DNA of 64,000 nucleotides from an uncultured Verrucomicrobiales bacterium. GTDB taxonomy: Bacteria; Verrucomicrobiota; Verrucomicrobiia; Verrucomicrobiales; Akkermansiaceae. The DNA lies in contig CALGJQ010000029.1 of assembly GCA_937928545.1 (NCBI GenBank), positions 1 through 64,000 on the forward strand. Direction: 5' to 3'. The position numbers and the translations under genes are program-made. Position 1 is the first letter of the stretch, and every line of letters starts with the position of its first letter. Positions 1 through 64,000 of the stretch are shown here, piece after piece. The notes below the pieces were generated by a model, which searched no databases, had not been told where the DNA came from, and worked only from the letters and a program-made list of their open reading frames with translations.

Positions 1-80
1 AAGGGCTTTGCGCTGGTTCTCAGCAGGTCAACAGCTCCTTTGCGGAACTCCTCAGTGTAAGTTGGTCTGATCTTTTTCAT
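1..80 (-). mobile_element. IS3-family transposase OrfA, N-terminal fragment that runs off the left edge of the window
   Basis: The reverse complement of 1..80 translates to MKKIRPTYTEEFRKGAVDLLRTSAKP, which resembles the N-terminal HTH start of IS3-family OrfA proteins. The ORF continues beyond position 1. Confidence 0.5.
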
Positions 81-121
81 GGTCTCAATTCTAGTTTTTA
101 GAACTGAGCGATCTTTGTCCA

Positions 122-358
122 TCAAATCGGGGGAGCTTCAATACTCTCTCCGGGGGTGTAGTCCGGATAGACTGCGTCCTTTAACTCATCGGTGCTCAAG
201 CCCAATCCATGGTCACGATAGGCCCGCAACTTCGCGCGGCGATCAGTCTCTCGCAAAGCAAAATCAACGGCCTCAGTCTTGGTCTTGAAATCATGAGCCT
301 TCATGATGTCCTTCAAAACTTTTTCATCGATATGTAAGGTCATTTTCATGCCATACAC
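122..358 (-). CDS. VapB-like antitoxin (ribbon-helix-helix / DUF2191-type), with no PIN toxin partner visible
   Basis: The N-terminus MKMTLHIDEKVLKDIMKAHDFKTKTEAVDFALRE matches the VapB/DUF2191 antitoxin pattern. The downstream neighbour is a transposase fragment rather than a PIN-domain toxin. Confidence 0.5.
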   Translation of the reverse strand: MYGMKMTLHIDEKVLKDIMKAHDFKTKTEAVDFALRETDRRAKLRAYRDHGLGLSTDELKDAVYPDYTPGESIEAPPI

Positions 359-895
359 AGTATGGCTCCGTGTAAGAAAGGCAATAAAAATTAGTCTTCG
401 CTCCCAAACTGAGGGGGGGAGAAGAGGATGTTTGCAACGAGAATTGCCTGAAATAGACGCTCTTCAGGGCAGCTGAAGTATATCTCCGATTGATAGTCGT
501 AGTGCTTGAATTTCATGTCCTCCAATTGGAAATGGCGTGAGCCTCCCATCAGATCCATAAAAGTTCGTTTCGATTCACTACCAGTTATAAACGATTGTTT
601 CCCAAAATAACTTTTCTGAAACCATAGTGGGAAATTTGGGCGGGATGAAAGGTCGAGAGTGCTCTTAGTGAGCGAGAAATGAAATTTCCACGACTGGATC
701 AATTGGCCGTTCAGATCAGAAAGCCCGTAACTCGCACTTTTTTGAAAGAGAGACTGCTGAGATTGGAAAGAGAGCACGAAGGATTCGATCCGGTTAAGGT
801 GGACGGCAGCTGATGTTCTGTTCCCAGGCCTCTGCCAATCTCCTTGGTTCTTTTGCAAAGAGACTGCACCACGAAGCTGCTGGGTTGGCATGAGA

Positions 896-1936
896 TTAGA
901 GAGTGGAAGCAGCGTCTCGAACCAAGCGCTCGGTAGTCTCCCAATCGATGCATTGATCGGTGATGGATTGGCCGTAGGTGAGTTGATCGAGTGGTTGAGG
1001 GAATTTTTGATTTCCATCGACGAGATGGCTTTCGAGCATAGCTCCGATGACGGATTTGTCTCCGGTGGCGCGTTGGCGGACGATTTCCTCGAAAACGGCG
1101 GGCATTTGTGCAGATTTTTTTCCGCAGTTGGCGTGTGAGGCATCGACCATGATGGCGGGGTCGAGATTGTTCTCGAGAAGGCGGTCGCGGGTTCGCTTGA
1201 TAGAATCGGCGTCGAAATTTGGGCCATTGTCTCCACCGCGAAGGATGAGGTGGCAGTGAGGGTTTCCGGCAGTCGAGACGGCGGAGGCGATGCCTTGATC
1301 TGAAACCCCAAGGAAAGTTTGAGGCTGTGAGGCGGCCTTGATGGCATTGATGGCTGCGACGAGATCGCCTGAGGTGGTATTTTTGAAACCGAGAGGCATC
1401 GAGAGACCTGATGCCATTTGGCGGTGCGTTTGACTTTCAGAAGTGCGAGCGCCGATGGCGGACCAGGAGATCAGGTCAGCGATGTATTGCGGCGTGATAG
1501 GGTCGAGGAGTTCGGTTGCGGTGGGGAGACCGAGGCTGAGAATGTCGGTGAGGAATTCCCGTGCCACGGTGAGACCTTTGTGAATGTTGTCTGAGCCATC
1601 AAGGTTTGGGTCCATGATGAGGCCTTTCCAGCCGACGGTGGTGCGAGGCTTTTCGAAGTAGACGCGCATGACGATGAGGATTTTTTCTTTCACCTCTTCA
1701 GCCAAAGCGGCGAGCTTTTCGGCATAAACACGGCAGGCGGCGGTGTCGTGAATCGAGCAAGGGCCAACGATGAGGAGGAATCGAGAGTCGGGGACGAAAA
1801 GGGAATCGCGAACGGCCTCTCGAGATGAAAGGACAAGCTGAGCTTGCGAATCAGTGCGCGCGACCTCCTGCATGAGGATTGCGGGAGAGGGTAAGGGAGC
1901 GTTATTGAGAACGTTGACGTCAGAGATTTCGGCCAT
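896..1936 (-). CDS. 3-deoxy-7-phosphoheptulonate (DAHP) synthase, class I
   Basis: 346 aa with LLIVGPCSIHD, KPRT and other class-I DAHP synthase motifs. Confidence 0.9.
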   Translation of the reverse strand: MAEISDVNVLNNAPLPSPAILMQEVARTDSQAQLVLSSREAVRDSLFVPDSRFLLIVGPCSIHDTAACRVYAEKLAALAEEVKEKILIVMRVYFEKPRTTVGWKGLIMDPNLDGSDNIHKGLTVAREFLTDILSLGLPTATELLDPITPQYIADLISWSAIGARTSESQTHRQMASGLSMPLGFKNTTSGDLVAAINAIKAASQPQTFLGVSDQGIASAVSTAGNPHCHLILRGGDNGPNFDADSIKRTRDRLLENNLDPAIMVDASHANCGKKSAQMPAVFEEIVRQRATGDKSVIGAMLESHLVDGNQKFPQPLDQLTYGQSITDQCIDWETTERLVRDAASTL

Positions 1937-1997
1937 AAAGCGGAGAGTCTTGAGTTTTCGGGTTCAAGTATCAAGCCCGTCTTGATAGAGATAGGGC

Positions 1998-3068
1998 ATG
2001 CAAGCGAAAGGCCTACAACTCCTCGAATCTCTGACACAAGCCCACAGCATCCCCGGATATGAAGACGAGGTGAGAGAAATCTTCGTCAACGAACTCCGTG
2101 AACACGGTGAATTGGGGAGTGATCGGAATGGTTCGGTCTATTGTTCAAAAGGGACGAATGGCCCGAAGGTCCTTGTCGCGGGGCATATGGATGAGGTGGG
2201 CTTTCGGGTGCAAAATATTCTGCCCAATGGATATCTCAAGATGGTGCCAGTCGGCGGGTGGTGGGGGCATACCTTGCTCGCGCAGAGGGTCGAGGTGAAG
2301 AATAGCCATGGAGTTAAGATTATCGGGACGATTGCTTCGCGCCCTCCTCATTTCCTCTCTGAAGCGGAGCGAAACAGTGTGATTGGGGTTCCCAACATGT
2401 TTGTGGATATTGGCGCGCGTTCTCGGAAGGAAGTAGAAGATTGGGGGATTCATCTTGGAGATCCGATTTGCCCGTGGAGTCCATGGACGCCGATGCATCA
2501 GCCCGATTGGTATATGACCAAGGCTTTTGACAATCGGGTCGGGATGGCTGGAGCGATTCAAGTGGGGCAGGGAACTGCACCAAGTAATTGTCAGTTGATC
2601 GTGGCGGGCTCGGTTCAGGAGGAGGTGGGACTTCGCGGGGCTAAGACTTTGGCCAATGTGACAAAGCCCGATGTTGCAATTGTGCTTGAGGGGCCTCCAG
2701 CTGACGACACTCCAGGAATGCCGATTAGCGAGGGCCAGGGAGTGCTCGGAGGAGGTGTTCAAATCCGACTTCATGACCCTAGCGCAATTATGAATCCTCG
2801 CTTGGCGCAGTTTGCGATTGATATGGCAAGGCAGGAAGGAATTCCACATCAGGTAACCGTGAGAAACAGTGGGGGGACGGATGCTGGTTCATTTCATTTA
2901 GCGAATGATGGTGTTCCTTCGGTCGTTTTGGGAACGCCTGCTAGATATATCCATTCTCACAATGCCATCATCTGTGCGGCGGACTATCATGCCATGGTCG
3001 CTCTGACTCAGGCCATGGTGAATCATCTCGATGAAGAGGCCGTGAGCGGGTTTTCTCGCTACATATAA
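1998..3068 (+). CDS. M42-family glutamyl aminopeptidase (FrvX/YsdC-like)
   Basis: Carries AGHMDEVGF, DNRVG and QEEVGLRGA motifs typical of M42 peptidases. Confidence 0.85.
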   Translation: MQAKGLQLLESLTQAHSIPGYEDEVREIFVNELREHGELGSDRNGSVYCSKGTNGPKVLVAGHMDEVGFRVQNILPNGYLKMVPVGGWWGHTLLAQRVEVKNSHGVKIIGTIASRPPHFLSEAERNSVIGVPNMFVDIGARSRKEVEDWGIHLGDPICPWSPWTPMHQPDWYMTKAFDNRVGMAGAIQVGQGTAPSNCQLIVAGSVQEEVGLRGAKTLANVTKPDVAIVLEGPPADDTPGMPISEGQGVLGGGVQIRLHDPSAIMNPRLAQFAIDMARQEGIPHQVTVRNSGGTDAGSFHLANDGVPSVVLGTPARYIHSHNAIICAADYHAMVALTQAMVNHLDEEAVSGFSRYI

Positions 3069-3123
3069 TTTCTGAAGATAATTATAATGGAGCTAGTTTC
3101 CTAAATCTGATTTCCTCTGCACT

Positions 3124-3753
3124 GTGAAGGAGATTTGGGAACAGGCGTTTTTGATTTATAATCTGCCACTGACACTTTTGTTGGGGTTGGTTGCTGTTTT
3201 TTGGATCGTGAGTCTTCTTGGAGTTGCTGATTTCGATACCGAGATGGACCTCGATCTGGATGCAGACGGAGATTTGCAGGGTGGTGAGAGTGCTTTTGGA
3301 GTCCTGATGAGGTTGGTCAATGCGCACGATGTTCCGCTCATGCTGGTTCTCAGCCTACTCACTCTTTTTATGTGGCTGATCTCGATTGCGAGTAACTTCT
3401 ATTTGAACTCTGGGGAGAGTGGTCTTGTTGCTTTCGGACTTTTGTTCGTCAATTTCATCATCAGCGTAATTTTTGTGAAGCTCGTCACGCAGCCGCTGCG
3501 TCCGATGTTTCGTTCAATTAGGAATGACAAGGAACACCAAGAGCCATTGATCGGATCAACTGGTTTTGTAAAAAGCCGGGTGCTGGATGCGGACTTTGGC
3601 CAGTGTGAGGTGATTCGACCGAAAGGTGCACCAGCGTTGCTTAACTGCCGACTTGCTGAGGGTGAGGAACCGCTCGTCCGCGGTGACGAAATTTTAGTGA
3701 TCGGCCACGATGACGACACCCGCAAATTTATTATTAAACCAATCAAAAACTAA
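3124..3753 (+). CDS. NfeD-like / YqiJ-type membrane protein (flotillin partner)
   Basis: N-terminal TM helices, an acidic stretch and a C-terminal OB-fold-like region. It sits immediately upstream of the flotillin gene, the classic NfeD-SPFH pairing. Confidence 0.6.
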   Translation: MKEIWEQAFLIYNLPLTLLLGLVAVFWIVSLLGVADFDTEMDLDLDADGDLQGGESAFGVLMRLVNAHDVPLMLVLSLLTLFMWLISIASNFYLNSGESGLVAFGLLFVNFIISVIFVKLVTQPLRPMFRSIRNDKEHQEPLIGSTGFVKSRVLDADFGQCEVIRPKGAPALLNCRLAEGEEPLVRGDEILVIGHDDDTRKFIIKPIKN

Positions 3754-3763
3754 AAACTGAATT

Positions 3764-5821
3764 ATGAAAATGCATGAACTAATGCCCCTCGCTCTTGCTC
3801 AAGAGCTCGTTGTGATCGGAGGGATTGCGCTCTTAGCGCTTATCGCCGTTGCCGTCTTTCTTCTGATGACCTTTTACCGAAAGGTGGAGAAAGGAACGGC
3901 TCTTGTCCGAACTGGTTTCGGTGGAACCAAGGTCTATTTCAATGGTGGGGTCGTTTATCCCGTTCTCCATCGGATCGATCATATGGATATTTCGTTGAAG
4001 CGGATCGAGATCGACCGGACCGGGAAGAATGGTCTAATCTGTCAGGATAACCTTCGGGCAGATATTAAAGTGGCCTTCTTTGTCCGCGTGAATAATGCGG
4101 CAGAAGATGTCCTCCGCGTGGCTGAGTCGATTGGTTGTGATCGTGCCTCATCCGAAGATGAGATTCGTGCTCTCTTCGACGCGAAGTTCTCTGAAGCTCT
4201 CAAGACGGTTGGTAAGCGTTTCGAGTTCATCGCGCTTTACGAGGATCGCGATACTTTCCGTGACGAGATTTTGAAAGTGATCGGAACCGATCTTAATGGC
4301 TTTGTTCTTGATGATGCGGCGATTGATTACCTAGAGCAGACCCCGCTCTCGATGCTGGATCCGGACAACATTCTTGATGCCGAAGGTATTAAGAAAATCA
4401 CAGAGCTGACTGCGGCGCAGGCAAAGCTCGCGAACAATATTCAGCGCGACAAAGAAAAGGTCATTAAGCAGCAGGACGTCGAGGCTCGTGAAGCAATTCT
4501 TGAGCTGGAGCGCCAGCTTGCTGAAACCGAAGCGAAGCAACAGCGGGAGGTGGAGACGGTTCAGTTCCGCGAAGAAGCGGAGGCATTAAAAGTGCAGGAA
4601 GAAGAGCGTCAGAAATCTGAACAAGCTCGTATTTCTGCGGAGGAAGAAATTCAAATTTCAGAAGAGAACAAGCAACGCCAGGTTTTGGTTGCGCAGCGGA
4701 ACAAGGAGCGCACCGACGGTGTCGAGCTGGAGCGCGTAGAGCGTGATCGCATGCTTGAAGAAATTGAGCGGAAACGTGCGACTGAGCTGAAGTCAATTGA
4801 AGCTGAGAAAGTGGTTGAGATTCAGAAGAAGGAAATTCAAGAAGTGATCCGCGAGCGGGTGGCTGTTGAAAAAGGAGTCGTTGAAGAGCAGCAGCGAATC
4901 AAGGATACCGAGGAATTTGCGACTGCAGATCGATTCAAGCAAGTCACCGTGACGACGGCTGAGGCGAATGCGCAGGAAGCTTTGATCAGTAAAATCAAGG
5001 ACGCCGAGGCTCAGAAGGAGTCTGCTCAATTGAAGGCGGATGAAGAGGCTTACACGGTCGTGAAAGAAGCTGAGGCAGCCAAGACCGCAGCTGAAATGCG
5101 GGCATCGGAGCGAATCATCCAAGCTGAGGCCGAGGAGACTGCAGCTGAGAAGGAATCATCTGCGAAGAAGATGCTAGCCGAAGGAATCGCAAAAGAAGCC
5201 GCTGCCGAAGGTATGGGCGAAGCCGAGGTCCTCCGGGCTAAGGGAACTGCTGATGCCGAAGTGGTGCGTGCGATGGGTGATGCCGATGCTAATGCGATTG
5301 AGCAGAAAGCGGCTGCGATGAAGCTCTTTGAAGAAGCCGGACAGGAGCACGAGGAATTCAAGCTCGAGCTTGATAAAGAGAAGGTCATCGAGCTCGCTGA
5401 GATCGATGTGCAACGTCAGATTGCCGAGCAGCAAGCTGTCGTGGTGGGTGAAGCGCTTAAGTCGGCCAATATCGACATCGTCGGTGGCGAGACTGAGTTC
5501 TTTGACCGAATCACCAAGGCGATCACGACTGGTAAAGTGGTGGATCGGACCGTCGGAAACAGCCGCGTCTTGGATGATGTGAAGGAGACTTTCTTCAATG
5601 GGGATCCTGAATACTTTAAGAGTCAGTTGTCTACCTGGATTGATGACTTTGGAATTAAGACGGAAGATCTTAAGAATCTAAGTATTAGTGCCCTTCTTGG
5701 CGACCTAGTCGGCACCGCGAAAGGTGAAGAACGGAAGAAGATCGTCGGTATGCTCGGCGCTGCGGAGAGATTCGGAGTGGGTGAGATGAAAGCTGCTGAG
5801 TTGATTAAGAAGCTTGGGTAG
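3764..5821 (+). CDS. Flotillin-family SPFH protein (YqiK/FloT-like)
   Basis: N-terminal TM, an SPFH domain (GFGGTKVYFNGGVVYPVLHRID...) and a long E/A/K-rich coiled-coil tail. Confidence 0.85.
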   Translation: MKMHELMPLALAQELVVIGGIALLALIAVAVFLLMTFYRKVEKGTALVRTGFGGTKVYFNGGVVYPVLHRIDHMDISLKRIEIDRTGKNGLICQDNLRADIKVAFFVRVNNAAEDVLRVAESIGCDRASSEDEIRALFDAKFSEALKTVGKRFEFIALYEDRDTFRDEILKVIGTDLNGFVLDDAAIDYLEQTPLSMLDPDNILDAEGIKKITELTAAQAKLANNIQRDKEKVIKQQDVEAREAILELERQLAETEAKQQREVETVQFREEAEALKVQEEERQKSEQARISAEEEIQISEENKQRQVLVAQRNKERTDGVELERVERDRMLEEIERKRATELKSIEAEKVVEIQKKEIQEVIRERVAVEKGVVEEQQRIKDTEEFATADRFKQVTVTTAEANAQEALISKIKDAEAQKESAQLKADEEAYTVVKEAEAAKTAAEMRASERIIQAEAEETAAEKESSAKKMLAEGIAKEAAAEGMGEAEVLRAKGTADAEVVRAMGDADANAIEQKAAAMKLFEEAGQEHEEFKLELDKEKVIELAEIDVQRQIAEQQAVVVGEALKSANIDIVGGETEFFDRITKAITTGKVVDRTVGNSRVLDDVKETFFNGDPEYFKSQLSTWIDDFGIKTEDLKNLSISALLGDLVGTAKGEERKKIVGMLGAAERFGVGEMKAAELIKKLG

Positions 5822-5835
5822 GGGAGTTTCTAAAC

Positions 5836-5863
5836 CACGAATCGACACGAATTATCACGAATC
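5836..5863. repeat. Left arm of an inverted repeat flanking the GxxExxY gene (CACGAAT x3, cacgaattatcacgaatc)
   Basis: Seen directly in the sequence. Its reverse-complement partner lies at 6272..6289. Confidence 0.6.
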
Positions 5864-5870
5864 CCTACCG

Positions 5871-6248
5871 ATGCTGGACTTAGTATTCAAAAAGGAGTCC
5901 TATGAAATTATAGGAGCTTGTTTTGAGGTCTATAACGAACATGGGAATGGGTTTCTGGAGTCAATTTATCATGAGTCACTTATTCTAGAGCTTGCCTTCA
6001 AGAAAATCCCTTCTGTTTCTGAACCTCGTCTTGAGGTGAAGTATAAAGGCCAACTCTTGAAGAAGACATGTCGGCCTGATTTCGTTTGCCACAGTAAGAT
6101 CATTGTTGAAATTAAAGCGGTAAGGGAGCTTACGGACGAACATCGAGGTCAGGTTCTTAACTACTTGAAGGCAACCGGTTTTAAGCTGGGCCTCTTGGTG
6201 AATTTTGGAGCAAAGGACGAACTTCAATATGAACGTATCGTCCTCTAG
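5871..6248 (+). CDS. GxxExxY-family protein (PD-(D/E)xK nuclease superfamily)
   Basis: ESYEIIGACFEVYNEHGNGFLESIYHESLILEL matches the GxxExxY (TIGR04256-type) signature. Length is about 125 aa, and the start is placed at MLDLVFKK inside the longer ORF 5814..6248. Confidence 0.8.
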   Translation: MLDLVFKKESYEIIGACFEVYNEHGNGFLESIYHESLILELAFKKIPSVSEPRLEVKYKGQLLKKTCRPDFVCHSKIIVEIKAVRELTDEHRGQVLNYLKATGFKLGLLVNFGAKDELQYERIVL

Positions 6249-6271
6249 AATCCAGCAAGACCACCAACCAT

Positions 6272-6289
6272 GATTCGTGAATATTCGTG
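6272..6289. repeat. Right arm of the inverted repeat flanking the GxxExxY gene (gattcgtgaatattcgtg)
   Basis: Its reverse complement, cacgaatattcacgaatc, matches cacgaattatcacgaatc at 5846..5863 apart from a 2-nt swap. Confidence 0.6.
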
Positions 6290-6394
6290 CAGATCCGTGG
6301 TTAAACCAACCAAAACCAAAGCCCCAACTCCAATCATAAATCCTCAACCCAGCTTTCGTTTATTTCGTAAGTTTTGTGGTTGGCCTAATTCCAA

Positions 6395-9300
6395 ATGCCA
6401 GAAGAAAAACAACAGTTAGAAGGCGGTGCCTATGAAGTGATCCGTGCTCGTCTTGAGAAGGGCGGGGGAGAGCTTCAGGCCCGTATGACCGCGCTTAATG
6501 CCGAACGGCAAGAAGTGTTTGGGGCCGTGGAGACTGAGTTGGTTTCGACCGAGCGAGTTTCGACGGAACATAATTGTGTTCCTCGTGACATTATTGCGGT
6601 CGGGGCGAACCGCTTTATCTTTGGCTACAATATTCAGTTTGGGCTGAAGGCGACGACGAGCATCGAAGATGTTTTTGCGGCTTACGATTACGATCCCGAG
6701 TCGCATTCGTTTGCGGCAGCCAATATTTCCGAGGTCTTGGCGGATTCGAGTTTCTTGGAGGATTTTAAGTATCTCTTTAAATACTACCGTGAAGCGGTTT
6801 TTGTGAAGTTCATGGTGATTGGGCCGCATCTCTTCATGGCGATGCGGATTGGTAAGGCGATCACCGACCTCAAAGCCTTCAAGTGGTTGATCCAAGGTGA
6901 TGGAACTTTGGAATATCTGGGGAACCGCTTTGATCATGAATATCAATTCCCGCCACAGCAGGAATTTGAATGGCAGCGGGCGCATCGCGATATGCAGCGC
7001 TCGGGAGAGCATCCGCATATCTCGATCGAAGATCGGGTCTTTGTCGAGACGGTGGGCGGAGATCTTACCATTAAGGTGGAGGATAATACGGCCACTGGAG
7101 CTGGGGTTTACCAAGAGCCAGTCACGGAGCTGGATCAAACTCTGGATGATGCGGAGATTCTCTACGCGACGGTGGGGCCATTGATTTTGTTGAAGATTCT
7201 TCCTTATCGGGAAGAGCTGCATCGTTATCTCGTCTTCAATGAGAAGACCCAATCGGTGCATCGGATCGATGCGATTGGTCATTCCTGTGTCCTGCTGCCA
7301 GACGAGCAAGGACTCATCTTTTCAAATGGTTACCTCTTGCTGACAGGAGAGTCTAAAATCTTCGAGACCGATCTCACTGACATGCGCTTTGAGCGGCGAG
7401 TTCTGAGTGCTAACGGGGAGGATACCCTCTTCGTTTTCTACAATCGCCTCAGTGGAGATTACGTTCTCCTTTCCTATAACATGATCAGTCAGTCGGTCGA
7501 GACACCGGTGATCTGTAGTGGTTATTCACTCTTTCCAGATGGGCGAATGATCATTTTTCGAGGTGAGACCGAGGCTTCGAAACATCATGCTTTGCAAATT
7601 TGGCAAACATCTTATCTCAGCGATGAGGTTGCCTCTAGCCAAGCCACGAGTGGTGAATCTTTGCTTTTTAAGATTGGCAATGCCGAGCTGGTGCGCGGGA
7701 TGGCGGAGTGTCGTGAGGTGCTGACCTTGCTTCGCAAAGACGATAGCTACGGCGATCTCTATTTAGACCTAAGTAAGAAGACGGGAGATATCATCGACTC
7801 GTATTTCTGGTTAGGACAAGAGGAGGCTGGTGATCTGGCGGCGCCGTTGAAAGACATCCGAGGTGCGGCCACGTCGGCGATCGATGAGTTTGAGAAAGTG
7901 CAAGGGCTGCGTCGTTCGACAGGTGAACGCACGAAGGCGGTTCGCGAAACAGCGGGGGAACTTCTGCGTGCGATTCGTCACTCACCGGCAGACGATATTT
8001 TCGGTTTTGTGCACCATCTTGCCGAATTACGAAAGAGCCGCGGCGAGGTCATCGGCTTGCGCGATTTGCGTTATGTGGATGAAGCTCTGGTGGGAGAGCT
8101 TGAAAAAGAGATCGTAGAAGCAAGCGAGAAGACGGCGGGTAAGACGGTTGAGTTTTTGTTGAAGCCTGAGGCGCTGGATCCTTATCTGAAAGCGGTCGAG
8201 GAGCAGGAAGCCCGCGTGCCTAAGTTGGCAAAAGTGGTGGAAGCTGATGAGGTCGTGGAGTCCTTAGACGCGGCCGGTGGTGAGCTCGAGATGCTGATTG
8301 ATATTGTCGGGAATCTAAAGATTGAAGACGCCACGCAGACCACGGCGATCATCGATAGTATTTCTGCGATTTACTCGACTCTGAATGGGGTCCGAGCGGG
8401 GCTTAAAAATAAGCGGCTCGACTTGGCGAAGGGTGAAGGTGTTGCCCAATTTGGGGCGCAGATGAAGCTGCTCAGTCAGGCGGTGGTGAACTACCTAGAC
8501 CTTTGCGATACGCCCAAAAAGTGTGAGGAATACCTGACGAAGGTGATGGTTCAGTTGGAAGAGCTTGAGGGGAAATTCTCAGAGTTTGACGACTATGTGG
8601 AAGAGCTTTCGGGTAAGCGTGAGGAGATTTACGAGGCCTTTGAAAGCCGTAAGCAGTCGCTTTTAGAAAAGAAGAACCGCCGCACGAATCAATTGGTGAA
8701 ATCTGCGGAGCGGATTCTTTCGGGAATCAAGAATCGCTTAGAAGGATTCAGTGAGATCAACGAGATCAATGGCTACTTCGCCAGCGACCTTATGATTGAG
8801 AAGGTTCGCGACATCATCGAAGAGCTTACGGAGCTGGGTGATGCGGTGAAGGGTGATGATATTCAGACGCGGCTCAAGACCACTCGTGACGATGCCGTTC
8901 GCGCGCTAAAGGATCGTAAGGAACTCTTTGTCGATGGGGAGGCGATCATCAAATTTGGAAAGCATCGTTTCTCGGTCAATGAGCAAGAATTGGAGCTGAG
9001 TATCGTGCCGAAGGAAGGCGAGATGTGCTTCCACCTGAGTGGGACGAATTTCTTTGAACCGGTGACGAATGAGGAATTCCTCGCGACCGAGTCGGTTTGG
9101 GATCAGGAAGTGATTTCCGAGACGAATGAGGTTTATCGTTCCGAGTGGTTGGCTTACCAATTTCTGCTGAACGGGGGAGATCAGACGCTGGAGCAATTTA
9201 TGCAGCCGCGCTATAACGAAGGTTATCTTAAGGGTGTACATGATTTGGATGCGGCAAAGCTCATTGAGGCTCTCCGACCAATGCAGGAAAAGGCGGGACT

Positions 9301-11374
9301 CTTGAGGTTCAGCCCAAGGATACGCGCGAAGGCACTGCTGGCTTGGGACGCTCTCGACGACGAGATTCGTTCGGATCTTTCGATTCGATTGCGTGCTCAT
9401 GGTGAGAAGCGAAAAGCATTTGGTGAGAGTGAATTCACCAAAGTTCAAGGTGAGGTCTTTATTGCTGAAATGTCTCAACATTTTACCGAGGATCAGGCTG
9501 AATACCTTTTCGAGGAAATTTCGAATGGCCCTGACTTTGTCGTTTCCAAGGCTTCGGTGACCTTGGCAGAGCGTTTGAAATCGGAATTACTTTCGAAACG
9601 AGCTGGGAAGATTTTTGAAGCAGCCTTGGCGGAATTTGAAGACTCCTTGGAAGGTCGCTTCGCAGTGGCTTTTGATTGGTTAGGATCGTTTACGGTCGAC
9701 GACGAAATTTACGAGGCTGCTTACTGGATTGCTAAAGGTGGTTATGAAGAACGTTGGGTAAAAGACGCCCAGCTTTCTCTTTCGGTCGAGGGCGTGAAGG
9801 GAAGTCATGCTCGAATTGAGAACGCGGAAATTGCGCTCAACTATCACGAGTTCATGGATCGTCTTTCGCTCTTTGCGCGAGAAGAAGTGCCAATTTTTGA
9901 AAGCTACTTGGAATCGAAGCAGAACTTGGTCGATGAGAAGCGGGACGAGATGCGCTTGGAGGAATTTAAACCACGTGTGATGTCGGCCTTTGTTCGGAAC
10001 CGTCTCATTAATGAGGTTTATCTTCCGATGGTGGGCGATAATCTCGCGAAGCAGATGGGAACGGCGGGTGATGACACGCGCACCGATCGAATGGGTCTCT
10101 TGCTACTCATCTCTCCTCCGGGTTACGGAAAGACGACCTTGATGGAATACATCGGAAATCGTCTTGGCCTGACCTTCATGAAAATTAATGGCCCAGCGCT
10201 GGGTCATAATGTGACTTCGCTCGATCCCTTAGACGCGCCGAATGCGTCAGCACGGGAGGAAGTTGAGAAGCTCAACCTCGCGCTAGAGATGGGGGACAAT
10301 GTCATGATTTATCTCGATGACATCCAGCACACTCATTCGGAGTTTTTGCAAAAATTCATCAGTCTCTGTGATGGGCAACGTAAGATCGAAGGGGTCTATA
10401 ATGGTAAGGCTAAGACCTATGACCTGCGTGGCAAAAAGATCGCGGTTGTCATGGCGGGTAACCCTTATACTGAGACCGGTGGGAAGTTTCAGATCCCGGA
10501 TATGTTGGCGAACCGCGCGGATACTTATAACCTGGGTGATATTTTGGGAGATCATGAGGAGGCCTTTAAGGTGAGCTTTGTGGAGAACTGCCTGACTTCA
10601 AATAGCGTGCTCAATAAGTTGGCCAGTAAGAGCCAGAAAGATGTCTATGCCGCTCTTGCAGTTGCGGAAACTGGAAGCACGGAGGGAGTCGATTTTGAGG
10701 GAAACTATACGCCGGCTGAGATTGAGGAATTTTCTCAAACTCTCAAACGTCTCCTGCGAGTGCGCGACACCATCATGCGAGTGAATATGGAGTATATCCG
10801 CAGCGCGGCGCAGGAGGATGCCTATCGCTTGGAGCCAGCCTTTAAGCTGCAGGGATCGTATCGAAACATGAACCGCATTGCGGAGAAGGTGCTTCCGCTC
10901 ATGACGATGGAAGAGGTGGAGGGGTTGATCTTTGATCACTACGAGAACGAATCGCAAACGCTCACCACGGGGGCTGAGGCGAACCTCTTGAAATTTAGGG
11001 AGATGGAAGGTGTTTTATCTGAGGAGGAAGAGACTCGCTGGGCTCAAATTAAGAAGGACTTTGGCAAGCAGAAGCTCCTCGGTGGGGCCGGTGAGAATGA
11101 TCCGGTGGCGCGGGTGGTGGCGCAGATGACTCAGTTCAATGATGGTCTAGAAGCGATCAGCCAAGGGCTCGTGAAGCCACCTGCCTTGGCTGAAGCATCG
11201 ATTGCTCAGCTTCAGGCGATTATCGAAGGCCTGCGTGCGGTTCCAGTGCAGGTCGATATCAACGTCGTTCCAGTGCAGGACGAAGGCGATAGCATCGAGA
11301 GCATTTCTAAAAAGCCAAGTTCATCGCCGATCGATATCGAGCCGGAGGTGAGGCAGGGAGAGGATTTAAACTAG
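6395..11374 (+). CDS. Giant multidomain protein (1659 aa) with a C-terminal AAA+ (AAA_5/MoxR/McrB-like) ATPase module; function unknown
   Basis: Walker A LLISPPGYGKTTLMEY, Walker B VMIYLDDIQH, a sensor-1-like VVMAGNPY and an Arg in LANRADTYNL lie around nt 10100-10560. These are preceded by about 450 aa of possible beta-rich sequence and about 700 aa of coiled-coil-like E/K/L-rich sequence. Confidence 0.8.
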   Translation: MPEEKQQLEGGAYEVIRARLEKGGGELQARMTALNAERQEVFGAVETELVSTERVSTEHNCVPRDIIAVGANRFIFGYNIQFGLKATTSIEDVFAAYDYDPESHSFAAANISEVLADSSFLEDFKYLFKYYREAVFVKFMVIGPHLFMAMRIGKAITDLKAFKWLIQGDGTLEYLGNRFDHEYQFPPQQEFEWQRAHRDMQRSGEHPHISIEDRVFVETVGGDLTIKVEDNTATGAGVYQEPVTELDQTLDDAEILYATVGPLILLKILPYREELHRYLVFNEKTQSVHRIDAIGHSCVLLPDEQGLIFSNGYLLLTGESKIFETDLTDMRFERRVLSANGEDTLFVFYNRLSGDYVLLSYNMISQSVETPVICSGYSLFPDGRMIIFRGETEASKHHALQIWQTSYLSDEVASSQATSGESLLFKIGNAELVRGMAECREVLTLLRKDDSYGDLYLDLSKKTGDIIDSYFWLGQEEAGDLAAPLKDIRGAATSAIDEFEKVQGLRRSTGERTKAVRETAGELLRAIRHSPADDIFGFVHHLAELRKSRGEVIGLRDLRYVDEALVGELEKEIVEASEKTAGKTVEFLLKPEALDPYLKAVEEQEARVPKLAKVVEADEVVESLDAAGGELEMLIDIVGNLKIEDATQTTAIIDSISAIYSTLNGVRAGLKNKRLDLAKGEGVAQFGAQMKLLSQAVVNYLDLCDTPKKCEEYLTKVMVQLEELEGKFSEFDDYVEELSGKREEIYEAFESRKQSLLEKKNRRTNQLVKSAERILSGIKNRLEGFSEINEINGYFASDLMIEKVRDIIEELTELGDAVKGDDIQTRLKTTRDDAVRALKDRKELFVDGEAIIKFGKHRFSVNEQELELSIVPKEGEMCFHLSGTNFFEPVTNEEFLATESVWDQEVISETNEVYRSEWLAYQFLLNGGDQTLEQFMQPRYNEGYLKGVHDLDAAKLIEALRPMQEKAGLLRFSPRIRAKALLAWDALDDEIRSDLSIRLRAHGEKRKAFGESEFTKVQGEVFIAEMSQHFTEDQAEYLFEEISNGPDFVVSKASVTLAERLKSELLSKRAGKIFEAALAEFEDSLEGRFAVAFDWLGSFTVDDEIYEAAYWIAKGGYEERWVKDAQLSLSVEGVKGSHARIENAEIALNYHEFMDRLSLFAREEVPIFESYLESKQNLVDEKRDEMRLEEFKPRVMSAFVRNRLINEVYLPMVGDNLAKQMGTAGDDTRTDRMGLLLLISPPGYGKTTLMEYIGNRLGLTFMKINGPALGHNVTSLDPLDAPNASAREEVEKLNLALEMGDNVMIYLDDIQHTHSEFLQKFISLCDGQRKIEGVYNGKAKTYDLRGKKIAVVMAGNPYTETGGKFQIPDMLANRADTYNLGDILGDHEEAFKVSFVENCLTSNSVLNKLASKSQKDVYAALAVAETGSTEGVDFEGNYTPAEIEEFSQTLKRLLRVRDTIMRVNMEYIRSAAQEDAYRLEPAFKLQGSYRNMNRIAEKVLPLMTMEEVEGLIFDHYENESQTLTTGAEANLLKFREMEGVLSEEEETRWAQIKKDFGKQKLLGGAGENDPVARVVAQMTQFNDGLEAISQGLVKPPALAEASIAQLQAIIEGLRAVPVQVDINVVPVQDEGDSIESISKKPSSSPIDIEPEVRQGEDLN

Positions 11375-12360
11375 GATCCCGTTTGAAACGGCTTCACCTT
11401 ACCAAGTTCTAATGATCCTCCGAGCCAGGCGAGGAGTTGGTTCATCTCGGGGTGGTCATTCCGAAGCGCTTGGAGGGAATCCCAGCCACAGTGCGTGCGG
11501 CCACGAGCGGAGGAAATTTTCTCAATTTTAAGTCGTCCCATGAGTGCTTCAGTTTCACGATCCATGGCATTCTGAATTTGGGCAGGATGGGGGAGGTCAT
11601 CGAGATCAATGGCTGATAGTCCAAAGCTGGTCACGCCAATTCCCAAATCAGCAGCAAGAGCGCGGACTTGATCACCAAGAGATTCATCCTGAATCGAGCC
11701 AGCGAGGTAAAGTTCACCTGAATTTGCCCAAGGGGAGGCACTCATGGTTTGGAAAAGGTCTTCGCGAAAGCTATTGTGCGTGGTTTCGACCCTCATTCGG
11801 ATGGATTCGAGCCGGTAAGGTGGAAGTCCGAGAGTTTGTTTGAGGGCGAGATGGGCGGGGTCGAGTTCCAAGCCATCGTCATCAAATTCACCGTGCTCCC
11901 AATCGACGAGAACCATTTCGGGGAACTTCCAGAGATTTCCAAGAGGGGCATCAGCAGAGAGTGATTCGCGGAATTCAAAGGTGAACTTATTTCGAGTCTC
12001 AGCGTATTTTTGCACGATGGCGCGAAACTTGCCGAGACGAAGCATCGCTTGATCCACGGAGCTATTGTCACCCAGCTCATCGAGACGTCCTTGCTGCATC
12101 GCTACTAACTCGTGAGCGCCCGAGAGCGCTGGCATAGCGGCACCGCGTTTGTAGTAGCCTTGACCTTTTTCAACCTTGGCAATCGGGGAGCTAGGATCGC
12201 AGGACATCACGGAGAAGTGATAGCGAAGAGAGGCATCAGAGTATGATCCATCCATGCGGAGTCTCAGAAGCCGAATTAACTCAGTTCCCTTGATGGCCTC
12301 CGTTGGGTTTGCGGGTAAGATCTCGGAAAGAAGGTCGGTAAGTTGTGTGCGGAGACTCAT
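11371..12360 (-). CDS. Hypothetical protein (329 aa), convergent with the giant AAA gene and overlapping it by 4 nt
   Basis: Long ORF with balanced composition and no recognisable motif. Confidence 0.55.
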   Translation of the reverse strand: MSLRTQLTDLLSEILPANPTEAIKGTELIRLLRLRMDGSYSDASLRYHFSVMSCDPSSPIAKVEKGQGYYKRGAAMPALSGAHELVAMQQGRLDELGDNSSVDQAMLRLGKFRAIVQKYAETRNKFTFEFRESLSADAPLGNLWKFPEMVLVDWEHGEFDDDGLELDPAHLALKQTLGLPPYRLESIRMRVETTHNSFREDLFQTMSASPWANSGELYLAGSIQDESLGDQVRALAADLGIGVTSFGLSAIDLDDLPHPAQIQNAMDRETEALMGRLKIEKISSARGRTHCGWDSLQALRNDHPEMNQLLAWLGGSLELGKVKPFQTGS

Positions 12361-12538
12361 TATGAAGTTTTAAAAAAGCGACGTGAAAGGACTAAAGAGA
12401 TGCAACTTGATGAGGACTACTTTGGGCAAGCCTCAAGTCACAAGAATGCTAAAATTTTTTGCTAATCGAAGGTGACTTTTCCATCGAATGAATTAATTCC
12501 TCTTGCCGTCTCATTTCACGAAGTGTTAAAAAACCAGC

Positions 12539-13225
12539 ATGAAAGTAATCCTAGCCCTAAGCCTTTCCCTCGCCCTTTCTCCATTTTCTCAAGCACAGAC
12601 CGCTGAGGATATCATGTCATCGGTCCGTCAAGTGGCCGTTTTACAGGGATCTCAGGATCTCAGTGGGGTGATCCGGAAAGGGTCTAAGAAAACCCCTCTT
12701 ACTCTTTTCCTGCGCGGAAAGGACATTCAGTTTGCTCTGAATGGAGGAGCCGAGCGCTTTCACTTACGATTGAACGAGGATACTCAGCAATTGCGGGAGC
12801 TTGTAGGAGGAAAGTCTCGTCCCTTTCCAAGTGCTAAGATTTCTGCTCCGATCTCGAACACTGACGTAAGCTACGAGGATCTGGCCTTGAAGTTCCTCTA
12901 TTGGCCTCAGCCTCGGATTATTCAAGAGGAGAAGATCAATGGTCAACTTTGTTGGCGCCTTCACGTCGTGAATCCAGAAAAGACTGGGCGTTATCGCGAA
13001 GTGAGCGTCTGGGTGACTAAGAATCAACGCGCGCTTATGAGAGTGGTGGGATATGGTCCACGGCCAGCGACGGTGGCTCTAAAGCAATTTGAAATCACCG
13101 ATGTGATGAAGGTCAACGGAGTTTTCACGGTGGAAACGATGAAAGTGAGCACTTTCAGCAAAGATCGCCGCGTGAGCGGGATCACCTATCTGGAATTCAA
13201 GAAGCCGAAGCGTAAGGGTCGCTAA
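12539..13225 (+). CDS. Secreted LolA-like / outer-membrane lipoprotein-sorting-like protein
   Basis: Signal peptide MKVILALSLSLALSPFSQAQT and a size and pattern reminiscent of LolA-like proteins. The assignment is weak. Confidence 0.4.
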   Translation: MKVILALSLSLALSPFSQAQTAEDIMSSVRQVAVLQGSQDLSGVIRKGSKKTPLTLFLRGKDIQFALNGGAERFHLRLNEDTQQLRELVGGKSRPFPSAKISAPISNTDVSYEDLALKFLYWPQPRIIQEEKINGQLCWRLHVVNPEKTGRYREVSVWVTKNQRALMRVVGYGPRPATVALKQFEITDVMKVNGVFTVETMKVSTFSKDRRVSGITYLEFKKPKRKGR

Positions 13226-13404
13226 AACCCGCTGCGGAAAATCGACTGCAAGTTGCGGAAAATTCCAACGGTTGAGGCCGTGTTTTGAATGGTTCGGCTC
13301 ACGTTCCCGGTTCCTCCTGTTGTAGGCGCGGCCGGGGTGTTTGAAGCACAGCTAGACAGGGATGCAAGCGAGGCGGTAAGGAGAAGAGTAAAAAGGACTT
13401 TCAT
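13222..13404 (-). CDS. Small putative lipoprotein (60 aa)
   Basis: Lipoprotein-like signal LLTASLASLSSCASN. The ORF is short, so this call is tentative. Confidence 0.25.
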   Translation of the reverse strand: MKVLFTLLLTASLASLSSCASNTPAAPTTGGTGNVSRTIQNTASTVGIFRNLQSIFRSGF

Positions 13405-13497
13405 TTCGATTGGGGGTTTTGATTTTCGGGGGGGGTGAAAATTAGTTGATGACTATTGAATCCACTCTAGGAGACAAAAGCGAGTCAGAAAGTGCCC

Positions 13498-14715
13498 TTA
13501 AGCGTCGAGATCAAAGGCGGTGTGAACGACCCGAGCAGCTTCCTCGATCTGGTCTTCTTCGACTGTGACAGAAATTTTGATCTCTGAAGTGGAAATCATT
13601 CCGATATTGATGCCCGCATTACCGAGAGCTTCGAACATTTTGGCGGCGACTCCAGAATGGCTACGCATTCCGATGCCGACACAGGAAAGCTTTCCGATAC
13701 CCGCTTCGGTTTCGATGCCGGCATCACCACCAAGATCGGCGAGAACGGGCTTGAGAGCGCTCTGAGCCCGACCGAGATCGCTGGTGTGCATGGTGAAGGA
13801 ATGGCGGGCCAGTTGATCGCTGGCGATGTTTGAAACGATCATATCGATGTTCACCTCAGCCTTAGCCAGGGCTCCTAGGATGCTTCCGGACATTCCGGGT
13901 TCATCGGGGATGCCGGTGATGGTGACTCGGGCTTGGGAGCGCTCGATCGAGACTCCGCGAATGACAACTGATTCCATAGCTTCGTGTTCTTCGGTGACAA
14001 TGGTCCCCGGATTGTTGTTGAGAGATGATTTCACTTCGAATTTCACCCCATATTTTTTGGCGAATTCGACAGATCGGGATTGCATGACCTTAGTCCCCAC
14101 TGAAGCGAGTTCTAAGAGTTCATCGTAAGAGATTTCCGGGAGCTTGCGGGCCTTTTTGACAACGCGAGGATCGGCAGTGTAAACGCCGTCGACATCGGTG
14201 AGGATTTGGCAGAGGTCCGCTTTTACTGAAGAGGCGACGGCAATAGCAGAAAGGTCTGAGCCACCCCGTCCGAGCGTGTGGATCATGCCGTCTTCGGTCA
14301 TGCCTTGAAAACCGGCGACGATGACAGTGCGGTCTTCGGAAAGAAAATGATTCACCAACTTTGGCTCAATTTTATCGATCCGCCCACGAGTATGAGAACC
14401 GCTCGTGACAATACCCGCCTGACGTCCAGTGGCGGAAACGGCATCGATCCCCATTTCATTGAGCGCGATGGAGAGGAGGGCGATGGATTGCTGCTCACCT
14501 GAGGAAAGGAGGACATCCATTTCGCGCTCGGTGGGGTCATCTGAGAGCTCTTTTGCAAGGGCAATGAGTTTATCGGTCACTCCGCCCATCGCTGAAATGA
14601 CAGCAACGACCTTGTTGCCCTTATCGCGCTCAGATTTGATCCGATTTGCAACATTACGGATCCGGTCAATCGAGCCGACCGAAGTGCCGCCGTATTTTTG
14701 GACGATGAGAGCCAT
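13498..14715 (-). CDS. lysC: Aspartate kinase
   Basis: MALIVQKYGGTSVGS at the N-terminus, an aspartokinase fold and C-terminal ACT domains. The ORF extends to 14754, but the conserved start is the internal Met. Confidence 0.9.
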   Translation of the reverse strand: MALIVQKYGGTSVGSIDRIRNVANRIKSERDKGNKVVAVISAMGGVTDKLIALAKELSDDPTEREMDVLLSSGEQQSIALLSIALNEMGIDAVSATGRQAGIVTSGSHTRGRIDKIEPKLVNHFLSEDRTVIVAGFQGMTEDGMIHTLGRGGSDLSAIAVASSVKADLCQILTDVDGVYTADPRVVKKARKLPEISYDELLELASVGTKVMQSRSVEFAKKYGVKFEVKSSLNNNPGTIVTEEHEAMESVVIRGVSIERSQARVTITGIPDEPGMSGSILGALAKAEVNIDMIVSNIASDQLARHSFTMHTSDLGRAQSALKPVLADLGGDAGIETEAGIGKLSCVGIGMRSHSGVAAKMFEALGNAGINIGMISTSEIKISVTVEEDQIEEAARVVHTAFDLDA

Positions 14716-14825
14716 GAATGAGCTGTCTTTAGAGAGGTGAGGGGAATTAGGCAAGCTCGGGCAGTTAAGAAAAAAATCCCCCGCCGATCAGTGAAAGGCG
14801 AGGGATTTTTGAAAAATAGGGGACG

Positions 14826-15539
14826 CTAGCGTCGGCGGCGGATTAGGCCGAAGAGGGCAAGGCCGCTGAGAAGTGCTGAGGAAGGCTCAGGAACCGCATA
14901 GGTCGGGTTCACAGAACCGAATGTCGATAGAGTAGGGTCTGCGGTGAAATCCGAAGCTGCCACCATCGTTCCGGTCTCGTCATAGACGTTTCCGTTCACG
15001 GTGTAGAAAAAATCTCCAGTGGAAGAGTCTCGGAAAACGAGCTCAGGATCAGTTGAGGAAATTGGAGGAAGATAAACTCCGCCAAGCCCAGTTGCGTAGT
15101 CAGGGTCCATGGAATCCTCGATGATCCCGACAACATCCAGAATCCCTGAAAATTCTGAGATATCATCGGCAATGCCATCATTATTAGTGTCAATATCGGA
15201 ACTTCCGATAGTTCCAGTAAAGTCGTCAGCGAGAATCAAGGTGTTAGAAGGGTTTTCTAAATCATCAATCGAGACCGACGCAATTCCGAGAGAATCGAAG
15301 GTTCCCGTGATATTTTCGGCTCGGTCGACTGTTCCTTGGCCACTGCCTGGATCAGTCTCAATCGACACAATCCAGAGGTCAAAACTAGTCGAAGGAACCC
15401 CGGAAATTTCAAAATCTTGAGAAGCTGGATCACTTCCCGGCGGATTCGAGTAGATTTCAGAAATTAAGGTGACTGCATTTGCTGATGAAAGTAATGTTCC
15501 AAAAGTGACGGTAGATAGGAAAAGGGATTTTGGTTTCAT
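14826..15539 (-). CDS. PEP-CTERM sorting-domain protein with an N-terminal lamin-tail-like domain
   Basis: Signal peptide, an LISEIYSNPPGSD (lamin-tail-like) motif and a C-terminal VPEPSSALLSGLALFGLIRRRR PEP-CTERM anchor. Confidence 0.8.
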   Translation of the reverse strand: MKPKSLFLSTVTFGTLLSSANAVTLISEIYSNPPGSDPASQDFEISGVPSTSFDLWIVSIETDPGSGQGTVDRAENITGTFDSLGIASVSIDDLENPSNTLILADDFTGTIGSSDIDTNNDGIADDISEFSGILDVVGIIEDSMDPDYATGLGGVYLPPISSTDPELVFRDSSTGDFFYTVNGNVYDETGTMVAASDFTADPTLSTFGSVNPTYAVPEPSSALLSGLALFGLIRRRR

Positions 15540-15687
15540 GGGTTTTCTTTTTCTAAAAGGCGATTGAGATTAAGCAGAAGAGGGGCCAATGTGCCAACTT
15601 TCTTTTTATGGCAGTTATGAAACCAATGGTTTTTCGAATCTAGCTAAGCAATTCCCATCACTGCCGTAACTCAAAAGGAGGGTCATT

Positions 15688-16992
15688 TTAGAGCGTTTCG
15701 ATCCGGAAAACAACCGGTCGAGCAGTGAGACAGTCGAGGGCTTCAACTTCAGCAAGGGCTGTTTTCAGCTGACCAAAGGGGCATTTGTGGAGAAGAAAGA
15801 CCATTTCAACAAAGGCGGCGTCGGGGTTGTCGGCATCGACGGGAGAATGGGTGCCAGAAATGCCGATTTCGTGATTCGCGAGAATTGAGGCAATGTTGGC
15901 AATGACTCCGGGTTGGTCTGTGACGGAGAAGCGGACGTAGTAGGAAGTCGAGGTTTCGTCGATTTCTACAAGCTTTCCTGATTCTTGGTAAGGGATGAAT
16001 CCTCGATCGCTGCGGGAATTTCGAGCGGCTTCGACGAGGTCAGAAACGACCGAAGAAGCAGTGGGGCCTTGTCCAGCGCCGCGGCCATAGAAGAGAGAGT
16101 CGCCCAAATGGTCGCCTTTCACCGCGACGGCATTAAAGACCCCATGAACTGAGGCCAAGATGTGCTTTTGCGATAAGAAGGAGGGTTGGGTGCGGATTTC
16201 AATCGCTCCGTGATCGCGCTCGATGACGAGAGAGAGGAGTTTTACGACATAACCGAGATCTGAGGCGAATTTGATGTCGAGAGGGGTCACTTTTTCGATC
16301 CCACGGACATAGACCTCTTTGTAATCAATGAGGAAGCCATGGGCGAGCGAGCCAAGGAGGATCGCTTTGTGGGCAGCATCCCAGCCATTGACGTCGAGAG
16401 TTTCGTCCGCTTCGGCATAGCCGAGGTCTTTGGCCTCCTTGAGAGCCTCAGGATAGCCAAGGCCTGCTTCGGTCATGCGCTGAAGGATGTAATTGGAGGT
16501 TCCATTAATGATCCCAGCGATTGATTCGATGCGATTTCCAACAAGAGACTCTTGAACAGCCTTAATAATAGGGATGCCTCCAGCGACGGCGGCTTCGAAA
16601 TGGATGGGGGCCTTGTGTTCCTTTGAAAGAGCAAAGAGTTCGGCGCCTCGCTCGGCGAGAAGGGCTTTGTTTCCGGTGACAACGGGTTTTCCGGCGCGGA
16701 GAGCTGCTGCGACCAAGTCGAATGCGGCATCGGTTCCGCCGATCAATTCGACCACAATATCGACTGCTGGATCATTGACAACTTCCATGAGATCCGTCGT
16801 GAAAAGCTCGGCCGGAGCATCGGCATCGCGTTTTTTGGCAAGGTCGCGAACGGCGATTTTTCGGATTTCAAGGGCCGCGCTTCCTTGTGAACGTGAAGAA
16901 ATCAAGCCTCCGTGTTCCTGAAGAATTTGCCATACGCCTGACCCGACGGTTCCAAATCCCGCTAATCCGATTCCTGAAATTGTGCAGCTCAC
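15688..16992 (-). CDS. hom: Homoserine dehydrogenase
   Basis: N-terminal NAD-binding GFGTVGSG, a homoserine dehydrogenase core and a C-terminal ACT domain. Confidence 0.9.
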   Translation of the reverse strand: MSCTISGIGLAGFGTVGSGVWQILQEHGGLISSRSQGSAALEIRKIAVRDLAKKRDADAPAELFTTDLMEVVNDPAVDIVVELIGGTDAAFDLVAAALRAGKPVVTGNKALLAERGAELFALSKEHKAPIHFEAAVAGGIPIIKAVQESLVGNRIESIAGIINGTSNYILQRMTEAGLGYPEALKEAKDLGYAEADETLDVNGWDAAHKAILLGSLAHGFLIDYKEVYVRGIEKVTPLDIKFASDLGYVVKLLSLVIERDHGAIEIRTQPSFLSQKHILASVHGVFNAVAVKGDHLGDSLFYGRGAGQGPTASSVVSDLVEAARNSRSDRGFIPYQESGKLVEIDETSTSYYVRFSVTDQPGVIANIASILANHEIGISGTHSPVDADNPDAAFVEMVFLLHKCPFGQLKTALAEVEALDCLTARPVVFRIETL

Positions 16993-17087
16993 GGAAGAGA
17001 TCTAGGGTGATTTTGGGCGGTAAAACAGAAAAAATCTCTTTGATCGTTGAATTGCAAGGCCCGTTCGTGACGTTATACTCATCACAG

Positions 17088-18305
17088 ATGGCTCGCGAAT
17101 ACTCATGGGAAACCGGAAGCACTTACACTCCTCCTCGGCGGGAGGGCTTAGGCTGGTATGTGCTGGTGGCGGTTGTTTTGGCTCTGCTGATTCATGTGGG
17201 CGCCTTGATCGCAGCGAGTGGTACTTTTTATCGCGCCGAGATTTCAGAACCTCAGGAGTGGGAATCCCAGCCGATGCGGGTTACGAGTGTCGAGACTGAG
17301 CCAGAAGAGGTTGCGGAAGCTCCGCCGGAAGAAGAGTTGGAGCGGCCAGTCGATGATAGTGAGCTCATCGATGACACCGAGGATGCTATTGCCGATCTGC
17401 AAAATACCGAGATCGATATTGATACTCAAATCGAAGAGGCCGCCTTGCCCGATATGAAGATCGAGAAGCCAAAATTGGTTGGAGTTGAAGAAGGAGAACT
17501 TCTCAAGCCGGTGATCGGAGCGAATGTCAATCCTGACATTCCGGATCCGGGACAAATGAAAATTGATTTCCCGATGGCCAAAGCGAACCAGCTTGTGGTT
17601 GTCGATGACGGAGCTCCTTTGGCTGATGTTTTGGATCCAAATTCGGTGGTTTCTGAATTGGGGAACATGAAAGGAGCAGGCGGAGACAATGTTGATGGTG
17701 TGATCGATGGATACACCGGTCTCTCAGCTTACGCGAAGATGTCTCCCGGTGATTTGCAGCGAAACAAGGCGTCGATCGGGAGTGATCTCCTTTTTGAATT
17801 CAACGAATCAACTCTTCGAGATGATGCCCGGCTCACTTTAATGACAGTCGCCATGTTGATTGACCGGAATCCCGACATGTATTGTTGGGTTGAGGGTCAC
17901 ACTGATCTCTTTGGAGGTGACGAGTTTAACAGCAGTCTCTCGTTGAAGCGCGGAAAGGCGGTTAAGGATTGGTTGGTCCAGGCGCTCCAACTCGATCCCA
18001 AATACATCATTGTTCGTCCTTTTGGTCGCACGGCGCCGATTGTGACTGAAGGTGATCGTGATCAACAGGCTCCGAACCGGCGAGTTGACATTAAAATGAG
18101 AAAGACCGTTCCCGTTCCTGTGACCGGATTGCCAGCGAAGGTTCTCGTGAAGCCCGGTCAGGCTTACATCATTCCTGATGATGAGGCGGACATTCCCAAA
18201 GCTTTGATCGTAGAAGATGATGAGGTGGAAGAGAAAATCCCCGAAGCTGAAAGTGTCCCCGAGGAGACTCCTGAAATTCCTGGAGCCCTTCCTGTCGTGG
18301 AGTAA
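17088..18305 (+). CDS. OmpA/MotB-family peptidoglycan-binding membrane protein
   Basis: A TM helix, an acidic linker and a C-terminal OmpA-like domain (NESTLRDDARLTL...RRVDIK). The start is placed at MAREYSW because the longer ORF start at 16887 overlaps hom. Confidence 0.7.
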   Translation: MAREYSWETGSTYTPPRREGLGWYVLVAVVLALLIHVGALIAASGTFYRAEISEPQEWESQPMRVTSVETEPEEVAEAPPEEELERPVDDSELIDDTEDAIADLQNTEIDIDTQIEEAALPDMKIEKPKLVGVEEGELLKPVIGANVNPDIPDPGQMKIDFPMAKANQLVVVDDGAPLADVLDPNSVVSELGNMKGAGGDNVDGVIDGYTGLSAYAKMSPGDLQRNKASIGSDLLFEFNESTLRDDARLTLMTVAMLIDRNPDMYCWVEGHTDLFGGDEFNSSLSLKRGKAVKDWLVQALQLDPKYIIVRPFGRTAPIVTEGDRDQQAPNRRVDIKMRKTVPVPVTGLPAKVLVKPGQAYIIPDDEADIPKALIVEDDEVEEKIPEAESVPEETPEIPGALPVVE

Positions 18306-18334
18306 GAGATCCTCATTTATCGACCTGAGAACTT

Positions 18335-19132
18335 GTGGTTAGAATTTTACCAGAGCCCCCAATTTGGAAAGCCGCGATAGGTTTTGATTTTGACGATACT
18401 CTCGTCATGAAAGGTGGAAATGGTTCGCTTGATCCACGCTTTTTTGAATGTATTCAATGGGTCAGATCGACTTACGGAGCAGCGTGGGGAATCGCCACCG
18501 GACGTTCTCTTTACCAACTCGTAGAGGGTTTCAATGAGGCCTCTTTTCCCGTTCTCCCTGATTTTGTGGTCGCTCGTGAGCGTGAGATTTATTTCCCGGG
18601 GCAGTTTGGACGTTGGGTTCCGCATGAAGAGTGGAATGATCGTTGCGAGCGAGATCACGATCGTCTTTTTCGTAAGAGCAAAAGAGTTCTCAACAAGGTC
18701 CGGAAGTTCATCGAATCGAAAACCTCCGCGCGCTGGGTTTCGGTAGAAGGGGACGCCGCCGGGATCGAGGCAAGCTCTGATGCTGAAATGGATGAAATCC
18801 AAACCTTCATCGAAGGGCTCTCACGAAATTCGAATCTCACTTTTGAGAGGAACTCCATTTATCTTCGCTTTAGTCACCGTGACTACAATAAGGGAACGGG
18901 CTTGGTCGAAGCTGCGGATCGATGGGGGATTGGACCGGATCGGATCTTAGCAATTGGCGATAATTATAACGATCTTCCGATGTTTCAGCCGCAGATTTGC
19001 GATGCCTGCGGTTGTCCGGGCAATGCGCTTGATGAGGTGAAAGACTTCATTAGAAATCGTGCTGGAAAGGTTGCCGAAAAGTCGGGTTCTGACGGAGTGA
19101 TTGAGGTTCTCGGGCATTACTTTGATCCATGA
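18335..19132 (+). CDS. HAD-superfamily hydrolase (Cof/IIB-type)
   Basis: DxDxT motif FDFDDTLV and a C-terminal GDNYNDLPMF motif. Confidence 0.75.
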   Translation: MVRILPEPPIWKAAIGFDFDDTLVMKGGNGSLDPRFFECIQWVRSTYGAAWGIATGRSLYQLVEGFNEASFPVLPDFVVAREREIYFPGQFGRWVPHEEWNDRCERDHDRLFRKSKRVLNKVRKFIESKTSARWVSVEGDAAGIEASSDAEMDEIQTFIEGLSRNSNLTFERNSIYLRFSHRDYNKGTGLVEAADRWGIGPDRILAIGDNYNDLPMFQPQICDACGCPGNALDEVKDFIRNRAGKVAEKSGSDGVIEVLGHYFDP

Positions 19133-19719
19133 TCGGAGAGTTGCTGGCCTTTGCTCTCATTATGGTGATCGGTCAATTTAGTCCGGGGCCAGATATGCTC
19201 CTTTTAACGCGAACGGCTCTCGCGGAAGGATTGAAAGCAGGGTGGTTGATGGTTTTGGGGATCGTCACGGGACTCGTATTTCATGCCACCTTAGCGATTG
19301 CAGGCATGGCCGTCATCATCACTCGCGGGGGATGGCTCTCTCAGATGATGACTTGGCTGGCGGCCGCATATTTAATTTGGCTGGGGATTGGCCTGATTCG
19401 GAAAGGGGCAGAGCAAGAAGATGTCGAGAGAACGAAAAGAAGCCCTTACCTGCGAGGTCTGTTCTGCAATTTGCTGAATCCGAAAGTCCTCGTTTTTTTT
19501 GCCAGTGTGGTGGCTCCTTTTTTAACTGGGGATCGTCCCGATTGGTGGCCTTTTGCCTTGTGGCTTCTCATCGTGGGCGAGGGGCTCTTTTTCTGGTTCC
19601 TGTGGGTGTGGCTTTTACAGGTTCCTCAGATTCGATCAGCCTATCAAAGAGCTGGGCGGACTCTGGATCTTATCTTTGCGCTGCTTCTGTTCGGTCTCGC
19701 CCTTCATTTGCTGATCTGA
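19129..19719 (+). CDS. LysE/RhtB-family amino-acid exporter
   Basis: About 196 aa with six TM helices, SPGPDML and NPKVLVFF motifs. Confidence 0.8.
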   Translation: MIGELLAFALIMVIGQFSPGPDMLLLTRTALAEGLKAGWLMVLGIVTGLVFHATLAIAGMAVIITRGGWLSQMMTWLAAAYLIWLGIGLIRKGAEQEDVERTKRSPYLRGLFCNLLNPKVLVFFASVVAPFLTGDRPDWWPFALWLLIVGEGLFFWFLWVWLLQVPQIRSAYQRAGRTLDLIFALLLFGLALHLLI

Positions 19720-19777
19720 GGCGGAGAAAAAAGCCCTACTCGAAAAACGAATAGGGCTTTGAGAGGGTGACGGGATT

Positions 19778-21610
19778 TTAGCGCCTCGACCGCCGTGTGG
19801 AGCTTTGGCGTCTTTGACGCCCGTCGTTCTCATTCGGACGAGTGATCGTCTCCGCCTCTTCGTTAGCGAAGACATGATCCGGAAGTTCATCTCCTATCTC
19901 AGTGTTTCGCCTGATGATGGTCGCGAGGGTCTGTTCCTCAATCATCTCCACCATTTCTTGAGGCAAAGCTCCCCGGTAATAGAAGCGGTCGCCGTCTCGA
20001 AGACGGGTGAATTGATCCACTAAGATGGCTTGGTAAGTCTCACCAACCATCGAGCCGGGAACATCAGTTTCGCAAAGACCACCGACCCATAAATCAACTT
20101 GATCGGGGCTTGCGTAGACCGAAGCCAAAGCTTCCGAATCAGTGGTGTTCTCGGTAATGCCAGTCATGTCGCTCACGGGCGCGAAACCTAAGCTCACGCG
20201 GGCGGAGTTGTAATCTGGAATGCCATGATCACGTCCGCGTTGGATGTTCAATGAAGCAAGGTCGAAGCCGCCTGCTCCCGGAGGGCCGAAGAGGAGGTTG
20301 CGAACTTCATCCACCAAATGTGCATCAAGTTCCTGGCATTCTTGAGCTGCCAAACCTCGAAGAAGAGGAGCAATCCCTTCTTCTTCGATCAAGGCTGGGT
20401 TGAAGAAAGATCCTGCAAGAGAAAGGTGCCCTGCTTCGATCTCATTTCCCTCCGCATCCACTCGCAGGAGTTCCGCGGACAACATGCTGTGCCCAATTCT
20501 GAAGGCAGCAGCCCCGAAAGAGTTTGAGAGGTCTGCCCGAACGTCTTCACGATAGCCGCGGTAGTCGGGAAGGGCATTTTTCCCCAGCAAAACGGGGAGG
20601 AATTCACGATAGGTGATCGCTTGGATTTCAGCGGCAACCACCATCCGAGCGAACTGGTAAATCTCTTCCCCTTGGGCAAGTGGATTACTTGCTGCGTATT
20701 CTTCAGCCCAATAATTGTGCTCTCGAACGAAAAGCGTGTGGAGCGCGGTCAGTCCCGCTTGCTCATTGGCTCGAACATCGCCAGCGAGGAAAAAATTCGA
20801 GCTTGGGGCGGGGGCATTTGCAAATCCCGCTTCGTTGTATGGAAGTAAGTCCCCATGCTCAGATTCGGTCACTTTAAGTTTGCCGCTGCCATCCAAGCTT
20901 CGGAGGGCGAAGGCTCGACTGTCGTCTGATCCGTAGACTTGTGAGGCATCAATGTAGGCTGAGATTTCGTTTACTTGCTCACGGACTCCGTCGTGATCTT
21001 CATAGAGAGAACGATTGAGAGCAATGGTCGCCGATCCTGAATTGAAGGGGTCGAAATGCGGGTCTCCGAGAGGGACCGGGATATCAAAGGCCTCGGCGGG
21101 ATCTGCCGATGGGGTCTCAATGATGTCGTGATCGACAAATTGCCCCCATTGCCAGAGGTAATCAGTGGCGCCACGGGAATTAACGATTGATTCGCTCTGC
21201 GCGATCAAGGCATTACTGATGGCTCGGGGAGAAGGTCGCTCGGCTCCAGCGGGAGTTGAGTAACCATCGGCGTAGGCATTTCCTAAGATTCGGATCGTGG
21301 TCTCCTGAGCCATTCCCCAAGTTGGGTTTGCGAGATTGTTTCCACTTCCATTTACTGAGCGATTTTCAGTTGGAATCGCAATCGGTCTGGAGCTTTCGTT
21401 GCGGTTTGGGCTGTTGTCTCGGGTGTCGCGAGACCTCTGAATCGCTCGCGGAATGAAGGCCGCTTGGCGGTCATTGACGTTACGATTCGTGGTGCTTGCT
21501 CGTTCGGGTCCAGCTAACTGGGCGGGAGCGAGTATCATGGTGGCCGTCAGGGAAAAGGCCGTGATGGCGACTTTCCGTGAGGTGTTAGGTGTTTTTTTCA
21601 TGATTCTCAT
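19778..21610 (-). CDS. Secreted animal-type heme peroxidase family protein
   Basis: Signal peptide and a peroxidase core (ANEQAGLTALHTLFVREHNYWA...). Confidence 0.8.
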   Translation of the reverse strand: MRIMKKTPNTSRKVAITAFSLTATMILAPAQLAGPERASTTNRNVNDRQAAFIPRAIQRSRDTRDNSPNRNESSRPIAIPTENRSVNGSGNNLANPTWGMAQETTIRILGNAYADGYSTPAGAERPSPRAISNALIAQSESIVNSRGATDYLWQWGQFVDHDIIETPSADPAEAFDIPVPLGDPHFDPFNSGSATIALNRSLYEDHDGVREQVNEISAYIDASQVYGSDDSRAFALRSLDGSGKLKVTESEHGDLLPYNEAGFANAPAPSSNFFLAGDVRANEQAGLTALHTLFVREHNYWAEEYAASNPLAQGEEIYQFARMVVAAEIQAITYREFLPVLLGKNALPDYRGYREDVRADLSNSFGAAAFRIGHSMLSAELLRVDAEGNEIEAGHLSLAGSFFNPALIEEEGIAPLLRGLAAQECQELDAHLVDEVRNLLFGPPGAGGFDLASLNIQRGRDHGIPDYNSARVSLGFAPVSDMTGITENTTDSEALASVYASPDQVDLWVGGLCETDVPGSMVGETYQAILVDQFTRLRDGDRFYYRGALPQEMVEMIEEQTLATIIRRNTEIGDELPDHVFANEEAETITRPNENDGRQRRQSSTRRSRR

Positions 21611-21752
21611 TATTTGTTTCAGAACGGATTGATTTCCGATCTGTCGAGGATCATGGCACAGCTTTCCTGAATGCCTGATGAATGGCTGGAAAGTATTTTG
21701 GAAAAGAGCTAAAAAGTTTTAACTCTAGTGGGTCTCGTACTTTGAATGAAAG

Positions 21753-22835
21753 TTACGAAAGGAATTTAGGAAGCTCGGCATCCAGAGCATCGAGCATTTC
21801 CTGCATGGTTGAGGTGGTCTCGTTACCCATGTTGGAAATGCGGAAGGTTTTGCCTTTGATTTTCCCGTAGCCGCCGTTGATGGCGATGTTGTGATTCGCG
21901 ATGATTGACTTAATCCAACCCGCTTGATCAAGGTTCTCTGGAGTCACGAAGCAGGAGAGAGAAAGCGAGCGGAAGCCTTCGGGAGGGAGTAGATCGAAGC
22001 CGTGGCGCTCACCCCATTGATGGACCATCGCGTTGTTTGATTGATGGCGGGTGAACCGATTCTCCAGACCTTCCTCGAGCATGACGCCTACTCTTTCACG
22101 GAGAGCATAGAGATGAGGGATGGCGGGAGTAGAAGGGGTGTTGTCTTTTTCGTCATTCTTGGCGAATTCGCAGAAATCGAAGTAGTAACCGCGATCTTTC
22201 ATCGAAGCGGCGCGCTCAAGGGCGGCGTCCGAGGTCACGAAGACCGCTAGGCCGGGAGGGAGTGCGATGGCTTTTTGGACTCCAGCGAGGAGGACATCGA
22301 TTCCCAGTTCGTCAAAATTGATGGGCATGGCCGACAGAGAGGAGACGGTGTCGACCACGAGGAGGACGTCGTCAAAAGACTTAACGACATCAGAAATCTC
22401 CTTGAGAGGATTTAAGACCCCTGTGGAAGTTTCATTGTGAACCAGCGTGACGGTATCGAAGCCTCCCTCAGCGAGTTTTTCGCGAACAGCCTCGGGATCG
22501 ATCGGCTGACCCCACTCGACTTGGATTTTTTCGGCCTCTTTGCCGCAACTTTGGGCAACGCCATACCATTTGTCTGAAAATGCTCCGCAGCAGAGATTCA
22601 GGACCTTTTTGTGAACCAGATTCCGAATGCAGCCCTCCATGACTCCCCAAGCGGATGAGGTTGAAAAGTAAACCGGGCGGCTCGTCCCGACAACTTGGCG
22701 GATACCGGGCTGAATTGAGGCGTAAAGCTCTTCAAAATCCTTTCCACGGTGTCCAATTCCAGGGCCAGCCATGGCCGCATAGGTTTCGGGAGCAACATCA
22801 ACGGGACCTGGTATAAACAACTTGGGCTTCGACAT
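21753..22835 (-). CDS. Class V aminotransferase (serine-pyruvate / alanine-glyoxylate type)
   Basis: Starts MSKPKLFIPGPV, with a PLP-fold sequence and a lysine-containing GVQKAIALPPG motif. Confidence 0.8.
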   Translation of the reverse strand: MSKPKLFIPGPVDVAPETYAAMAGPGIGHRGKDFEELYASIQPGIRQVVGTSRPVYFSTSSAWGVMEGCIRNLVHKKVLNLCCGAFSDKWYGVAQSCGKEAEKIQVEWGQPIDPEAVREKLAEGGFDTVTLVHNETSTGVLNPLKEISDVVKSFDDVLLVVDTVSSLSAMPINFDELGIDVLLAGVQKAIALPPGLAVFVTSDAALERAASMKDRGYYFDFCEFAKNDEKDNTPSTPAIPHLYALRERVGVMLEEGLENRFTRHQSNNAMVHQWGERHGFDLLPPEGFRSLSLSCFVTPENLDQAGWIKSIIANHNIAINGGYGKIKGKTFRISNMGNETTSTMQEMLDALDAELPKFLS

Positions 22836-22999
22836 GACGCGGGAAACTGTCTTGAGAAGCGGATTCTGTCGAGCGGATTTCAAAGGGGAACAGCCCGATG
22901 GGGGCGTTTATGGTGAATCGCTTAAGATTCTTCACTTTAAGAAGCACGGGAAATGCGTGACATTGCCTTTTTAAACCACCATATTGCCTCCACCAACCC

Positions 23000-23848
23000 A
23001 TGAAGCGCCGTAAGATTTTAAAACTGAGCTCCGGAGCGATCATTGCTCTCCCAGCCTGTTCTGCAAAAAAGGATCAACTCACCCCCAGTGTCGCTAATGC
23101 GATTCCGGCAAGCTCGAATGTCGCGGCAAGTACGCAGCCGGTTAAGGTCGGAGCGAATACGCAATATCGACCTCCAGCGTATGTGAACCAGGGCTTACGG
23201 AACCCGAATATGAATCTGCCTTCGCAGTTCAGTGGTAAGACCGTGAGTCATTCACGTGGTCTCTCAACAAATCCTTATGTCGCGATGACTTTCGATGATG
23301 GTCCTCATCCGCAAAACACGCCACGTCTTTTGGATATGCTTCGCGCTCGAAACATTAAGGCGACCTTCTACGTGATTGGGGGAAATGTAGACCGATATCC
23401 TCACATTGTGCGTCGCATCGTTGCGGAAGGACATGAGATCGGGAATCACACATACACTCACCGTAAGTTGACCTCATTGGGAGATTCGGAAGTTTCCAAA
23501 GAAATGCGCCGCACCGAAGATGCCATCGTGAGAGCCGCTGGAGTAAAGCCGCGGACGATGCGTCCACCGTATGGCGCTCTTTTGACTCGTCAGCGTAACA
23601 ATATTTTTTCGAACTTTAATTACCCGACCATCTTGTGGTCAGTTGATCCAAACGACTGGAAGCGTCCAGGCGCTTCGGTGGTGACTTCTCGGATTTTGAA
23701 GGGAGCTCACAATGGTGCCATCATTTTGGCTCACGATCTCCATGCTCCTACCGTTGATGCGATGCCTAAAACCTTTGATGGTCTTTTATCACGAGGTTTC
23801 CAGTTTATTACGGTTTCTCAGCTCCTTGCTCAAAAAGGGCAAGCCTAG
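23000..23848 (+). CDS. Polysaccharide deacetylase (NodB homology domain)
   Basis: MTFDDGPHPQNTPRLLDML and GHEIGNHTYTH motifs. Confidence 0.85.
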   Translation: MKRRKILKLSSGAIIALPACSAKKDQLTPSVANAIPASSNVAASTQPVKVGANTQYRPPAYVNQGLRNPNMNLPSQFSGKTVSHSRGLSTNPYVAMTFDDGPHPQNTPRLLDMLRARNIKATFYVIGGNVDRYPHIVRRIVAEGHEIGNHTYTHRKLTSLGDSEVSKEMRRTEDAIVRAAGVKPRTMRPPYGALLTRQRNNIFSNFNYPTILWSVDPNDWKRPGASVVTSRILKGAHNGAIILAHDLHAPTVDAMPKTFDGLLSRGFQFITVSQLLAQKGQA

Positions 23849-23885
23849 GGCGGTGCCTTAGTTCATACCCCCTTTTACCCCCGAA

Positions 23886-25601
23886 ATGTTTGGTGAACGC
23901 TATTTTGCGACGAGACAGCGCCTGACCGATGTGGTCGCTGGGGTGCGTGAGCTGGGTGAGAAAACGGGTGCCGAGGTCAGCAGCTTGGCCGATGAGGGGG
24001 ATTTTTTGAAAGGACTCCACAGCCCTTTTCTTTTTGTCGTTTGTGGAGAGGTGAATGCTGGAAAGTCCACCATGGTGAATGGGCTTTTTGGACAGGATCT
24101 TTGTAAGGTGAACGTTCTCCCTGAAACCGAAAAGGTTCATTGGTATCGCTACGCAGATGAGGCCAAAACGGTGAACACCACTCCCACCTTGGAGGAGCGC
24201 TATCGTCCCATCGATTTCCTTCAGGATTTTAATATCGTCGACACTCCAGGGACAAACTCGGTCGTTCCCGGTCATCAACCGATTACCGAGCGATTTCTTC
24301 CGGTTGCCGATTTGCTCTTGTTTGTCTTTCCAGTGAGCAATCCCTGGGGAGCTGCGACTTGGCAATTCATTTCACGTTTGCCAGAGGACCAACTTCAGAA
24401 TGTGGCCTTCGTGTTACAGCAAGCGGATTTACGAAGTGAGGAAGATTTAGCGGTCATTTTGGAGCACATGCGAACTTTGGCAGAGCAGAAGACTGGAGCA
24501 CGCCCTGAAGTGTTCCCCGTTTCTGGTCGGATGGCGATGGAGGCCAAAAAGGCCCATCCATTTTCTTCGAACCTTTGGAAAAAGAGTGGATATCCGGCAC
24601 TTGAAGCCTTTATTTCGAAAAGGGTATCGGAAAACCCGGCACGCCGTCGGGTCTTGCAGGATGTCCGTGATTCCACTCAAGTCGCACTTCGCAAAATCGA
24701 GGAGAAGATCGAGGCTCGCACCGCGACGCTCGATAACGATCAACGCTTTTTACGTGAGTTAGAAAATGAGGTTGATGGCCGTCGCGAAGGGCAGGCCAAA
24801 ATTCTCTCCGAACGACTCAGTGGATTGGGTGAGGTCTTCCTTCGGCAAGGAAATCAAGCCGTGGATCATTTGGCCTCGAGGATGTCGATTTCGCAGAGTT
24901 TCGTGTCCCTCTTTCAACAAGAAACTTTGCCGACTCATATCGAAAAGGGGCTCACCGAAGCGGTGAAGGAAGCGATTGAGGAAACAGCTTCTCAAGATGG
25001 AGGCGAGTTGGTGCAGAATTGCCGGACTCACTGGGAAACGGTGGAGCCTAGGATTAAGAAAAATTTACAAGTTCAAGCACCTGACTTCGAAAAAGATACC
25101 GAGTCACTCTCGGGGACGAGCGCGCGCTTTGTGCGAAGGCTGGGCCGCTCGGCGAAGCAGGCGGTTGCTCAATTGAAACTCAGAGGCACGCTTGATATGC
25201 AGATGGAGAGTCGGCGCGCCATTTTGCGTCGTTACATGGTGGCGGCTCTCTGCGCCCTGATTTCAGCTGGGGTCCTAGGTGGCCTAAACCTTCAGCCTTG
25301 GTCGTGGATTGCAGTGGTCATTGCTCTCCTCATTTTGGGTGCCGCTGGCGTTTATGCCTCGAAGTCGCGAGATGCGGTTTGTCAGGATTTCACAGAACGT
25401 GTGGAAGACCTTAGGCAGCCCTTTGCGGATTCCCTAGCGACAGATTATAAGGAAGGAGTTCGTGAATTTTATGTCGAATATGGAGGGCTTTTTGAGATTG
25501 TTCGGCGGCGTATTGCTGATCAAAAATCCCTGTTAAAACCACAACTGGAGAGATGGAATGATCTCTTTTTAGAGCTCAAGGCAATCGAGCAAGAGATTTA
25601 G
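23886..25601 (+). CDS. Bacterial dynamin-like GTPase
   Basis: G1 VVCGEVNAGKSTMVNGLFG, a DTPGTNS motif, a long helical stalk and a C-terminal TM hairpin. Confidence 0.75.
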   Translation: MFGERYFATRQRLTDVVAGVRELGEKTGAEVSSLADEGDFLKGLHSPFLFVVCGEVNAGKSTMVNGLFGQDLCKVNVLPETEKVHWYRYADEAKTVNTTPTLEERYRPIDFLQDFNIVDTPGTNSVVPGHQPITERFLPVADLLLFVFPVSNPWGAATWQFISRLPEDQLQNVAFVLQQADLRSEEDLAVILEHMRTLAEQKTGARPEVFPVSGRMAMEAKKAHPFSSNLWKKSGYPALEAFISKRVSENPARRRVLQDVRDSTQVALRKIEEKIEARTATLDNDQRFLRELENEVDGRREGQAKILSERLSGLGEVFLRQGNQAVDHLASRMSISQSFVSLFQQETLPTHIEKGLTEAVKEAIEETASQDGGELVQNCRTHWETVEPRIKKNLQVQAPDFEKDTESLSGTSARFVRRLGRSAKQAVAQLKLRGTLDMQMESRRAILRRYMVAALCALISAGVLGGLNLQPWSWIAVVIALLILGAAGVYASKSRDAVCQDFTERVEDLRQPFADSLATDYKEGVREFYVEYGGLFEIVRRRIADQKSLLKPQLERWNDLFLELKAIEQEI

Positions 25602-25626
25602 GGGAAAGGGTTGAGAATCGAATACT

Positions 25627-26646
25627 ATGGCTCCGCTTTCCACGGCAATCTCAAGCGCTAGTCAAGGCGTCGATGCAGAATTGAAGCTGAGAACGCTGAA
25701 GGCGATGATCCTATCTCGGACCTTAGAATCCAAGCTAACCAGTCTCTATAAGGCAGGGAAAATTGTCGGTGGAGTCTATTTAGGAACGGGGCAAGAGGCC
25801 TTTTCTGCGTCACTAGGATGCTGCCTCGATCAGGAGCTTGATATCTTTGCGCCGCTGATTCGCGATCAGGCGGGGAGGACCGCTTTTGGTGAACCACTTA
25901 TTGAAGCAACTCGGACTTATCTAGGTTCAGTTCTTGGACCGATGAAGGGTCGGGATGGAAATATTCATCGGGGGAGACCCGATCAACGACGCCCTGCGAT
26001 GATTAGCCATCTTGGGACTTCAGTCTCAGTGGTGGCAGGGATGTTGATGGCTCGAAGAATGAAAGGTGAACTGGATGGAGTGGTGGGGGCTACCTGCGTG
26101 GGAGATGGGGCAACCTCGACCGGAGCTTTCCATGAAGGACTTAATTTGGTGGCGGTTGAGAAGCTACCTATGGTCATTCTCGTGGCAGACAATCAATTCG
26201 CCTATTCAACACCACGTGAGCGACAGTTCGCCTGCGAAAAATTAGTGGATCGCGCAAAAGGCTATGGCGTGACCGGAACTGAAGTCGACGCCACGAACTT
26301 GAGCCTCTGTCTGGAAGGGGTCAGAAATGCCGTTGAAGCGGCGCGATCGGGGAAGGGTCCTCAGATGGTGGTGGGAAATCTCCTCCGTCTTTGTGGTCAC
26401 GGAGAGCACGATGATGCTTCCTATGTTGCGGCACAGCTCAGGGAGTCCAGCCTTGGCCGAGATTGCTTAGACATCGGAATTGCTCAAATGATTGAACAAG
26501 ATCTTGCAAGCAGCGAAGAAATTTCAAAGTGGCAGGACGAGGCCGCAGAGCTCGTGCAACAAGCGGTAGCAAGTGCCCAAAAAGAACCCACACCTGATCC
26601 GTATCAGGAAGATTGGCGAGCCGTATCCGAGGAGGGAATGCAATAG
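25627..26646 (+). CDS. 2-oxo-acid dehydrogenase E1 component, alpha subunit (TPP-dependent)
   Basis: Characteristic E1alpha TPP-binding sequence (GDGATSTGAFHEGLNLVAV...). Confidence 0.85.
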   Translation: MAPLSTAISSASQGVDAELKLRTLKAMILSRTLESKLTSLYKAGKIVGGVYLGTGQEAFSASLGCCLDQELDIFAPLIRDQAGRTAFGEPLIEATRTYLGSVLGPMKGRDGNIHRGRPDQRRPAMISHLGTSVSVVAGMLMARRMKGELDGVVGATCVGDGATSTGAFHEGLNLVAVEKLPMVILVADNQFAYSTPRERQFACEKLVDRAKGYGVTGTEVDATNLSLCLEGVRNAVEAARSGKGPQMVVGNLLRLCGHGEHDDASYVAAQLRESSLGRDCLDIGIAQMIEQDLASSEEISKWQDEAAELVQQAVASAQKEPTPDPYQEDWRAVSEEGMQ

Positions 26647-27611
26647 TGAGTGTTACCTACATCGACGCCATTCATCAGGCTCAGTTAGAACTCCTTCGCG
26701 AGAGGGACGACGTGTTTCTCTATGGTCAGGACATCGGTTCTTTTGGAGGGGCCTTTAAAGCCACAAAGGGACTGCAAGAAGAGTTTCCAGAGCGAGTCTT
26801 AGATTCACCAATTAGTGAAGATGCGATGGTGGGAATGGCAATTGGAGCAGCGGTGAGTGGGATGCGGCCCATTGTGGAAATGCAGTTCGCGGATTTCTCC
26901 TCAATCGCCTTCAATCAGATCGTCAATCACGCCGGGACTCATTTTTATCGGACAGGAGTTCCGGTTCCAATCACGGTCAGGCTTCCTTGTGGAGGGACGC
27001 CTGGTTCTGGGCCATTTCACAGTCAAATGGTGGAGACGATTTACGCTCACTATCCCGGAATCATCGTAGCCACTCCAGCAACGGTTTCGGATGCTTACCA
27101 CCTGTTAAAGCAATCGGTGGAACTCGATGATCCCGTTGTTTTCTGTGAGCATAAATTTCTCTACCGTTGGCTTAAAACTGCAAAGATCGAGCCGGAGCCT
27201 CTTCCGCTTGGGATCGCACGGATCGCGAGACCTGGAAAGCACGCCACAGTGGTGACTTACAGTGCCATGGTGCACGAAGCGGTTCGAGCGGCTGATCGGA
27301 TGGCTTCAGAAGGATGGGAGATTGAAGTCGTAGATTTGCGTTCTATTAAACCCTTGGATATGGACACGGTCATTGCTTCAGTCGCAAGAACGGGGCGTCT
27401 TTTAGCTTTGGGCGAAGCTTTTCCATGGGGTGGAGTGACTGCTGAGATTGTTTCGCAGGTTGTCGCGGAAGGATTTCATCTTCTTGATGCCCCTCCGATG
27501 CGTTTGAATGCGAAAGATACTCCCATTCCCTATCATCCAAATCTTTGGGCCGCTCACCGACCGACTCCTGAGTCGATCATCGAAAAGCTCCGCGAACTGC
27601 TGAACCTCTAA
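26647..27611 (+). CDS. 2-oxo-acid dehydrogenase E1 component, beta subunit
   Basis: VSVTYIDAIHQAQLELLRERDDVFLYGQDIG aligns with E1beta N-termini. A GTG start lies immediately after the E1alpha stop, and an alternative ATG lies at 26613. Confidence 0.85.
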
Positions 27612-27616
27612 TCCGA

Positions 27617-28834
27617 ATGCCACAAGTTCCTATCATCATGCCTCAACTCGGTGAATCAATTGCCGAGGCCAAAATCGTTCGCCTCCTTATTGCGGTAGGT
27701 GATTCTGTCGAGGCCGATCAAGAGATCATCGAAGTAGAAACGAACAAAGCGACGATGTCGGTCACAACCCTTTGCGGTGGGACGGTGACCGAAATTCGAG
27801 GCGAGGAAGGAGTGGATTACGCGGTAGGGAGTCTTTTAGGTATTCTTGAAGCAAGCCAAGATGAAATCACCCGAACCGGCGCTCCGACGATGGGCGATCA
27901 GCTTGAAAAAGAGGGGGCTGATCAAAGTGAAGCGAATTTGCACTTTCGTCAGAGCGAAAAAAGCTATGAAGAGCCAAAGCTGGTTGAGCCCAGTGTAAAG
28001 GGACTTCCGGTTCCGGCAGGGATGAAGGGGGCGCACTATATTTCTCCTCGAATGCGAGCTCGCATGAATGAATTAGGTCTTCGCGAAGCTGACATCTCAG
28101 CAATTGCGGGGAGCGGTGCCGGCGGGCGAGTGACCGTCGATGACCTTGAAAAATTTCTCGAATACATTTCCGATTGGCCTCACAGCACGGCTTCGTCGAT
28201 GCGTCTTGCGGTGGCTGATGCGATGCGACGGAGTTGGACACGCCCCCTTGCTTCGGTAGGTCTTCCGGTGGTGCTTGATCAGGTTTTAGAGCATCGAGGG
28301 CGACAGAATCCTAAACCGGGGTTGACCCTATACGTGTTAAGGGCATTTGCGATTGCTCTCGCTGAGGAACCTACGACGGCAGGGTTTTTGATCGGGGAAA
28401 AGATCGTTCATCCAAGAGCCTTTGATATTGGAGTGGCTGTCCAAGTTGAGGACGGAGTGATGGTTCCAGTTCTGCGGAATGTCGATCAACTCAGCGTTCG
28501 TGAACTTGCTGAGGCTTATGGGGAGTTAGTCGATGAAGCTCGGAACCGACGCCTCACTCCGGAGCAAACCCAAGGAGGAATTGCGACGGTGACGAACTTT
28601 GGAACTTTTGGCCTGAAGTGGGGAACCCCGATCCCACTTCCCAATGAGACTCTCATTCTCGGTCTCGCTGCCGGAATTAAGAAACCTGTTTGGAGTGATG
28701 CGGTTGGAGCCTTTGTTCCGGTGACTGAGACTGAGTTATGTCTCACTTTTGATCACCGCGTTGTTGATGGGGGTGGAGCAGGCCTTCTTCTTCAAAGAAT
28801 TGGCGCTCTCCTTCAGAAGCCAGAGGAACTTTAA
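27617..28834 (+). CDS. Dihydrolipoamide acyltransferase E2
   Basis: Lipoyl domain (EVETNKATMSV) and a catalytic C-terminus with DHRVVDGGGA. Confidence 0.85.
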   Translation: MPQVPIIMPQLGESIAEAKIVRLLIAVGDSVEADQEIIEVETNKATMSVTTLCGGTVTEIRGEEGVDYAVGSLLGILEASQDEITRTGAPTMGDQLEKEGADQSEANLHFRQSEKSYEEPKLVEPSVKGLPVPAGMKGAHYISPRMRARMNELGLREADISAIAGSGAGGRVTVDDLEKFLEYISDWPHSTASSMRLAVADAMRRSWTRPLASVGLPVVLDQVLEHRGRQNPKPGLTLYVLRAFAIALAEEPTTAGFLIGEKIVHPRAFDIGVAVQVEDGVMVPVLRNVDQLSVRELAEAYGELVDEARNRRLTPEQTQGGIATVTNFGTFGLKWGTPIPLPNETLILGLAAGIKKPVWSDAVGAFVPVTETELCLTFDHRVVDGGGAGLLLQRIGALLQKPEEL

Positions 28835-28846
28835 GCCGCAAAAAAA

Positions 28847-28867
28847 GGCCGGAGAATCTCTCCGGCC
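28847..28867. terminator. Bidirectional rho-independent terminator hairpin
   Basis: ggccggagaatctctccggcc is flanked by an A-run upstream and a T-run downstream, and sits between convergent genes. Confidence 0.5.
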
Positions 28868-28894
28868 TTTGTGAATTTATGAAAGGCTCAAGCT

Positions 28895-29989
28895 CTAGCC
28901 TCCGCCTGAGTTAGCGAGCGCCTTATCTTCGTCAGGAAGGAAGGGGGCAAAGCGACCTTTCTCGATTGATTTCATGTAAGCTTCCTGAGGCGAAATCATC
29001 GCGGCCTCAAGTTTCTCCATGATGGCATCGTCCATGAACTGCATGCCCAGTGCCTTTCCGCCAATGATGACGTCGTAAAGTTTTTGCGTCGCACCTTCAC
29101 GAATAATCGCGGCGACCGCTGGGGTGGCGAAGAGAATTTCATTCACAGCAACCCGGCCGGGTTTATCGGTCCGCTTACAGAGGAGCTGAGCCACCACTCC
29201 GCGAAGAGAAGCTGCAAGCATGGTGCGAACTTGTGATTGTTGGTCGGCAGGGAAAACGTCGATGATTCGATCAACCGTCTTACGAGCGTTGTTGGTGTGG
29301 AGTGTTCCGAAGACGAGAAGTCCAGTTTCAGCTGCGGTGAGTGCGAGCGAAATCGTTTCAAGGTCCCGCATCTCACCAACCAGAACAATGTCGGCATCTT
29401 CACGAAGACAAGCACGGAGGCCATCGGAGAATTCAGGAGTCTGAATGGGAACCTCACGCTGAGTGATGATCGACTGCTTGCTCTGGTGGACAAACTCGAT
29501 GGGCTCCTCAATCGTAATGATGTGGCGACTGAAGTTTGTGTTAATGTAGTCAATGAGTGCCGCCAAAGAGGTCGACTTCCCTGAACCAGTAGGCCCAGTG
29601 ACAAGAACGAGTCCGGAACGCATGTGACCGAATTCCTTGATGACGGGAGGAAGGTTAAGGTCCTCGATTGAAGCAATCTCGGTAGGGATCAGACGGAAGA
29701 CCGCGCCAAGGCCATTCTGCTGCTTCATGAAGTTGCAACGGAAGCGGGACTGCTCATCCATTTCGTAGGCGAAGTCAAGGTCACCGGTTTCGAGGTATTG
29801 CTCAAATGGTCCGGGCTCGCAAATCTCGCTGAGGAGTTCTTTAAACTCTTCCCCTTCGAGGACAGGTTCATCGGGGATTGCAGAAACACCGCCGTGGACG
29901 CGGACCTTGGGTGGTGAGCCCTCGGATAGGTGGAGGTCGGAACCTCCGGAGGAGACGAGGTATTGGAAAAGACGATCAATTTTAGCCAT
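28895..29989 (-). CDS. pilT: Type IV pilus retraction ATPase PilT
   Basis: MAKIDRLFQYLVSSGGSDLHL, Walker A GPTGSGKST and the PilT family core. Confidence 0.85.
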   Translation of the reverse strand: MAKIDRLFQYLVSSGGSDLHLSEGSPPKVRVHGGVSAIPDEPVLEGEEFKELLSEICEPGPFEQYLETGDLDFAYEMDEQSRFRCNFMKQQNGLGAVFRLIPTEIASIEDLNLPPVIKEFGHMRSGLVLVTGPTGSGKSTSLAALIDYINTNFSRHIITIEEPIEFVHQSKQSIITQREVPIQTPEFSDGLRACLREDADIVLVGEMRDLETISLALTAAETGLLVFGTLHTNNARKTVDRIIDVFPADQQSQVRTMLAASLRGVVAQLLCKRTDKPGRVAVNEILFATPAVAAIIREGATQKLYDVIIGGKALGMQFMDDAIMEKLEAAMISPQEAYMKSIEKGRFAPFLPDEDKALANSGGG

Positions 29990-30017
29990 GCTAATGAAAG
30001 TGTGTGTGTTTTAAAAA

Positions 30018-31100
30018 TTAGGATTGGAAGAAGAGTTTCATCTGCTGGGCATCTTCACAGCGGAAGAGGGTTTCCTCCTGGGTGATGAGGCCTTGAGTAT
30101 AAAGATTACGGAGTGACTCATCCATCGTGATCATGCCGACGTTTTTACCTGTCTGCATAATTCCGGGGAGCATGAAGGTCTTGCCATCTCGAATGGTCGC
30201 GGCAACCGCAGCGGTGTTGACGAGAAGCTCAAGTGCCATCACGCGGCCCGTGCCATCGGCTCTCGGAACGAGTTGTTGAGAAATCACTCCACGGAGTGAC
30301 TCCGAAACCATGATTCGGATTTGATCACGTTGATCCACTGGGAACACATCGAGAACACGGTCGAGGGTTCGAGGGGCGTTTCCAGTATGAAGGGTAGCGA
30401 GAACGAGGTGGCCTGTTTCAGCTGCGGTTAGTGCAAGTTGAATGGTTTCAAGGTTTCTCATTTCTCCGACCATGATGACGTCGGGATCTTCTCGAAGCGC
30501 TCCCCGGAGAGCCTTTGGGAAGGATTCGGTATGGGCGCCGACCTCGCGCTGGTTCACGTGGCATCCTTGAGATTCGAAAACGTATTCGATGGGATCTTCC
30601 AAGGTGAGGATGTGGTCTTCCCGATCCTTGTTAATGAAGTCAACGAGCGCTGCCATGGTCGTTGATTTACCAGAGCCAACCGATCCCGTAATCAAGATGA
30701 GTCCGTTTTGGTAACGAGTGAGCGGCTTAATGTGCTCGATGGGAAGGCTGAGATCTTCCATCGTCCGGATATTGGTAGAGATGATTCGGAAAACGATCTC
30801 GTATCCTAAACGCTGTTTAATGACAGAAGCACGGAAACGACCAAAATCGTTGGCGTAAGCAAAGTCGATGTCTCCAATTTTATTGAGGTGCTCCCAGCGA
30901 TCGTCATCAAGAAATGAGCGGGCGAGGCGCTCAGTATCATCTGGAGTCAAGGGAGCGTGGGTGTCCCAAATTGGGTTAAGGCTTCCAAAGCGTCGCCATG
31001 CGGGTGGGTAGCCGGCTGGAAGGTGGATATCGGAGCAATCGTATTCGATACCGATCTTAAGATATTCGTCTACGTGAGCTAGGACTTCGTGTTCTGACAT
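30018..31100 (-). CDS. PilT/PilU-family ATPase (second paralog)
   Basis: Walker A GSVGSGKSTT and the PilT core. The start is placed at MSEHEV. Confidence 0.8.
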   Translation of the reverse strand: MSEHEVLAHVDEYLKIGIEYDCSDIHLPAGYPPAWRRFGSLNPIWDTHAPLTPDDTERLARSFLDDDRWEHLNKIGDIDFAYANDFGRFRASVIKQRLGYEIVFRIISTNIRTMEDLSLPIEHIKPLTRYQNGLILITGSVGSGKSTTMAALVDFINKDREDHILTLEDPIEYVFESQGCHVNQREVGAHTESFPKALRGALREDPDVIMVGEMRNLETIQLALTAAETGHLVLATLHTGNAPRTLDRVLDVFPVDQRDQIRIMVSESLRGVISQQLVPRADGTGRVMALELLVNTAAVAATIRDGKTFMLPGIMQTGKNVGMITMDESLRNLYTQGLITQEETLFRCEDAQQMKLFFQS

Positions 31101-31158
31101 GGAGTATGTGTGTGAATTGAAAAAGGGAATTTGGGTCGAAAATTGTCTGTAAGAGAGA

Positions 31159-31539
31159 TCACTTTTGAGGCGGGTCGCCAAGCATGGAATTAGGGGGAAG
31201 GGGGGCAAGGCGATCCTCCGCGTAATCTTTGGCATGTTCTAAGGCGAATCTTGCTAAAGACGGACGCACAAAGAAAAAGGCGAGACGGATTGATTTGCCA
31301 ATTAGGCCTCTTTTCCTTTTAAAATTGGAATAGATAATTTTCTTTCTTCGGAAGAGGAAGCAAAAAGCAATGGCTGACACGGCACCACCGACCATCCATC
31401 GAGTCGGGTTGTTTTGAACCGACTTTTTCAGCTGTTTAGAAACGCTCAACTCGGCGCGCAGCGAATCATGACTGTTCGTCATTTCGGAACGCTGCAAGGC
31501 GAGTCGCGCTGCTAGGGCTTTCTTTTCTGCTTCAGCCAT
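31159..31539 (-). CDS. Hypothetical membrane protein (third member of a yqjD/yqjE-like operon)
   Basis: One TM helix; the call rests on operon context only. Confidence 0.4.
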   Translation of the reverse strand: MAEAEKKALAARLALQRSEMTNSHDSLRAELSVSKQLKKSVQNNPTRWMVGGAVSAIAFCFLFRRKKIIYSNFKRKRGLIGKSIRLAFFFVRPSLARFALEHAKDYAEDRLAPLPPNSMLGDPPQK

Positions 31540-31961
31540 TCCTGTTCCTTTTGAAGTTCGTTGCGGGTGTATTCGAAGAAAGTTTGCTCGGCTCCGATCT
31601 TCTTTGCGCGTTTGAAAAAGAAGAAGCCAACCAAGAAGTGGAGTCCTCCAAAAATGAGCGACGCGCCGGTCCAGTTCGCGAGAGAAAGAGAGGTATCAGG
31701 ATTCAAGACTGCGGCAAGAATTCCCACGAAAGCTGCGAGGATGAGGAGGTAAGCGAGACCAAGCATCACTCCAGAGATCAGCATTAAGCGGGTTTTTTTT
31801 CCGTAAACTAGGCCAGCTTCTTTCGCCTCGATCGTGAAGAGTTCGGACCGAAGTTGAAGATAGTCCGAGGCATCTCGCAAGAAGGAGGTGACTTCCGCTT
31901 TCAATCCAGTGGGAGCCTCGTGGGGCTCTTCACGTGAAGCTGGGTTTTGCTTGGAATCCAT
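31512..31961 (-). CDS. YqjE / holin-X (DUF1469)-like membrane protein
   Basis: Two TM helices. Size and topology resemble YqjE-family proteins, which pair with YqjD/ElaB. Confidence 0.5.
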   Translation of the reverse strand: MDSKQNPASREEPHEAPTGLKAEVTSFLRDASDYLQLRSELFTIEAKEAGLVYGKKTRLMLISGVMLGLAYLLILAAFVGILAAVLNPDTSLSLANWTGASLIFGGLHFLVGFFFFKRAKKIGAEQTFFEYTRNELQKEQEWLKQKRKP

Positions 31962-31990
31962 AGATTCGCCTAAATTCTATCGGCGAAGTT

Positions 31991-32401
31991 TTACCGGCGA
32001 AGCAAAAGGCCTAGAACAAAGCCAACTCCCACTGCTGAGACAACTGCCTTGGTGGGGTTTTCACGGACGTAGATTTCGAGTGACTCGTGGAGTTCACGGG
32101 CTTTCTCGCGAGAGTCCTGCCACTGCTCCGAGGCTGCTCCTTTGAGATGACTCGCTTTTGCGCCAATCTTGTCAGTGGCGGCAGCTTTAAGGCTTTGTGC
32201 TTTCTCTCCGGCAAAGTCGCGAATTTGTGCGGCTTTTTGAGAAGCGGCTTCTTTCAAAGCATTTGCTTTTTCCTCAGTCGTGGTGGCTACGCGCGACGGC
32301 TCTTTGCCTTCCGCGGCTGCGCGAAGCTCATCGGCTGCCGAACGCGCGTCCGGGGAGTCTGAAAATGGAATAGAATCTGGGGCTGCATATGCGTCACTCA
32401 T
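31991..32401 (-). CDS. YqjD/ElaB/YgaM (DUF883)-family ribosome-associated membrane-anchored protein
   Basis: Ala/Lys-rich helical body with a C-terminal TM anchor VVSAVGVGFVLGLLLRR. Confidence 0.6.
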   Translation of the reverse strand: MSDAYAAPDSIPFSDSPDARSAADELRAAAEGKEPSRVATTTEEKANALKEAASQKAAQIRDFAGEKAQSLKAAATDKIGAKASHLKGAASEQWQDSREKARELHESLEIYVRENPTKAVVSAVGVGFVLGLLLRR

Positions 32402-32484
32402 GATGAGGTTACTTTCGCCCCGATAGTTTGGGATGACAAGAGAATCCTCCCCGATTTCCAGAGAGAAGGCCGGCCGTTTCTTCG

Positions 32485-33057
32485 CTAGATGGAAAGGATC
32501 TCTTTCACGTCTTGATGAACCTTCTCAGGAGTTTGTCCGGCATCGATCCGGTGGACGAAATCATCCTCAAGCGAGGCAAAGATGTTGTGGCACTGCTGCA
32601 AGGCCTCACGTTGCTCAAATTCGTTGGCTTGGCCGTCTCGAACTCCGATTCGATCGAGGGCGGTATCGAGATTTAGTTCTAGAACAAAGACAAAGTCAGG
32701 AAGCGGGGCGAATTCCTCGTTAGTCTTACGAATTTCAAGGGGATCGAAGCCGCGAATCCCTTGGTAGGCCATCGTGGAGAAGAAGTAGCGATCTAGGATC
32801 ACAACTGCATCACGGGCGAGAGCGGGCTTAATGAGACTTTCGACGTGTTCCTTGCGATCAAGGTGAAAGAGATCGAGTTCCTCTTGAGGAGAGAGGCGCC
32901 CGGTTTCAGCGGAGTCCCGCAATCGACTCCCGTGTGGTCCGTCGGTGGGTTCTTTTGAGGTAATGACCTCGCGGCCTTGCGCCCTGAGAGCCTCGGCAAG
33001 CAAATTGACCTGAGTGGACTTGCCAGTGCCGTCGATCCCTTCGAAGACGATGAACAT
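32485..33057 (-). CDS. tmk: Thymidylate kinase
   Basis: P-loop FIVFEGIDGTGKSTQ and the dTMP kinase fold. Confidence 0.9.
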   Translation of the reverse strand: MFIVFEGIDGTGKSTQVNLLAEALRAQGREVITSKEPTDGPHGSRLRDSAETGRLSPQEELDLFHLDRKEHVESLIKPALARDAVVILDRYFFSTMAYQGIRGFDPLEIRKTNEEFAPLPDFVFVLELNLDTALDRIGVRDGQANEFEQREALQQCHNIFASLEDDFVHRIDAGQTPEKVHQDVKEILSI

Positions 33058-33067
33058 AAAAAAGAAA

Positions 33068-33144
33068 GTGGCACGCTCAGCAGGACTTGAACCTGCAACC
33101 CCCGCATTAGAAGTGCGGTGCTCTATCCAGTTGAGCTATGAGCG
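33068..33144 (-). tRNA. tRNA-Arg (anticodon TCT)
   Basis: The reverse complement folds as a cloverleaf with anticodon loop CTTCTAA, T-arm GCAGGTTCAAGTCCTGC, acceptor stem GCGCTCA/TGAGCGT and an encoded CCA. Confidence 0.85.
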
Positions 33145-33710
33145 CGTAACGGGGAGCTTTCTAGCGAGAGCTTTTGCGGCGGGCAAGCTGGATGAGTCGG
33201 AAGAGGGCAGATTTTTTTCAACTTCCTCAAGGGAGGGGATTTCCAAGCCTTCTTTTTCGATCTGCTCGAAGTCCCGAGGATAGTCTGATTCAGGAAGAAC
33301 CGACTCCGCGAGGTGGAAGCAAGCCCAAGCGCGCCAGCTTCGTAGCTCGGCATGTTCGCCGGACATCCGTGTGGCGAGGTGCTGAAAATGGCGGACGGGG
33401 TTTCCGATGAAGAGTTCTTGCGAGCGCTTGGCGAGATACCAAACCATCGCTTCGTAAGGAGCGGCTTGGTCTGGGACCATGGACGCTTTATTGAGTTGAA
33501 GGATCGCTTGAGCGGGCTTTCCTTGTTGCCATAGGGATTGTGAAAACTCGAGACAGGCTTGATAAAAGGCCTCGCCGCGGGCGGAGCGATGGCGACGCGA
33601 GTGCTCGGGGCCGAGATCGGGTGGTGCGGGGGGCAGGTGAGGATTTAGCACGGGGAGGATTAAAGGTTTCCTGATCGGCAATGGCCAGTCACAATAAACG
33701 CAGTTCTTCA
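33136..33710 (-). CDS. Hypothetical protein (about 191 aa)
   Basis: C-terminal part of ORF 33136..34254 starting at MKNCVYCDW. The upstream part of that ORF is antisense to the SLC13 transporter gene and is rejected. Confidence 0.45.
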
Positions 33711-35581
33711 TGGTAGAAACTTGGCAACAAATCGCACTCGGGATTCTCGTCCTTTTGGTCTTCACCAGCTTTGTGAAAGAGTGGGTCTCGCCTGAGGTTG
33801 TCGCTCTGGGGGCTCTCGTCTCTTGTGTTTTGATCGGAGTCTTACCGATCGCAGTCCCGACTCCCTCTCCTGAGTTGCAGGGCGAGGAGCTCAAAAGGGC
33901 GCTCATGATGTTTAATGCCGACGCCCTCCGCGTCTTCGCCCATCCCGCGCCGATCACGGTGGCTTGTATGTTTGTCCTCAGTGCCGCGCTCGAGAGAACG
34001 GGGGTGATTGAAATCCTCGGCAACTGGTTCGAGCGGACCGCTGGAACGAGCCCCACTCGTATGATGGTCGTGATGATTCTGATCGTCGCGGGCCTCTCCG
34101 GTTTCATGAACAACACGCCGGTTGTTGTCGTTTTCTTGCCGATCGTTCTTGGCATCTGTCGCCGAAAAAGTTGGACGGCCTCCAAGTATCTTATCCCGCT
34201 TTCGTACGCCGCGATTGTAGGAGGAACGGTGACGATCATCGGAACCTCGACCAATCTAGTCGCCTCAGGAATCGCCGCGTCCTACGATCAAAAATACGCT
34301 TTCGGATTCTTCGACGTGACACCGCTCGGGCTTGTCTTCGTGACGATCACCTTCGTTTATCTCCTTACGATTGGCAAAAAACTTCTCCCAGACCGCGTCA
34401 CCCTTGCAGCCCTGATCGATAGTAAGGATTCACGCGAGTTCATCTCGCGAGCCTATGTCTCTAAAGACTCTCCTTTGATTGGGCAGAGCTTTATCGAGTC
34501 CTCGCTTAAGAAGATGAAGAAAGCTCGCGTCATCGATGTCGTTCGCGATGGAAATCGCGTGCAAGATAGTCTCAAGTCGGTCGTTTTTGAAGCCGGGGAT
34601 GAAATCATCATCAAAGGCAGGCTAGGGGACTTAATGGGGCTTTCCGATCAAGATGGGATCACGCAGGGAAGCCCGGATCAGCTCGGACTCGAGGACGTTC
34701 GGACTGAATCCGCAGTCATGATGGAAGGGATCATTGGGCCGGACTCAAGCCTCGCTGGGAAGAGCCTGAAGGAGCTGAACTTCCGCCAACGTTTCGGTGT
34801 GATCATCGTGGCGGTTCATCGTCGCGGACGGAATCTGCAGGAACGCTTCGAGGACGTGAAGTTAGCCTTTGGCGATACTCTTCTCGTGCAAGGCCCGGCC
34901 CGCCGGATGCAGCAGCTCTTTGAGCTAAAGGACTTCATCAACTTAAGTGAGCCCAAGGAGATTGCCATTCGTTCTCAAAAGGCACCTTTTGCAATCGCTG
35001 CGATTCTCGCCTTCATGGTCTTGGGTTTATTAACTGGTATCGAAGTGATCCCGCCGATCCCCATCGTTCTCGTTGCGCTCGGAGCAGCGGTCTTTGTCCT
35101 CGTGACTCGATGCATTGATCCTTCGGAAGCTTATCAAGCGATCGACTGGAAAGTCCTCTTCCTGATTATTGGAATGCTGGGACTGGGCCAGGCGCTGCAA
35201 TTTTCTGGGGTCGCAGAGATCCTCGCGATCAAGGTCGTTGAGTCGACCCAAGGCATAGATCCCCGCATCTTAGTGGCCCTCATTTATCTCCTCGCCGCCA
35301 TCATGACTGAGATGGTGAGTAATAATGCGGTCGCCGCCTTGCTCACTCCGCTCGCCATTATTGTCGGGATTCAGTTGGGCGTTGATCCCAAGCCGTTCAT
35401 CGCAGCAGTGATGTTTGGTTCCTCGGCGAGTTTCGCGACGCCAATTGGCTATCAGACGAACACCTTCGTCTATGGCGCGGGTGGTTATAAATTTGGAGAT
35501 TTCTTTCGAGCAGGATTCCCACTTGCGGTGATTCTCTGGATTGTCGCCAGTTTGCTCATTCCGGTAATCTGGCCACTTTAA
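33710..35581 (+). CDS. SLC13/DASS-family permease with two internal TrkA-C (RCK_C) domains
   Basis: TM-rich N- and C-terminal halves with a central soluble region containing two TrkA_C-like repeats. Confidence 0.8.
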   Translation: MVETWQQIALGILVLLVFTSFVKEWVSPEVVALGALVSCVLIGVLPIAVPTPSPELQGEELKRALMMFNADALRVFAHPAPITVACMFVLSAALERTGVIEILGNWFERTAGTSPTRMMVVMILIVAGLSGFMNNTPVVVVFLPIVLGICRRKSWTASKYLIPLSYAAIVGGTVTIIGTSTNLVASGIAASYDQKYAFGFFDVTPLGLVFVTITFVYLLTIGKKLLPDRVTLAALIDSKDSREFISRAYVSKDSPLIGQSFIESSLKKMKKARVIDVVRDGNRVQDSLKSVVFEAGDEIIIKGRLGDLMGLSDQDGITQGSPDQLGLEDVRTESAVMMEGIIGPDSSLAGKSLKELNFRQRFGVIIVAVHRRGRNLQERFEDVKLAFGDTLLVQGPARRMQQLFELKDFINLSEPKEIAIRSQKAPFAIAAILAFMVLGLLTGIEVIPPIPIVLVALGAAVFVLVTRCIDPSEAYQAIDWKVLFLIIGMLGLGQALQFSGVAEILAIKVVESTQGIDPRILVALIYLLAAIMTEMVSNNAVAALLTPLAIIVGIQLGVDPKPFIAAVMFGSSASFATPIGYQTNTFVYGAGGYKFGDFFRAGFPLAVILWIVASLLIPVIWPL

Positions 35582-35641
35582 GCATTTCAGTCTGACATTC
35601 CGTTGACCTTGTCGCTTACGGGGAGTAATGAGAACTCGTCT

Positions 35642-36628
35642 ATGAAAGCTCCAATCACAGTTTCGGTCACCGGTGCCGCCGGCCAAATCGGTTACGCCCT
35701 TCTTACCCGCATCGCATCTGGATCGATGTTCGGTCCCGATCAGCCGGTCAATCTCCGCCTCATTGAAATCGAGCCCGCGATGGGAGCTCTCGAAGGCACC
35801 GTGATGGAACTTGATGACTGTGCTTTTCCTCTCCTGAACGAGATCGTCCCAACCTGTGACCTGAACGAAGGATTTCGTGGAAGCGATTGGGCCCTCCTTG
35901 TCGGTTCGGTCCCACGGAAAGCAGGTATGGAGCGTGCCGATCTTTTGGGGATCAACGGTAAAATTTTCACTGGCCAAGGGCAGGCCATCGCAGCCAATGC
36001 CGCGTCTGGAGTTCGGACTCTTGTTATTGGAAACCCCTGTAACACCAACTGCCTCATTGCCATGAACAATGCGAACGGCATTCCGAACGATCAGTTCTTC
36101 GCAATGACTCGTCTTGATGAGAATCGTGCCAAAAGCCAACTCGCGGCGAAGGCTGGCGTTCATAATAGCGTGGTTTCGAACCTCTGTATTTGGGGGAATC
36201 ACTCTGCCACTCAGTATCCTGATTTCACCAATGCTAAGATTGATGGCAAGCCGGTTGCCGAGGTCATCAGCGATCGCGCATGGCTCGAAGGAGAGTTTAT
36301 TTCCACCGTTCAGCAGCGAGGTGCTGCCATCATCAAAGCTCGTGGCCAAAGTTCTGCCGCCTCTGCTGCAAACGGAGTTGTAGATACCGTCCGCTCACTG
36401 ACGACTCCAACTCCAGAGGGTGATTGGACCAGCGTTGCGGTTTGTTCTGACGGTTCTTATGGAATCCCCGAAGGCCTCATTGCCTCCATGCCAATCCGCA
36501 CGGACGGTAAGAAATGGGAAGTGGTTCAGGGTGTCGAGCTCGACGACTTTTCACGCGCTAAGGTTGATGCCTCAGTTGCGGAGCTCAGTGAAGAGCGCGA
36601 GGCTGTTAAGGATCTCATTCCTTCCTAA
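35642..36628 (+). CDS. mdh: Malate dehydrogenase
   Basis: [21 protein letters not shown] together with LDH/MDH family motifs. Confidence 0.9.
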
Positions 36629-37417
36629 TTGAAAATGGCATCACCACTAGTCATTGCAGGACGCGAGTTTCATTCGCGCCTCATGCTCGGGACGGGGAAG
36701 TTTCCCTCGAACGAACTCATGAGTGATGCCCTAGCGGCCTCGGGAACTGAAATTGTTACCGTTGCTTTGCGTCGCGCTGACCTGAGTGGTCAAGACGATC
36801 CATTTGCGAACATTCTCGAATTCATCGACTCTGAAAAATATCTTCTCCTTCCAAACACCAGCGGAGCGATGGATGCTGAGGAGGCAATCCGGCTTGCTCG
36901 CCTTGCTGCGGCCGCAGGATTGCCAAAGTGGGTGAAGTTGGAAATCCACCCAGATCCTACTTATCTTCTACCGGATCCTATCGAAACACTCAAAGCCGCC
37001 GAGCAGTTAGTGAAGGAAGGCTTTGTCGTTCTTCCTTACATCAATGCTGACCCAGTGCTGGCGAAGCGCTTGCAAGAAGTTGGGACCGCCACCGTGATGC
37101 CTCTTGGCGCGCCAATCGGAAGTAATAAAGGGATTTCGACTCGTGATCAAATTCGAATCATCATCGATCAGGCGGAAGTCCCGGTCGTTGTCGATGCTGG
37201 GATTGGCGCACCGAGTCATGCTGCTGAAGCGATGGAATTGGGAGCAGATGCCGTCCTCGTCAATACCGCCATCGCGATCGCTTCTGATCCATGCCGAATG
37301 GGGGAGGCTTTCAAAAAAGCGGTCGAAGCGGGCCGTGACGCCTTCGAAATGGGACTGCCTGATGTGATTGATTCGGCTTCGGCTACGAGCCCTTTGACCG
37401 GATTTTTGACCTCATAG
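36629..37417 (+). CDS. thiG: Thiazole synthase
   Basis: [19 protein letters not shown] and the ThiG TIM-barrel motifs. Confidence 0.9.
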
Positions 37418-37563
37418 AAGCGGGGGATTTGACCCCATTTTTCTGCAATGTCGTATGATGAACGAGATTGTTAGGAGAATTTTATGGATTTTTTTGCTTA
37501 ATGGTCCAAAACTAAGGAACACCTGAGTTCGTGTTGCAATAACGCGTCTCTCACTTCACATCA

Positions 37564-38742
37564 ATGCCCGACGACGCGACAAAATTGCAAGCGACCCGCA
37601 TTCTTGTGACCGCTGCTGCCGTAGTCATCTTGGTAACCGGTCTCAAGCTTGCTCAGTCGTTTTTTATTCCAGTGCTCCTGGCGGCATTTATCGCGACGGT
37701 GTCATTCCCTATTACAAGGTGGCTTCGTCAACGCAAAGTGCCCCGTCCCATTGCGGTGCTTCTCACCGTTTTGGTCGATTTCGCCTTCCTCAGTGGAATT
37801 GTTGTGATTGTGGTGGCTTTGATGGGGGACCTCGATGCGAAATGGCAGGATAAGTATTATCCCGCCATGAATTTGAAGATCGAAGAAGTCTCGGAATCAG
37901 CCGTGGCGACCCTCGAGAAATGGAATGTTCCTAACGCACGAAAGAAGGTCAGTGAATATGCGACGATTCAAATTCCTCAGCAAATTGACGACGCGGTTAA
38001 CCCTTTTGCACTCGGAAAAGACGTCGCCTTTAGAGTGATTTCCTTCCTTGGAACGACCCTCCTCATTTTGATTCTCACGGTCTTCATGTTGAGTGAAGCT
38101 CGAATGTTTGGGCGACGGGTCAATGCCATTTTAGAAGCACATGGGCCAAACTTAGATCGAATTTTGAATGCCACTGCTGACATTCAGCGCTACCTCGCGA
38201 TGAAGACGGTGGTCAGTCTCGCGACTGGATTTTTGGCTGGCTTCCTCTGTTGGGCTGCGGGACTCGATTTCTTTGTTCTTTGGGGAATTGTTGCCTTTGC
38301 CTTCAATTTCATCCCAGTCCTAGGTTCGATTATCGCTGGGGTGCCACCTTTTATCTTAGCCTACCTTGTCGATGGAGGGGCAAGTGCGCTGGCGGTCGGA
38401 GTGGGCTATATCTCGATCAATGTCTTCCTTGGTAATTTCCTTGAGCCAATGCTCATGGGACGCCGCTTTGGCCTCTCGACTCTCGTTGTAATCATCTCAG
38501 TTCTTTTCTGGGGCTTTGTCTGGGGACCAGTTGGGATGTTGCTTGCCGTGCCGCTTACGATGGTCTTGAAAGTGATGCTTGATAACTCTGAAGAGCTGCG
38601 ATGGATGGCCGTTGCGATCACCAAAGAGAAGAGACATCCCTTGCTTGTTCCTGAGGACGACGAAGACCCTCTTTTGGAAGAAGAAATTCTAAGAACGGAG
38701 AAGATCGACCTTTCTGGTGTCACTCCGGAAAAGCGGAGTTAA
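37564..38742 (+). CDS. AI-2E family transporter (PerM/YhhT-like)
   Basis: Eight TM helices and a conserved AI-2E core. Confidence 0.8.
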   Translation: MPDDATKLQATRILVTAAAVVILVTGLKLAQSFFIPVLLAAFIATVSFPITRWLRQRKVPRPIAVLLTVLVDFAFLSGIVVIVVALMGDLDAKWQDKYYPAMNLKIEEVSESAVATLEKWNVPNARKKVSEYATIQIPQQIDDAVNPFALGKDVAFRVISFLGTTLLILILTVFMLSEARMFGRRVNAILEAHGPNLDRILNATADIQRYLAMKTVVSLATGFLAGFLCWAAGLDFFVLWGIVAFAFNFIPVLGSIIAGVPPFILAYLVDGGASALAVGVGYISINVFLGNFLEPMLMGRRFGLSTLVVIISVLFWGFVWGPVGMLLAVPLTMVLKVMLDNSEELRWMAVAITKEKRHPLLVPEDDEDPLLEEEILRTEKIDLSGVTPEKRS

Positions 38743-38789
38743 GGCTCGCTCGTTGTTGTCATCATGACTTGAGTAGCTAGGATCGCGCC

Positions 38790-39773
38790 GTGCGAAAGAC
38801 TGGTGTTCAGCGTTGGGCCTTAATCTCGATCGTTCTCTTGATTGTCCTGATCTTTGCGGGTGCCATTGTGAGAGTGACGGGTTCTGGTTTAGGCTGCCCT
38901 GATTGGCCAACTTGCTGGGGGCAAATGATTCCGCCCACTGCAGTAGAGCAAGTGGATCGTGAGAAGCTCGCAGCCGATATTCCTCGATTCAAAAAGGCTG
39001 CCGAGAGGTTTGGGCGAGATCCCAATGAGATTACCGTTGATTCCTTGTTGGAGAAATTTGACGGCACTCAGACTTGGATCGAATTCATCAACCGGCTTTT
39101 GGCTCTGCCGGTGCTTCTCGCCAATTTTATTTTGATGGTCGTTTGTTGGAGGACTCGAATTCTCAAAAAACAAGGGATCGCGGCGTTTTCTCTCGTCATC
39201 GTTAGCGCGCTCACTGGGATCGTGGTCGTTGCGAGCGGGCTCCATGCCGGAGTTGTCACCATTCATATGGCCCTCGCATTTCTGCAGCTCTTTTTACTGA
39301 CTTACATGCTGTGGGCAGGGGGACGGAAAGGTGTCCTCCGGACTAGAATTCCTCAGACCACTCGCTACCAAGTCATGATCCTTTTAGCCTGTGTCATGAT
39401 AGAATGGGCCCTAGGTTCCCAGATTCGGGAAATGACGGATCGGCTTCAAATGCAAAAAGGAATCGATTCACGACCCACTTGGATTCACGAGATTTCTGGC
39501 AGCACCCTCTATCTCATTCACCGGAGTTTTTCGTGGGCTATTTTGATCGCGGCACTTTGGTTGGCTTACAAAGTTCATTGGCGAGGCTTCGTGCCTCGTC
39601 TTGTTCTGGCGGTTGTGGGAGCTTTAATGATTATGGGTCTAATTCTGAGCACCTCTGGAATTCATGCCGTGATTCAAGTCCTCCATGTTGGACTGGCGGG
39701 TGTCTTGGTAAGCGCAGTTTTCTACTGGTGGCTTGCGGCAGCGCCTTCAAATAAAGGAGGCCCGCGTGCCTAA
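38790..39773 (+). CDS. ctaA: Heme A synthase (CtaA/COX15 family)
   Basis: GSGLGCPDWPTC motif and multiple TM helices. Confidence 0.8.
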   Translation: MRKTGVQRWALISIVLLIVLIFAGAIVRVTGSGLGCPDWPTCWGQMIPPTAVEQVDREKLAADIPRFKKAAERFGRDPNEITVDSLLEKFDGTQTWIEFINRLLALPVLLANFILMVVCWRTRILKKQGIAAFSLVIVSALTGIVVVASGLHAGVVTIHMALAFLQLFLLTYMLWAGGRKGVLRTRIPQTTRYQVMILLACVMIEWALGSQIREMTDRLQMQKGIDSRPTWIHEISGSTLYLIHRSFSWAILIAALWLAYKVHWRGFVPRLVLAVVGALMIMGLILSTSGIHAVIQVLHVGLAGVLVSAVFYWWLAAAPSNKGGPRA

Positions 39774-40977
39774 CGGAGGATACCGGAAGAAGACCTTCTA
39801 CTTGGAAAATCTACGCGCTTTTCCTGCTGGGATTATTGAAACGCTGGGAACCACTTTTTCTATTCTCATCGCGAACCGTGTTTTTGATGCCGGTGCTCTT
39901 GCCAAAGCCGCTCTCGTAGCTCTCCCCAGCTTAGGCCTCCTTCTGAGTCTTTTCGTGGTGCAAGCGGTGCGACGGAGCGGCTTGAGTGCGAACGTCATGC
40001 TGGCCCTGATTTTTGTCGCTTCGGGCGTGGGCTTCACGATCAGCTCGTTCGCGGGGGATCGATTTGAAATCTACTTACTCGGTATGGTGATTGCTCTGGT
40101 CACCCTGACTCTCAATCTCCCGCTTTTCTCACAGATTTATCGACGCCACTATCCAGATGAGGTTCGCGGGAAGCTCTTTTCGATGACCGCTTTCACTCGG
40201 AAGGCTTACGCCATCGGAACGGCATTTCTCTTCGGATGGCTCCTGACCAAGTCTCTTGATTACTACCCTTATCTGCTGGGAGTCTATGCTGTGGCTTCTT
40301 TCATGATGGCGGGTTGCGTCATGGCGATGGAGAAAGTCACCTTGAGCCGCTCGAAGCGAACCAAGCTATTCGATGCCTTCCGCCACGCGGGCCAAGATGA
40401 TCGTTTTCGCAAGTTGCTGATTTCATGGATGATTTTAGGTTTTGGAAACCTTCTCTCGTTCTCACTTTTCGTGGAATACGTCACGAACAAGGACTACGGC
40501 TTCAACCTGAGTGAGAATCACGTCAGTATCATCACCACGGTCATCCCGGAGACCTGCTTCTTTGTTTCAGTCCTGCTTTGGGGAAGGCTTTTTGATCGGA
40601 TCAGTTTCTACGTTCTCCGCTGTGTCATCAATCTCATCTTCGGAGCAGGAATCATCTTCTATTTCATGGGGGATGGATTGTGGGCTCTCTATATCGGGAT
40701 CGGTTTACATGGTGTCGCTAAAGCAGGGGGGAATGTCGCTTGGAGTCTTTGGGTGACCAAATTCGCCTCCGCCGAAAACGTCGCCGAATACATGAGCGTT
40801 CATACTTTTTTGACGGGGTGCCGAGGAGTGATCGCGCCATTTATTGCTTTCCCACTCGCGGCAAGCCTCGGACCGACTTGGGTAGGGGCGATTGGGGCTA
40901 CCTTGATCTTCATCGCAACGGCGATGCTAATACCCGACCTAAAATCACGAGATCGAGACTTGCCAGAGCCTAAATGA
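39733..40977 (+). CDS. MFS transporter
   Basis: About 12 TM helices with MFS-like topology. Confidence 0.7.
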   Translation: MRQRLQIKEARVPNGGYRKKTFYLENLRAFPAGIIETLGTTFSILIANRVFDAGALAKAALVALPSLGLLLSLFVVQAVRRSGLSANVMLALIFVASGVGFTISSFAGDRFEIYLLGMVIALVTLTLNLPLFSQIYRRHYPDEVRGKLFSMTAFTRKAYAIGTAFLFGWLLTKSLDYYPYLLGVYAVASFMMAGCVMAMEKVTLSRSKRTKLFDAFRHAGQDDRFRKLLISWMILGFGNLLSFSLFVEYVTNKDYGFNLSENHVSIITTVIPETCFFVSVLLWGRLFDRISFYVLRCVINLIFGAGIIFYFMGDGLWALYIGIGLHGVAKAGGNVAWSLWVTKFASAENVAEYMSVHTFLTGCRGVIAPFIAFPLAASLGPTWVGAIGATLIFIATAMLIPDLKSRDRDLPEPK

Positions 40978-41021
40978 TCAGTAGTATCCGCGCCGTCGGA
41001 GGGAAATTCCCTGATGACAAT

Positions 41022-41097
41022 GCCGCCTTAGCTCAGTTGGTAGAGCTACTGATTTGTAATCAGTAGGTCGACGGTTCGAGTCCGTCAGGCGGCTCCA
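41022..41097 (+). tRNA. tRNA-Thr (anticodon TGT)
   Basis: Acceptor stem GCCGCCT/AGGCGGC, D-arm TAGCTCAGTTGGTAGAGC, anticodon loop TTTGTAA, T-arm GGTTCGAGTCC and an encoded CCA. Confidence 0.9.
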
Positions 41098-41105
41098 TTT
41101 TTTAG

Positions 41106-41143
41106 AACGACTCACGTTGAAAGACGTGAGTCGTTTTTTTATT
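41106..41143 (+). terminator. Rho-independent terminator after tRNA-Thr
   Basis: gaacgactcacg-ttgaaaga-cgtgagtcgtt followed by a T7 run. Confidence 0.6.
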
Positions 41144-42080
41144 TGAAGTCAAGTTGAAGGCCTCGCGTCGACCAATAGGCTTTCAACTTCATTTGGATTG
41201 AAGAGGCGTATTTTATGGGGAAAAGAATCGGCTTTTGGTCGCGCTTTAAAATGACCTTTTCAAGCTCCGCAAGGTAGTTCGAAAATTCTTGGCGACGCTC
41301 AGCACCTCCGTGGAAGGTGAAATGAGTGAGAAGAAGCGCAGAGGTGTATGATTCTAAGGCCTCATTCGGAGGAAGTGTCGCAGTTCGTTTTAGCCAATCG
41401 TTCGAGCTCAGTTTGAGGAGTTGCTCGATATTGGTGAGGGGGATTTTTTGATTTTTCGCGCCAGTTTGCTTGCGGACATGATCGCGGATCTGAGTGTCTA
41501 TTTTTCTGAAATCGAAGTTCCCTCTGACTAGGTGTGCTGCTGCGAGGTATTCCGCGATTCCTTCGGTCAGCCATGGCCTAATCTTCCAGATCTTGTCGCG
41601 CATCCCAAGATGGGTGAGTTCATGAACGAGCAGATCAAAAGCGGGACGACGGAGAAGGGCTGATTGCGAGGGGACTCGATGAAGTTGATCCCAACGAACG
41701 ATGACCCTGTTGCGATGTCCATCGTAGAAGCCCCCAGTTCCAGATGCTCCTCCTGCTGTGGAGTAGGATTCCTCATCGAGAGCAATTTGAATCAGGGGTT
41801 TTTCTGAATTCGAAGTGCTGGAGAGAGCAAAAGGAATCGACTTCAAAGCGAGCGCGGTGGCTTCAGCGCTCATGACAAAATTTGTGACGAGATCGCTATC
41901 GATTTTCTTGGGAGTCTGAATGCGAAAGCTGCTTGTTTCGTAGATGAAACCATTTTGAGCGGCCTCGACCGAGTGAGTTCCCAGCTTGGGAGAGGGCGTG
42001 ATCGTTAGGGGCCACTTTTGAGTTTGGGCCTGACTGAATGAGTTGAAGGTAATGAGCCAACTAATTGCCCGTGTCTTCAT
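41139..42080 (-). CDS. Secreted HEXXH zinc-metallopeptidase-like protein
   Basis: Signal peptide and an LVHELTHL (HExxH) motif. Confidence 0.55.
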   Translation of the reverse strand: MKTRAISWLITFNSFSQAQTQKWPLTITPSPKLGTHSVEAAQNGFIYETSSFRIQTPKKIDSDLVTNFVMSAEATALALKSIPFALSSTSNSEKPLIQIALDEESYSTAGGASGTGGFYDGHRNRVIVRWDQLHRVPSQSALLRRPAFDLLVHELTHLGMRDKIWKIRPWLTEGIAEYLAAAHLVRGNFDFRKIDTQIRDHVRKQTGAKNQKIPLTNIEQLLKLSSNDWLKRTATLPPNEALESYTSALLLTHFTFHGGAERRQEFSNYLAELEKVILKRDQKPILFPIKYASSIQMKLKAYWSTRGLQLDFK

Positions 42081-42537
42081 CGAGAGGAACGATCTTGATT
42101 TTCCCGGTGGGGGCCTGGTTTAAGTTCCCTGCGAGAGTTTCAACGGCGGGTTTTGAGGGAGCTTCCTTGCCATCGAGCGCGCTTTTCAGAGCTTGTTCGA
42201 CAAGTTGGCCACAGTGGATCTTCATTGGCGGAAGGGGGCCAAGATCCCCGGAAAGTTCGTTAGGTTTCAGCTCTCGGGCTTCATCAGGGGTTTTCCCTTT
42301 GAGGAGTTCAGTTGCCATCGAGGCCACGGCGATCGCAGTTTGACAACCGAAGGCTTGGAAAGAGGCGCGGTCGATGACTTTCTTCCCATCCTTTTCGGTG
42401 AATTTGAGCCACATTCGAAGCATGTCGCCGCAATCAGGTGAACCAACGGTGCCAACGCTATCGGCATCGTTCATTTCTCCCACATTCTTGGGCTTAGCGA
42501 GGGCTTCCCGCGCGCGATCTTCAAAGTTCTCAGACAT
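42061..42537 (-). CDS. NifU/IscU-like Fe-S cluster scaffold domain protein
   Basis: GSPDCGDMLRMWLKF...FQAFGCQTAIAVAS contains the three conserved Cys. Confidence 0.75.
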   Translation of the reverse strand: MSENFEDRAREALAKPKNVGEMNDADSVGTVGSPDCGDMLRMWLKFTEKDGKKVIDRASFQAFGCQTAIAVASMATELLKGKTPDEARELKPNELSGDLGPLPPMKIHCGQLVEQALKSALDGKEAPSKPAVETLAGNLNQAPTGKIKIVPLDEDTGN

Positions 42538-42568
42538 GGGTGAATATTAGCTGCGGAAGCAAGAAAGT

Positions 42569-44443
42569 CTAGGACTGCCCCTTTTTGTCGTGGGCTGGAT
42601 CGTAGTAAATCTTCACGTCAGCTTTGGTCGTCCCGAGGAGTTCTTGTGCACGAATTAGAGCATCGCGGGTTGAGATGTTGGGATTACTAGGGGAGGTGAA
42701 GAAGAGATTGGTTTCGCCTTCTTCCCGACAACATCCTCGCTGTAAGGTTCGCAGAACACCGGAACTTTTAAGGACTTTATAAACATCCCGAGTCGCGCCC
42801 GAAATAATAAGGTGCCTATCCTTGGAGCGGACGAATCGAATAAGCTCTCGCAGAGCCATCACGCTGGTGGCGTCTAAGTGACGGGCGTTTTTCAGGCGAA
42901 GAATGATGACCTTAATATTTGGGTCGACTACGAGCCGTTGAACTTGGGTTTGAAAGAGTTCGGCTGCCCCGAAGAAGAGGGACCCTTCGACATGCACAAT
43001 GGAAATCGCAGGATTGGGGCGCTTTTTCTTCTCTCCTAGTTCGCGAAGTTCACCATCGTCTGAAACTTCGTATTCAATCAAGTGGGGGCGGGAAACCTTT
43101 CGGAGGAAGAGGAAAATTGAAAGTGAGGCGCCAATGAAAATAGCGACGTAGAGCGGGAAAATAAGCGCGGTGAGAAAAGTGACCAATAGGACTCCGAAGT
43201 CTTCCGGAGTTGAACGCAGACAAATACGAATGTTACGAGTTTTGATCAAAGAGGCGGCCACCCCGATGACCAAGCCTGCCAGTGCTGCCTTGGGGATGAA
43301 TGAGACAGGATTTGGACTCATGAAGGCGAAAGCAAAAATAGCGATGAGACAAAACACGCCCGAAATGATCGACGAGATGCCTGATCGAGCTCCCGACTCG
43401 TAGTTTAATGCCGAGCGAGTGAGTGATCCCGAAGCTGGCATGGCAGCCGTGAAAGCACAGGCGACATTGCTCATGCCGACAGCCATCATGTCTTGGTTGA
43501 TTTCGGTCCGGTTTCCAGAGCGAGAAGCAAGGGACTTTGCCATGACGGTATTCTCTAGAGATGCTAGGAAGGCAATGGCCACGGCAACCCCAAGAAGGGA
43601 AGAGATGTCGGAAAGGAATCCACTCTCAGAAGCAACTGGGTATCGAAACTTTAAGTCGGAGAGAGAAAAGGACCCGAAATTAGGAACCGCGGCAGCCCAG
43701 TCAGAGGACTGTTCTGACATGAAGGTGGAAACGATGGCTGCAATTGTGAGAGAAAGAGCGAAATTGGGGAGGGCCTTTAGCCACTTCGTCATAACGAGAT
43801 ACAAGAGCAGAGTGCCGAAGCCGAGAATGGCCGGCTGCCAAAGGTAGGAATGCTTTGCGTTCGCGAGTTCGCTAAACATTCCGAAGAAATTACTGGCCGG
43901 TTCAACCACCTCCGCAACTCCGAAAAGGTGCTTCCCTTGATTGATCATGATGAGAATTGCGGCTCCGGTGATGTATCCGACGAGAACGCTTTGGCTAATG
44001 TATTGCACCAGTTCCGCAGCCTTCAAGACGGCCCCAATGAGACAGATGACTCCTACCATGAGGACCAAAAGAGGCATGAGATTCAGTTTCTCAGACATGG
44101 TGAAGCTCCCTGCGGCAAAAAAGCTAAAGACCATGAGCGAGGTTGCATTGGTTGGTCCTAAAATCGTGTGTCGGGAACTTGCGAAGAACGGTGCGACGAT
44201 GGCGGCTATGGCTGAGCAAATAATCCCATAGAGAATAGGGAGCTCGGCGATCGCGGCGTAAGCCATTCCTTGGGGAACAGCCAAAAGTGCGATGTTTACT
44301 GCCGCACTGAGATCCTTCCGTCCGTCGAAAGTGGTGTAGCCAGCAATGCTCTTACGAAATGGAAAAAGACTGAGCTGATTGCTTGCCGCCCAATCCCTGA
44401 AGGCTCTGAAGGCAGAGCGACCTTTCCGCTTCAGTTTATCCAT
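42569..44443 (-). CDS. SulP-family anion transporter with a C-terminal STAS domain
   Basis: SulP TM core followed by a STAS domain. Confidence 0.85.
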   Translation of the reverse strand: MDKLKRKGRSAFRAFRDWAASNQLSLFPFRKSIAGYTTFDGRKDLSAAVNIALLAVPQGMAYAAIAELPILYGIICSAIAAIVAPFFASSRHTILGPTNATSLMVFSFFAAGSFTMSEKLNLMPLLVLMVGVICLIGAVLKAAELVQYISQSVLVGYITGAAILIMINQGKHLFGVAEVVEPASNFFGMFSELANAKHSYLWQPAILGFGTLLLYLVMTKWLKALPNFALSLTIAAIVSTFMSEQSSDWAAAVPNFGSFSLSDLKFRYPVASESGFLSDISSLLGVAVAIAFLASLENTVMAKSLASRSGNRTEINQDMMAVGMSNVACAFTAAMPASGSLTRSALNYESGARSGISSIISGVFCLIAIFAFAFMSPNPVSFIPKAALAGLVIGVAASLIKTRNIRICLRSTPEDFGVLLVTFLTALIFPLYVAIFIGASLSIFLFLRKVSRPHLIEYEVSDDGELRELGEKKKRPNPAISIVHVEGSLFFGAAELFQTQVQRLVVDPNIKVIILRLKNARHLDATSVMALRELIRFVRSKDRHLIISGATRDVYKVLKSSGVLRTLQRGCCREEGETNLFFTSPSNPNISTRDALIRAQELLGTTKADVKIYYDPAHDKKGQS

Positions 44444-44452
44444 GGAATTAAG

Positions 44453-45568
44453 TTAGGCCCGTTTGCTTGCGCGGCGAAAGAGGAAAATCCCCAAAGCTAA
44501 ACAGGCGATGTTCGGAAGCCAGAGGAGGGCTTTTGTGATGAGGAGTTCGTCTCCTTGTGTTTTGTCTGCGATGATGAAAAAGACGAAGTATCCAATCGCT
44601 ACGGCGAGACTTAGCACGGCACCAGTTGAAGTTTCTTTTCTTCGCGCCGAGAGACCAAGAGGAATGCCAATGAAGGCGAGTGCGAGAGGAGCCATCGAAA
44701 AGGAAATCCGCCGGGTGCGCTCGACATCGAAGTCATTAATTTTCTCTTGAAGCATCCCTTCCGGGGGATTGGCGAGGAGTTCTCGGATCTCGCCATTATC
44801 GAGCATGTTTGGTTTAATTTTCCGAGCCTTAGAAACCTCCAGAGGAAGAACCCACGGCTCAATTTTTTCACCGAAGGTCTGTTGCAGCTCGCCTTCCTTG
44901 TTATAGGTCTCTGCCCAAACTCCATTTAGGCGGAGGTCCAACTTTTTCACCTTCTTACCTTTATTTCGAAGGGTGACTTGTTCCGCATAGACGTAACCGA
45001 TTGGTTTGGCGCTAGGGTCATCGGTGTTGATTTGATAAGCATGAAATCCTTGCAGGCTTTCGTCTGGGTTCCTCGATTCGATATAAATCCGTTGCCCCTT
45101 CATTCGGGATTGCACGATACCGGGGTCAAGGAGTCGAAGCGGGTCGTCTTCGAGGGTTTCATAAAGGAGTCTTTTGAGTTCACCCTTTGAACGAGGCGAG
45201 ACCGTGGCGTTTAACCAGAGACAGAGAAGCGATAGCGCTAAGCCGAGAGTCAGAACCGGAGCGGCAATCCGATAAAGCCCCATTCCAGCACTGCGAAATG
45301 AGTTGATTTCTTGATCGGATGAGAGCCTCCCAAAAACAAGGAGGACTGCCGCGAGAAATCCCCAAGGAATGGTGAAGACCAGAGAAACGGGAAGAAGCTT
45401 GGCGATGAAAACACCAAGAAACGAAATCGGAGCACCTCGGTCGACCAGAAGCTTGTTAATCTCTTTGAAAAGGTTTCCGAGAACTAGAACAACACTCAGA
45501 ATCAGAACCGCATATAGTGCCGTCGCGAAAACTTGTTTGGCAATGTAGCGGTCGCTCTTGAGAATCAT
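44453..45568 (-). CDS. LptF/LptG-family permease
   Basis: Characteristic N-terminus MILKSDRYIAKQVFATALYAVLILSVV and a periplasmic beta-jellyroll insert. Confidence 0.8.
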   Translation of the reverse strand: MILKSDRYIAKQVFATALYAVLILSVVLVLGNLFKEINKLLVDRGAPISFLGVFIAKLLPVSLVFTIPWGFLAAVLLVFGRLSSDQEINSFRSAGMGLYRIAAPVLTLGLALSLLCLWLNATVSPRSKGELKRLLYETLEDDPLRLLDPGIVQSRMKGQRIYIESRNPDESLQGFHAYQINTDDPSAKPIGYVYAEQVTLRNKGKKVKKLDLRLNGVWAETYNKEGELQQTFGEKIEPWVLPLEVSKARKIKPNMLDNGEIRELLANPPEGMLQEKINDFDVERTRRISFSMAPLALAFIGIPLGLSARRKETSTGAVLSLAVAIGYFVFFIIADKTQGDELLITKALLWLPNIACLALGIFLFRRASKRA

Positions 45569-45637
45569 CTTGCTTGCGAACTAGATTCAAAAAAGAGCGG
45601 GCTTGAGTAATGCGGTCATCCGACAGAGGAACAAAAA

Positions 45638-45665
45638 TGGCGGAGAGGGAAGGAATTGAATCTCT
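45638..45665. repeat. tRNA 3'-end-like att repeat, copy 1, marking the left boundary of integrative element 1
   Basis: tggcggagagggaaggaattgaa is repeated at 56452 with one mismatch. Its reverse complement reads TTCAA-TCCTTCCCTCTCCGCCA, which corresponds to T-loop position 54 through the CCA of a tRNA. Confidence 0.55.
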
Positions 45666-45747
45666 CCATTTCTTCTCCTTATAAAACAAAGCATTCAGCC
45701 TTTGGCGGAATTCCTTGGTGTGCCACTTGTGTGACGCTTTTAATAGT

Positions 45748-45761
45748 GCCGATAGGATAAA
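45748..45761 (+). promoter_or_regulatory. Conserved motif TAAAAATCTGACAA, 27 nt upstream of rep-like gene 1
   Basis: An identical 14-mer lies 25 nt upstream of the paralogous gene at 56635. Confidence 0.5.
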
Positions 45762-45787
45762 AATCTGACAAGTCTTTTCAAAGGGCT

Positions 45788-47134
45788 ATGGAAGTCGGAA
45801 AAGGGGTCATGCTAACTGGCTACGATGACCTCCCTACGATTGAGAACGCGAAACACGACCGGATAAAGGTTCAACAGAAGTCATGGATTCTCTCTTATCC
45901 AAGTGAGTCGGCTCTTCAAGAGTTCGTGCTTCGATTAAGGACTGTGGTTATCGGCTCGGATTCAGACACAATAGAGTATTCCCAGTTAGAAGGTGATCTT
46001 GATGAAAGCACGGGGTGGATATTCGTGAGTGCTCCTAATTCCCAACGAAGGGGGCTTACTCGGTTAAACGTTAGAAGGAGTCGAACAACCTCACACAGAC
46101 ATAGATTCGGGATGCCGCTTTTCAAGGGGAGTATCGACATTCGAGAATCACCCCAGACGGCACAAGCATCAGCTGTGATAACGAGCACGCTTTATCTTAA
46201 TCCCACTAGATTTGCGCGCTGGCAGGATGCAGAGGAAGGGAGCGCGTTTGTGTTTTGGACGCCTCGCCGACGATTTCGTGAGAGGGGGCGAAATCAGTCA
46301 TTGGATCGATCTGACAACTACATGTCACGGGAGCAGTATCAAAGATTTGACGGTGCTGATGCTTGGTTTGGACTCCTAGAGAGCTATTGGAGCGGAGTTG
46401 TCGGAGAGATTGAAAGAGAGTTCTCTAGAGCTTCGATGGCGGCTGAGGCGTCGTTCCGACGTCAACATGGGGAGAGGAACTCCACAAAGGTTAAGGAGGT
46501 GGAGGTGTATTGGGAAATGGCCTCCGATGATGCCTTGAACGAGCTATCTAGGATCAGGCCGATACTCAGAGGAATTGGACGTGATAGCCGTGAGTCTTCA
46601 TATCCGACCATAATAGGAGACATTGAGCGCGATTGCCCCTCTTTTACCATTCAGCTATGTAACGGCGTTAAACTGCGTGTCTATGCGAAGACGGAGACAA
46701 GAATTAGATTCGAGGTGGCTTATAAATTGGGAGGAAGTGGGCGGTATCAGCTCAGAGGGGGAACAGCGGGTGATGAGCCTGCAATTTTGAATCGTATTTG
46801 TCGTGAAGCTGCGATTGATGCCTCTAACCGTCTTTCTGAGATTTTCCCTCTCTTATCTGAGGTGATCCCAAGGGCGGTAACACTGATGGACTTCTTTGAT
46901 GCTCTTCATTCAAGTTCATCTTCGTTAACTGAAGCAACAGCGATCCTTCGCTTGCTGGTCGCAAATGGATCGGTCTCCATTGGACGGCGGGGAACAATTA
47001 GGCGACGAGCAATCGACAAACTAATTAGGCGTGAGGTTTTACGGTCTTCTCCAGTCCACAGTGGGAGTGCATTTTTAAGTGAGGATTATCGTTCTCTTCT
47101 TAATCATGCATTCCCTTCGTCATCACTCCTTTAG
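45788..47134 (+). CDS. Element-encoded protein, putative replication initiator (paralog 1)
   Basis: 448 aa, paralogous to 56635..57984, sharing GMPLF and LNPTRFA / VNPTRFA blocks. The position and upstream motif are the same in both elements. Confidence 0.6.
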   Translation: MEVGKGVMLTGYDDLPTIENAKHDRIKVQQKSWILSYPSESALQEFVLRLRTVVIGSDSDTIEYSQLEGDLDESTGWIFVSAPNSQRRGLTRLNVRRSRTTSHRHRFGMPLFKGSIDIRESPQTAQASAVITSTLYLNPTRFARWQDAEEGSAFVFWTPRRRFRERGRNQSLDRSDNYMSREQYQRFDGADAWFGLLESYWSGVVGEIEREFSRASMAAEASFRRQHGERNSTKVKEVEVYWEMASDDALNELSRIRPILRGIGRDSRESSYPTIIGDIERDCPSFTIQLCNGVKLRVYAKTETRIRFEVAYKLGGSGRYQLRGGTAGDEPAILNRICREAAIDASNRLSEIFPLLSEVIPRAVTLMDFFDALHSSSSSLTEATAILRLLVANGSVSIGRRGTIRRRAIDKLIRREVLRSSPVHSGSAFLSEDYRSLLNHAFPSSSLL

Positions 47135-47171
47135 CATCTTTCGTTCTACTGTGTTAGGGGTGCTTCTGAAT

Positions 47172-47187
47172 TTGCAACCGGTTGCAA
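47172..47187. repeat. Perfect 16-bp palindrome TTGCAACCGGTTGCAA (site A)
   Basis: Seen directly in the sequence. Extended context is AATTTGCAACCGGTTGCAACAG. Confidence 0.7.
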
Positions 47188-47206
47188 CAGGGTGTGGATG
47201 ATGAGG

Positions 47207-47869
47207 CTAGTTCACGAAATTCTGAGATTCAGCATCTTCAACCTCTTGTTCTTCCTCAATGAAGCCAGCGAAGACTTTCATCATCTCGACTAGCTCTTCC
47301 TGTTTGGCCATATCGCGAAGCACTGAGTCTGGGACTTTAGGCGTTGATTGATTGGCATGATTTTCTGCCATTCGTGGAGTGAAACCTTGGAAGCTATCCA
47401 TCTTGATTCGGATGGTAAGAAGAAGGTTAAGAGCTTCTTTTTTCGCTCGCTCTGAAGTGGCGTCATTGTATTCCTGAAAGGCCAATTTCCAAAGCAGTTC
47501 ATATTCCATTAGAGCTTTCCCTCTCTGCGTCTCAATGTCTGGCCAAGAACAATCCCTTTTCCAACGAACCTCAACCCTTCCTCGATAGCGTTCAAGTTGT
47601 CTCCGGTCTGTGATTTCCAACAAGGGCATAAGTTCGCGTGAATGGGTAACTCCTTGAAGCATGAGTTGCTCTAGTCTCAGAACCTGCTCCTCGTCCCGTA
47701 ATGCCCTATCGCATTCGATGGGAGGGGAAGGGACTTCTACTTCATCTGAGGGGCGAGCGCGCCTCTCTGCAAGGGGAAGGCCTACGCGCCGTCTCTGGCG
47801 GGGAAGGGGAGGTGTGGTAGATTCAGCACTCACGGCGTGCATCCTAACACAGTCCTTTTCCTTCTTCAA
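47207..47869 (-). CDS. Hypothetical protein (220 aa) bracketed by two palindromes
   Basis: ORF with balanced composition and no recognisable motif. Confidence 0.5.
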   Translation of the reverse strand: MKKEKDCVRMHAVSAESTTPPLPRQRRRVGLPLAERRARPSDEVEVPSPPIECDRALRDEEQVLRLEQLMLQGVTHSRELMPLLEITDRRQLERYRGRVEVRWKRDCSWPDIETQRGKALMEYELLWKLAFQEYNDATSERAKKEALNLLLTIRIKMDSFQGFTPRMAENHANQSTPKVPDSVLRDMAKQEELVEMMKVFAGFIEEEQEVEDAESQNFVN

Positions 47870-47902
47870 GAAAGGGACAGCTTAGAGGGCAGTTTTTGTA
47901 GG

Positions 47903-47918
47903 TTGCAACCGGTTGCAA
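47903..47918. repeat. Perfect 16-bp palindrome TTGCAACCGGTTGCAA (site B)
   Basis: Located between the start of the 220-aa gene and the end of the next gene. Confidence 0.7.
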
Positions 47919-47921
47919 TTG

Positions 47922-48818
47922 TCAGTTTCGAAGTTCTTTCACGATTTGATCTCTTACTTCTGGAGAGCTAAATGGCAGTTCTTCTCCTCGATAGATATAG
48001 CGATTTCCTGATGCGTTAGGGGGGACAAAGAGCAGTAGCTTGTCAGCTTCTTCCTTCGTGATTTCCATCTCCCCCGCGACGGCAACTCTGAAAGAATTTC
48101 TCTGCCTAGCAAGATCATCGGGGAAGGCATTCAAAATCCTCTTTCGATTTTGGGCGTAAATTGCGTTTGCTCGAATCACGTCAGGAGACGGAACACTAGA
48201 AGGAATCTTAACGTCCCAAACTTCTGATTTGTCATCCCCTGACCAGCCTTTCCCGTCTGGAATATAGTTCACCATTGCCACAATTTGAGATGCCCCGTGC
48301 TCGATTGAGTGACGACTCATCTCGGCAATCACCGATACTGTTTCAGCCTTCGTTTTTTCCTGAAGATTTCGCGCTGCATAGATGAGAGTCGCGGCATAAT
48401 CTTGCGGCCTCTCAGAGCCTTCGACGACGACACGCCAAGTTAACCGCTTCCTCGATCCAAAGGAGGAATTTTCAGATTCGTAGATCTTGAAAGTGCGAAT
48501 TGCTCCAAGGCGTTCGGCAAGTTCGTCGTTTTTCAGCCTTTCGATTTCCTTGATGAGTTCCCCAAATTCTTCGTCTTCAATCGCTGAATACTTCCTTTTC
48601 AGTTCTTCTAAAGTTGAAAGGTCTTCTTCAGATACAGCCTTTTCGGCTTTCGCTATGATCTCGGAACGATTTTCCTCAAAATCTTTACGCTGTTGAGAAA
48701 TGCCAATGCTTCCGATGATTAGCAGAAGCACAAAGATTCCAACGACCACGGCTAGTGCAACTACGCACCCTTTCTTCTTCGGTTTGGTTTGCGGGAGAGG
48801 GGGTGGAGTCTGTGTCAT
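47922..48818 (-). CDS. Membrane-anchored hypothetical protein (298 aa)
   Basis: N-terminal Pro/Lys-rich segment plus a single TM helix. Confidence 0.5.
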   Translation of the reverse strand: MTQTPPPLPQTKPKKKGCVVALAVVVGIFVLLLIIGSIGISQQRKDFEENRSEIIAKAEKAVSEEDLSTLEELKRKYSAIEDEEFGELIKEIERLKNDELAERLGAIRTFKIYESENSSFGSRKRLTWRVVVEGSERPQDYAATLIYAARNLQEKTKAETVSVIAEMSRHSIEHGASQIVAMVNYIPDGKGWSGDDKSEVWDVKIPSSVPSPDVIRANAIYAQNRKRILNAFPDDLARQRNSFRVAVAGEMEITKEEADKLLLFVPPNASGNRYIYRGEELPFSSPEVRDQIVKELRN

Positions 48819-48945
48819 TGCTTAGGTGGTTTACTGCTCCCCGCGCTATGCCGAGGTCCGTGCATATATGCACGTATCAGGCACCGCATTGGAAGGGTAA
48901 AAACGAAGCCTGAGCATTGACCCTAAAGACCTAGCTTCGGCAGTT

Positions 48946-49152
48946 GTGGAAATCCTTAGAGAGAAGCGAGTTGAGCAGGGCCTATCCCATGAAGCTCTCT
49001 CCAAGCTCTCGGGAGTTCATCGCACAACTGTGAGCCGAGTTGAGAGAAACCAGATAAACGCCACTCTGTTTGTTCTTCAGAGTATGGCGGGCGCGTTGAA
49101 CCATCCTCTAAGTGAGATTTTGGCTCAGGCTGAAGATCGCTTGAAAAGGTGA
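48946..49152 (+). CDS. XRE-family helix-turn-helix transcriptional regulator
   Basis: QGLSHEALSKLSGVHRTTVSRVERNQ is a Cro/C1-type HTH. Confidence 0.7.
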   Translation: MEILREKRVEQGLSHEALSKLSGVHRTTVSRVERNQINATLFVLQSMAGALNHPLSEILAQAEDRLKR

Positions 49153-49299
49153 TTTTCTCAGCTTTTTAAAGTAGCACTGAGGCCTTGGATTCGCTGGGAT
49201 GTGCATGAAATGAATCCTTCAGAACTTCTGATGTGGATCAATGTGGGTTTAGTGCCTAACCTCTCTTAACGGAGCTGAAATCATTTCAGCTTTTCGACG

Positions 49300-50622
49300 A
49301 TGAGCGCACAGCCTTTATCGTTGGATAGTGCTCACCGGAAAATAAACTCAATGGATGATCTGTTTGACTCGGAACCAAAGCTTCCCAATCCGAAGCGGAA
49401 GGGGAGCGTGTCAATTGGTGTTGGAGGGTGGTCTCGCTTTCATGCGGCGTTCTCGAGAGCGTTCGTAGAAGCGGCAATTGCTGATTTGTCTCAGAATTAC
49501 AAGAGCCCTCTAATATTTGATCCGTTTGTTGGTTCTGGGACGTCTATCGAAGCTGCTCGGAGCATGGGGCTTCCTATAGTTGCAAACGATTTGGACCCCG
49601 TCTCTGCGCTAATGTCTCGAGCAAAGGCTTCTAGTGATTATTCGCTTAGAACTATATTAGCCCTTCTTAAAAAGGGCCGTTCTAAGAAAATAAACGTCAA
49701 TTTTTCCGAAGCAGACCAATATTTCAGCCCTGAAAGTTGGGCCTACTGTTCAGACGTGGTAACGCGCTTGAGAAAGAAGGTAGGCAAATGTAGTAACTTG
49801 GTTTCTACTCTCGTCGAATCGACCCCGGGGAAATATGACAATGAGGTGCTAGCCCTAGCATCTATTTTGATGAGCGCATCAGTTGCTTGGAAGGGACGAG
49901 GTAGTTCCAATCCAACGTGGCATAAGAAAACCTCTGCGAATCCTACTGTGGAGTCGCTAGCCGATCTTACGACCGATGCCGCAACGAAAATAGTCTCTGA
50001 TTTATCTCAGGATTTCCCCGAAAAGTGTGTGCGAGGGACCAGAGTTTATATGAGGAATATTGCTGAGCCAATAGCATTGAAGACGAGGCCTCCAAATGTT
50101 GTTGTAACGTCTCCACCTTACCTAACTAGGATTGATTACATTAAGAATCATTTGCCGGAGGTTGTGATTCTAAATGCCTTTCAAGATTTTGAAATCCGAT
50201 CTCTAAGAGATCAAATGATTGGAACCCCGACAATTCCGAAGGGTGAGCGCTCAACGGGAAGTGGCTCAAAAAAGGCCGAGAAGATAATGAAGGAGATTGA
50301 GGGGCATGAGAGCTTCGGATCTGCCAACTACTACCTTCCTTTTTACAGAAATTACTTCGTCACTATGGAAAAGTTTTTACGAAGTTTAAAAGGGATGATT
50401 GCCGCAGATGCAAGCGGCTACATCGTTGTTCAGGAATCCCGCTACAAGGAGTTGATCGTAGATCTTCCTGCAATTGTTGTCGAACAACTGGAGTCTATAG
50501 GGGCTACGGCTTCTGTGCGTTCCGAATTTCCTGTGGGTTCATCTTATTCAAACCTAAACTCTAAATACCGGAATTCGAATAGTAGGAAATTGGTAGAGTC
50601 GGTGGTTAGCTTCAAATTTTAG
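49300..50622 (+). CDS. DNA methyltransferase (amino-MTase, alpha-class motif order)
   Basis: Motif I LIFDPFVGSGTS lies about 200 aa before motif IV VVTSPPY. Confidence 0.8.
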   Translation: MSAQPLSLDSAHRKINSMDDLFDSEPKLPNPKRKGSVSIGVGGWSRFHAAFSRAFVEAAIADLSQNYKSPLIFDPFVGSGTSIEAARSMGLPIVANDLDPVSALMSRAKASSDYSLRTILALLKKGRSKKINVNFSEADQYFSPESWAYCSDVVTRLRKKVGKCSNLVSTLVESTPGKYDNEVLALASILMSASVAWKGRGSSNPTWHKKTSANPTVESLADLTTDAATKIVSDLSQDFPEKCVRGTRVYMRNIAEPIALKTRPPNVVVTSPPYLTRIDYIKNHLPEVVILNAFQDFEIRSLRDQMIGTPTIPKGERSTGSGSKKAEKIMKEIEGHESFGSANYYLPFYRNYFVTMEKFLRSLKGMIAADASGYIVVQESRYKELIVDLPAIVVEQLESIGATASVRSEFPVGSSYSNLNSKYRNSNSRKLVESVVSFKF

Positions 50623-51614
50623 TAGTGCGTTGAATCAAAAATTGGTTCCCAGACTTCTTCCCAGTCATCGAGCCAATTGACGGCACAAAAGTCGTTGAAG
50701 CAACATTTCTCCTGTTTGAGCGGTTCAAGATTAGCCGCCTTATCTACGTCAAGTTTTGATCTGCATAGCGGAGAAGATCGTATGCACTGGCTTCTAGCGA
50801 GCATCCATTCGACGTAATTCACATGAGCGATACTGAGGTTAGAGAATTGAGCTACGCATCCAAGAGCTTGGGCTGTAGCTCTGCGAGCTTCCTCCACAAA
50901 GACTCTGCTGGGCTGATTTTTGTGGGACGTAAGCCTTTCAAGTGCCAGTTTGTGTTTAGGGAAGATCCTACCTGATCTCAGGTAAATTCTGATGATATGG
51001 TAATCTATCGCAGGCTTGATGTTCTCTGGATCAGTTATAGCGATATTACCATTCCTTACGAGTTCGTGAACAAGAACACACGATTTTTTTCTCAGTGGAT
51101 CAGCCTCAAATGCAGGGAACTCGTCGAGGTAGCTATATAAGCCTTTTGGGCCACTAAGACGTTTTTTTGACTTAGAAAGCAAGGATTGAAGGCTGCATTT
51201 AAATTTTGACTCCAAAATTTTAGCCGTTTCTTTGAGGATGCCAATTCTCTCGTTTGATCTTATTCTAGTCTCATCGATGCCCTCACCAAAAGGCTGCTCG
51301 AATTGTTCTGGCGTGATGTCTCTGACTAGGTTCGTTATTTGTGTTGCTGATTTACACCCCGCAAATAATTTGCTCATAGCGGATTCGAGTTCGTTCCAGT
51401 TATACTGGTGACATATCGAAATGAAGAAGAATTTCTCGGTTAAATCCCTGCCAGACCACGGAGAACCAAGCGATGGATTAGAGTCCTTTAGAAGAGTGAG
51501 CTTTTGGGCCGAAAGCTGGCAAGCAATCTCACTAACGCCGAACCAAGGGTCTGATTTAGGGTCTGGAAGAAGCCTCTCAGTTCTTGATGTGCCCGAGGCA
51601 TTTGGATTTTTCAT
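50619..51614 (-). CDS. DUF2419 / Qng1-like nucleotide N-glycosylase family protein
   Basis: ERIGILKETAKILESKFKCS and flanking blocks resemble the queuosine-5'-phosphate N-glycosylase (Qng1/C9orf64, DUF2419) family core ER-RIL-ETGKIL-EKFGGS. This is recognition by eye. Confidence 0.55.
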   Translation of the reverse strand: MKNPNASGTSRTERLLPDPKSDPWFGVSEIACQLSAQKLTLLKDSNPSLGSPWSGRDLTEKFFFISICHQYNWNELESAMSKLFAGCKSATQITNLVRDITPEQFEQPFGEGIDETRIRSNERIGILKETAKILESKFKCSLQSLLSKSKKRLSGPKGLYSYLDEFPAFEADPLRKKSCVLVHELVRNGNIAITDPENIKPAIDYHIIRIYLRSGRIFPKHKLALERLTSHKNQPSRVFVEEARRATAQALGCVAQFSNLSIAHVNYVEWMLARSQCIRSSPLCRSKLDVDKAANLEPLKQEKCCFNDFCAVNWLDDWEEVWEPIFDSTHY

Positions 51615-52155
51615 GGAGATACTTTTCCTGCTCAGGTGTCCGATTCATATCGAGGTGAGCTTGCTTGACGTTGAAGCCTTCCCTTTGTAGGGCTTCTATT
51701 TTGAGCGGGTTGTTGGATTCAATTCGAATGTCTTTTGGCGTATTCATACTTGCCAAAAGTTTTGCAGCAAAATCAAAATCTCTCTCATCTTTTGAGAAAC
51801 CTAATTCCTTAAAAGCGTCCGAAGTGTTGAGACCTTGCGCCTGTTGGAGGCCGATAGCCTCACATTTTTTAAGTAGTCCGATTCCTCGACCTTCCTCGAA
51901 AGAATAGATTAAAAGACCCGGGCTAGTTTTAAGTTCGTCGAGAAAAGATTCTAGCTGATGGCCACAATCGCAATCATCAGCACCGATAGCCTCGCTGAAC
52001 AAACAAGAGGAATGTATTCTAACCAAAACAGGGCCATCTCCAAAATTATCGTCCTTATAAACGATGGCATGACTTTCATCTGACAGGGGGACTCTTATCC
52101 AGTAGTCAAAGCCTTTGCGGGTGATTCGAATGGGCTCTGTAAGCTCTATACTCAT
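51577..52155 (-). CDS. GTP cyclohydrolase II (RibA-family) homolog
   Basis: VRIHSSCLFSEAIGADDCDCGHQLE (zinc Cys triad), EGRGIGLLKK, ERDFDF and SNNPLK align along the whole length with E. coli RibA motifs. Confidence 0.85.
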   Translation of the reverse strand: MSIELTEPIRITRKGFDYWIRVPLSDESHAIVYKDDNFGDGPVLVRIHSSCLFSEAIGADDCDCGHQLESFLDELKTSPGLLIYSFEEGRGIGLLKKCEAIGLQQAQGLNTSDAFKELGFSKDERDFDFAAKLLASMNTPKDIRIESNNPLKIEALQREGFNVKQAHLDMNRTPEQEKYLHEKSKCLGHIKN

Positions 52156-54512
52156 TAAAATTCTTTAGCTGGGAGATCACTTGGAGACTCTATGAGTCGA
52201 GTGATATAATTCTCAGGCCAGTCAATCTCATTGTCTGTATAGAATCGAGGGATTTTTGGTTTTTCGTTCATCGTCTCTATATATTTAACTGATGATACTG
52301 AAAATTCGTAATGCGCCCGTTCAAATGGTCGCTCGGTTCCCCATCGCGAGACAAGTAAGCTGATTTTATCGAGTGTCTCACGAGCTTCCGTTACATCGTT
52401 AGATCGAAGGCTAGCATCAGCCAATCCAAGACAGCTCCAGAAGAGGGAGTCTCTGTTAGTCAATTTTTCAGCGCACTCAATTGCCTTACCGTAAGATTGT
52501 CGAGCCTCGGTGTTTTTACCGAGATGACGAAAAACTTCTCCTTCGGCTAAATGGGAGTTACCAAGCTCTAGTCTAAGGTGATTTATCTTAGCTAATTTTT
52601 TTGCTTGGGTGGCAGAGCGTAGAGCCTCGTTTCTGCGCTCTGGAATAAAGCAGTATGTTCGAGCTTCTGTTCGATAGATGTCGCAATTTTCCTTGGGGCC
52701 AAATGCTTCAGGATCATTGTCACGAAGGGTGTGAATTTTTTCTATCCACAGAGATGCTTGAGAATAATGTCCTTTGGCTCTTTCAATAGTATTGAGGCAG
52801 CGGATAGCCCCCAGCCCCTCCTTCGTGGTTCTATGATTATCTTTAAGGATAGCCTCAGCAAATTTGGTGGCTCTTTCAAACTGACCTAACCGAACGAGGA
52901 TTTTTGTCTTTAGCAGGAGAATCTTATTTGAAATTGGGAGCTGCTCTACGATCTGGATCGCCTCCGAGTAATTGCCTCTAATGTAAAATGCATAAGCACG
53001 AATGGATTCGATTGAGGTGTGATAATTCTCTGTGGATCCAATAGCCTTTGTTAACCCAGTCTCGATTGATTTGAGCGACTCTAAACCGGCGTCAATTCGC
53101 CCGCCTCGCACTAATATATCTGCTGAAGCGATGAGCCTTTCCCAGTCCAACTGCTGATCTTGAATTGTCCACGCCGATAACGAATTTTCGAAGAATGAGA
53201 GTAAGCTTTCGTCGAATTTCCCCCTGATTTCAGGTTGATCGAGTATTTTTAAGATTTCAGCGGCTATTTCCACCTTTGCATGAAGAGTAGTAGCGCCAAA
53301 AATACTCTTTCCAATTAGGTCATGGTAAAGCCTTACTCCTCCAGAATTAGGATCAATTTTAACGATTAACTTTTCTTGAGCTTCAGCAAGTGCGCTGCTC
53401 AGCTCTACAGAGCTGTCGATTCTGGCCAATTTTAAGATGAATTCGTGCGGAAACCATCCGCCTGAAGGTAGCATGGCCAAGCCCCTAATTACTCTGATGG
53501 CAGCATCAGAGTCTAGGTTTTCAAAGTGGCTGGGATAGTCAGATGGCATGGATCCTAAGCACTGATGCGCTGTTGGGATTTGGTCAATACTTGGGGCGTT
53601 GTTAAGAAGCTGTTCAATTAGGAAAGGCCTTCCTTGCGTTTCATCCTGAAGGTCTTGGAGTTTCTCGTAAAGAGGAACCTTTCCAAAGATTTTGTGAAGC
53701 CATTCTTCGATTGCAGGAGCTTCCAAGGAGGGGACTAGGTGTTCCTCATAAGAGCCTTTAGAGTTTTGCTTTAGCTCTTTTACAAAGTAGCTAAACACCT
53801 CTCGGTCTTGAGTCTCGTCGTTCATCGACACAAATATCGACCAGCCATTAGGAAGCTGTGAAAGAACACCCAGAATTACCTGCTTCATGTCTTCCGAGCT
53901 TTTTTCAGCTGAGTCAATGCAGATCACCCCACTAAGACCGAGTCGTTCACAAAACTTAAGAAGTTCCTCAAACCGCACCAGCTTATCTTCGTGAGCCATG
54001 TTGACAATACTTGAAGCTTGAGTTGCTTGGTTAGTGTCCTTGTGGGTGGAATAGAGAACATTGAACAGAGCTTCTGCTGTTTTGGGAGTCAGAAGCCCTA
54101 GGTCCTCAATGAAACCATGGATGAGAGTTTCTGTATGGTCACTCGAATTGTCGTTAAGTGACTTTCTCATGGCCTCTAATTTGTCTTTCCGGATTTGGAG
54201 GTGTGGGCCAATAGCAGCACACACTGCGGCCATTAGTCTAATAGAGTGAACGGCTTTAGAGGAGACCTCAAATAGGCAGCTTATTTTCTCTTCGGGAGAA
54301 GATGCCATGACTTCCTCAAGGATAGCGGTTTTACCAACTCCTGAGCCCCCTGAGAGAATATAGATTTTTTTCTCTAGTGGATTTTCACAAAGATTCTCAA
54401 TCATTGAGCGTCTTCCGAAGAGAACGCGAGCTGGGATCGATTTTTCAGGGCTTGAAAGGATTTCGCCTTCGTTACTCTTACTTTTGAAAAATCTAGAAAC
54501 CCAATTGAGCAT
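52155..54512 (-). CDS. STAND-type P-loop NTPase with C-terminal TPR repeats
   Basis: Walker A LSGGSGVGKTAILEE about 50 aa from the N-terminus, a Walker-B-like GVICIDSAE, and about 300 aa of TPR-like repeats (AIQIVEQL..., KAIECAEKL...). There is no DNA-binding or fused effector domain. Confidence 0.75.
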   Translation of the reverse strand: MLNWVSRFFKSKSNEGEILSSPEKSIPARVLFGRRSMIENLCENPLEKKIYILSGGSGVGKTAILEEVMASSPEEKISCLFEVSSKAVHSIRLMAAVCAAIGPHLQIRKDKLEAMRKSLNDNSSDHTETLIHGFIEDLGLLTPKTAEALFNVLYSTHKDTNQATQASSIVNMAHEDKLVRFEELLKFCERLGLSGVICIDSAEKSSEDMKQVILGVLSQLPNGWSIFVSMNDETQDREVFSYFVKELKQNSKGSYEEHLVPSLEAPAIEEWLHKIFGKVPLYEKLQDLQDETQGRPFLIEQLLNNAPSIDQIPTAHQCLGSMPSDYPSHFENLDSDAAIRVIRGLAMLPSGGWFPHEFILKLARIDSSVELSSALAEAQEKLIVKIDPNSGGVRLYHDLIGKSIFGATTLHAKVEIAAEILKILDQPEIRGKFDESLLSFFENSLSAWTIQDQQLDWERLIASADILVRGGRIDAGLESLKSIETGLTKAIGSTENYHTSIESIRAYAFYIRGNYSEAIQIVEQLPISNKILLLKTKILVRLGQFERATKFAEAILKDNHRTTKEGLGAIRCLNTIERAKGHYSQASLWIEKIHTLRDNDPEAFGPKENCDIYRTEARTYCFIPERRNEALRSATQAKKLAKINHLRLELGNSHLAEGEVFRHLGKNTEARQSYGKAIECAEKLTNRDSLFWSCLGLADASLRSNDVTEARETLDKISLLVSRWGTERPFERAHYEFSVSSVKYIETMNEKPKIPRFYTDNEIDWPENYITRLIESPSDLPAKEF

Positions 54513-54591
54513 AATCTTGTAATGATTGACCCCTTTTAAAGGGTTGGGATTTGTAGCATCATTGTAATACGAGTTCTAGGTTTCATGTCGA

Positions 54592-56388
54592 TTAAATCGA
54601 CTTCGGAATGAGCGTTTTCTGTTCAGCGAGAAGAGTTATGGCTTGAATAGAGTCGCCGACGTGATCGATTTCTTCTTTAAGTCTAGCGAGACTATAGCCA
54701 TTTCCATAGCTACTGTGTGAACTCTTCTTGCTGCTAGATTCCACCCAGCCACCTAAGGCTTCCATTATGGGAACTGGAACTCCTGCGTCTCGGCCAGCTC
54801 TGGCAAATGAGTGTCGGAATGAATGAAGAGTCTTCTCCCTATTTTCTAGAGTTTGCCCCTCAAGGACCTGCCTTCGGAAGCGAGAGAACCATTTGCTCAC
54901 AGCGTCGGCCATAGAGCCCCGTTTTGTTTTTGTAAGAGTAGAGAAGACATAAACGTGATCAGCTTTTCTTTGGCCATCTATGAAAGCTAGAAATCCTGTT
55001 TTTAGAAACTGATCACTTAGAGGCAACCGTCGATTGCTGTGACTAGTCTTGAGTTGCTTCACCTTCAGGCCTTTATCGTTCACCTCACGGATATCAAGGA
55101 ACCAGACTCCTTCCTCTTGTTTGACGTCCTCAACGAGGAGTTGCGCGGCTTCGTTGGCCCTCATGCCGTGGAAAAAGCAAAGAAGAGGAATCCAAAATCG
55201 AGGGTAATTTTTTGGGTGATGGCGGCAGTCTAGGAATGACTGGAGAGAAAAGAGCTTTACCAGTTCATCTGACGGGAAAACTACGGACTCCTTGTTCGTG
55301 ACTTCAGGAAGGCGACTTGAGACAGCCCTTTTTGTAAATGGATTTGCGGTAATCCAGTCCAGTTCGTGAGCGTGGCGGAAGATTGATGAAAAACCTTGCA
55401 GGTGGTCTTGTTGGGTCTTCGGAGAAATGAAGCAAGGAAGGTTCCTTGCATCTTCTCTTATCGATGCTTCTTTTAGAGTAAGCTTGGGATAACGCTTTGT
55501 CCCGTTGTTTGGAATTTTACCAAGAAAGTCTGCCAGCTTCTGAGCCTCTTCAACTCCTACAGCTGAAACTGCGGTTGTGTCTCCAAGGAAGTCCTTGAGA
55601 ATACGGATTTGCATCTGGTATTTAGAGAGGGTGCCTGTGGTTACACCCATCACCTTCTTGTCTTGCTGGTATTTGGCGCATAGCTCGCCGATGGTGCGCG
55701 TTTTAGCAGGGCGCGCGTTTACTGATGAATGGGAATAGAGATCTCTAAAGAGCGGATTTTCGGGCTCTTTTGGTGCCGAATTCATCGCGATAAGAGTCCG
55801 GCGTCCGATCTCAATTTCAGCTTTGCGGATTTGGTGTGCAAAAATGATGATTTCCTCATCGGTTGCTTGAAAGCCGTCCTCTGCAATGATCGCAGCAGCT
55901 TTCTTCTCCCATACTGAAAGAGGGATAGAATCAAAGGAGCTGATGTCTGAGTGGTCGAGCCTAGCATCCCCTAAAGCCTCATTTTTCCAGAGATCATCAT
56001 CGGATGCTGTCCAATCGTCTCTGAAGCTTTCGGCTCCCTTTTCTCTACTTACGAACCATCGAAATACTAAATCGCGTTTTTGTTCCTCCGTGAGAACCTT
56101 GAAAGGGAGCTTCTCTGCGTTGTTACTCTCCTTAGTGCCTTTCCACTGCTGTTCTAGCTTCTCGACCTCTAATTGGAAGTGAAGGGCTTCTCTCGTTGCT
56201 ACTTGTTTAGCTTTTTTCCAGTCTTTGGTCTCAAGGCTCTTTCTGAAATGGCTTTTCCCTCCGGTTAGCTCAAGGGGAAGGTCACGCGGATAGCGGGCGT
56301 TGAAGTAGTAAACGCCATTTCGGCGGATCGTGTTTGGAATCTTAGGCACGTTGTCTGAGGCTTCTGGTGTGTCACCTTGGTATGCCAT
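54592..56388 (-). CDS. Tyrosine recombinase / phage-type integrase (element 1)
   Basis: C-terminal catalytic motifs FHGMRANEAAQL, HSFRHSFA and a GW...Y tail, with a long N-terminal extension. Confidence 0.85.
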   Translation of the reverse strand: MAYQGDTPEASDNVPKIPNTIRRNGVYYFNARYPRDLPLELTGGKSHFRKSLETKDWKKAKQVATREALHFQLEVEKLEQQWKGTKESNNAEKLPFKVLTEEQKRDLVFRWFVSREKGAESFRDDWTASDDDLWKNEALGDARLDHSDISSFDSIPLSVWEKKAAAIIAEDGFQATDEEIIIFAHQIRKAEIEIGRRTLIAMNSAPKEPENPLFRDLYSHSSVNARPAKTRTIGELCAKYQQDKKVMGVTTGTLSKYQMQIRILKDFLGDTTAVSAVGVEEAQKLADFLGKIPNNGTKRYPKLTLKEASIREDARNLPCFISPKTQQDHLQGFSSIFRHAHELDWITANPFTKRAVSSRLPEVTNKESVVFPSDELVKLFSLQSFLDCRHHPKNYPRFWIPLLCFFHGMRANEAAQLLVEDVKQEEGVWFLDIREVNDKGLKVKQLKTSHSNRRLPLSDQFLKTGFLAFIDGQRKADHVYVFSTLTKTKRGSMADAVSKWFSRFRRQVLEGQTLENREKTLHSFRHSFARAGRDAGVPVPIMEALGGWVESSSKKSSHSSYGNGYSLARLKEEIDHVGDSIQAITLLAEQKTLIPKSI

Positions 56389-56451
56389 TTGCAGACTTTA
56401 ACGCTTTGATTTACAATGTTTCCTCTAACTTTAAGTGAGTTAGAGGGAAGG

Positions 56452-56478
56452 TGGCGGAGAGGGAAGGACTTGAACTCT
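56452..56478. repeat. tRNA 3'-end-like att repeat, copy 2, at the junction between element 1 and element 2
   Basis: tggcggagagggaaggacttgaa. Its reverse complement, TTCAAGTCCTTCCCTCTCCGCCA, equals tRNA positions 54-76 (probably a Ser-type tRNA with a GGAGAGG acceptor stem and G73). Confidence 0.55.
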
Positions 56479-56596
56479 GGGTGCTATGAGCACTTATTTT
56501 CAAGGACTTACAAATCCTGTAAAACATGGGTGTGTATCACCCGCGCTTCGGGGGTGATTATTCAAGGTTGGAGACCTTGGGAAAAGCTTAAACGGG

Positions 56597-56610
56597 TAAA
56601 AATCTGACAA
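56597..56610 (+). promoter_or_regulatory. Conserved motif TAAAAATCTGACAA, 25 nt upstream of rep-like gene 2
   Basis: Identical to the 14-mer at 45748..45761. Confidence 0.5.
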
Positions 56611-56634
56611 ACGCCTTCACCCTGTGGCGGGTTC

Positions 56635-57984
56635 TTGCATCCTTGGGGCATGCTACAATCATACGATGATGCACCAACGCCAGAATCTGCCCGAATCGAC
56701 AGGGTGAAGCTTTCTGTAAAAGGCTGGCGGGTATCCTATCGGGACGATCAAGCCTTCGATGATTTCGTGTTTGCTCTAACAAGTCCCAGCGGGGTGCAAG
56801 CTGGGAGGCTCATTGATTCAGACAACAGCTTGGTTGAGGGGTTAGAAGACAGGGGGTGGATATTTAACAACCGAAAGAATCCCAGTCTGTCCCTCACAAC
56901 TCTGGACGTAAAGAGGCCCCGCTCTTCGGGGGTTCGAGGGCGGATGGTAGGAATGCCTCTATTTGGCGGCATAGTCCGCTTCTCACGGCAGAGAGGGGAA
57001 CTTAGCGGCAATCGTAGCGTTTCATCGATCACGCTTGAATTGAGCGTGAATCCGACGCGGTTTGCGGACCGCCACCCAACAGGGGGACCATTCTTCCCGT
57101 ATGTCCCAAGAGGTGTTTCCCGTAGCCGATATTCCTCGCTTGATGGAAATGACAATCTAATGAGGCCGCAAGCCTTGGTTCGATACGACGACGATGCCCT
57201 TTGGCACGATCTTCTAGATTTGTATCCAAGCATCGTGATTGAAGCGATCCAAGCCGAGATGGAGAGAGCCGCTGAGGTTTCAGAATGCCAATTTGTCGCC
57301 ACCGAAACTCGGTTTTCTATTCGAGATGTGGAGATATACTGGGAGAAGTCTTCAAATGACGCCATTCAAGAACTGCAAAGCTATATCCCTGCGCTTTCTC
57401 AAGTCGGGAGGGCTAGCAGGGTCCGTGAGTATCCAAGCAGTGAGACAAGCAGAGAAGCCAATTGTCCCTCGGTGTCTGTTAGTCTCGCTGAAGGTTTGAC
57501 TTTTCGCACGTATGCCAAGGCATTCGACAGACTGCGATTTGAATTTTCCTTCAATCTGAAAATGTTCCACCGTGCAGCGAGTAGCGCGGACTCATTGGCT
57601 GAGGTCAACAGCAGGTTTCATCAACTAGCGGAAGATGCATCTTCACGACTGGTTCACTTGATGGGAGCAATGAGGCAAACGGGGGAAAGATCAGAAGCCG
57701 CAACACTAAGGGGGTTTCTTCAAAAACTCCATTCCTCAGTGCATACCGCCGATGATGCGCATCAAATCCTCGCAATCCTAATTGAGTTTCGATGCCTCGC
57801 GAGACCTTCGAGAAAATTCGATGTGGTTGCGAGAAGGCTAAGAGATGAAGGGGTGTTGTGCCAAAGCCTTCCCCAAGGAGTAACGACGCCAAATCCTTAC
57901 ACTCTCACCCCCGAATATTTGGAACTTTTTAGGTCTGTTTTTCCACTTCCAACTGACTCCCCTAGCATCTCCCCGACTGTGTAA
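56635..57984 (+). CDS. Element-encoded protein, putative replication initiator (paralog 2)
   Basis: 449 aa, paralogous to 45788..47134. Confidence 0.6.
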   Translation: MHPWGMLQSYDDAPTPESARIDRVKLSVKGWRVSYRDDQAFDDFVFALTSPSGVQAGRLIDSDNSLVEGLEDRGWIFNNRKNPSLSLTTLDVKRPRSSGVRGRMVGMPLFGGIVRFSRQRGELSGNRSVSSITLELSVNPTRFADRHPTGGPFFPYVPRGVSRSRYSSLDGNDNLMRPQALVRYDDDALWHDLLDLYPSIVIEAIQAEMERAAEVSECQFVATETRFSIRDVEIYWEKSSNDAIQELQSYIPALSQVGRASRVREYPSSETSREANCPSVSVSLAEGLTFRTYAKAFDRLRFEFSFNLKMFHRAASSADSLAEVNSRFHQLAEDASSRLVHLMGAMRQTGERSEAATLRGFLQKLHSSVHTADDAHQILAILIEFRCLARPSRKFDVVARRLRDEGVLCQSLPQGVTTPNPYTLTPEYLELFRSVFPLPTDSPSISPTV

Positions 57985-58137
57985 GCAGCATTTAGAATTT
58001 CCTGTCTTAGCGTTACTCAGGCGGTAGGACTATGCCCCTAAAACCTTTTCAGCAAAGAGGAAAAAATTCAAGGTTCGTTTCACCGCAACTTGGTTTCGGG
58101 CCATGTTTTACGTAGGAAAAAAATCTGGTATCTTCGC

Positions 58138-58371
58138 TCAGTGTTGATCACTTGTGTTTGGTTGACGCTGCCGAGCGGATTCTCGCTGTAACATCCAATT
58201 TCTGAGGCCTTGTTCTCGCCTTCTCCTACTCTTCTCGATTTGTCTCCCAAACTCTTTCCAATCTTCGTCAGATTTGATCCCTCCCAAGAGGGCGGCGTCT
58301 CTTTCTCGACGATCTAAGTTTTTCGGCTCTTGCTCAGTCCGGCCACTTGAACACTCTTCTCCCATACTCAT
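58138..58371 (-). CDS. Small basic hypothetical protein (77 aa)
   Basis: ORF only; Arg/Glu-rich. Confidence 0.25.
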   Translation of the reverse strand: MSMGEECSSGRTEQEPKNLDRRERDAALLGGIKSDEDWKEFGRQIEKSRRRREQGLRNWMLQRESARQRQPNTSDQH

Positions 58372-58426
58372 GTTCGGACTATAACATTTTTAGGACGAGC
58401 TAGCCAGCGCACGGTGCCGAAAGAGG

Positions 58427-59269
58427 CTAAGGCAAGGCGACGGTTGGAGGTGCGATCAATACCTCTTTGCCCTTTTTGCTCGAATGCGCGCTATAATGGA
58501 GGGAAAAGGATCGGCAGGTCATGTCCCGATATAGTGCTCTAATTTCGGGTGCGTCATCATAAGTAAGAACCCATGGGAAGTCTGCCTTGTCTCGGAGATA
58601 GTCAGACACCTTTGCATGATCCTCTGGCTTGTAGTGATTGAGGTAGAGCTGTGATCCTTTCACGAAGTAAGGTGGATCGAGATAGGCGAAAAAATCCTCG
58701 TTGGCGTATTCCTTCGACGATGCAGCAAGGAAATCGAGAGCATCCAAATTCGAAATCTTGATGGATTCTTTGTGGTCAGCAATCTCCTCAATTCTTGCGA
58801 TCAAAGAATCCTTGTTAAACCTCGCGTCAATTTTCCAATTCCCATTTTGGGCGATTCCACCAATCGGACCACCAGTCGCGATAATGCCAGATCGATTGCA
58901 CCTGTTTAGATAAAAACTAGCAAATCCAGTCTTAAACTGAGAATGCTTATTAGAGCTTTTGTAAATCGCCTTTTGATTTCGCCATTCATCTACTGTTATT
59001 GGAGTTCGGTGAATTGCGTTTTTGAGGCGTGTTGTTTGATTGAGAACTGCGTTCCAAAACGAGTAAATCCGATAGTCGGCATCGTTTATGAGAGCGGTTG
59101 AGACATGCCCTAGGAAAAGGAGTTGTAGGGCTGAAGACGCCCCTCCTGCATATGGTTCTGCGTAAATGCCTCCTTGGAGTCCGTTTGCATAAACGATTTG
59201 TTGGAGCAAGGGACAAAGCTTTCCTTTCCCACCTGGGTAACGGAGAGGGCTGACTTGGCTAGCGATCAT
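58427..59269 (-). CDS. Dam-family DNA adenine methyltransferase
   Basis: LRYPGGKGK at the N-terminus (Dam motif) and DPPY catalytic motif. Confidence 0.85.
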   Translation of the reverse strand: MIASQVSPLRYPGGKGKLCPLLQQIVYANGLQGGIYAEPYAGGASSALQLLFLGHVSTALINDADYRIYSFWNAVLNQTTRLKNAIHRTPITVDEWRNQKAIYKSSNKHSQFKTGFASFYLNRCNRSGIIATGGPIGGIAQNGNWKIDARFNKDSLIARIEEIADHKESIKISNLDALDFLAASSKEYANEDFFAYLDPPYFVKGSQLYLNHYKPEDHAKVSDYLRDKADFPWVLTYDDAPEIRALYRDMTCRSFSLHYSAHSSKKGKEVLIAPPTVALP

Positions 59270-60753
59270 TTTTTGACAGACAGAAGCTTTTCAAAAACTG
59301 GCTCAAGTTTGGCACAGAGTGATTCAATATCGGAATCGGTTACTGGGAAAAATTCAGCATGAACCCACGCGTTTAATGTTGTAAGAGAAAAAATTCCTTC
59401 TTTCTGTCCCAGCAACTGATTTACGACAGAAATAACTCTCTTTTCGAGCTGGATTGATGACCCTGCGTTGGAGTCGATTATGAACTTGAGCATACGTGAT
59501 AGCTTCGGAATCTCATTGGGATTTGCCTGATTGACAAATTTCATAAGTTTTGGCCAGTCACCAGCTTCCTTTACTGACCCAATTAGAGACAATTCCAACA
59601 GGAGCCTTACAAGGAGAGCCGTTGAGTTTTTATATTCACTATATCGAATGGAGTGAATTTCCTTGATCACCGAAGGGATTCTTTGATCAGGAAAGCAGCA
59701 TGTGAATTTTTTCTTAAAAAGCCCATTTCCGTATTTCCTACCCGCCTTCTTTTTCGGTGGGAGTTGCTTTTGGGGAGGGGTGGTAACTTTGGGAGGGGGT
59801 GGACTATTTGAAAGTTTCGCATAAAGAGCTTTGAACTCTTTCGGAGTCTGTCTTTTCTTCTTAGGTAATTGATCTTCCAACTTTCCGAGATAGCCCTTTA
59901 GCTTTCCGAGATCACCGACAGTTCTTGTGTCGAGCTTCTTCTTTCCCGTTTGCTCATCAATCGATAGGGAATCTTCAAGAATTATGCTGAGGAAATGTTG
60001 AAACCGCTCCATTCCTCCTGTCACCTCAATTCCTTTGTCGGGGCTGATTGAGAACCCTACCGTCTTTTGGGCTGTCGGAACGGTGATTATCTTATCGATG
60101 ACGGTTGCATGGGGGAATTTTTTTGGATCTGCGAGATCCTCTTTTATCTCCTTGGCCAAATCAAGGTGAGGAGAGATTTCGTAAATGCTTAGGGTTGCCA
60201 ACGACTCGGAAATCGCCCCGTCCGTTGCCCGACAGATTCGTTTGATCTCCTCAAGGCTCTCTCCAGCGTTGACCAGCTTTTGGATGAAAACCGCCTGTTG
60301 AATTTTGGACCACCGCTTGGAAAACGTTTCCGGCGTGTGCTTCATGTAAACATATATGTTTGCCTGAGTCCTGTCTGGTGCGCAAACAGTCCAAACCTTT
60401 CGGGGGAGGTTTTCGCCTAAGTCAGTTTGGAGTGCTTTGAAGGTTTTCTGAACGCTGGGGTCAGGCGCGCGAAGAGGATTGGTAAGCAGCTTATATGCAG
60501 CAAGCCGCCGATTCCCCTCGATCACGATCTTCTTGCCATTCTCAACCGCGATCACCAAGTCTTCGACTGGCAGGTAGCCAACTTGAGAAATCTGTCTTGC
60601 GAGTTGATCAATGTCCTCAGTTTCGAGGAGCTTTTCAATCGCTTCAGCCTCAGACTTTGTTTCGCCGAAAAGCCTCGGGTTTTTAAGGTCGAGGTGAAGT
60701 GATGAAATGACGTATTCACGTTTCTTCCATTCAGTATAGTTGGTCAGTGGCAT
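59266..60753 (-). CDS. ParB-like nuclease-domain protein with a C-terminal domain of unknown function
   Basis: KIVIEGNRRLAAYKLL is a ParB/Srx-type GxRR motif near the N-terminus. The gene overlaps the dam-like gene by 4 nt. Confidence 0.6.
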   Translation of the reverse strand: MPLTNYTEWKKREYVISSLHLDLKNPRLFGETKSEAEAIEKLLETEDIDQLARQISQVGYLPVEDLVIAVENGKKIVIEGNRRLAAYKLLTNPLRAPDPSVQKTFKALQTDLGENLPRKVWTVCAPDRTQANIYVYMKHTPETFSKRWSKIQQAVFIQKLVNAGESLEEIKRICRATDGAISESLATLSIYEISPHLDLAKEIKEDLADPKKFPHATVIDKIITVPTAQKTVGFSISPDKGIEVTGGMERFQHFLSIILEDSLSIDEQTGKKKLDTRTVGDLGKLKGYLGKLEDQLPKKKRQTPKEFKALYAKLSNSPPPPKVTTPPQKQLPPKKKAGRKYGNGLFKKKFTCCFPDQRIPSVIKEIHSIRYSEYKNSTALLVRLLLELSLIGSVKEAGDWPKLMKFVNQANPNEIPKLSRMLKFIIDSNAGSSIQLEKRVISVVNQLLGQKEGIFSLTTLNAWVHAEFFPVTDSDIESLCAKLEPVFEKLLSVKK

Positions 60754-60896
60754 CTGTGTCGGTTGTAGCTTGGCAAAGTGTGCTCAAAAAATGGTTCGTA
60801 ATAAAGCCTTCTTCTGGGCGGAGTAAATTCGACTCAAAAGGAAACTTTAGGTGTATTCAGAAAAACACTTGATTTTTTGAATACACTTGGTAGATA

Positions 60897-61532
60897 TTGG
60901 CCATGCCGAAAACGATCCCAGTTGCTATTCTTGTCCGAGTCTCGACAACGAAACAAGAGACAGATCGTCAGGTTTCCGAATTGGAAGCCTACGCGTTGAA
61001 GCAGGGATACTCAGTTTTTGAAGTCTGCCGGGAGTCAATTTCGGGGGCCGCTGCTATGGATTGTCGCGCTGGACTGAGTCGGGTTGAAGAGTTGGCGCGT
61101 TCGGGCCAGATCAAAAAGGTGCTTGTTCATGAAGTCTCTCGTCTTGCGAGGAAAAATAGTGTATGCCATAGCTTCGTTGAAGCACTGGAGGAAGCTGGCG
61201 TCTCGCTTTATTGGCACCAACAATCGATTGAGACCCTTCTCCCAAGTGGAAAAAGAAATCCGGCTGCTGCAATGATGTTTGCCTTACTTGCTGAGATGGC
61301 CCGATCTGAAAGAGACACCTTGACTGAGAGAATCAAGTCTGGCCTTGCTGAGGCTAGACGGAAAGGACGGACTCTAGGCCGTCCGAAAGGGTCGGGCTTG
61401 GATACCAAAGATTTCCTCTTCAAGCATCGTGACGTAAGGCGAAAGCTGAATGAAGGGCATTCGATAAGAAATACTGCCAAGATCACGGGTAAGGGCGTTT
61501 CGACGGTTCAGCGAGTGAAAGCGTTACTCTAA
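60897..61532 (+). CDS. Serine recombinase (resolvase/invertase family)
   Basis: AILVRVSTTKQETDRQ (catalytic Ser region), a resolvase core and a C-terminal HTH. Confidence 0.85.
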   Translation: MAMPKTIPVAILVRVSTTKQETDRQVSELEAYALKQGYSVFEVCRESISGAAAMDCRAGLSRVEELARSGQIKKVLVHEVSRLARKNSVCHSFVEALEEAGVSLYWHQQSIETLLPSGKRNPAAAMMFALLAEMARSERDTLTERIKSGLAEARRKGRTLGRPKGSGLDTKDFLFKHRDVRRKLNEGHSIRNTAKITGKGVSTVQRVKALL

Positions 61533-61546
61533 CGCCTCCATCTTCT

Positions 61547-61786
61547 CTATCGTAGTGACTCTTCGGCCTCGGTGATTATTGAGCTAAGGGTTAAATCGAG
61601 GGCGTTAGCGATTTTCTGAAATATGAACAAAGTCCCGTTTGTCTCTTCAGCTTCGATTCGGCCAATTGTGGAACGACTCACCCCCGCGAGGTCTGCCAGT
61701 TTTTGATGGGAAAGGCCCTGCTTTTTGCGGTGAGCTATGAGAACGGCAGTCACTTGAGATGATAGCTGTTTCGGGTCGATTGGCAC
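61547..61786 (-). CDS. XRE-family HTH regulator (paralog of 48946..49152)
   Basis: QGLSHQKLADLAGVSRSTIGRIE is a Cro/C1-type HTH. Confidence 0.7.
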   Translation of the reverse strand: MPIDPKQLSSQVTAVLIAHRKKQGLSHQKLADLAGVSRSTIGRIEAEETNGTLFIFQKIANALDLTLSSIITEAEESLR

Positions 61787-61842
61787 ATTCCCAGATTATT
61801 GCTGGTCTCCAATTAAAAATACGCCCACATAAGGGCGGTTAA

Positions 61843-62796
61843 ATGATTGCTACAATTTCAGGGAAAATTCGGGTTCTTCCACTTTGGGGGAAAGTCATCT
61901 TGGGAATCACCGCTTTCGGTGTTCTGAGTCTTGTCGGGCTGTTTGGTCTAGCCTTCGTTCTAGCTCTGGGCGACCTGATCGACAGTGAGGACAAGCAAAG
62001 CGATGCTGAGGTCATTGAGAGCGTTTCTACGGTGGAACCAAGCGGTTTCATTATGAGGGGAACGGTCTGCTTTGAGGACAGGGAATCTTCCAAATTGCTT
62101 TCAAACTCAAGTGATGCAGGAACGGTTTACAAACGGCTCAAGAGTGAGGGCAAGGCTTGGTCTTTTGACCACAACCTGCGAATCGCGATTCTGGAGGGGT
62201 CTCCAAAAGACGAATTGGTGAAAGTCGCTTTGACCGACTGGAAGGATCGTAGAACCAAAAGAGCTTTCTGGATTAGTGGAGAGGATTATTTGGCGAGGAC
62301 TCACTCGTTCGCTCAATTCGCGATGGACGGTTCGAAGATGGTGAGCCAACGGGACTTCAAAATAGTCCTTAATGGCCAAAATGAAGTGAGGCTAAGGCAG
62401 TTCAGTGTACGGGATTTCGCTTTCTTGGTGGAACTGATCTACAAGGGAATGGTTTCTGAAGAGGCTGCTAAAAAGTGTCTGATTTTTCCTGAATCAACGA
62501 TTGGAAAGCTTGTCTTTTGCTCTTTTGAGTATCGCTTGAAGAACCGTCTCATCTACTCAGTTGGGCAAGTTGGTGATGATGTGGAATACGACATCGCAGT
62601 GATTCGCGACGAGTCTCTTGAAACGAGATATAGCGATCCAAATGATCTATATCGCGAGATGAAGCCGGGAACCCTTCACGGTGCTGATCCAATGTGGCAA
62701 GGGGGAATGGTTTTCAATGGTTTTGAGGACTTCACGACTCAAAACGGCACGGTTCGGCGAATTCCAGTCTTCAGGATTGTGAATCCACAACCTTGA
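61843..62796 (+). CDS. Membrane-anchored hypothetical protein (317 aa)
   Basis: N-terminal TM helix; no recognisable motifs. Confidence 0.5.
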   Translation: MIATISGKIRVLPLWGKVILGITAFGVLSLVGLFGLAFVLALGDLIDSEDKQSDAEVIESVSTVEPSGFIMRGTVCFEDRESSKLLSNSSDAGTVYKRLKSEGKAWSFDHNLRIAILEGSPKDELVKVALTDWKDRRTKRAFWISGEDYLARTHSFAQFAMDGSKMVSQRDFKIVLNGQNEVRLRQFSVRDFAFLVELIYKGMVSEEAAKKCLIFPESTIGKLVFCSFEYRLKNRLIYSVGQVGDDVEYDIAVIRDESLETRYSDPNDLYREMKPGTLHGADPMWQGGMVFNGFEDFTTQNGTVRRIPVFRIVNPQP

Positions 62797-62800
62797 GAAT

Positions 62801-62816
62801 TTGCAACTGGTTGCAA
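62801..62816. repeat. Palindrome TTGCAACTGGTTGCAA (site C, one mismatch to sites A and B)
   Basis: Abuts the stop codon of integrase 2. Confidence 0.65.
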
Positions 62817-63959
62817 TTATTGCCACGGGTTGTCCTCAAGTCCTTCAATGGTGACCTGATCGACGATAGCTTTAAGCTGACTAAGCGGGAATCCTTTGCC
62901 GTAATCTGCTCCAGCGTTTTTCTTTCCCCCGCCAGTAGTCCACCCAAGAAGGGCAGTTCGCTTGTCATCGGAATCGGTGATTCTCCTTAGTTCATCGGTG
63001 ACTTGGTGTCTGAAGGTATGAAAAGTCTTCCTTTTTTTGTTTGGCTGGTTGGTTGTGACCTTTCGGATTTGGCGGTTAATCCACTGGCTTAAATCCTTTG
63101 CTCGGTTTCCTGTGAGTGAGTTCTCTTTGAACTCGCAGAAGAGAAAAGGATCTTCCCCTTGTTCCCTTCGCCTTTCCACAAAATTGAGGAATCCGCTTTC
63201 GATGATTTGTCGATGAATCGGGACTCGTCTCTGGCTGACTTCGCTTTTCAGTGATTTGATTGTCTGGCCAGTATCGTCTTCTTCTCTGACTGAAAGATAG
63301 TGAACACCCTCAGAGACTTTTACGTCTTCGATGAGAAGAGATGCCGCTTCATTGATACGCAAGCCATGAAAGACGCAAAGCAAAGGAACCCAAAACTTGC
63401 CCTCTGTTGCCAAGCCCTCTTCGTTGCTTGTTCCTCTAACTGACAAGAGGGAAGAGCTTGTGAAAAGTGCCCTGAGTTCAGTTGCTGTGAACGAAACATG
63501 CTCTTTCCTCTTCACTGCTGGCAAAAGGCCTCGCAGTGCTTTTGAGTCGAAAGGGTTTCTATCGATCCACTGAATTTCTTCAGCGTAGGAGAGAATGGAT
63601 TGAATCGTTATGAAAAGATCAAGCTGGCGTTTTGGGGCTAACCCTTTCCCCGTCTTTGCGACATTGGCGAGTTTCGCCGCCGCCCTGAAGTCCATACCGG
63701 GAAAGCGTTGGGTTTTGTTGGCTGGAATCTCTGCGAGAAATGAAACCAGCTTTTCGGCTTCATCATATCCGATAGACTTTAGCGGTTTATCGGGACCAAA
63801 GAAATCAATCAAGATTTCGATGGGCATCTGATACCCCGCAAGGGTCGATTTCTTGAGCTTGCCCTTGGCAAAACGAGTTGGGAATCGCTCGCAAATTTCT
63901 GCGATGATTCGGTGCGAGTGAGGGGTAGCTTGCCCTTGGCTAGCGATTATTGAGGCCAT
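62817..63959 (-). CDS. Tyrosine recombinase / integrase (element 2)
   Basis: FHGLRINEAASL, HTFRH and a GW..Y tail. Paralogous to the integrase at 54592..56388. Confidence 0.85.
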   Translation of the reverse strand: MASIIASQGQATPHSHRIIAEICERFPTRFAKGKLKKSTLAGYQMPIEILIDFFGPDKPLKSIGYDEAEKLVSFLAEIPANKTQRFPGMDFRAAAKLANVAKTGKGLAPKRQLDLFITIQSILSYAEEIQWIDRNPFDSKALRGLLPAVKRKEHVSFTATELRALFTSSSLLSVRGTSNEEGLATEGKFWVPLLCVFHGLRINEAASLLIEDVKVSEGVHYLSVREEDDTGQTIKSLKSEVSQRRVPIHRQIIESGFLNFVERRREQGEDPFLFCEFKENSLTGNRAKDLSQWINRQIRKVTTNQPNKKRKTFHTFRHQVTDELRRITDSDDKRTALLGWTTGGGKKNAGADYGKGFPLSQLKAIVDQVTIEGLEDNPWQ

Positions 63960-64000
63960 CGAAAACCGTTCGTCAACAGGTCCGGGATTTTCACCAGTCA

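What the first reader, a model, noticed from the sequence alone, without database searches (positions are those of the whole stretch)
58427..60753. Overlapping Dam-like methyltransferase and ParB-like nuclease-domain protein as cargo of element 2
The 495-aa protein has an N-terminal ParB/sulfiredoxin-type GNRR motif, a proline/lysine-rich linker and a C-terminal domain of unknown function. Its stop overlaps the start of a Dam-family methyltransferase by 4 nt. A ParB-like nuclease paired with its own adenine methyltransferase could be a non-canonical restriction-modification-like or phage-exclusion module. It may be analogous to, but distinct from, GmrSD/DUF262 or DndB-type ParB nucleases. The serine recombinase and XRE regulator next to it could regulate it.
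Basis: partly seen in the sequence, partly recalled or inferred. Interest (0 to 1): 0.6.

Follow-up and report, generated by a model that had tools for sequence, protein, structure and literature searches.

The report
Divergent PD-λ-5 phage-defence gene pair
The two overlapping genes are a distant but intact copy of PD-λ-5, a two-gene bacterial anti-phage system (a ParB/HEPN protein plus an adenine methyltransferase) already validated in E. coli, so the find is real but not new, although nobody has yet shown how this system works.

The parts
59266..60753 (-). PD-λ-5_A homologue, 495 aa: ParB/Srx-like NTP-binding domain + HTH/helical middle + disordered linker + HEPN-fold domain
60319..60753 (-). 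A residues 1-145: ParB/Srx (ParB-CTPase fold) domain with Box I-like LxLD22xxN25PR27, Box II/P-motif E79-G-N-R-R83, R128, H139 and W148
59809..60306 (-). A residues 150-315: helical middle region including a probable HTH DNA-binding domain, as in ParB/KorB/Noc
59683..59808 (-). A residues 316-357: proline/lysine-rich flexible linker
   Evidence: pLDDT <50 for residues 322-342. Sequence NSPPPPKVTTPPQKQLPPKKKAGRK. Length and composition vary across the family.
59269..59682 (-). A residues 358-495: all-helical HEPN-fold domain with non-canonical conserved residues E365, N376, R383, E387, N461 and H465
58427..59269 (-). PD-λ-5_B homologue, 280 aa: D12-class N6-adenine DNA methyltransferase
   Evidence: PADLOC PD-Lambda-5_B PDLC04018 2.9e-111, residues 4-278. 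Pfam MethyltransfD12 9.4e-19. Motifs EPYAGGAS and DPPY. Closest solved structure 7m6b, 2.5e-18.
59266..59269 (-). ATGA stop/start overlap coupling A to B
   Evidence: Read directly from the sequence. The same -4 spacing is seen in 26 of 74 related loci, and spacing is tight in the rest.
60754..60896 (.). 143-bp divergent intergenic region between A and the serine recombinase gene; presumed promoter region of the A-B operon
   Evidence: Position only. The consensus promoter scan found nothing above shuffle expectation.
56452..56474 (.). 23-nt repeat resembling a tRNA 3' end (att-like); left boundary of the integrative element that carries the pair. The second copy is at 45638-45660.
   Evidence: Two copies with <=1 mismatch, 0 expected by chance. 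Alignment of the two flanks.
62817..63959 (-). Tyrosine integrase of the element carrying the pair (int2). The right-hand att site or tRNA is expected just beyond the window end.
   Evidence: Pfam Phage_integrase 2.2e-9. 36 % identical (E 2e-73) to the integrase of the neighbouring element at 54592..56388.

Best explanation
The locus is an intact, divergent PD-λ-5-type two-gene anti-phage module, carried as cargo on a small tyrosine-integrase element. Shown: family membership of both proteins, the domain architecture, the conserved operon and co-inheritance. Inferred mechanism: B, a D12-class N6-adenine methyltransferase of unknown and probably non-GATC specificity, marks the host's own DNA. 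A is the sensor and effector. Its first ~300 residues are built like the NTP-gated DNA clamps ParB, KorB and Noc (nucleotide-binding domain with intact Box I and GxRR P-motif, then an HTH). A flexible basic linker connects this to a HEPN-fold domain, which sits where ParB has its C-terminal dimerisation domain. I propose that A dimerises through the HEPN domains, engages DNA through the HTH in an NTP-dependent way, and is held inactive on B-methylated DNA. Unmethylated incoming phage DNA would license the effector activity: RNA cleavage by the HEPN domain (Abi-like arm), DNA nicking by the ParB/Srx domain (restriction-like arm), or both. This matches the discoverers' label 'compacted RM+Abi'. 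Confidence that this is a PD-λ-5-type defence module is about 0.9. Confidence in the clamp/methylation-sensing/HEPN-effector mechanism is about 0.35.
Against: No biochemistry exists for any member. In the papers searched, no mechanism study of PD-λ-5 was found. The HEPN domain lacks the canonical linear Rx4-6H motif: the expected Arg position is hydrophobic (L460, hydrophobic in 140/141), and the invariant Arg (R383) lies on another helix. RNase activity is therefore not assured, and the domain could serve only for dimerisation or ligand binding. The HEPN assignment rests on fold comparison plus weak DUF4145 hits, because sequence profiles find no HEPN in the PDB. The window copy is only <=32 % identical to any relative and was not compared directly with the E. 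coli proteins, only through PADLOC profiles. Whether the E. coli system acts by Abi or by direct immunity could not be read from the text held. The strong activity against T-even phages (glucosyl-hmC DNA) reported for E. coli is not what a simple unmethylated-site restriction model predicts.
Confidence: 0.85

Rival explanations
1. A plain type II-like restriction-modification pair. The ParB/Srx domain of A is the DNA endonuclease that cuts unmethylated sites, and the HEPN-fold domain serves only for dimerisation or scaffolding and has no RNase activity.
For: The canonical HEPN Rx4-6H motif is absent. ParB/Srx-fold proteins with DNA-nicking activity are documented (Osa and RK2 ParB, cited in PMC12839542). 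An intact A never occurs without B. H139 and GNRR are invariant in the N-domain.
Against: The C-domain carries residues as strictly conserved as those of the N-domain (E365, R383, E/D387, H465), which is unusual for a purely structural domain. Vassallo excluded clones with RM-typical high-frequency escape plaques from the screen, yet PD-λ-5 was retained as a novel system and called RM+Abi. Protection was strongest against T-even phages, whose DNA resists most type II enzymes.
Confidence: 0.25
2. A is a DndB-like regulator, not an effector. It is a ParB-fold, NTP-sensing, HTH-containing repressor that tunes expression or activity of the methyltransferase, and the pair is an epigenetic module rather than a defence system.
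For: DndB also combines a ParB-like domain with a HEPN domain and acts as a negative regulator (PMC3632139; PMC12839542). KorB, the best Foldseek match by TM-score, is a transcriptional repressor. A has an HTH-like middle region.
Against: The E. coli homologue pair confers broad phage resistance. Loss of B goes with truncation of A, and an intact A was never seen alone, the signature of a toxic partner rather than a dispensable regulator. Conserved catalytic-type residues in the HEPN domain. No DGQHR motif and no dnd genes nearby.
Confidence: 0.06
3. A is a partition or segregation ParB for the mobile element, and the methyltransferase is an unrelated neighbour.
For: The N-terminal half resembles the ParB, Noc and KorB NTD+HTH cores. 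The locus sits on a mobile element.
Against: The window has no ParA-type deviant Walker A protein. The element is integrative, with a tyrosine integrase. The C-terminus is a HEPN fold, not a ParB dimerisation domain. The methyltransferase is directly downstream in 76/80 loci and co-diverges with A at r 0.93. Pfam ParB_N does not reach threshold.
Confidence: 0.01
4. A phage-type ParB-methyltransferase module serving the mobile element's own DNA, for packaging-linked or anti-restriction methylation as in phage ParB-terminase loci, rather than host defence.
For: ParB-fold and methyltransferase associations are common in phages and prophages (PMC4738411; PMC12704722). A full A+B pair occurs in Marinobacter phage AS1.
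Against: There is no terminase or packaging gene nearby. In phage AS1 the pair sits next to the integrase, a moron position. Most of the 80 loci are chromosomal contexts without phage genes. The E. coli homologue defends the host.
Confidence: 0.03

Closest known systems
PD-λ-5 (PD-Lambda-5) of E. coli ECOR7 (Vassallo et al. 2022, PMC9519451; PADLOC and DefenseFinder family)
   Same: The two genes are in the same order and tightly coupled. A has the ParB/HEPN architecture and B is a D12-class adenine methyltransferase. Total size is 2.3 kb against 2.46 kb. Both are carried on a mobile element. Both proteins match the family's profile HMMs.
   Different: The sequence is very divergent (nearest relative found is 32 % identical for A). 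The host is not an enterobacterium (no DNA match in 5,426 E. coli genomes), and the closest relatives are in Verrucomicrobia, Planctomycetes, Myxococcota and some Proteobacteria. It sits on a tRNA-type integrative island rather than a prophage. Function has not been tested for this copy.
ParB / KorB / Noc CTP-dependent DNA clamps
   Same: The N-terminal nucleotide-binding domain has Box I and the GxRR P-motif and is followed by an HTH DNA-binding domain, a flexible linker and a C-terminal domain.
   Different: There is no ParA partner. The C-terminal dimerisation domain is replaced by a HEPN fold. Box III is replaced by a [RK]-H139-T ... W148 signature. The obligate partner is a methyltransferase. 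Nucleotide specificity is unknown, and it is not predictable from sequence according to PMC12704722.
DndB and GmrSD/DUF262 (COG1479) proteins, including SspE and BrxU
   Same: A ParB/Srx-fold N-terminal NTP-binding domain is fused to a C-terminal nuclease-type domain (HEPN in DndB, HNH/DUF1524 in GmrSD). They are linked to DNA-modification-based self/non-self discrimination (PMC3632139; PMC10952713).
   Different: The motif is GNRR rather than DGQ(Q/H)R. Only 3 of 84 family members touch Pfam GmrSD_N, and weakly. There is no HNH/DUF1524 domain. GmrSD enzymes are type IV (they attack modified DNA and have no methylase), whereas here a cognate methylase is obligatory.
Lactococcal AbiR with the LlaKR2I methylase
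   Same: A defence system containing a ParB-like protein that depends on a DNA methylase for host viability and is toxic without it (PMC13064643).
   Different: AbiR has three genes (a sigma-like protein, a ParB-like protein and a nuclease/helicase) and borrows the methylase of a separate RM system. It has no HEPN fusion.
PrrC/EcoprrI and HEPN domains fused to R-M subunits (DUF4145 and others; Anantharaman et al. 2013)
   Same: The logic of an RNase-type HEPN 'second line' physically coupled to a restriction-modification apparatus. A ParB-HEPN fusion (Saro_3948) and a HEPN family in an operon with ParB and a methylase (MAE_28990) are listed there.
   Different: Here the whole system is compacted into two genes, and the HEPN lacks a linear Rx4-6H motif. 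I could not test whether Saro_3948 belongs to this same family, because it was not retrievable.

Membership tests
PD-λ-5 defence system | Protein A matches the PD-Lambda-5_A profile HMMs | tested here: met
   24 of the 25 listed PADLOC families are PD-Lambda-5_A models, best E 2.5e-43. Full-length alignments include PDLC04007 (residues 12-490) and PDLC03995 (8-494).
PD-λ-5 defence system | Protein B matches the PD-Lambda-5_B profile HMM (D12-class methyltransferase) | tested here: met
   PDLC04018 E 2.9e-111, residues 4-278 of 280. Pfam MethyltransfD12 9.4e-19.
PD-λ-5 defence system | A and B are adjacent on the same strand, A upstream, forming one operon | tested here: met
   4-nt ATGA overlap. 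The same arrangement is found in 76/80 related loci.
PD-λ-5 defence system | A has the ParB/HEPN architecture given by the discoverers | tested here: met
PD-λ-5 defence system | Confers resistance to phage infection | not testable with these tools
   Shown only for the E. coli ECOR7 system. Not tested for this copy.
PD-λ-5 defence system | The methyltransferase is active on host DNA and is needed to tolerate A | not testable with these tools
   Indirect evidence only. The E. coli system needed a Δmrr host. An intact A was never found without B, and the two assessable B-less loci have a truncated A.
Partition ParB (ParABS) | Cognate ParA (deviant Walker A ATPase) encoded nearby | tested here: not met
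   No KGGxxGK[ST] motif in any frame of the 64-kb window. No ParA family among the neighbours scanned.
Partition ParB (ParABS) | ParB-type C-terminal dimerisation domain, and a Pfam ParB_N match above threshold | tested here: not met
   The C-terminus is a HEPN fold. Pfam gives no hit for the window protein, and only 3/84 family members hit ParB_N weakly.
Dam (GATC) methyltransferase orthologues | Score above the NCBIfam TIGR00571 'dam' cutoff | tested here: not met
   50.9 bits against a cutoff of 114.85. Among solved structures only 7m6b matches (2.5e-18) at E<=0.01, and no chain annotated as Dam or DpnM is listed.
Catalytic HEPN RNases | HEPN four-helix fold | tested here: met
Catalytic HEPN RNases | Conserved Rx4-6H active-site motif | tested here: not met
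   The motif is L460-[N/H/D]461-x3-H465. The Arg position is L/M/F/I/V in 140/141 sequences. The invariant R383 is on a different helix.
GmrSD / DUF262 type IV restriction enzymes | DGQQR-type DUF262 domain plus a C-terminal HNH (DUF1524) domain, with no cognate methylase | tested here: not met
   The motif is GNRR. GmrSD_N is hit weakly in 3/84 members and DUF1524 is never hit. A cognate methylase is present in 76/80 loci.
DndB (Dnd phosphorothioation regulator) | DGQHR motif and linkage to dndCDE genes | tested here: not met
   No such motif. No dnd genes among the window neighbours or among conserved neighbours of related loci.

The most novel reading that the evidence does not exclude
PD-λ-5_A may be a new kind of immune sensor: a ParB/KorB-like, NTP-gated DNA clamp whose C-terminal dimerisation domain has been replaced by a HEPN domain with a non-canonical active site (Arg supplied from helix 2 instead of Rx4-6H). 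It would load on or slide along DNA, read the adenine-methylation mark written by its partner, and switch on a nuclease only on unmarked DNA. That would make restriction-modification logic run through a CTP-switch-type clamp and an RNase rather than a classical endonuclease.
Probability: 0.3. Interest if true: 0.65.

Novelty: new member of a known kind. Interest (0 to 1): 0.3.

Why it matters
For this window, the result is an annotation: a defence-island cargo that PADLOC or DefenseFinder would label PD-λ-5. What matters more widely is the family. It is large (at least 2,400 clusters at 50 % identity) and spread across many bacterial phyla plus at least one archaeon. It is validated as a broad-spectrum defence in E. 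coli, yet it has no Pfam model for protein A, no solved structure and no published mechanism in the literature searched. The analysis here provides a testable residue list (R82/R83, H139, W148, E365, R383, E387, H465), evidence that A is not tolerated without B, and a specific architectural analogy to the ParB, KorB and Noc clamps. If the clamp model holds, it would link the CTP-switch field to anti-phage immunity. This divergent copy would then be useful mainly as a distant sequence for defining the invariant core.

Tried and rejected
- **E. coli genomes:** megablast of the 2.3-kb region against 5,426 complete genomes found no match, so the locus is not an enterobacterial copy.
- **Exact-protein look-ups:** The look-up of encoding contigs for A returned 'not on record', and cluster look-ups gave no names. 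The source organism and the DNA right of the window could not be obtained.
- **Pfam and NCBIfam on A:** no hits. Scanning 84 family members gave only sporadic weak ParB_N, GmrSD_N, HTH and DUF4145 hits.
- **C-domain sequence searches:** a sequence profile of the C-domain alone against the PDB gave only spurious coiled-coil or designed-protein hits. Pfam at E<=1 gave only 3/31 weak DUF4145 hits. The HEPN call therefore rests on fold comparison.
- **Promoter/terminator scan of 57.9-61.9 kb:** counts were no higher than in shuffles.
- **Search for a conserved third gene:** clustering of flanking ORFs in 76 loci found only clade-specific neighbours, none shared with the window. This rejects the idea that the serine recombinase or XRE gene regulates the pair.
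- **Saro_3948:** a plasmid-collection protein search meant to recover the ParB-HEPN prototype of Anantharaman 2013 did not find it.
- **Literature dead ends:** the Nature 2026 'PD-λ' paper concerns PD-λ-1/SNIPE and is irrelevant. The PNAS 2025 ParB-fold survey never mentions HEPN fusions.
- **My own error, corrected:** I first took ORF 44453..45568 for a third integrase. Pfam shows it is LptF/LptG.
- **Wφ gp98 (P2-like phages):** it shares only the ParB-like head and its best match is PDC-M38A, so it is not a PD-λ-5.
Full report
**Observation.** The minus strand carries a 495-aa ORF (59266..60753) and a 280-aa ORF (58427..59269). The end of the first reads ...GTC AAA AAA TGA, and the ATG of the second overlaps that stop as ATGA, a 4-nt overlap. 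The larger protein has GNRR at residues 80-83 and a proline/lysine-rich stretch at about 316-345. The smaller one has the D12-class motifs EPYAGGAS and DPPY and hits Pfam MethyltransfD12 at 9.4e-19.

**Identity.** Pfam and NCBIfam find nothing for the 495-aa protein. The PADLOC defence library does: 24 of its 25 listed hits are PD-Lambda-5_A models (best 2.5e-43, several spanning residues ~10-490). The 280-aa protein hits PD-Lambda-5_B at 2.9e-111 over its full length. PD-λ-5 is one of the 21 systems found by functional selection in E. coli (Vassallo et al. 2022, PMC9519451). It comes from ECOR7, consists of two genes in 2,461 bp, and is annotated by the authors as "ParB/HEPN, methyltransferase". 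It affected plating or plaque size of all but one of ten phages and was strongest against T-even phages. [quoted passage not shown] I found no later paper that works out its mechanism. The 2026 Nature paper that mentions PD-λ concerns PD-λ-1/SNIPE.

**Architecture of A.** An AlphaFold2 model built from a 31-sequence alignment is confident (mean pLDDT 85.3). It shows a mixed α/β N-domain, a helical middle, a disordered linker (322-342) and an all-helical C-domain (358-491).
- Foldseek against all PDB chains puts the two-domain (nucleotide-binding NTD + HTH) cores of ParB·CTPγS, KorB (TM 0.63 per target), Noc, ParB·CDP and Spo0J on top. It finds no full-length solved homologue.
- A family profile also hits ParB 4umk at the GxRR box (E 0.0012).

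The N-terminal ~300 residues are built like the CTP-switch DNA clamps, with the HEPN domain occupying the place of ParB's C-terminal dimerisation domain.

**Conserved residues.** In 141 diverse homologues, G80, R82, R83, H139, W148 and H465 are invariant. N81 and R383 are present in 140, N25 and R27 in 139, E365 in 138, E/D387 in 138, and D22 in 134. All are intact in the window copy. The N-domain motifs correspond to ParB Box I (LxLDxxNPR) and Box II, the P-motif (EGNRR). In a 2025 survey of the fold, the P-motif arginine was required for NTP binding, and different members bound CTP, ATP or GTP with no specificity predictable from sequence (PMC12704722). The HEPN domain does not have the canonical linear Rx4-6H motif. 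The motif is L-[N/H/D]-x3-H-N, with a hydrophobic residue where the Arg would be, and the invariant Arg (R383, in RxxL[E/D]) lies on an earlier helix. I could not measure whether R383 approaches H465 in 3D. Sequence-only searches with the C-domain were uninformative, apart from weak hits to DUF4145, the HEPN family associated with R-M systems.

**The methyltransferase.** B is D12-class but scores 50.9 bits against the NCBIfam Dam cutoff of 114.85. Its only significant solved relative is 7m6b (2.5e-18), with no chain annotated as Dam or DpnM among the hits at E ≤ 0.01. The E. coli system worked against phages grown on Dam+ K-12 and needed Δmrr. From what is known of Mrr, which attacks some m6A-modified DNA but tolerates Dam methylation (my own knowledge), this implies a non-GATC adenine motif there. 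The specificity of this copy is unknown.

**Recurrence of the pair.** A degenerate-pattern scan of one genome per GTDB species found at least 516 confirmed loci, and the 80 best come from many bacterial phyla plus a Thermoplasmata archaeon. A profile search of 1.84 billion cluster representatives found 7,817 relatives at E ≤ 1e-3 and 2,421 at E ≤ 1e-30.
- In 76 of the 80 loci, a B homologue (37-54 % identical) lies directly downstream on the same strand.
- With longest-ORF calling, 26 of 74 loci have the same -4 overlap. All but one of the rest fall between -76 and +49 nt, and the outlier (-211) is most likely an over-extended start.
- Two of the four exceptions are contig ends. In the other two, A is truncated: after ~226 aa in L048, and by a stop inside the HEPN domain in L069. 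An intact A was never seen without B.
- Pairwise distances of A and B correlate at r = 0.93, with 0 of 2,000 permutations as high. Yet the window's nearest relatives belong to Phycisphaerae, a gammaproteobacterium, Verrucomicrobia, Myxococcaceae and Deltaproteobacteria, so the pair moves horizontally as a unit.
- Clustering of flanking ORFs found no conserved third gene, and none of the window's neighbours recurs.
- A full pair also sits next to the integrase of Marinobacter phage AS1. P2-like phages carry only a related ParB-like head with other partners.

**Context in the window.** A 23-nt repeat that looks like a tRNA 3' end read on the minus strand occurs at 45638 and 56452, with none expected by chance. 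The left copy abuts a core LptF/LptG gene. Between and after the repeats lie two related elements:
- **Element 1 (45661-56451):** a 448-aa ORF ... tyrosine integrase.
- **Element 2 (56475 to beyond 64000):** a 449-aa ORF, B, A, a serine recombinase, an XRE gene, a 317-aa ORF and a tyrosine integrase.

The integrases are 36 % identical (2e-73) and the 448/449-aa ORFs 33 % identical (9e-58). GC is 0.46-0.48, against 0.515 in the first 41 kb. "Cargo of element 2" is therefore right. The target tRNA itself should lie just outside the window. No ParA-type Walker A exists anywhere in the window.

**Mechanism.**
- *Shown:* membership of both proteins in the PD-λ-5 families, the ParB-like NTD+HTH / linker / HEPN architecture, the obligate operon, co-inheritance, and loss of A integrity when B is lost.
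- *Inferred from established knowledge:* B methylates host DNA; the GxRR pocket binds an NTP; HEPN domains usually dimerise and often cleave RNA; and ParB/Srx proteins can nick DNA (Osa and RK2 ParB, cited in PMC12839542).
- *My proposal (~0.35):* A is a ParB-like, NTP-gated DNA-binding dimer held together by its HEPN domains. It is silent on B-methylated DNA and licensed on unmethylated incoming DNA to cleave RNA, to nick DNA, or both.

Two precedents share this logic. One is lactococcal AbiR, which contains a ParB-like protein, needs an RM methylase and is toxic without it (PMC13064643). The other is the PrrC-type model for HEPN domains attached to R-M subunits (PMC3710099). The main rival (~0.25) is a plain RM pair in which the ParB domain cuts DNA and the HEPN domain is only structural. 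A DndB-like regulator, a partition ParB and a phage self-methylation module are all unlikely, for the reasons listed under the rivals.

**Comparison and novelty.** The locus passes every testable membership criterion for PD-λ-5 (profiles for both proteins, gene order and coupling, architecture). It fails the criteria for partition ParB, Dam orthologues, GmrSD/DUF262 and DndB. It has the HEPN fold but not the canonical HEPN catalytic motif. It is a new, very divergent member (≤ 32 % identity to its nearest relative) of a known and validated kind. Standard defence-annotation tools would label it. The open question is the family's mechanism, not this locus.

**Verdict.** The most novel reading still open is a ParB-clamp-plus-HEPN immune sensor that reads adenine methylation, with probability about 0.3 and interest about 0.65 if true.

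Noticed in passing
window 45638-45660 and 56452-56474, spanning 45661 to beyond 64000: A 23-nt direct repeat resembling a tRNA 3' end delimits two tandem, related integrative elements. Each runs from a paralogous 448/449-aa ORF of unknown function (no Pfam hit) to a tyrosine integrase. The left repeat abuts a core LptF/LptG gene. The intact target tRNA should lie ~65 nt beyond the start of the right-hand integrase, just outside the window.
   Followed up: partly
window 51577-54512 (-): A 785-aa STAND-type NTPase (AAA_16 + TPR; weak Avs4 hit at 1.6e-4) is start/stop-coupled at 52155 to a stand-alone 192-aa GTP cyclohydrolase II (RibA-like, NCBIfam 1.6e-43), followed by a 331-aa ORF with no hits. 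A GTP-consuming enzyme coupled to an Avs-like sensor on a mobile element could be an uncharacterised defence operon.
   Followed up: no
window 49300-51614: Also on the left-hand element, a 440-aa N6_N4-type DNA methyltransferase (PADLOC MTase_II 1.1e-13) converges on, and overlaps by 4 nt, the unannotated 331-aa ORF. This could be a second RM-like pair, which would make the region a small defence island.
   Followed up: no
window 47172-47187, 47903-47918, 62801-62816: The 16-nt perfect palindrome TTGCAACCGGTTGCAA occurs twice, plus once with one mismatch. Each copy sits in a short gap at gene 3' ends, and the copies are spread over both elements. It may be a shared terminator or a protein-binding site.
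   Followed up: no
L081 (Escherichia phage Wphi 31384-32589, gp98) and other P2-like phages: P2-like phages carry, at a genome end, a 401-aa protein whose N-terminal ParB-like head is related to PD-λ-5_A. Its best PADLOC match is the candidate family PDC-M38A, and it is paired with gp96 and a cytosine methylase instead of a D12 methylase. It is a sister architecture using the same sensor head.
   Followed up: partly
L064-L080 (actinobacterial loci): In an actinobacterial clade the A+B pair sits directly downstream of a ~1,180-aa relaxase-like protein and a small excisionase-like HTH gene. This suggests carriage on integrative conjugative elements in that lineage.
   Followed up: no
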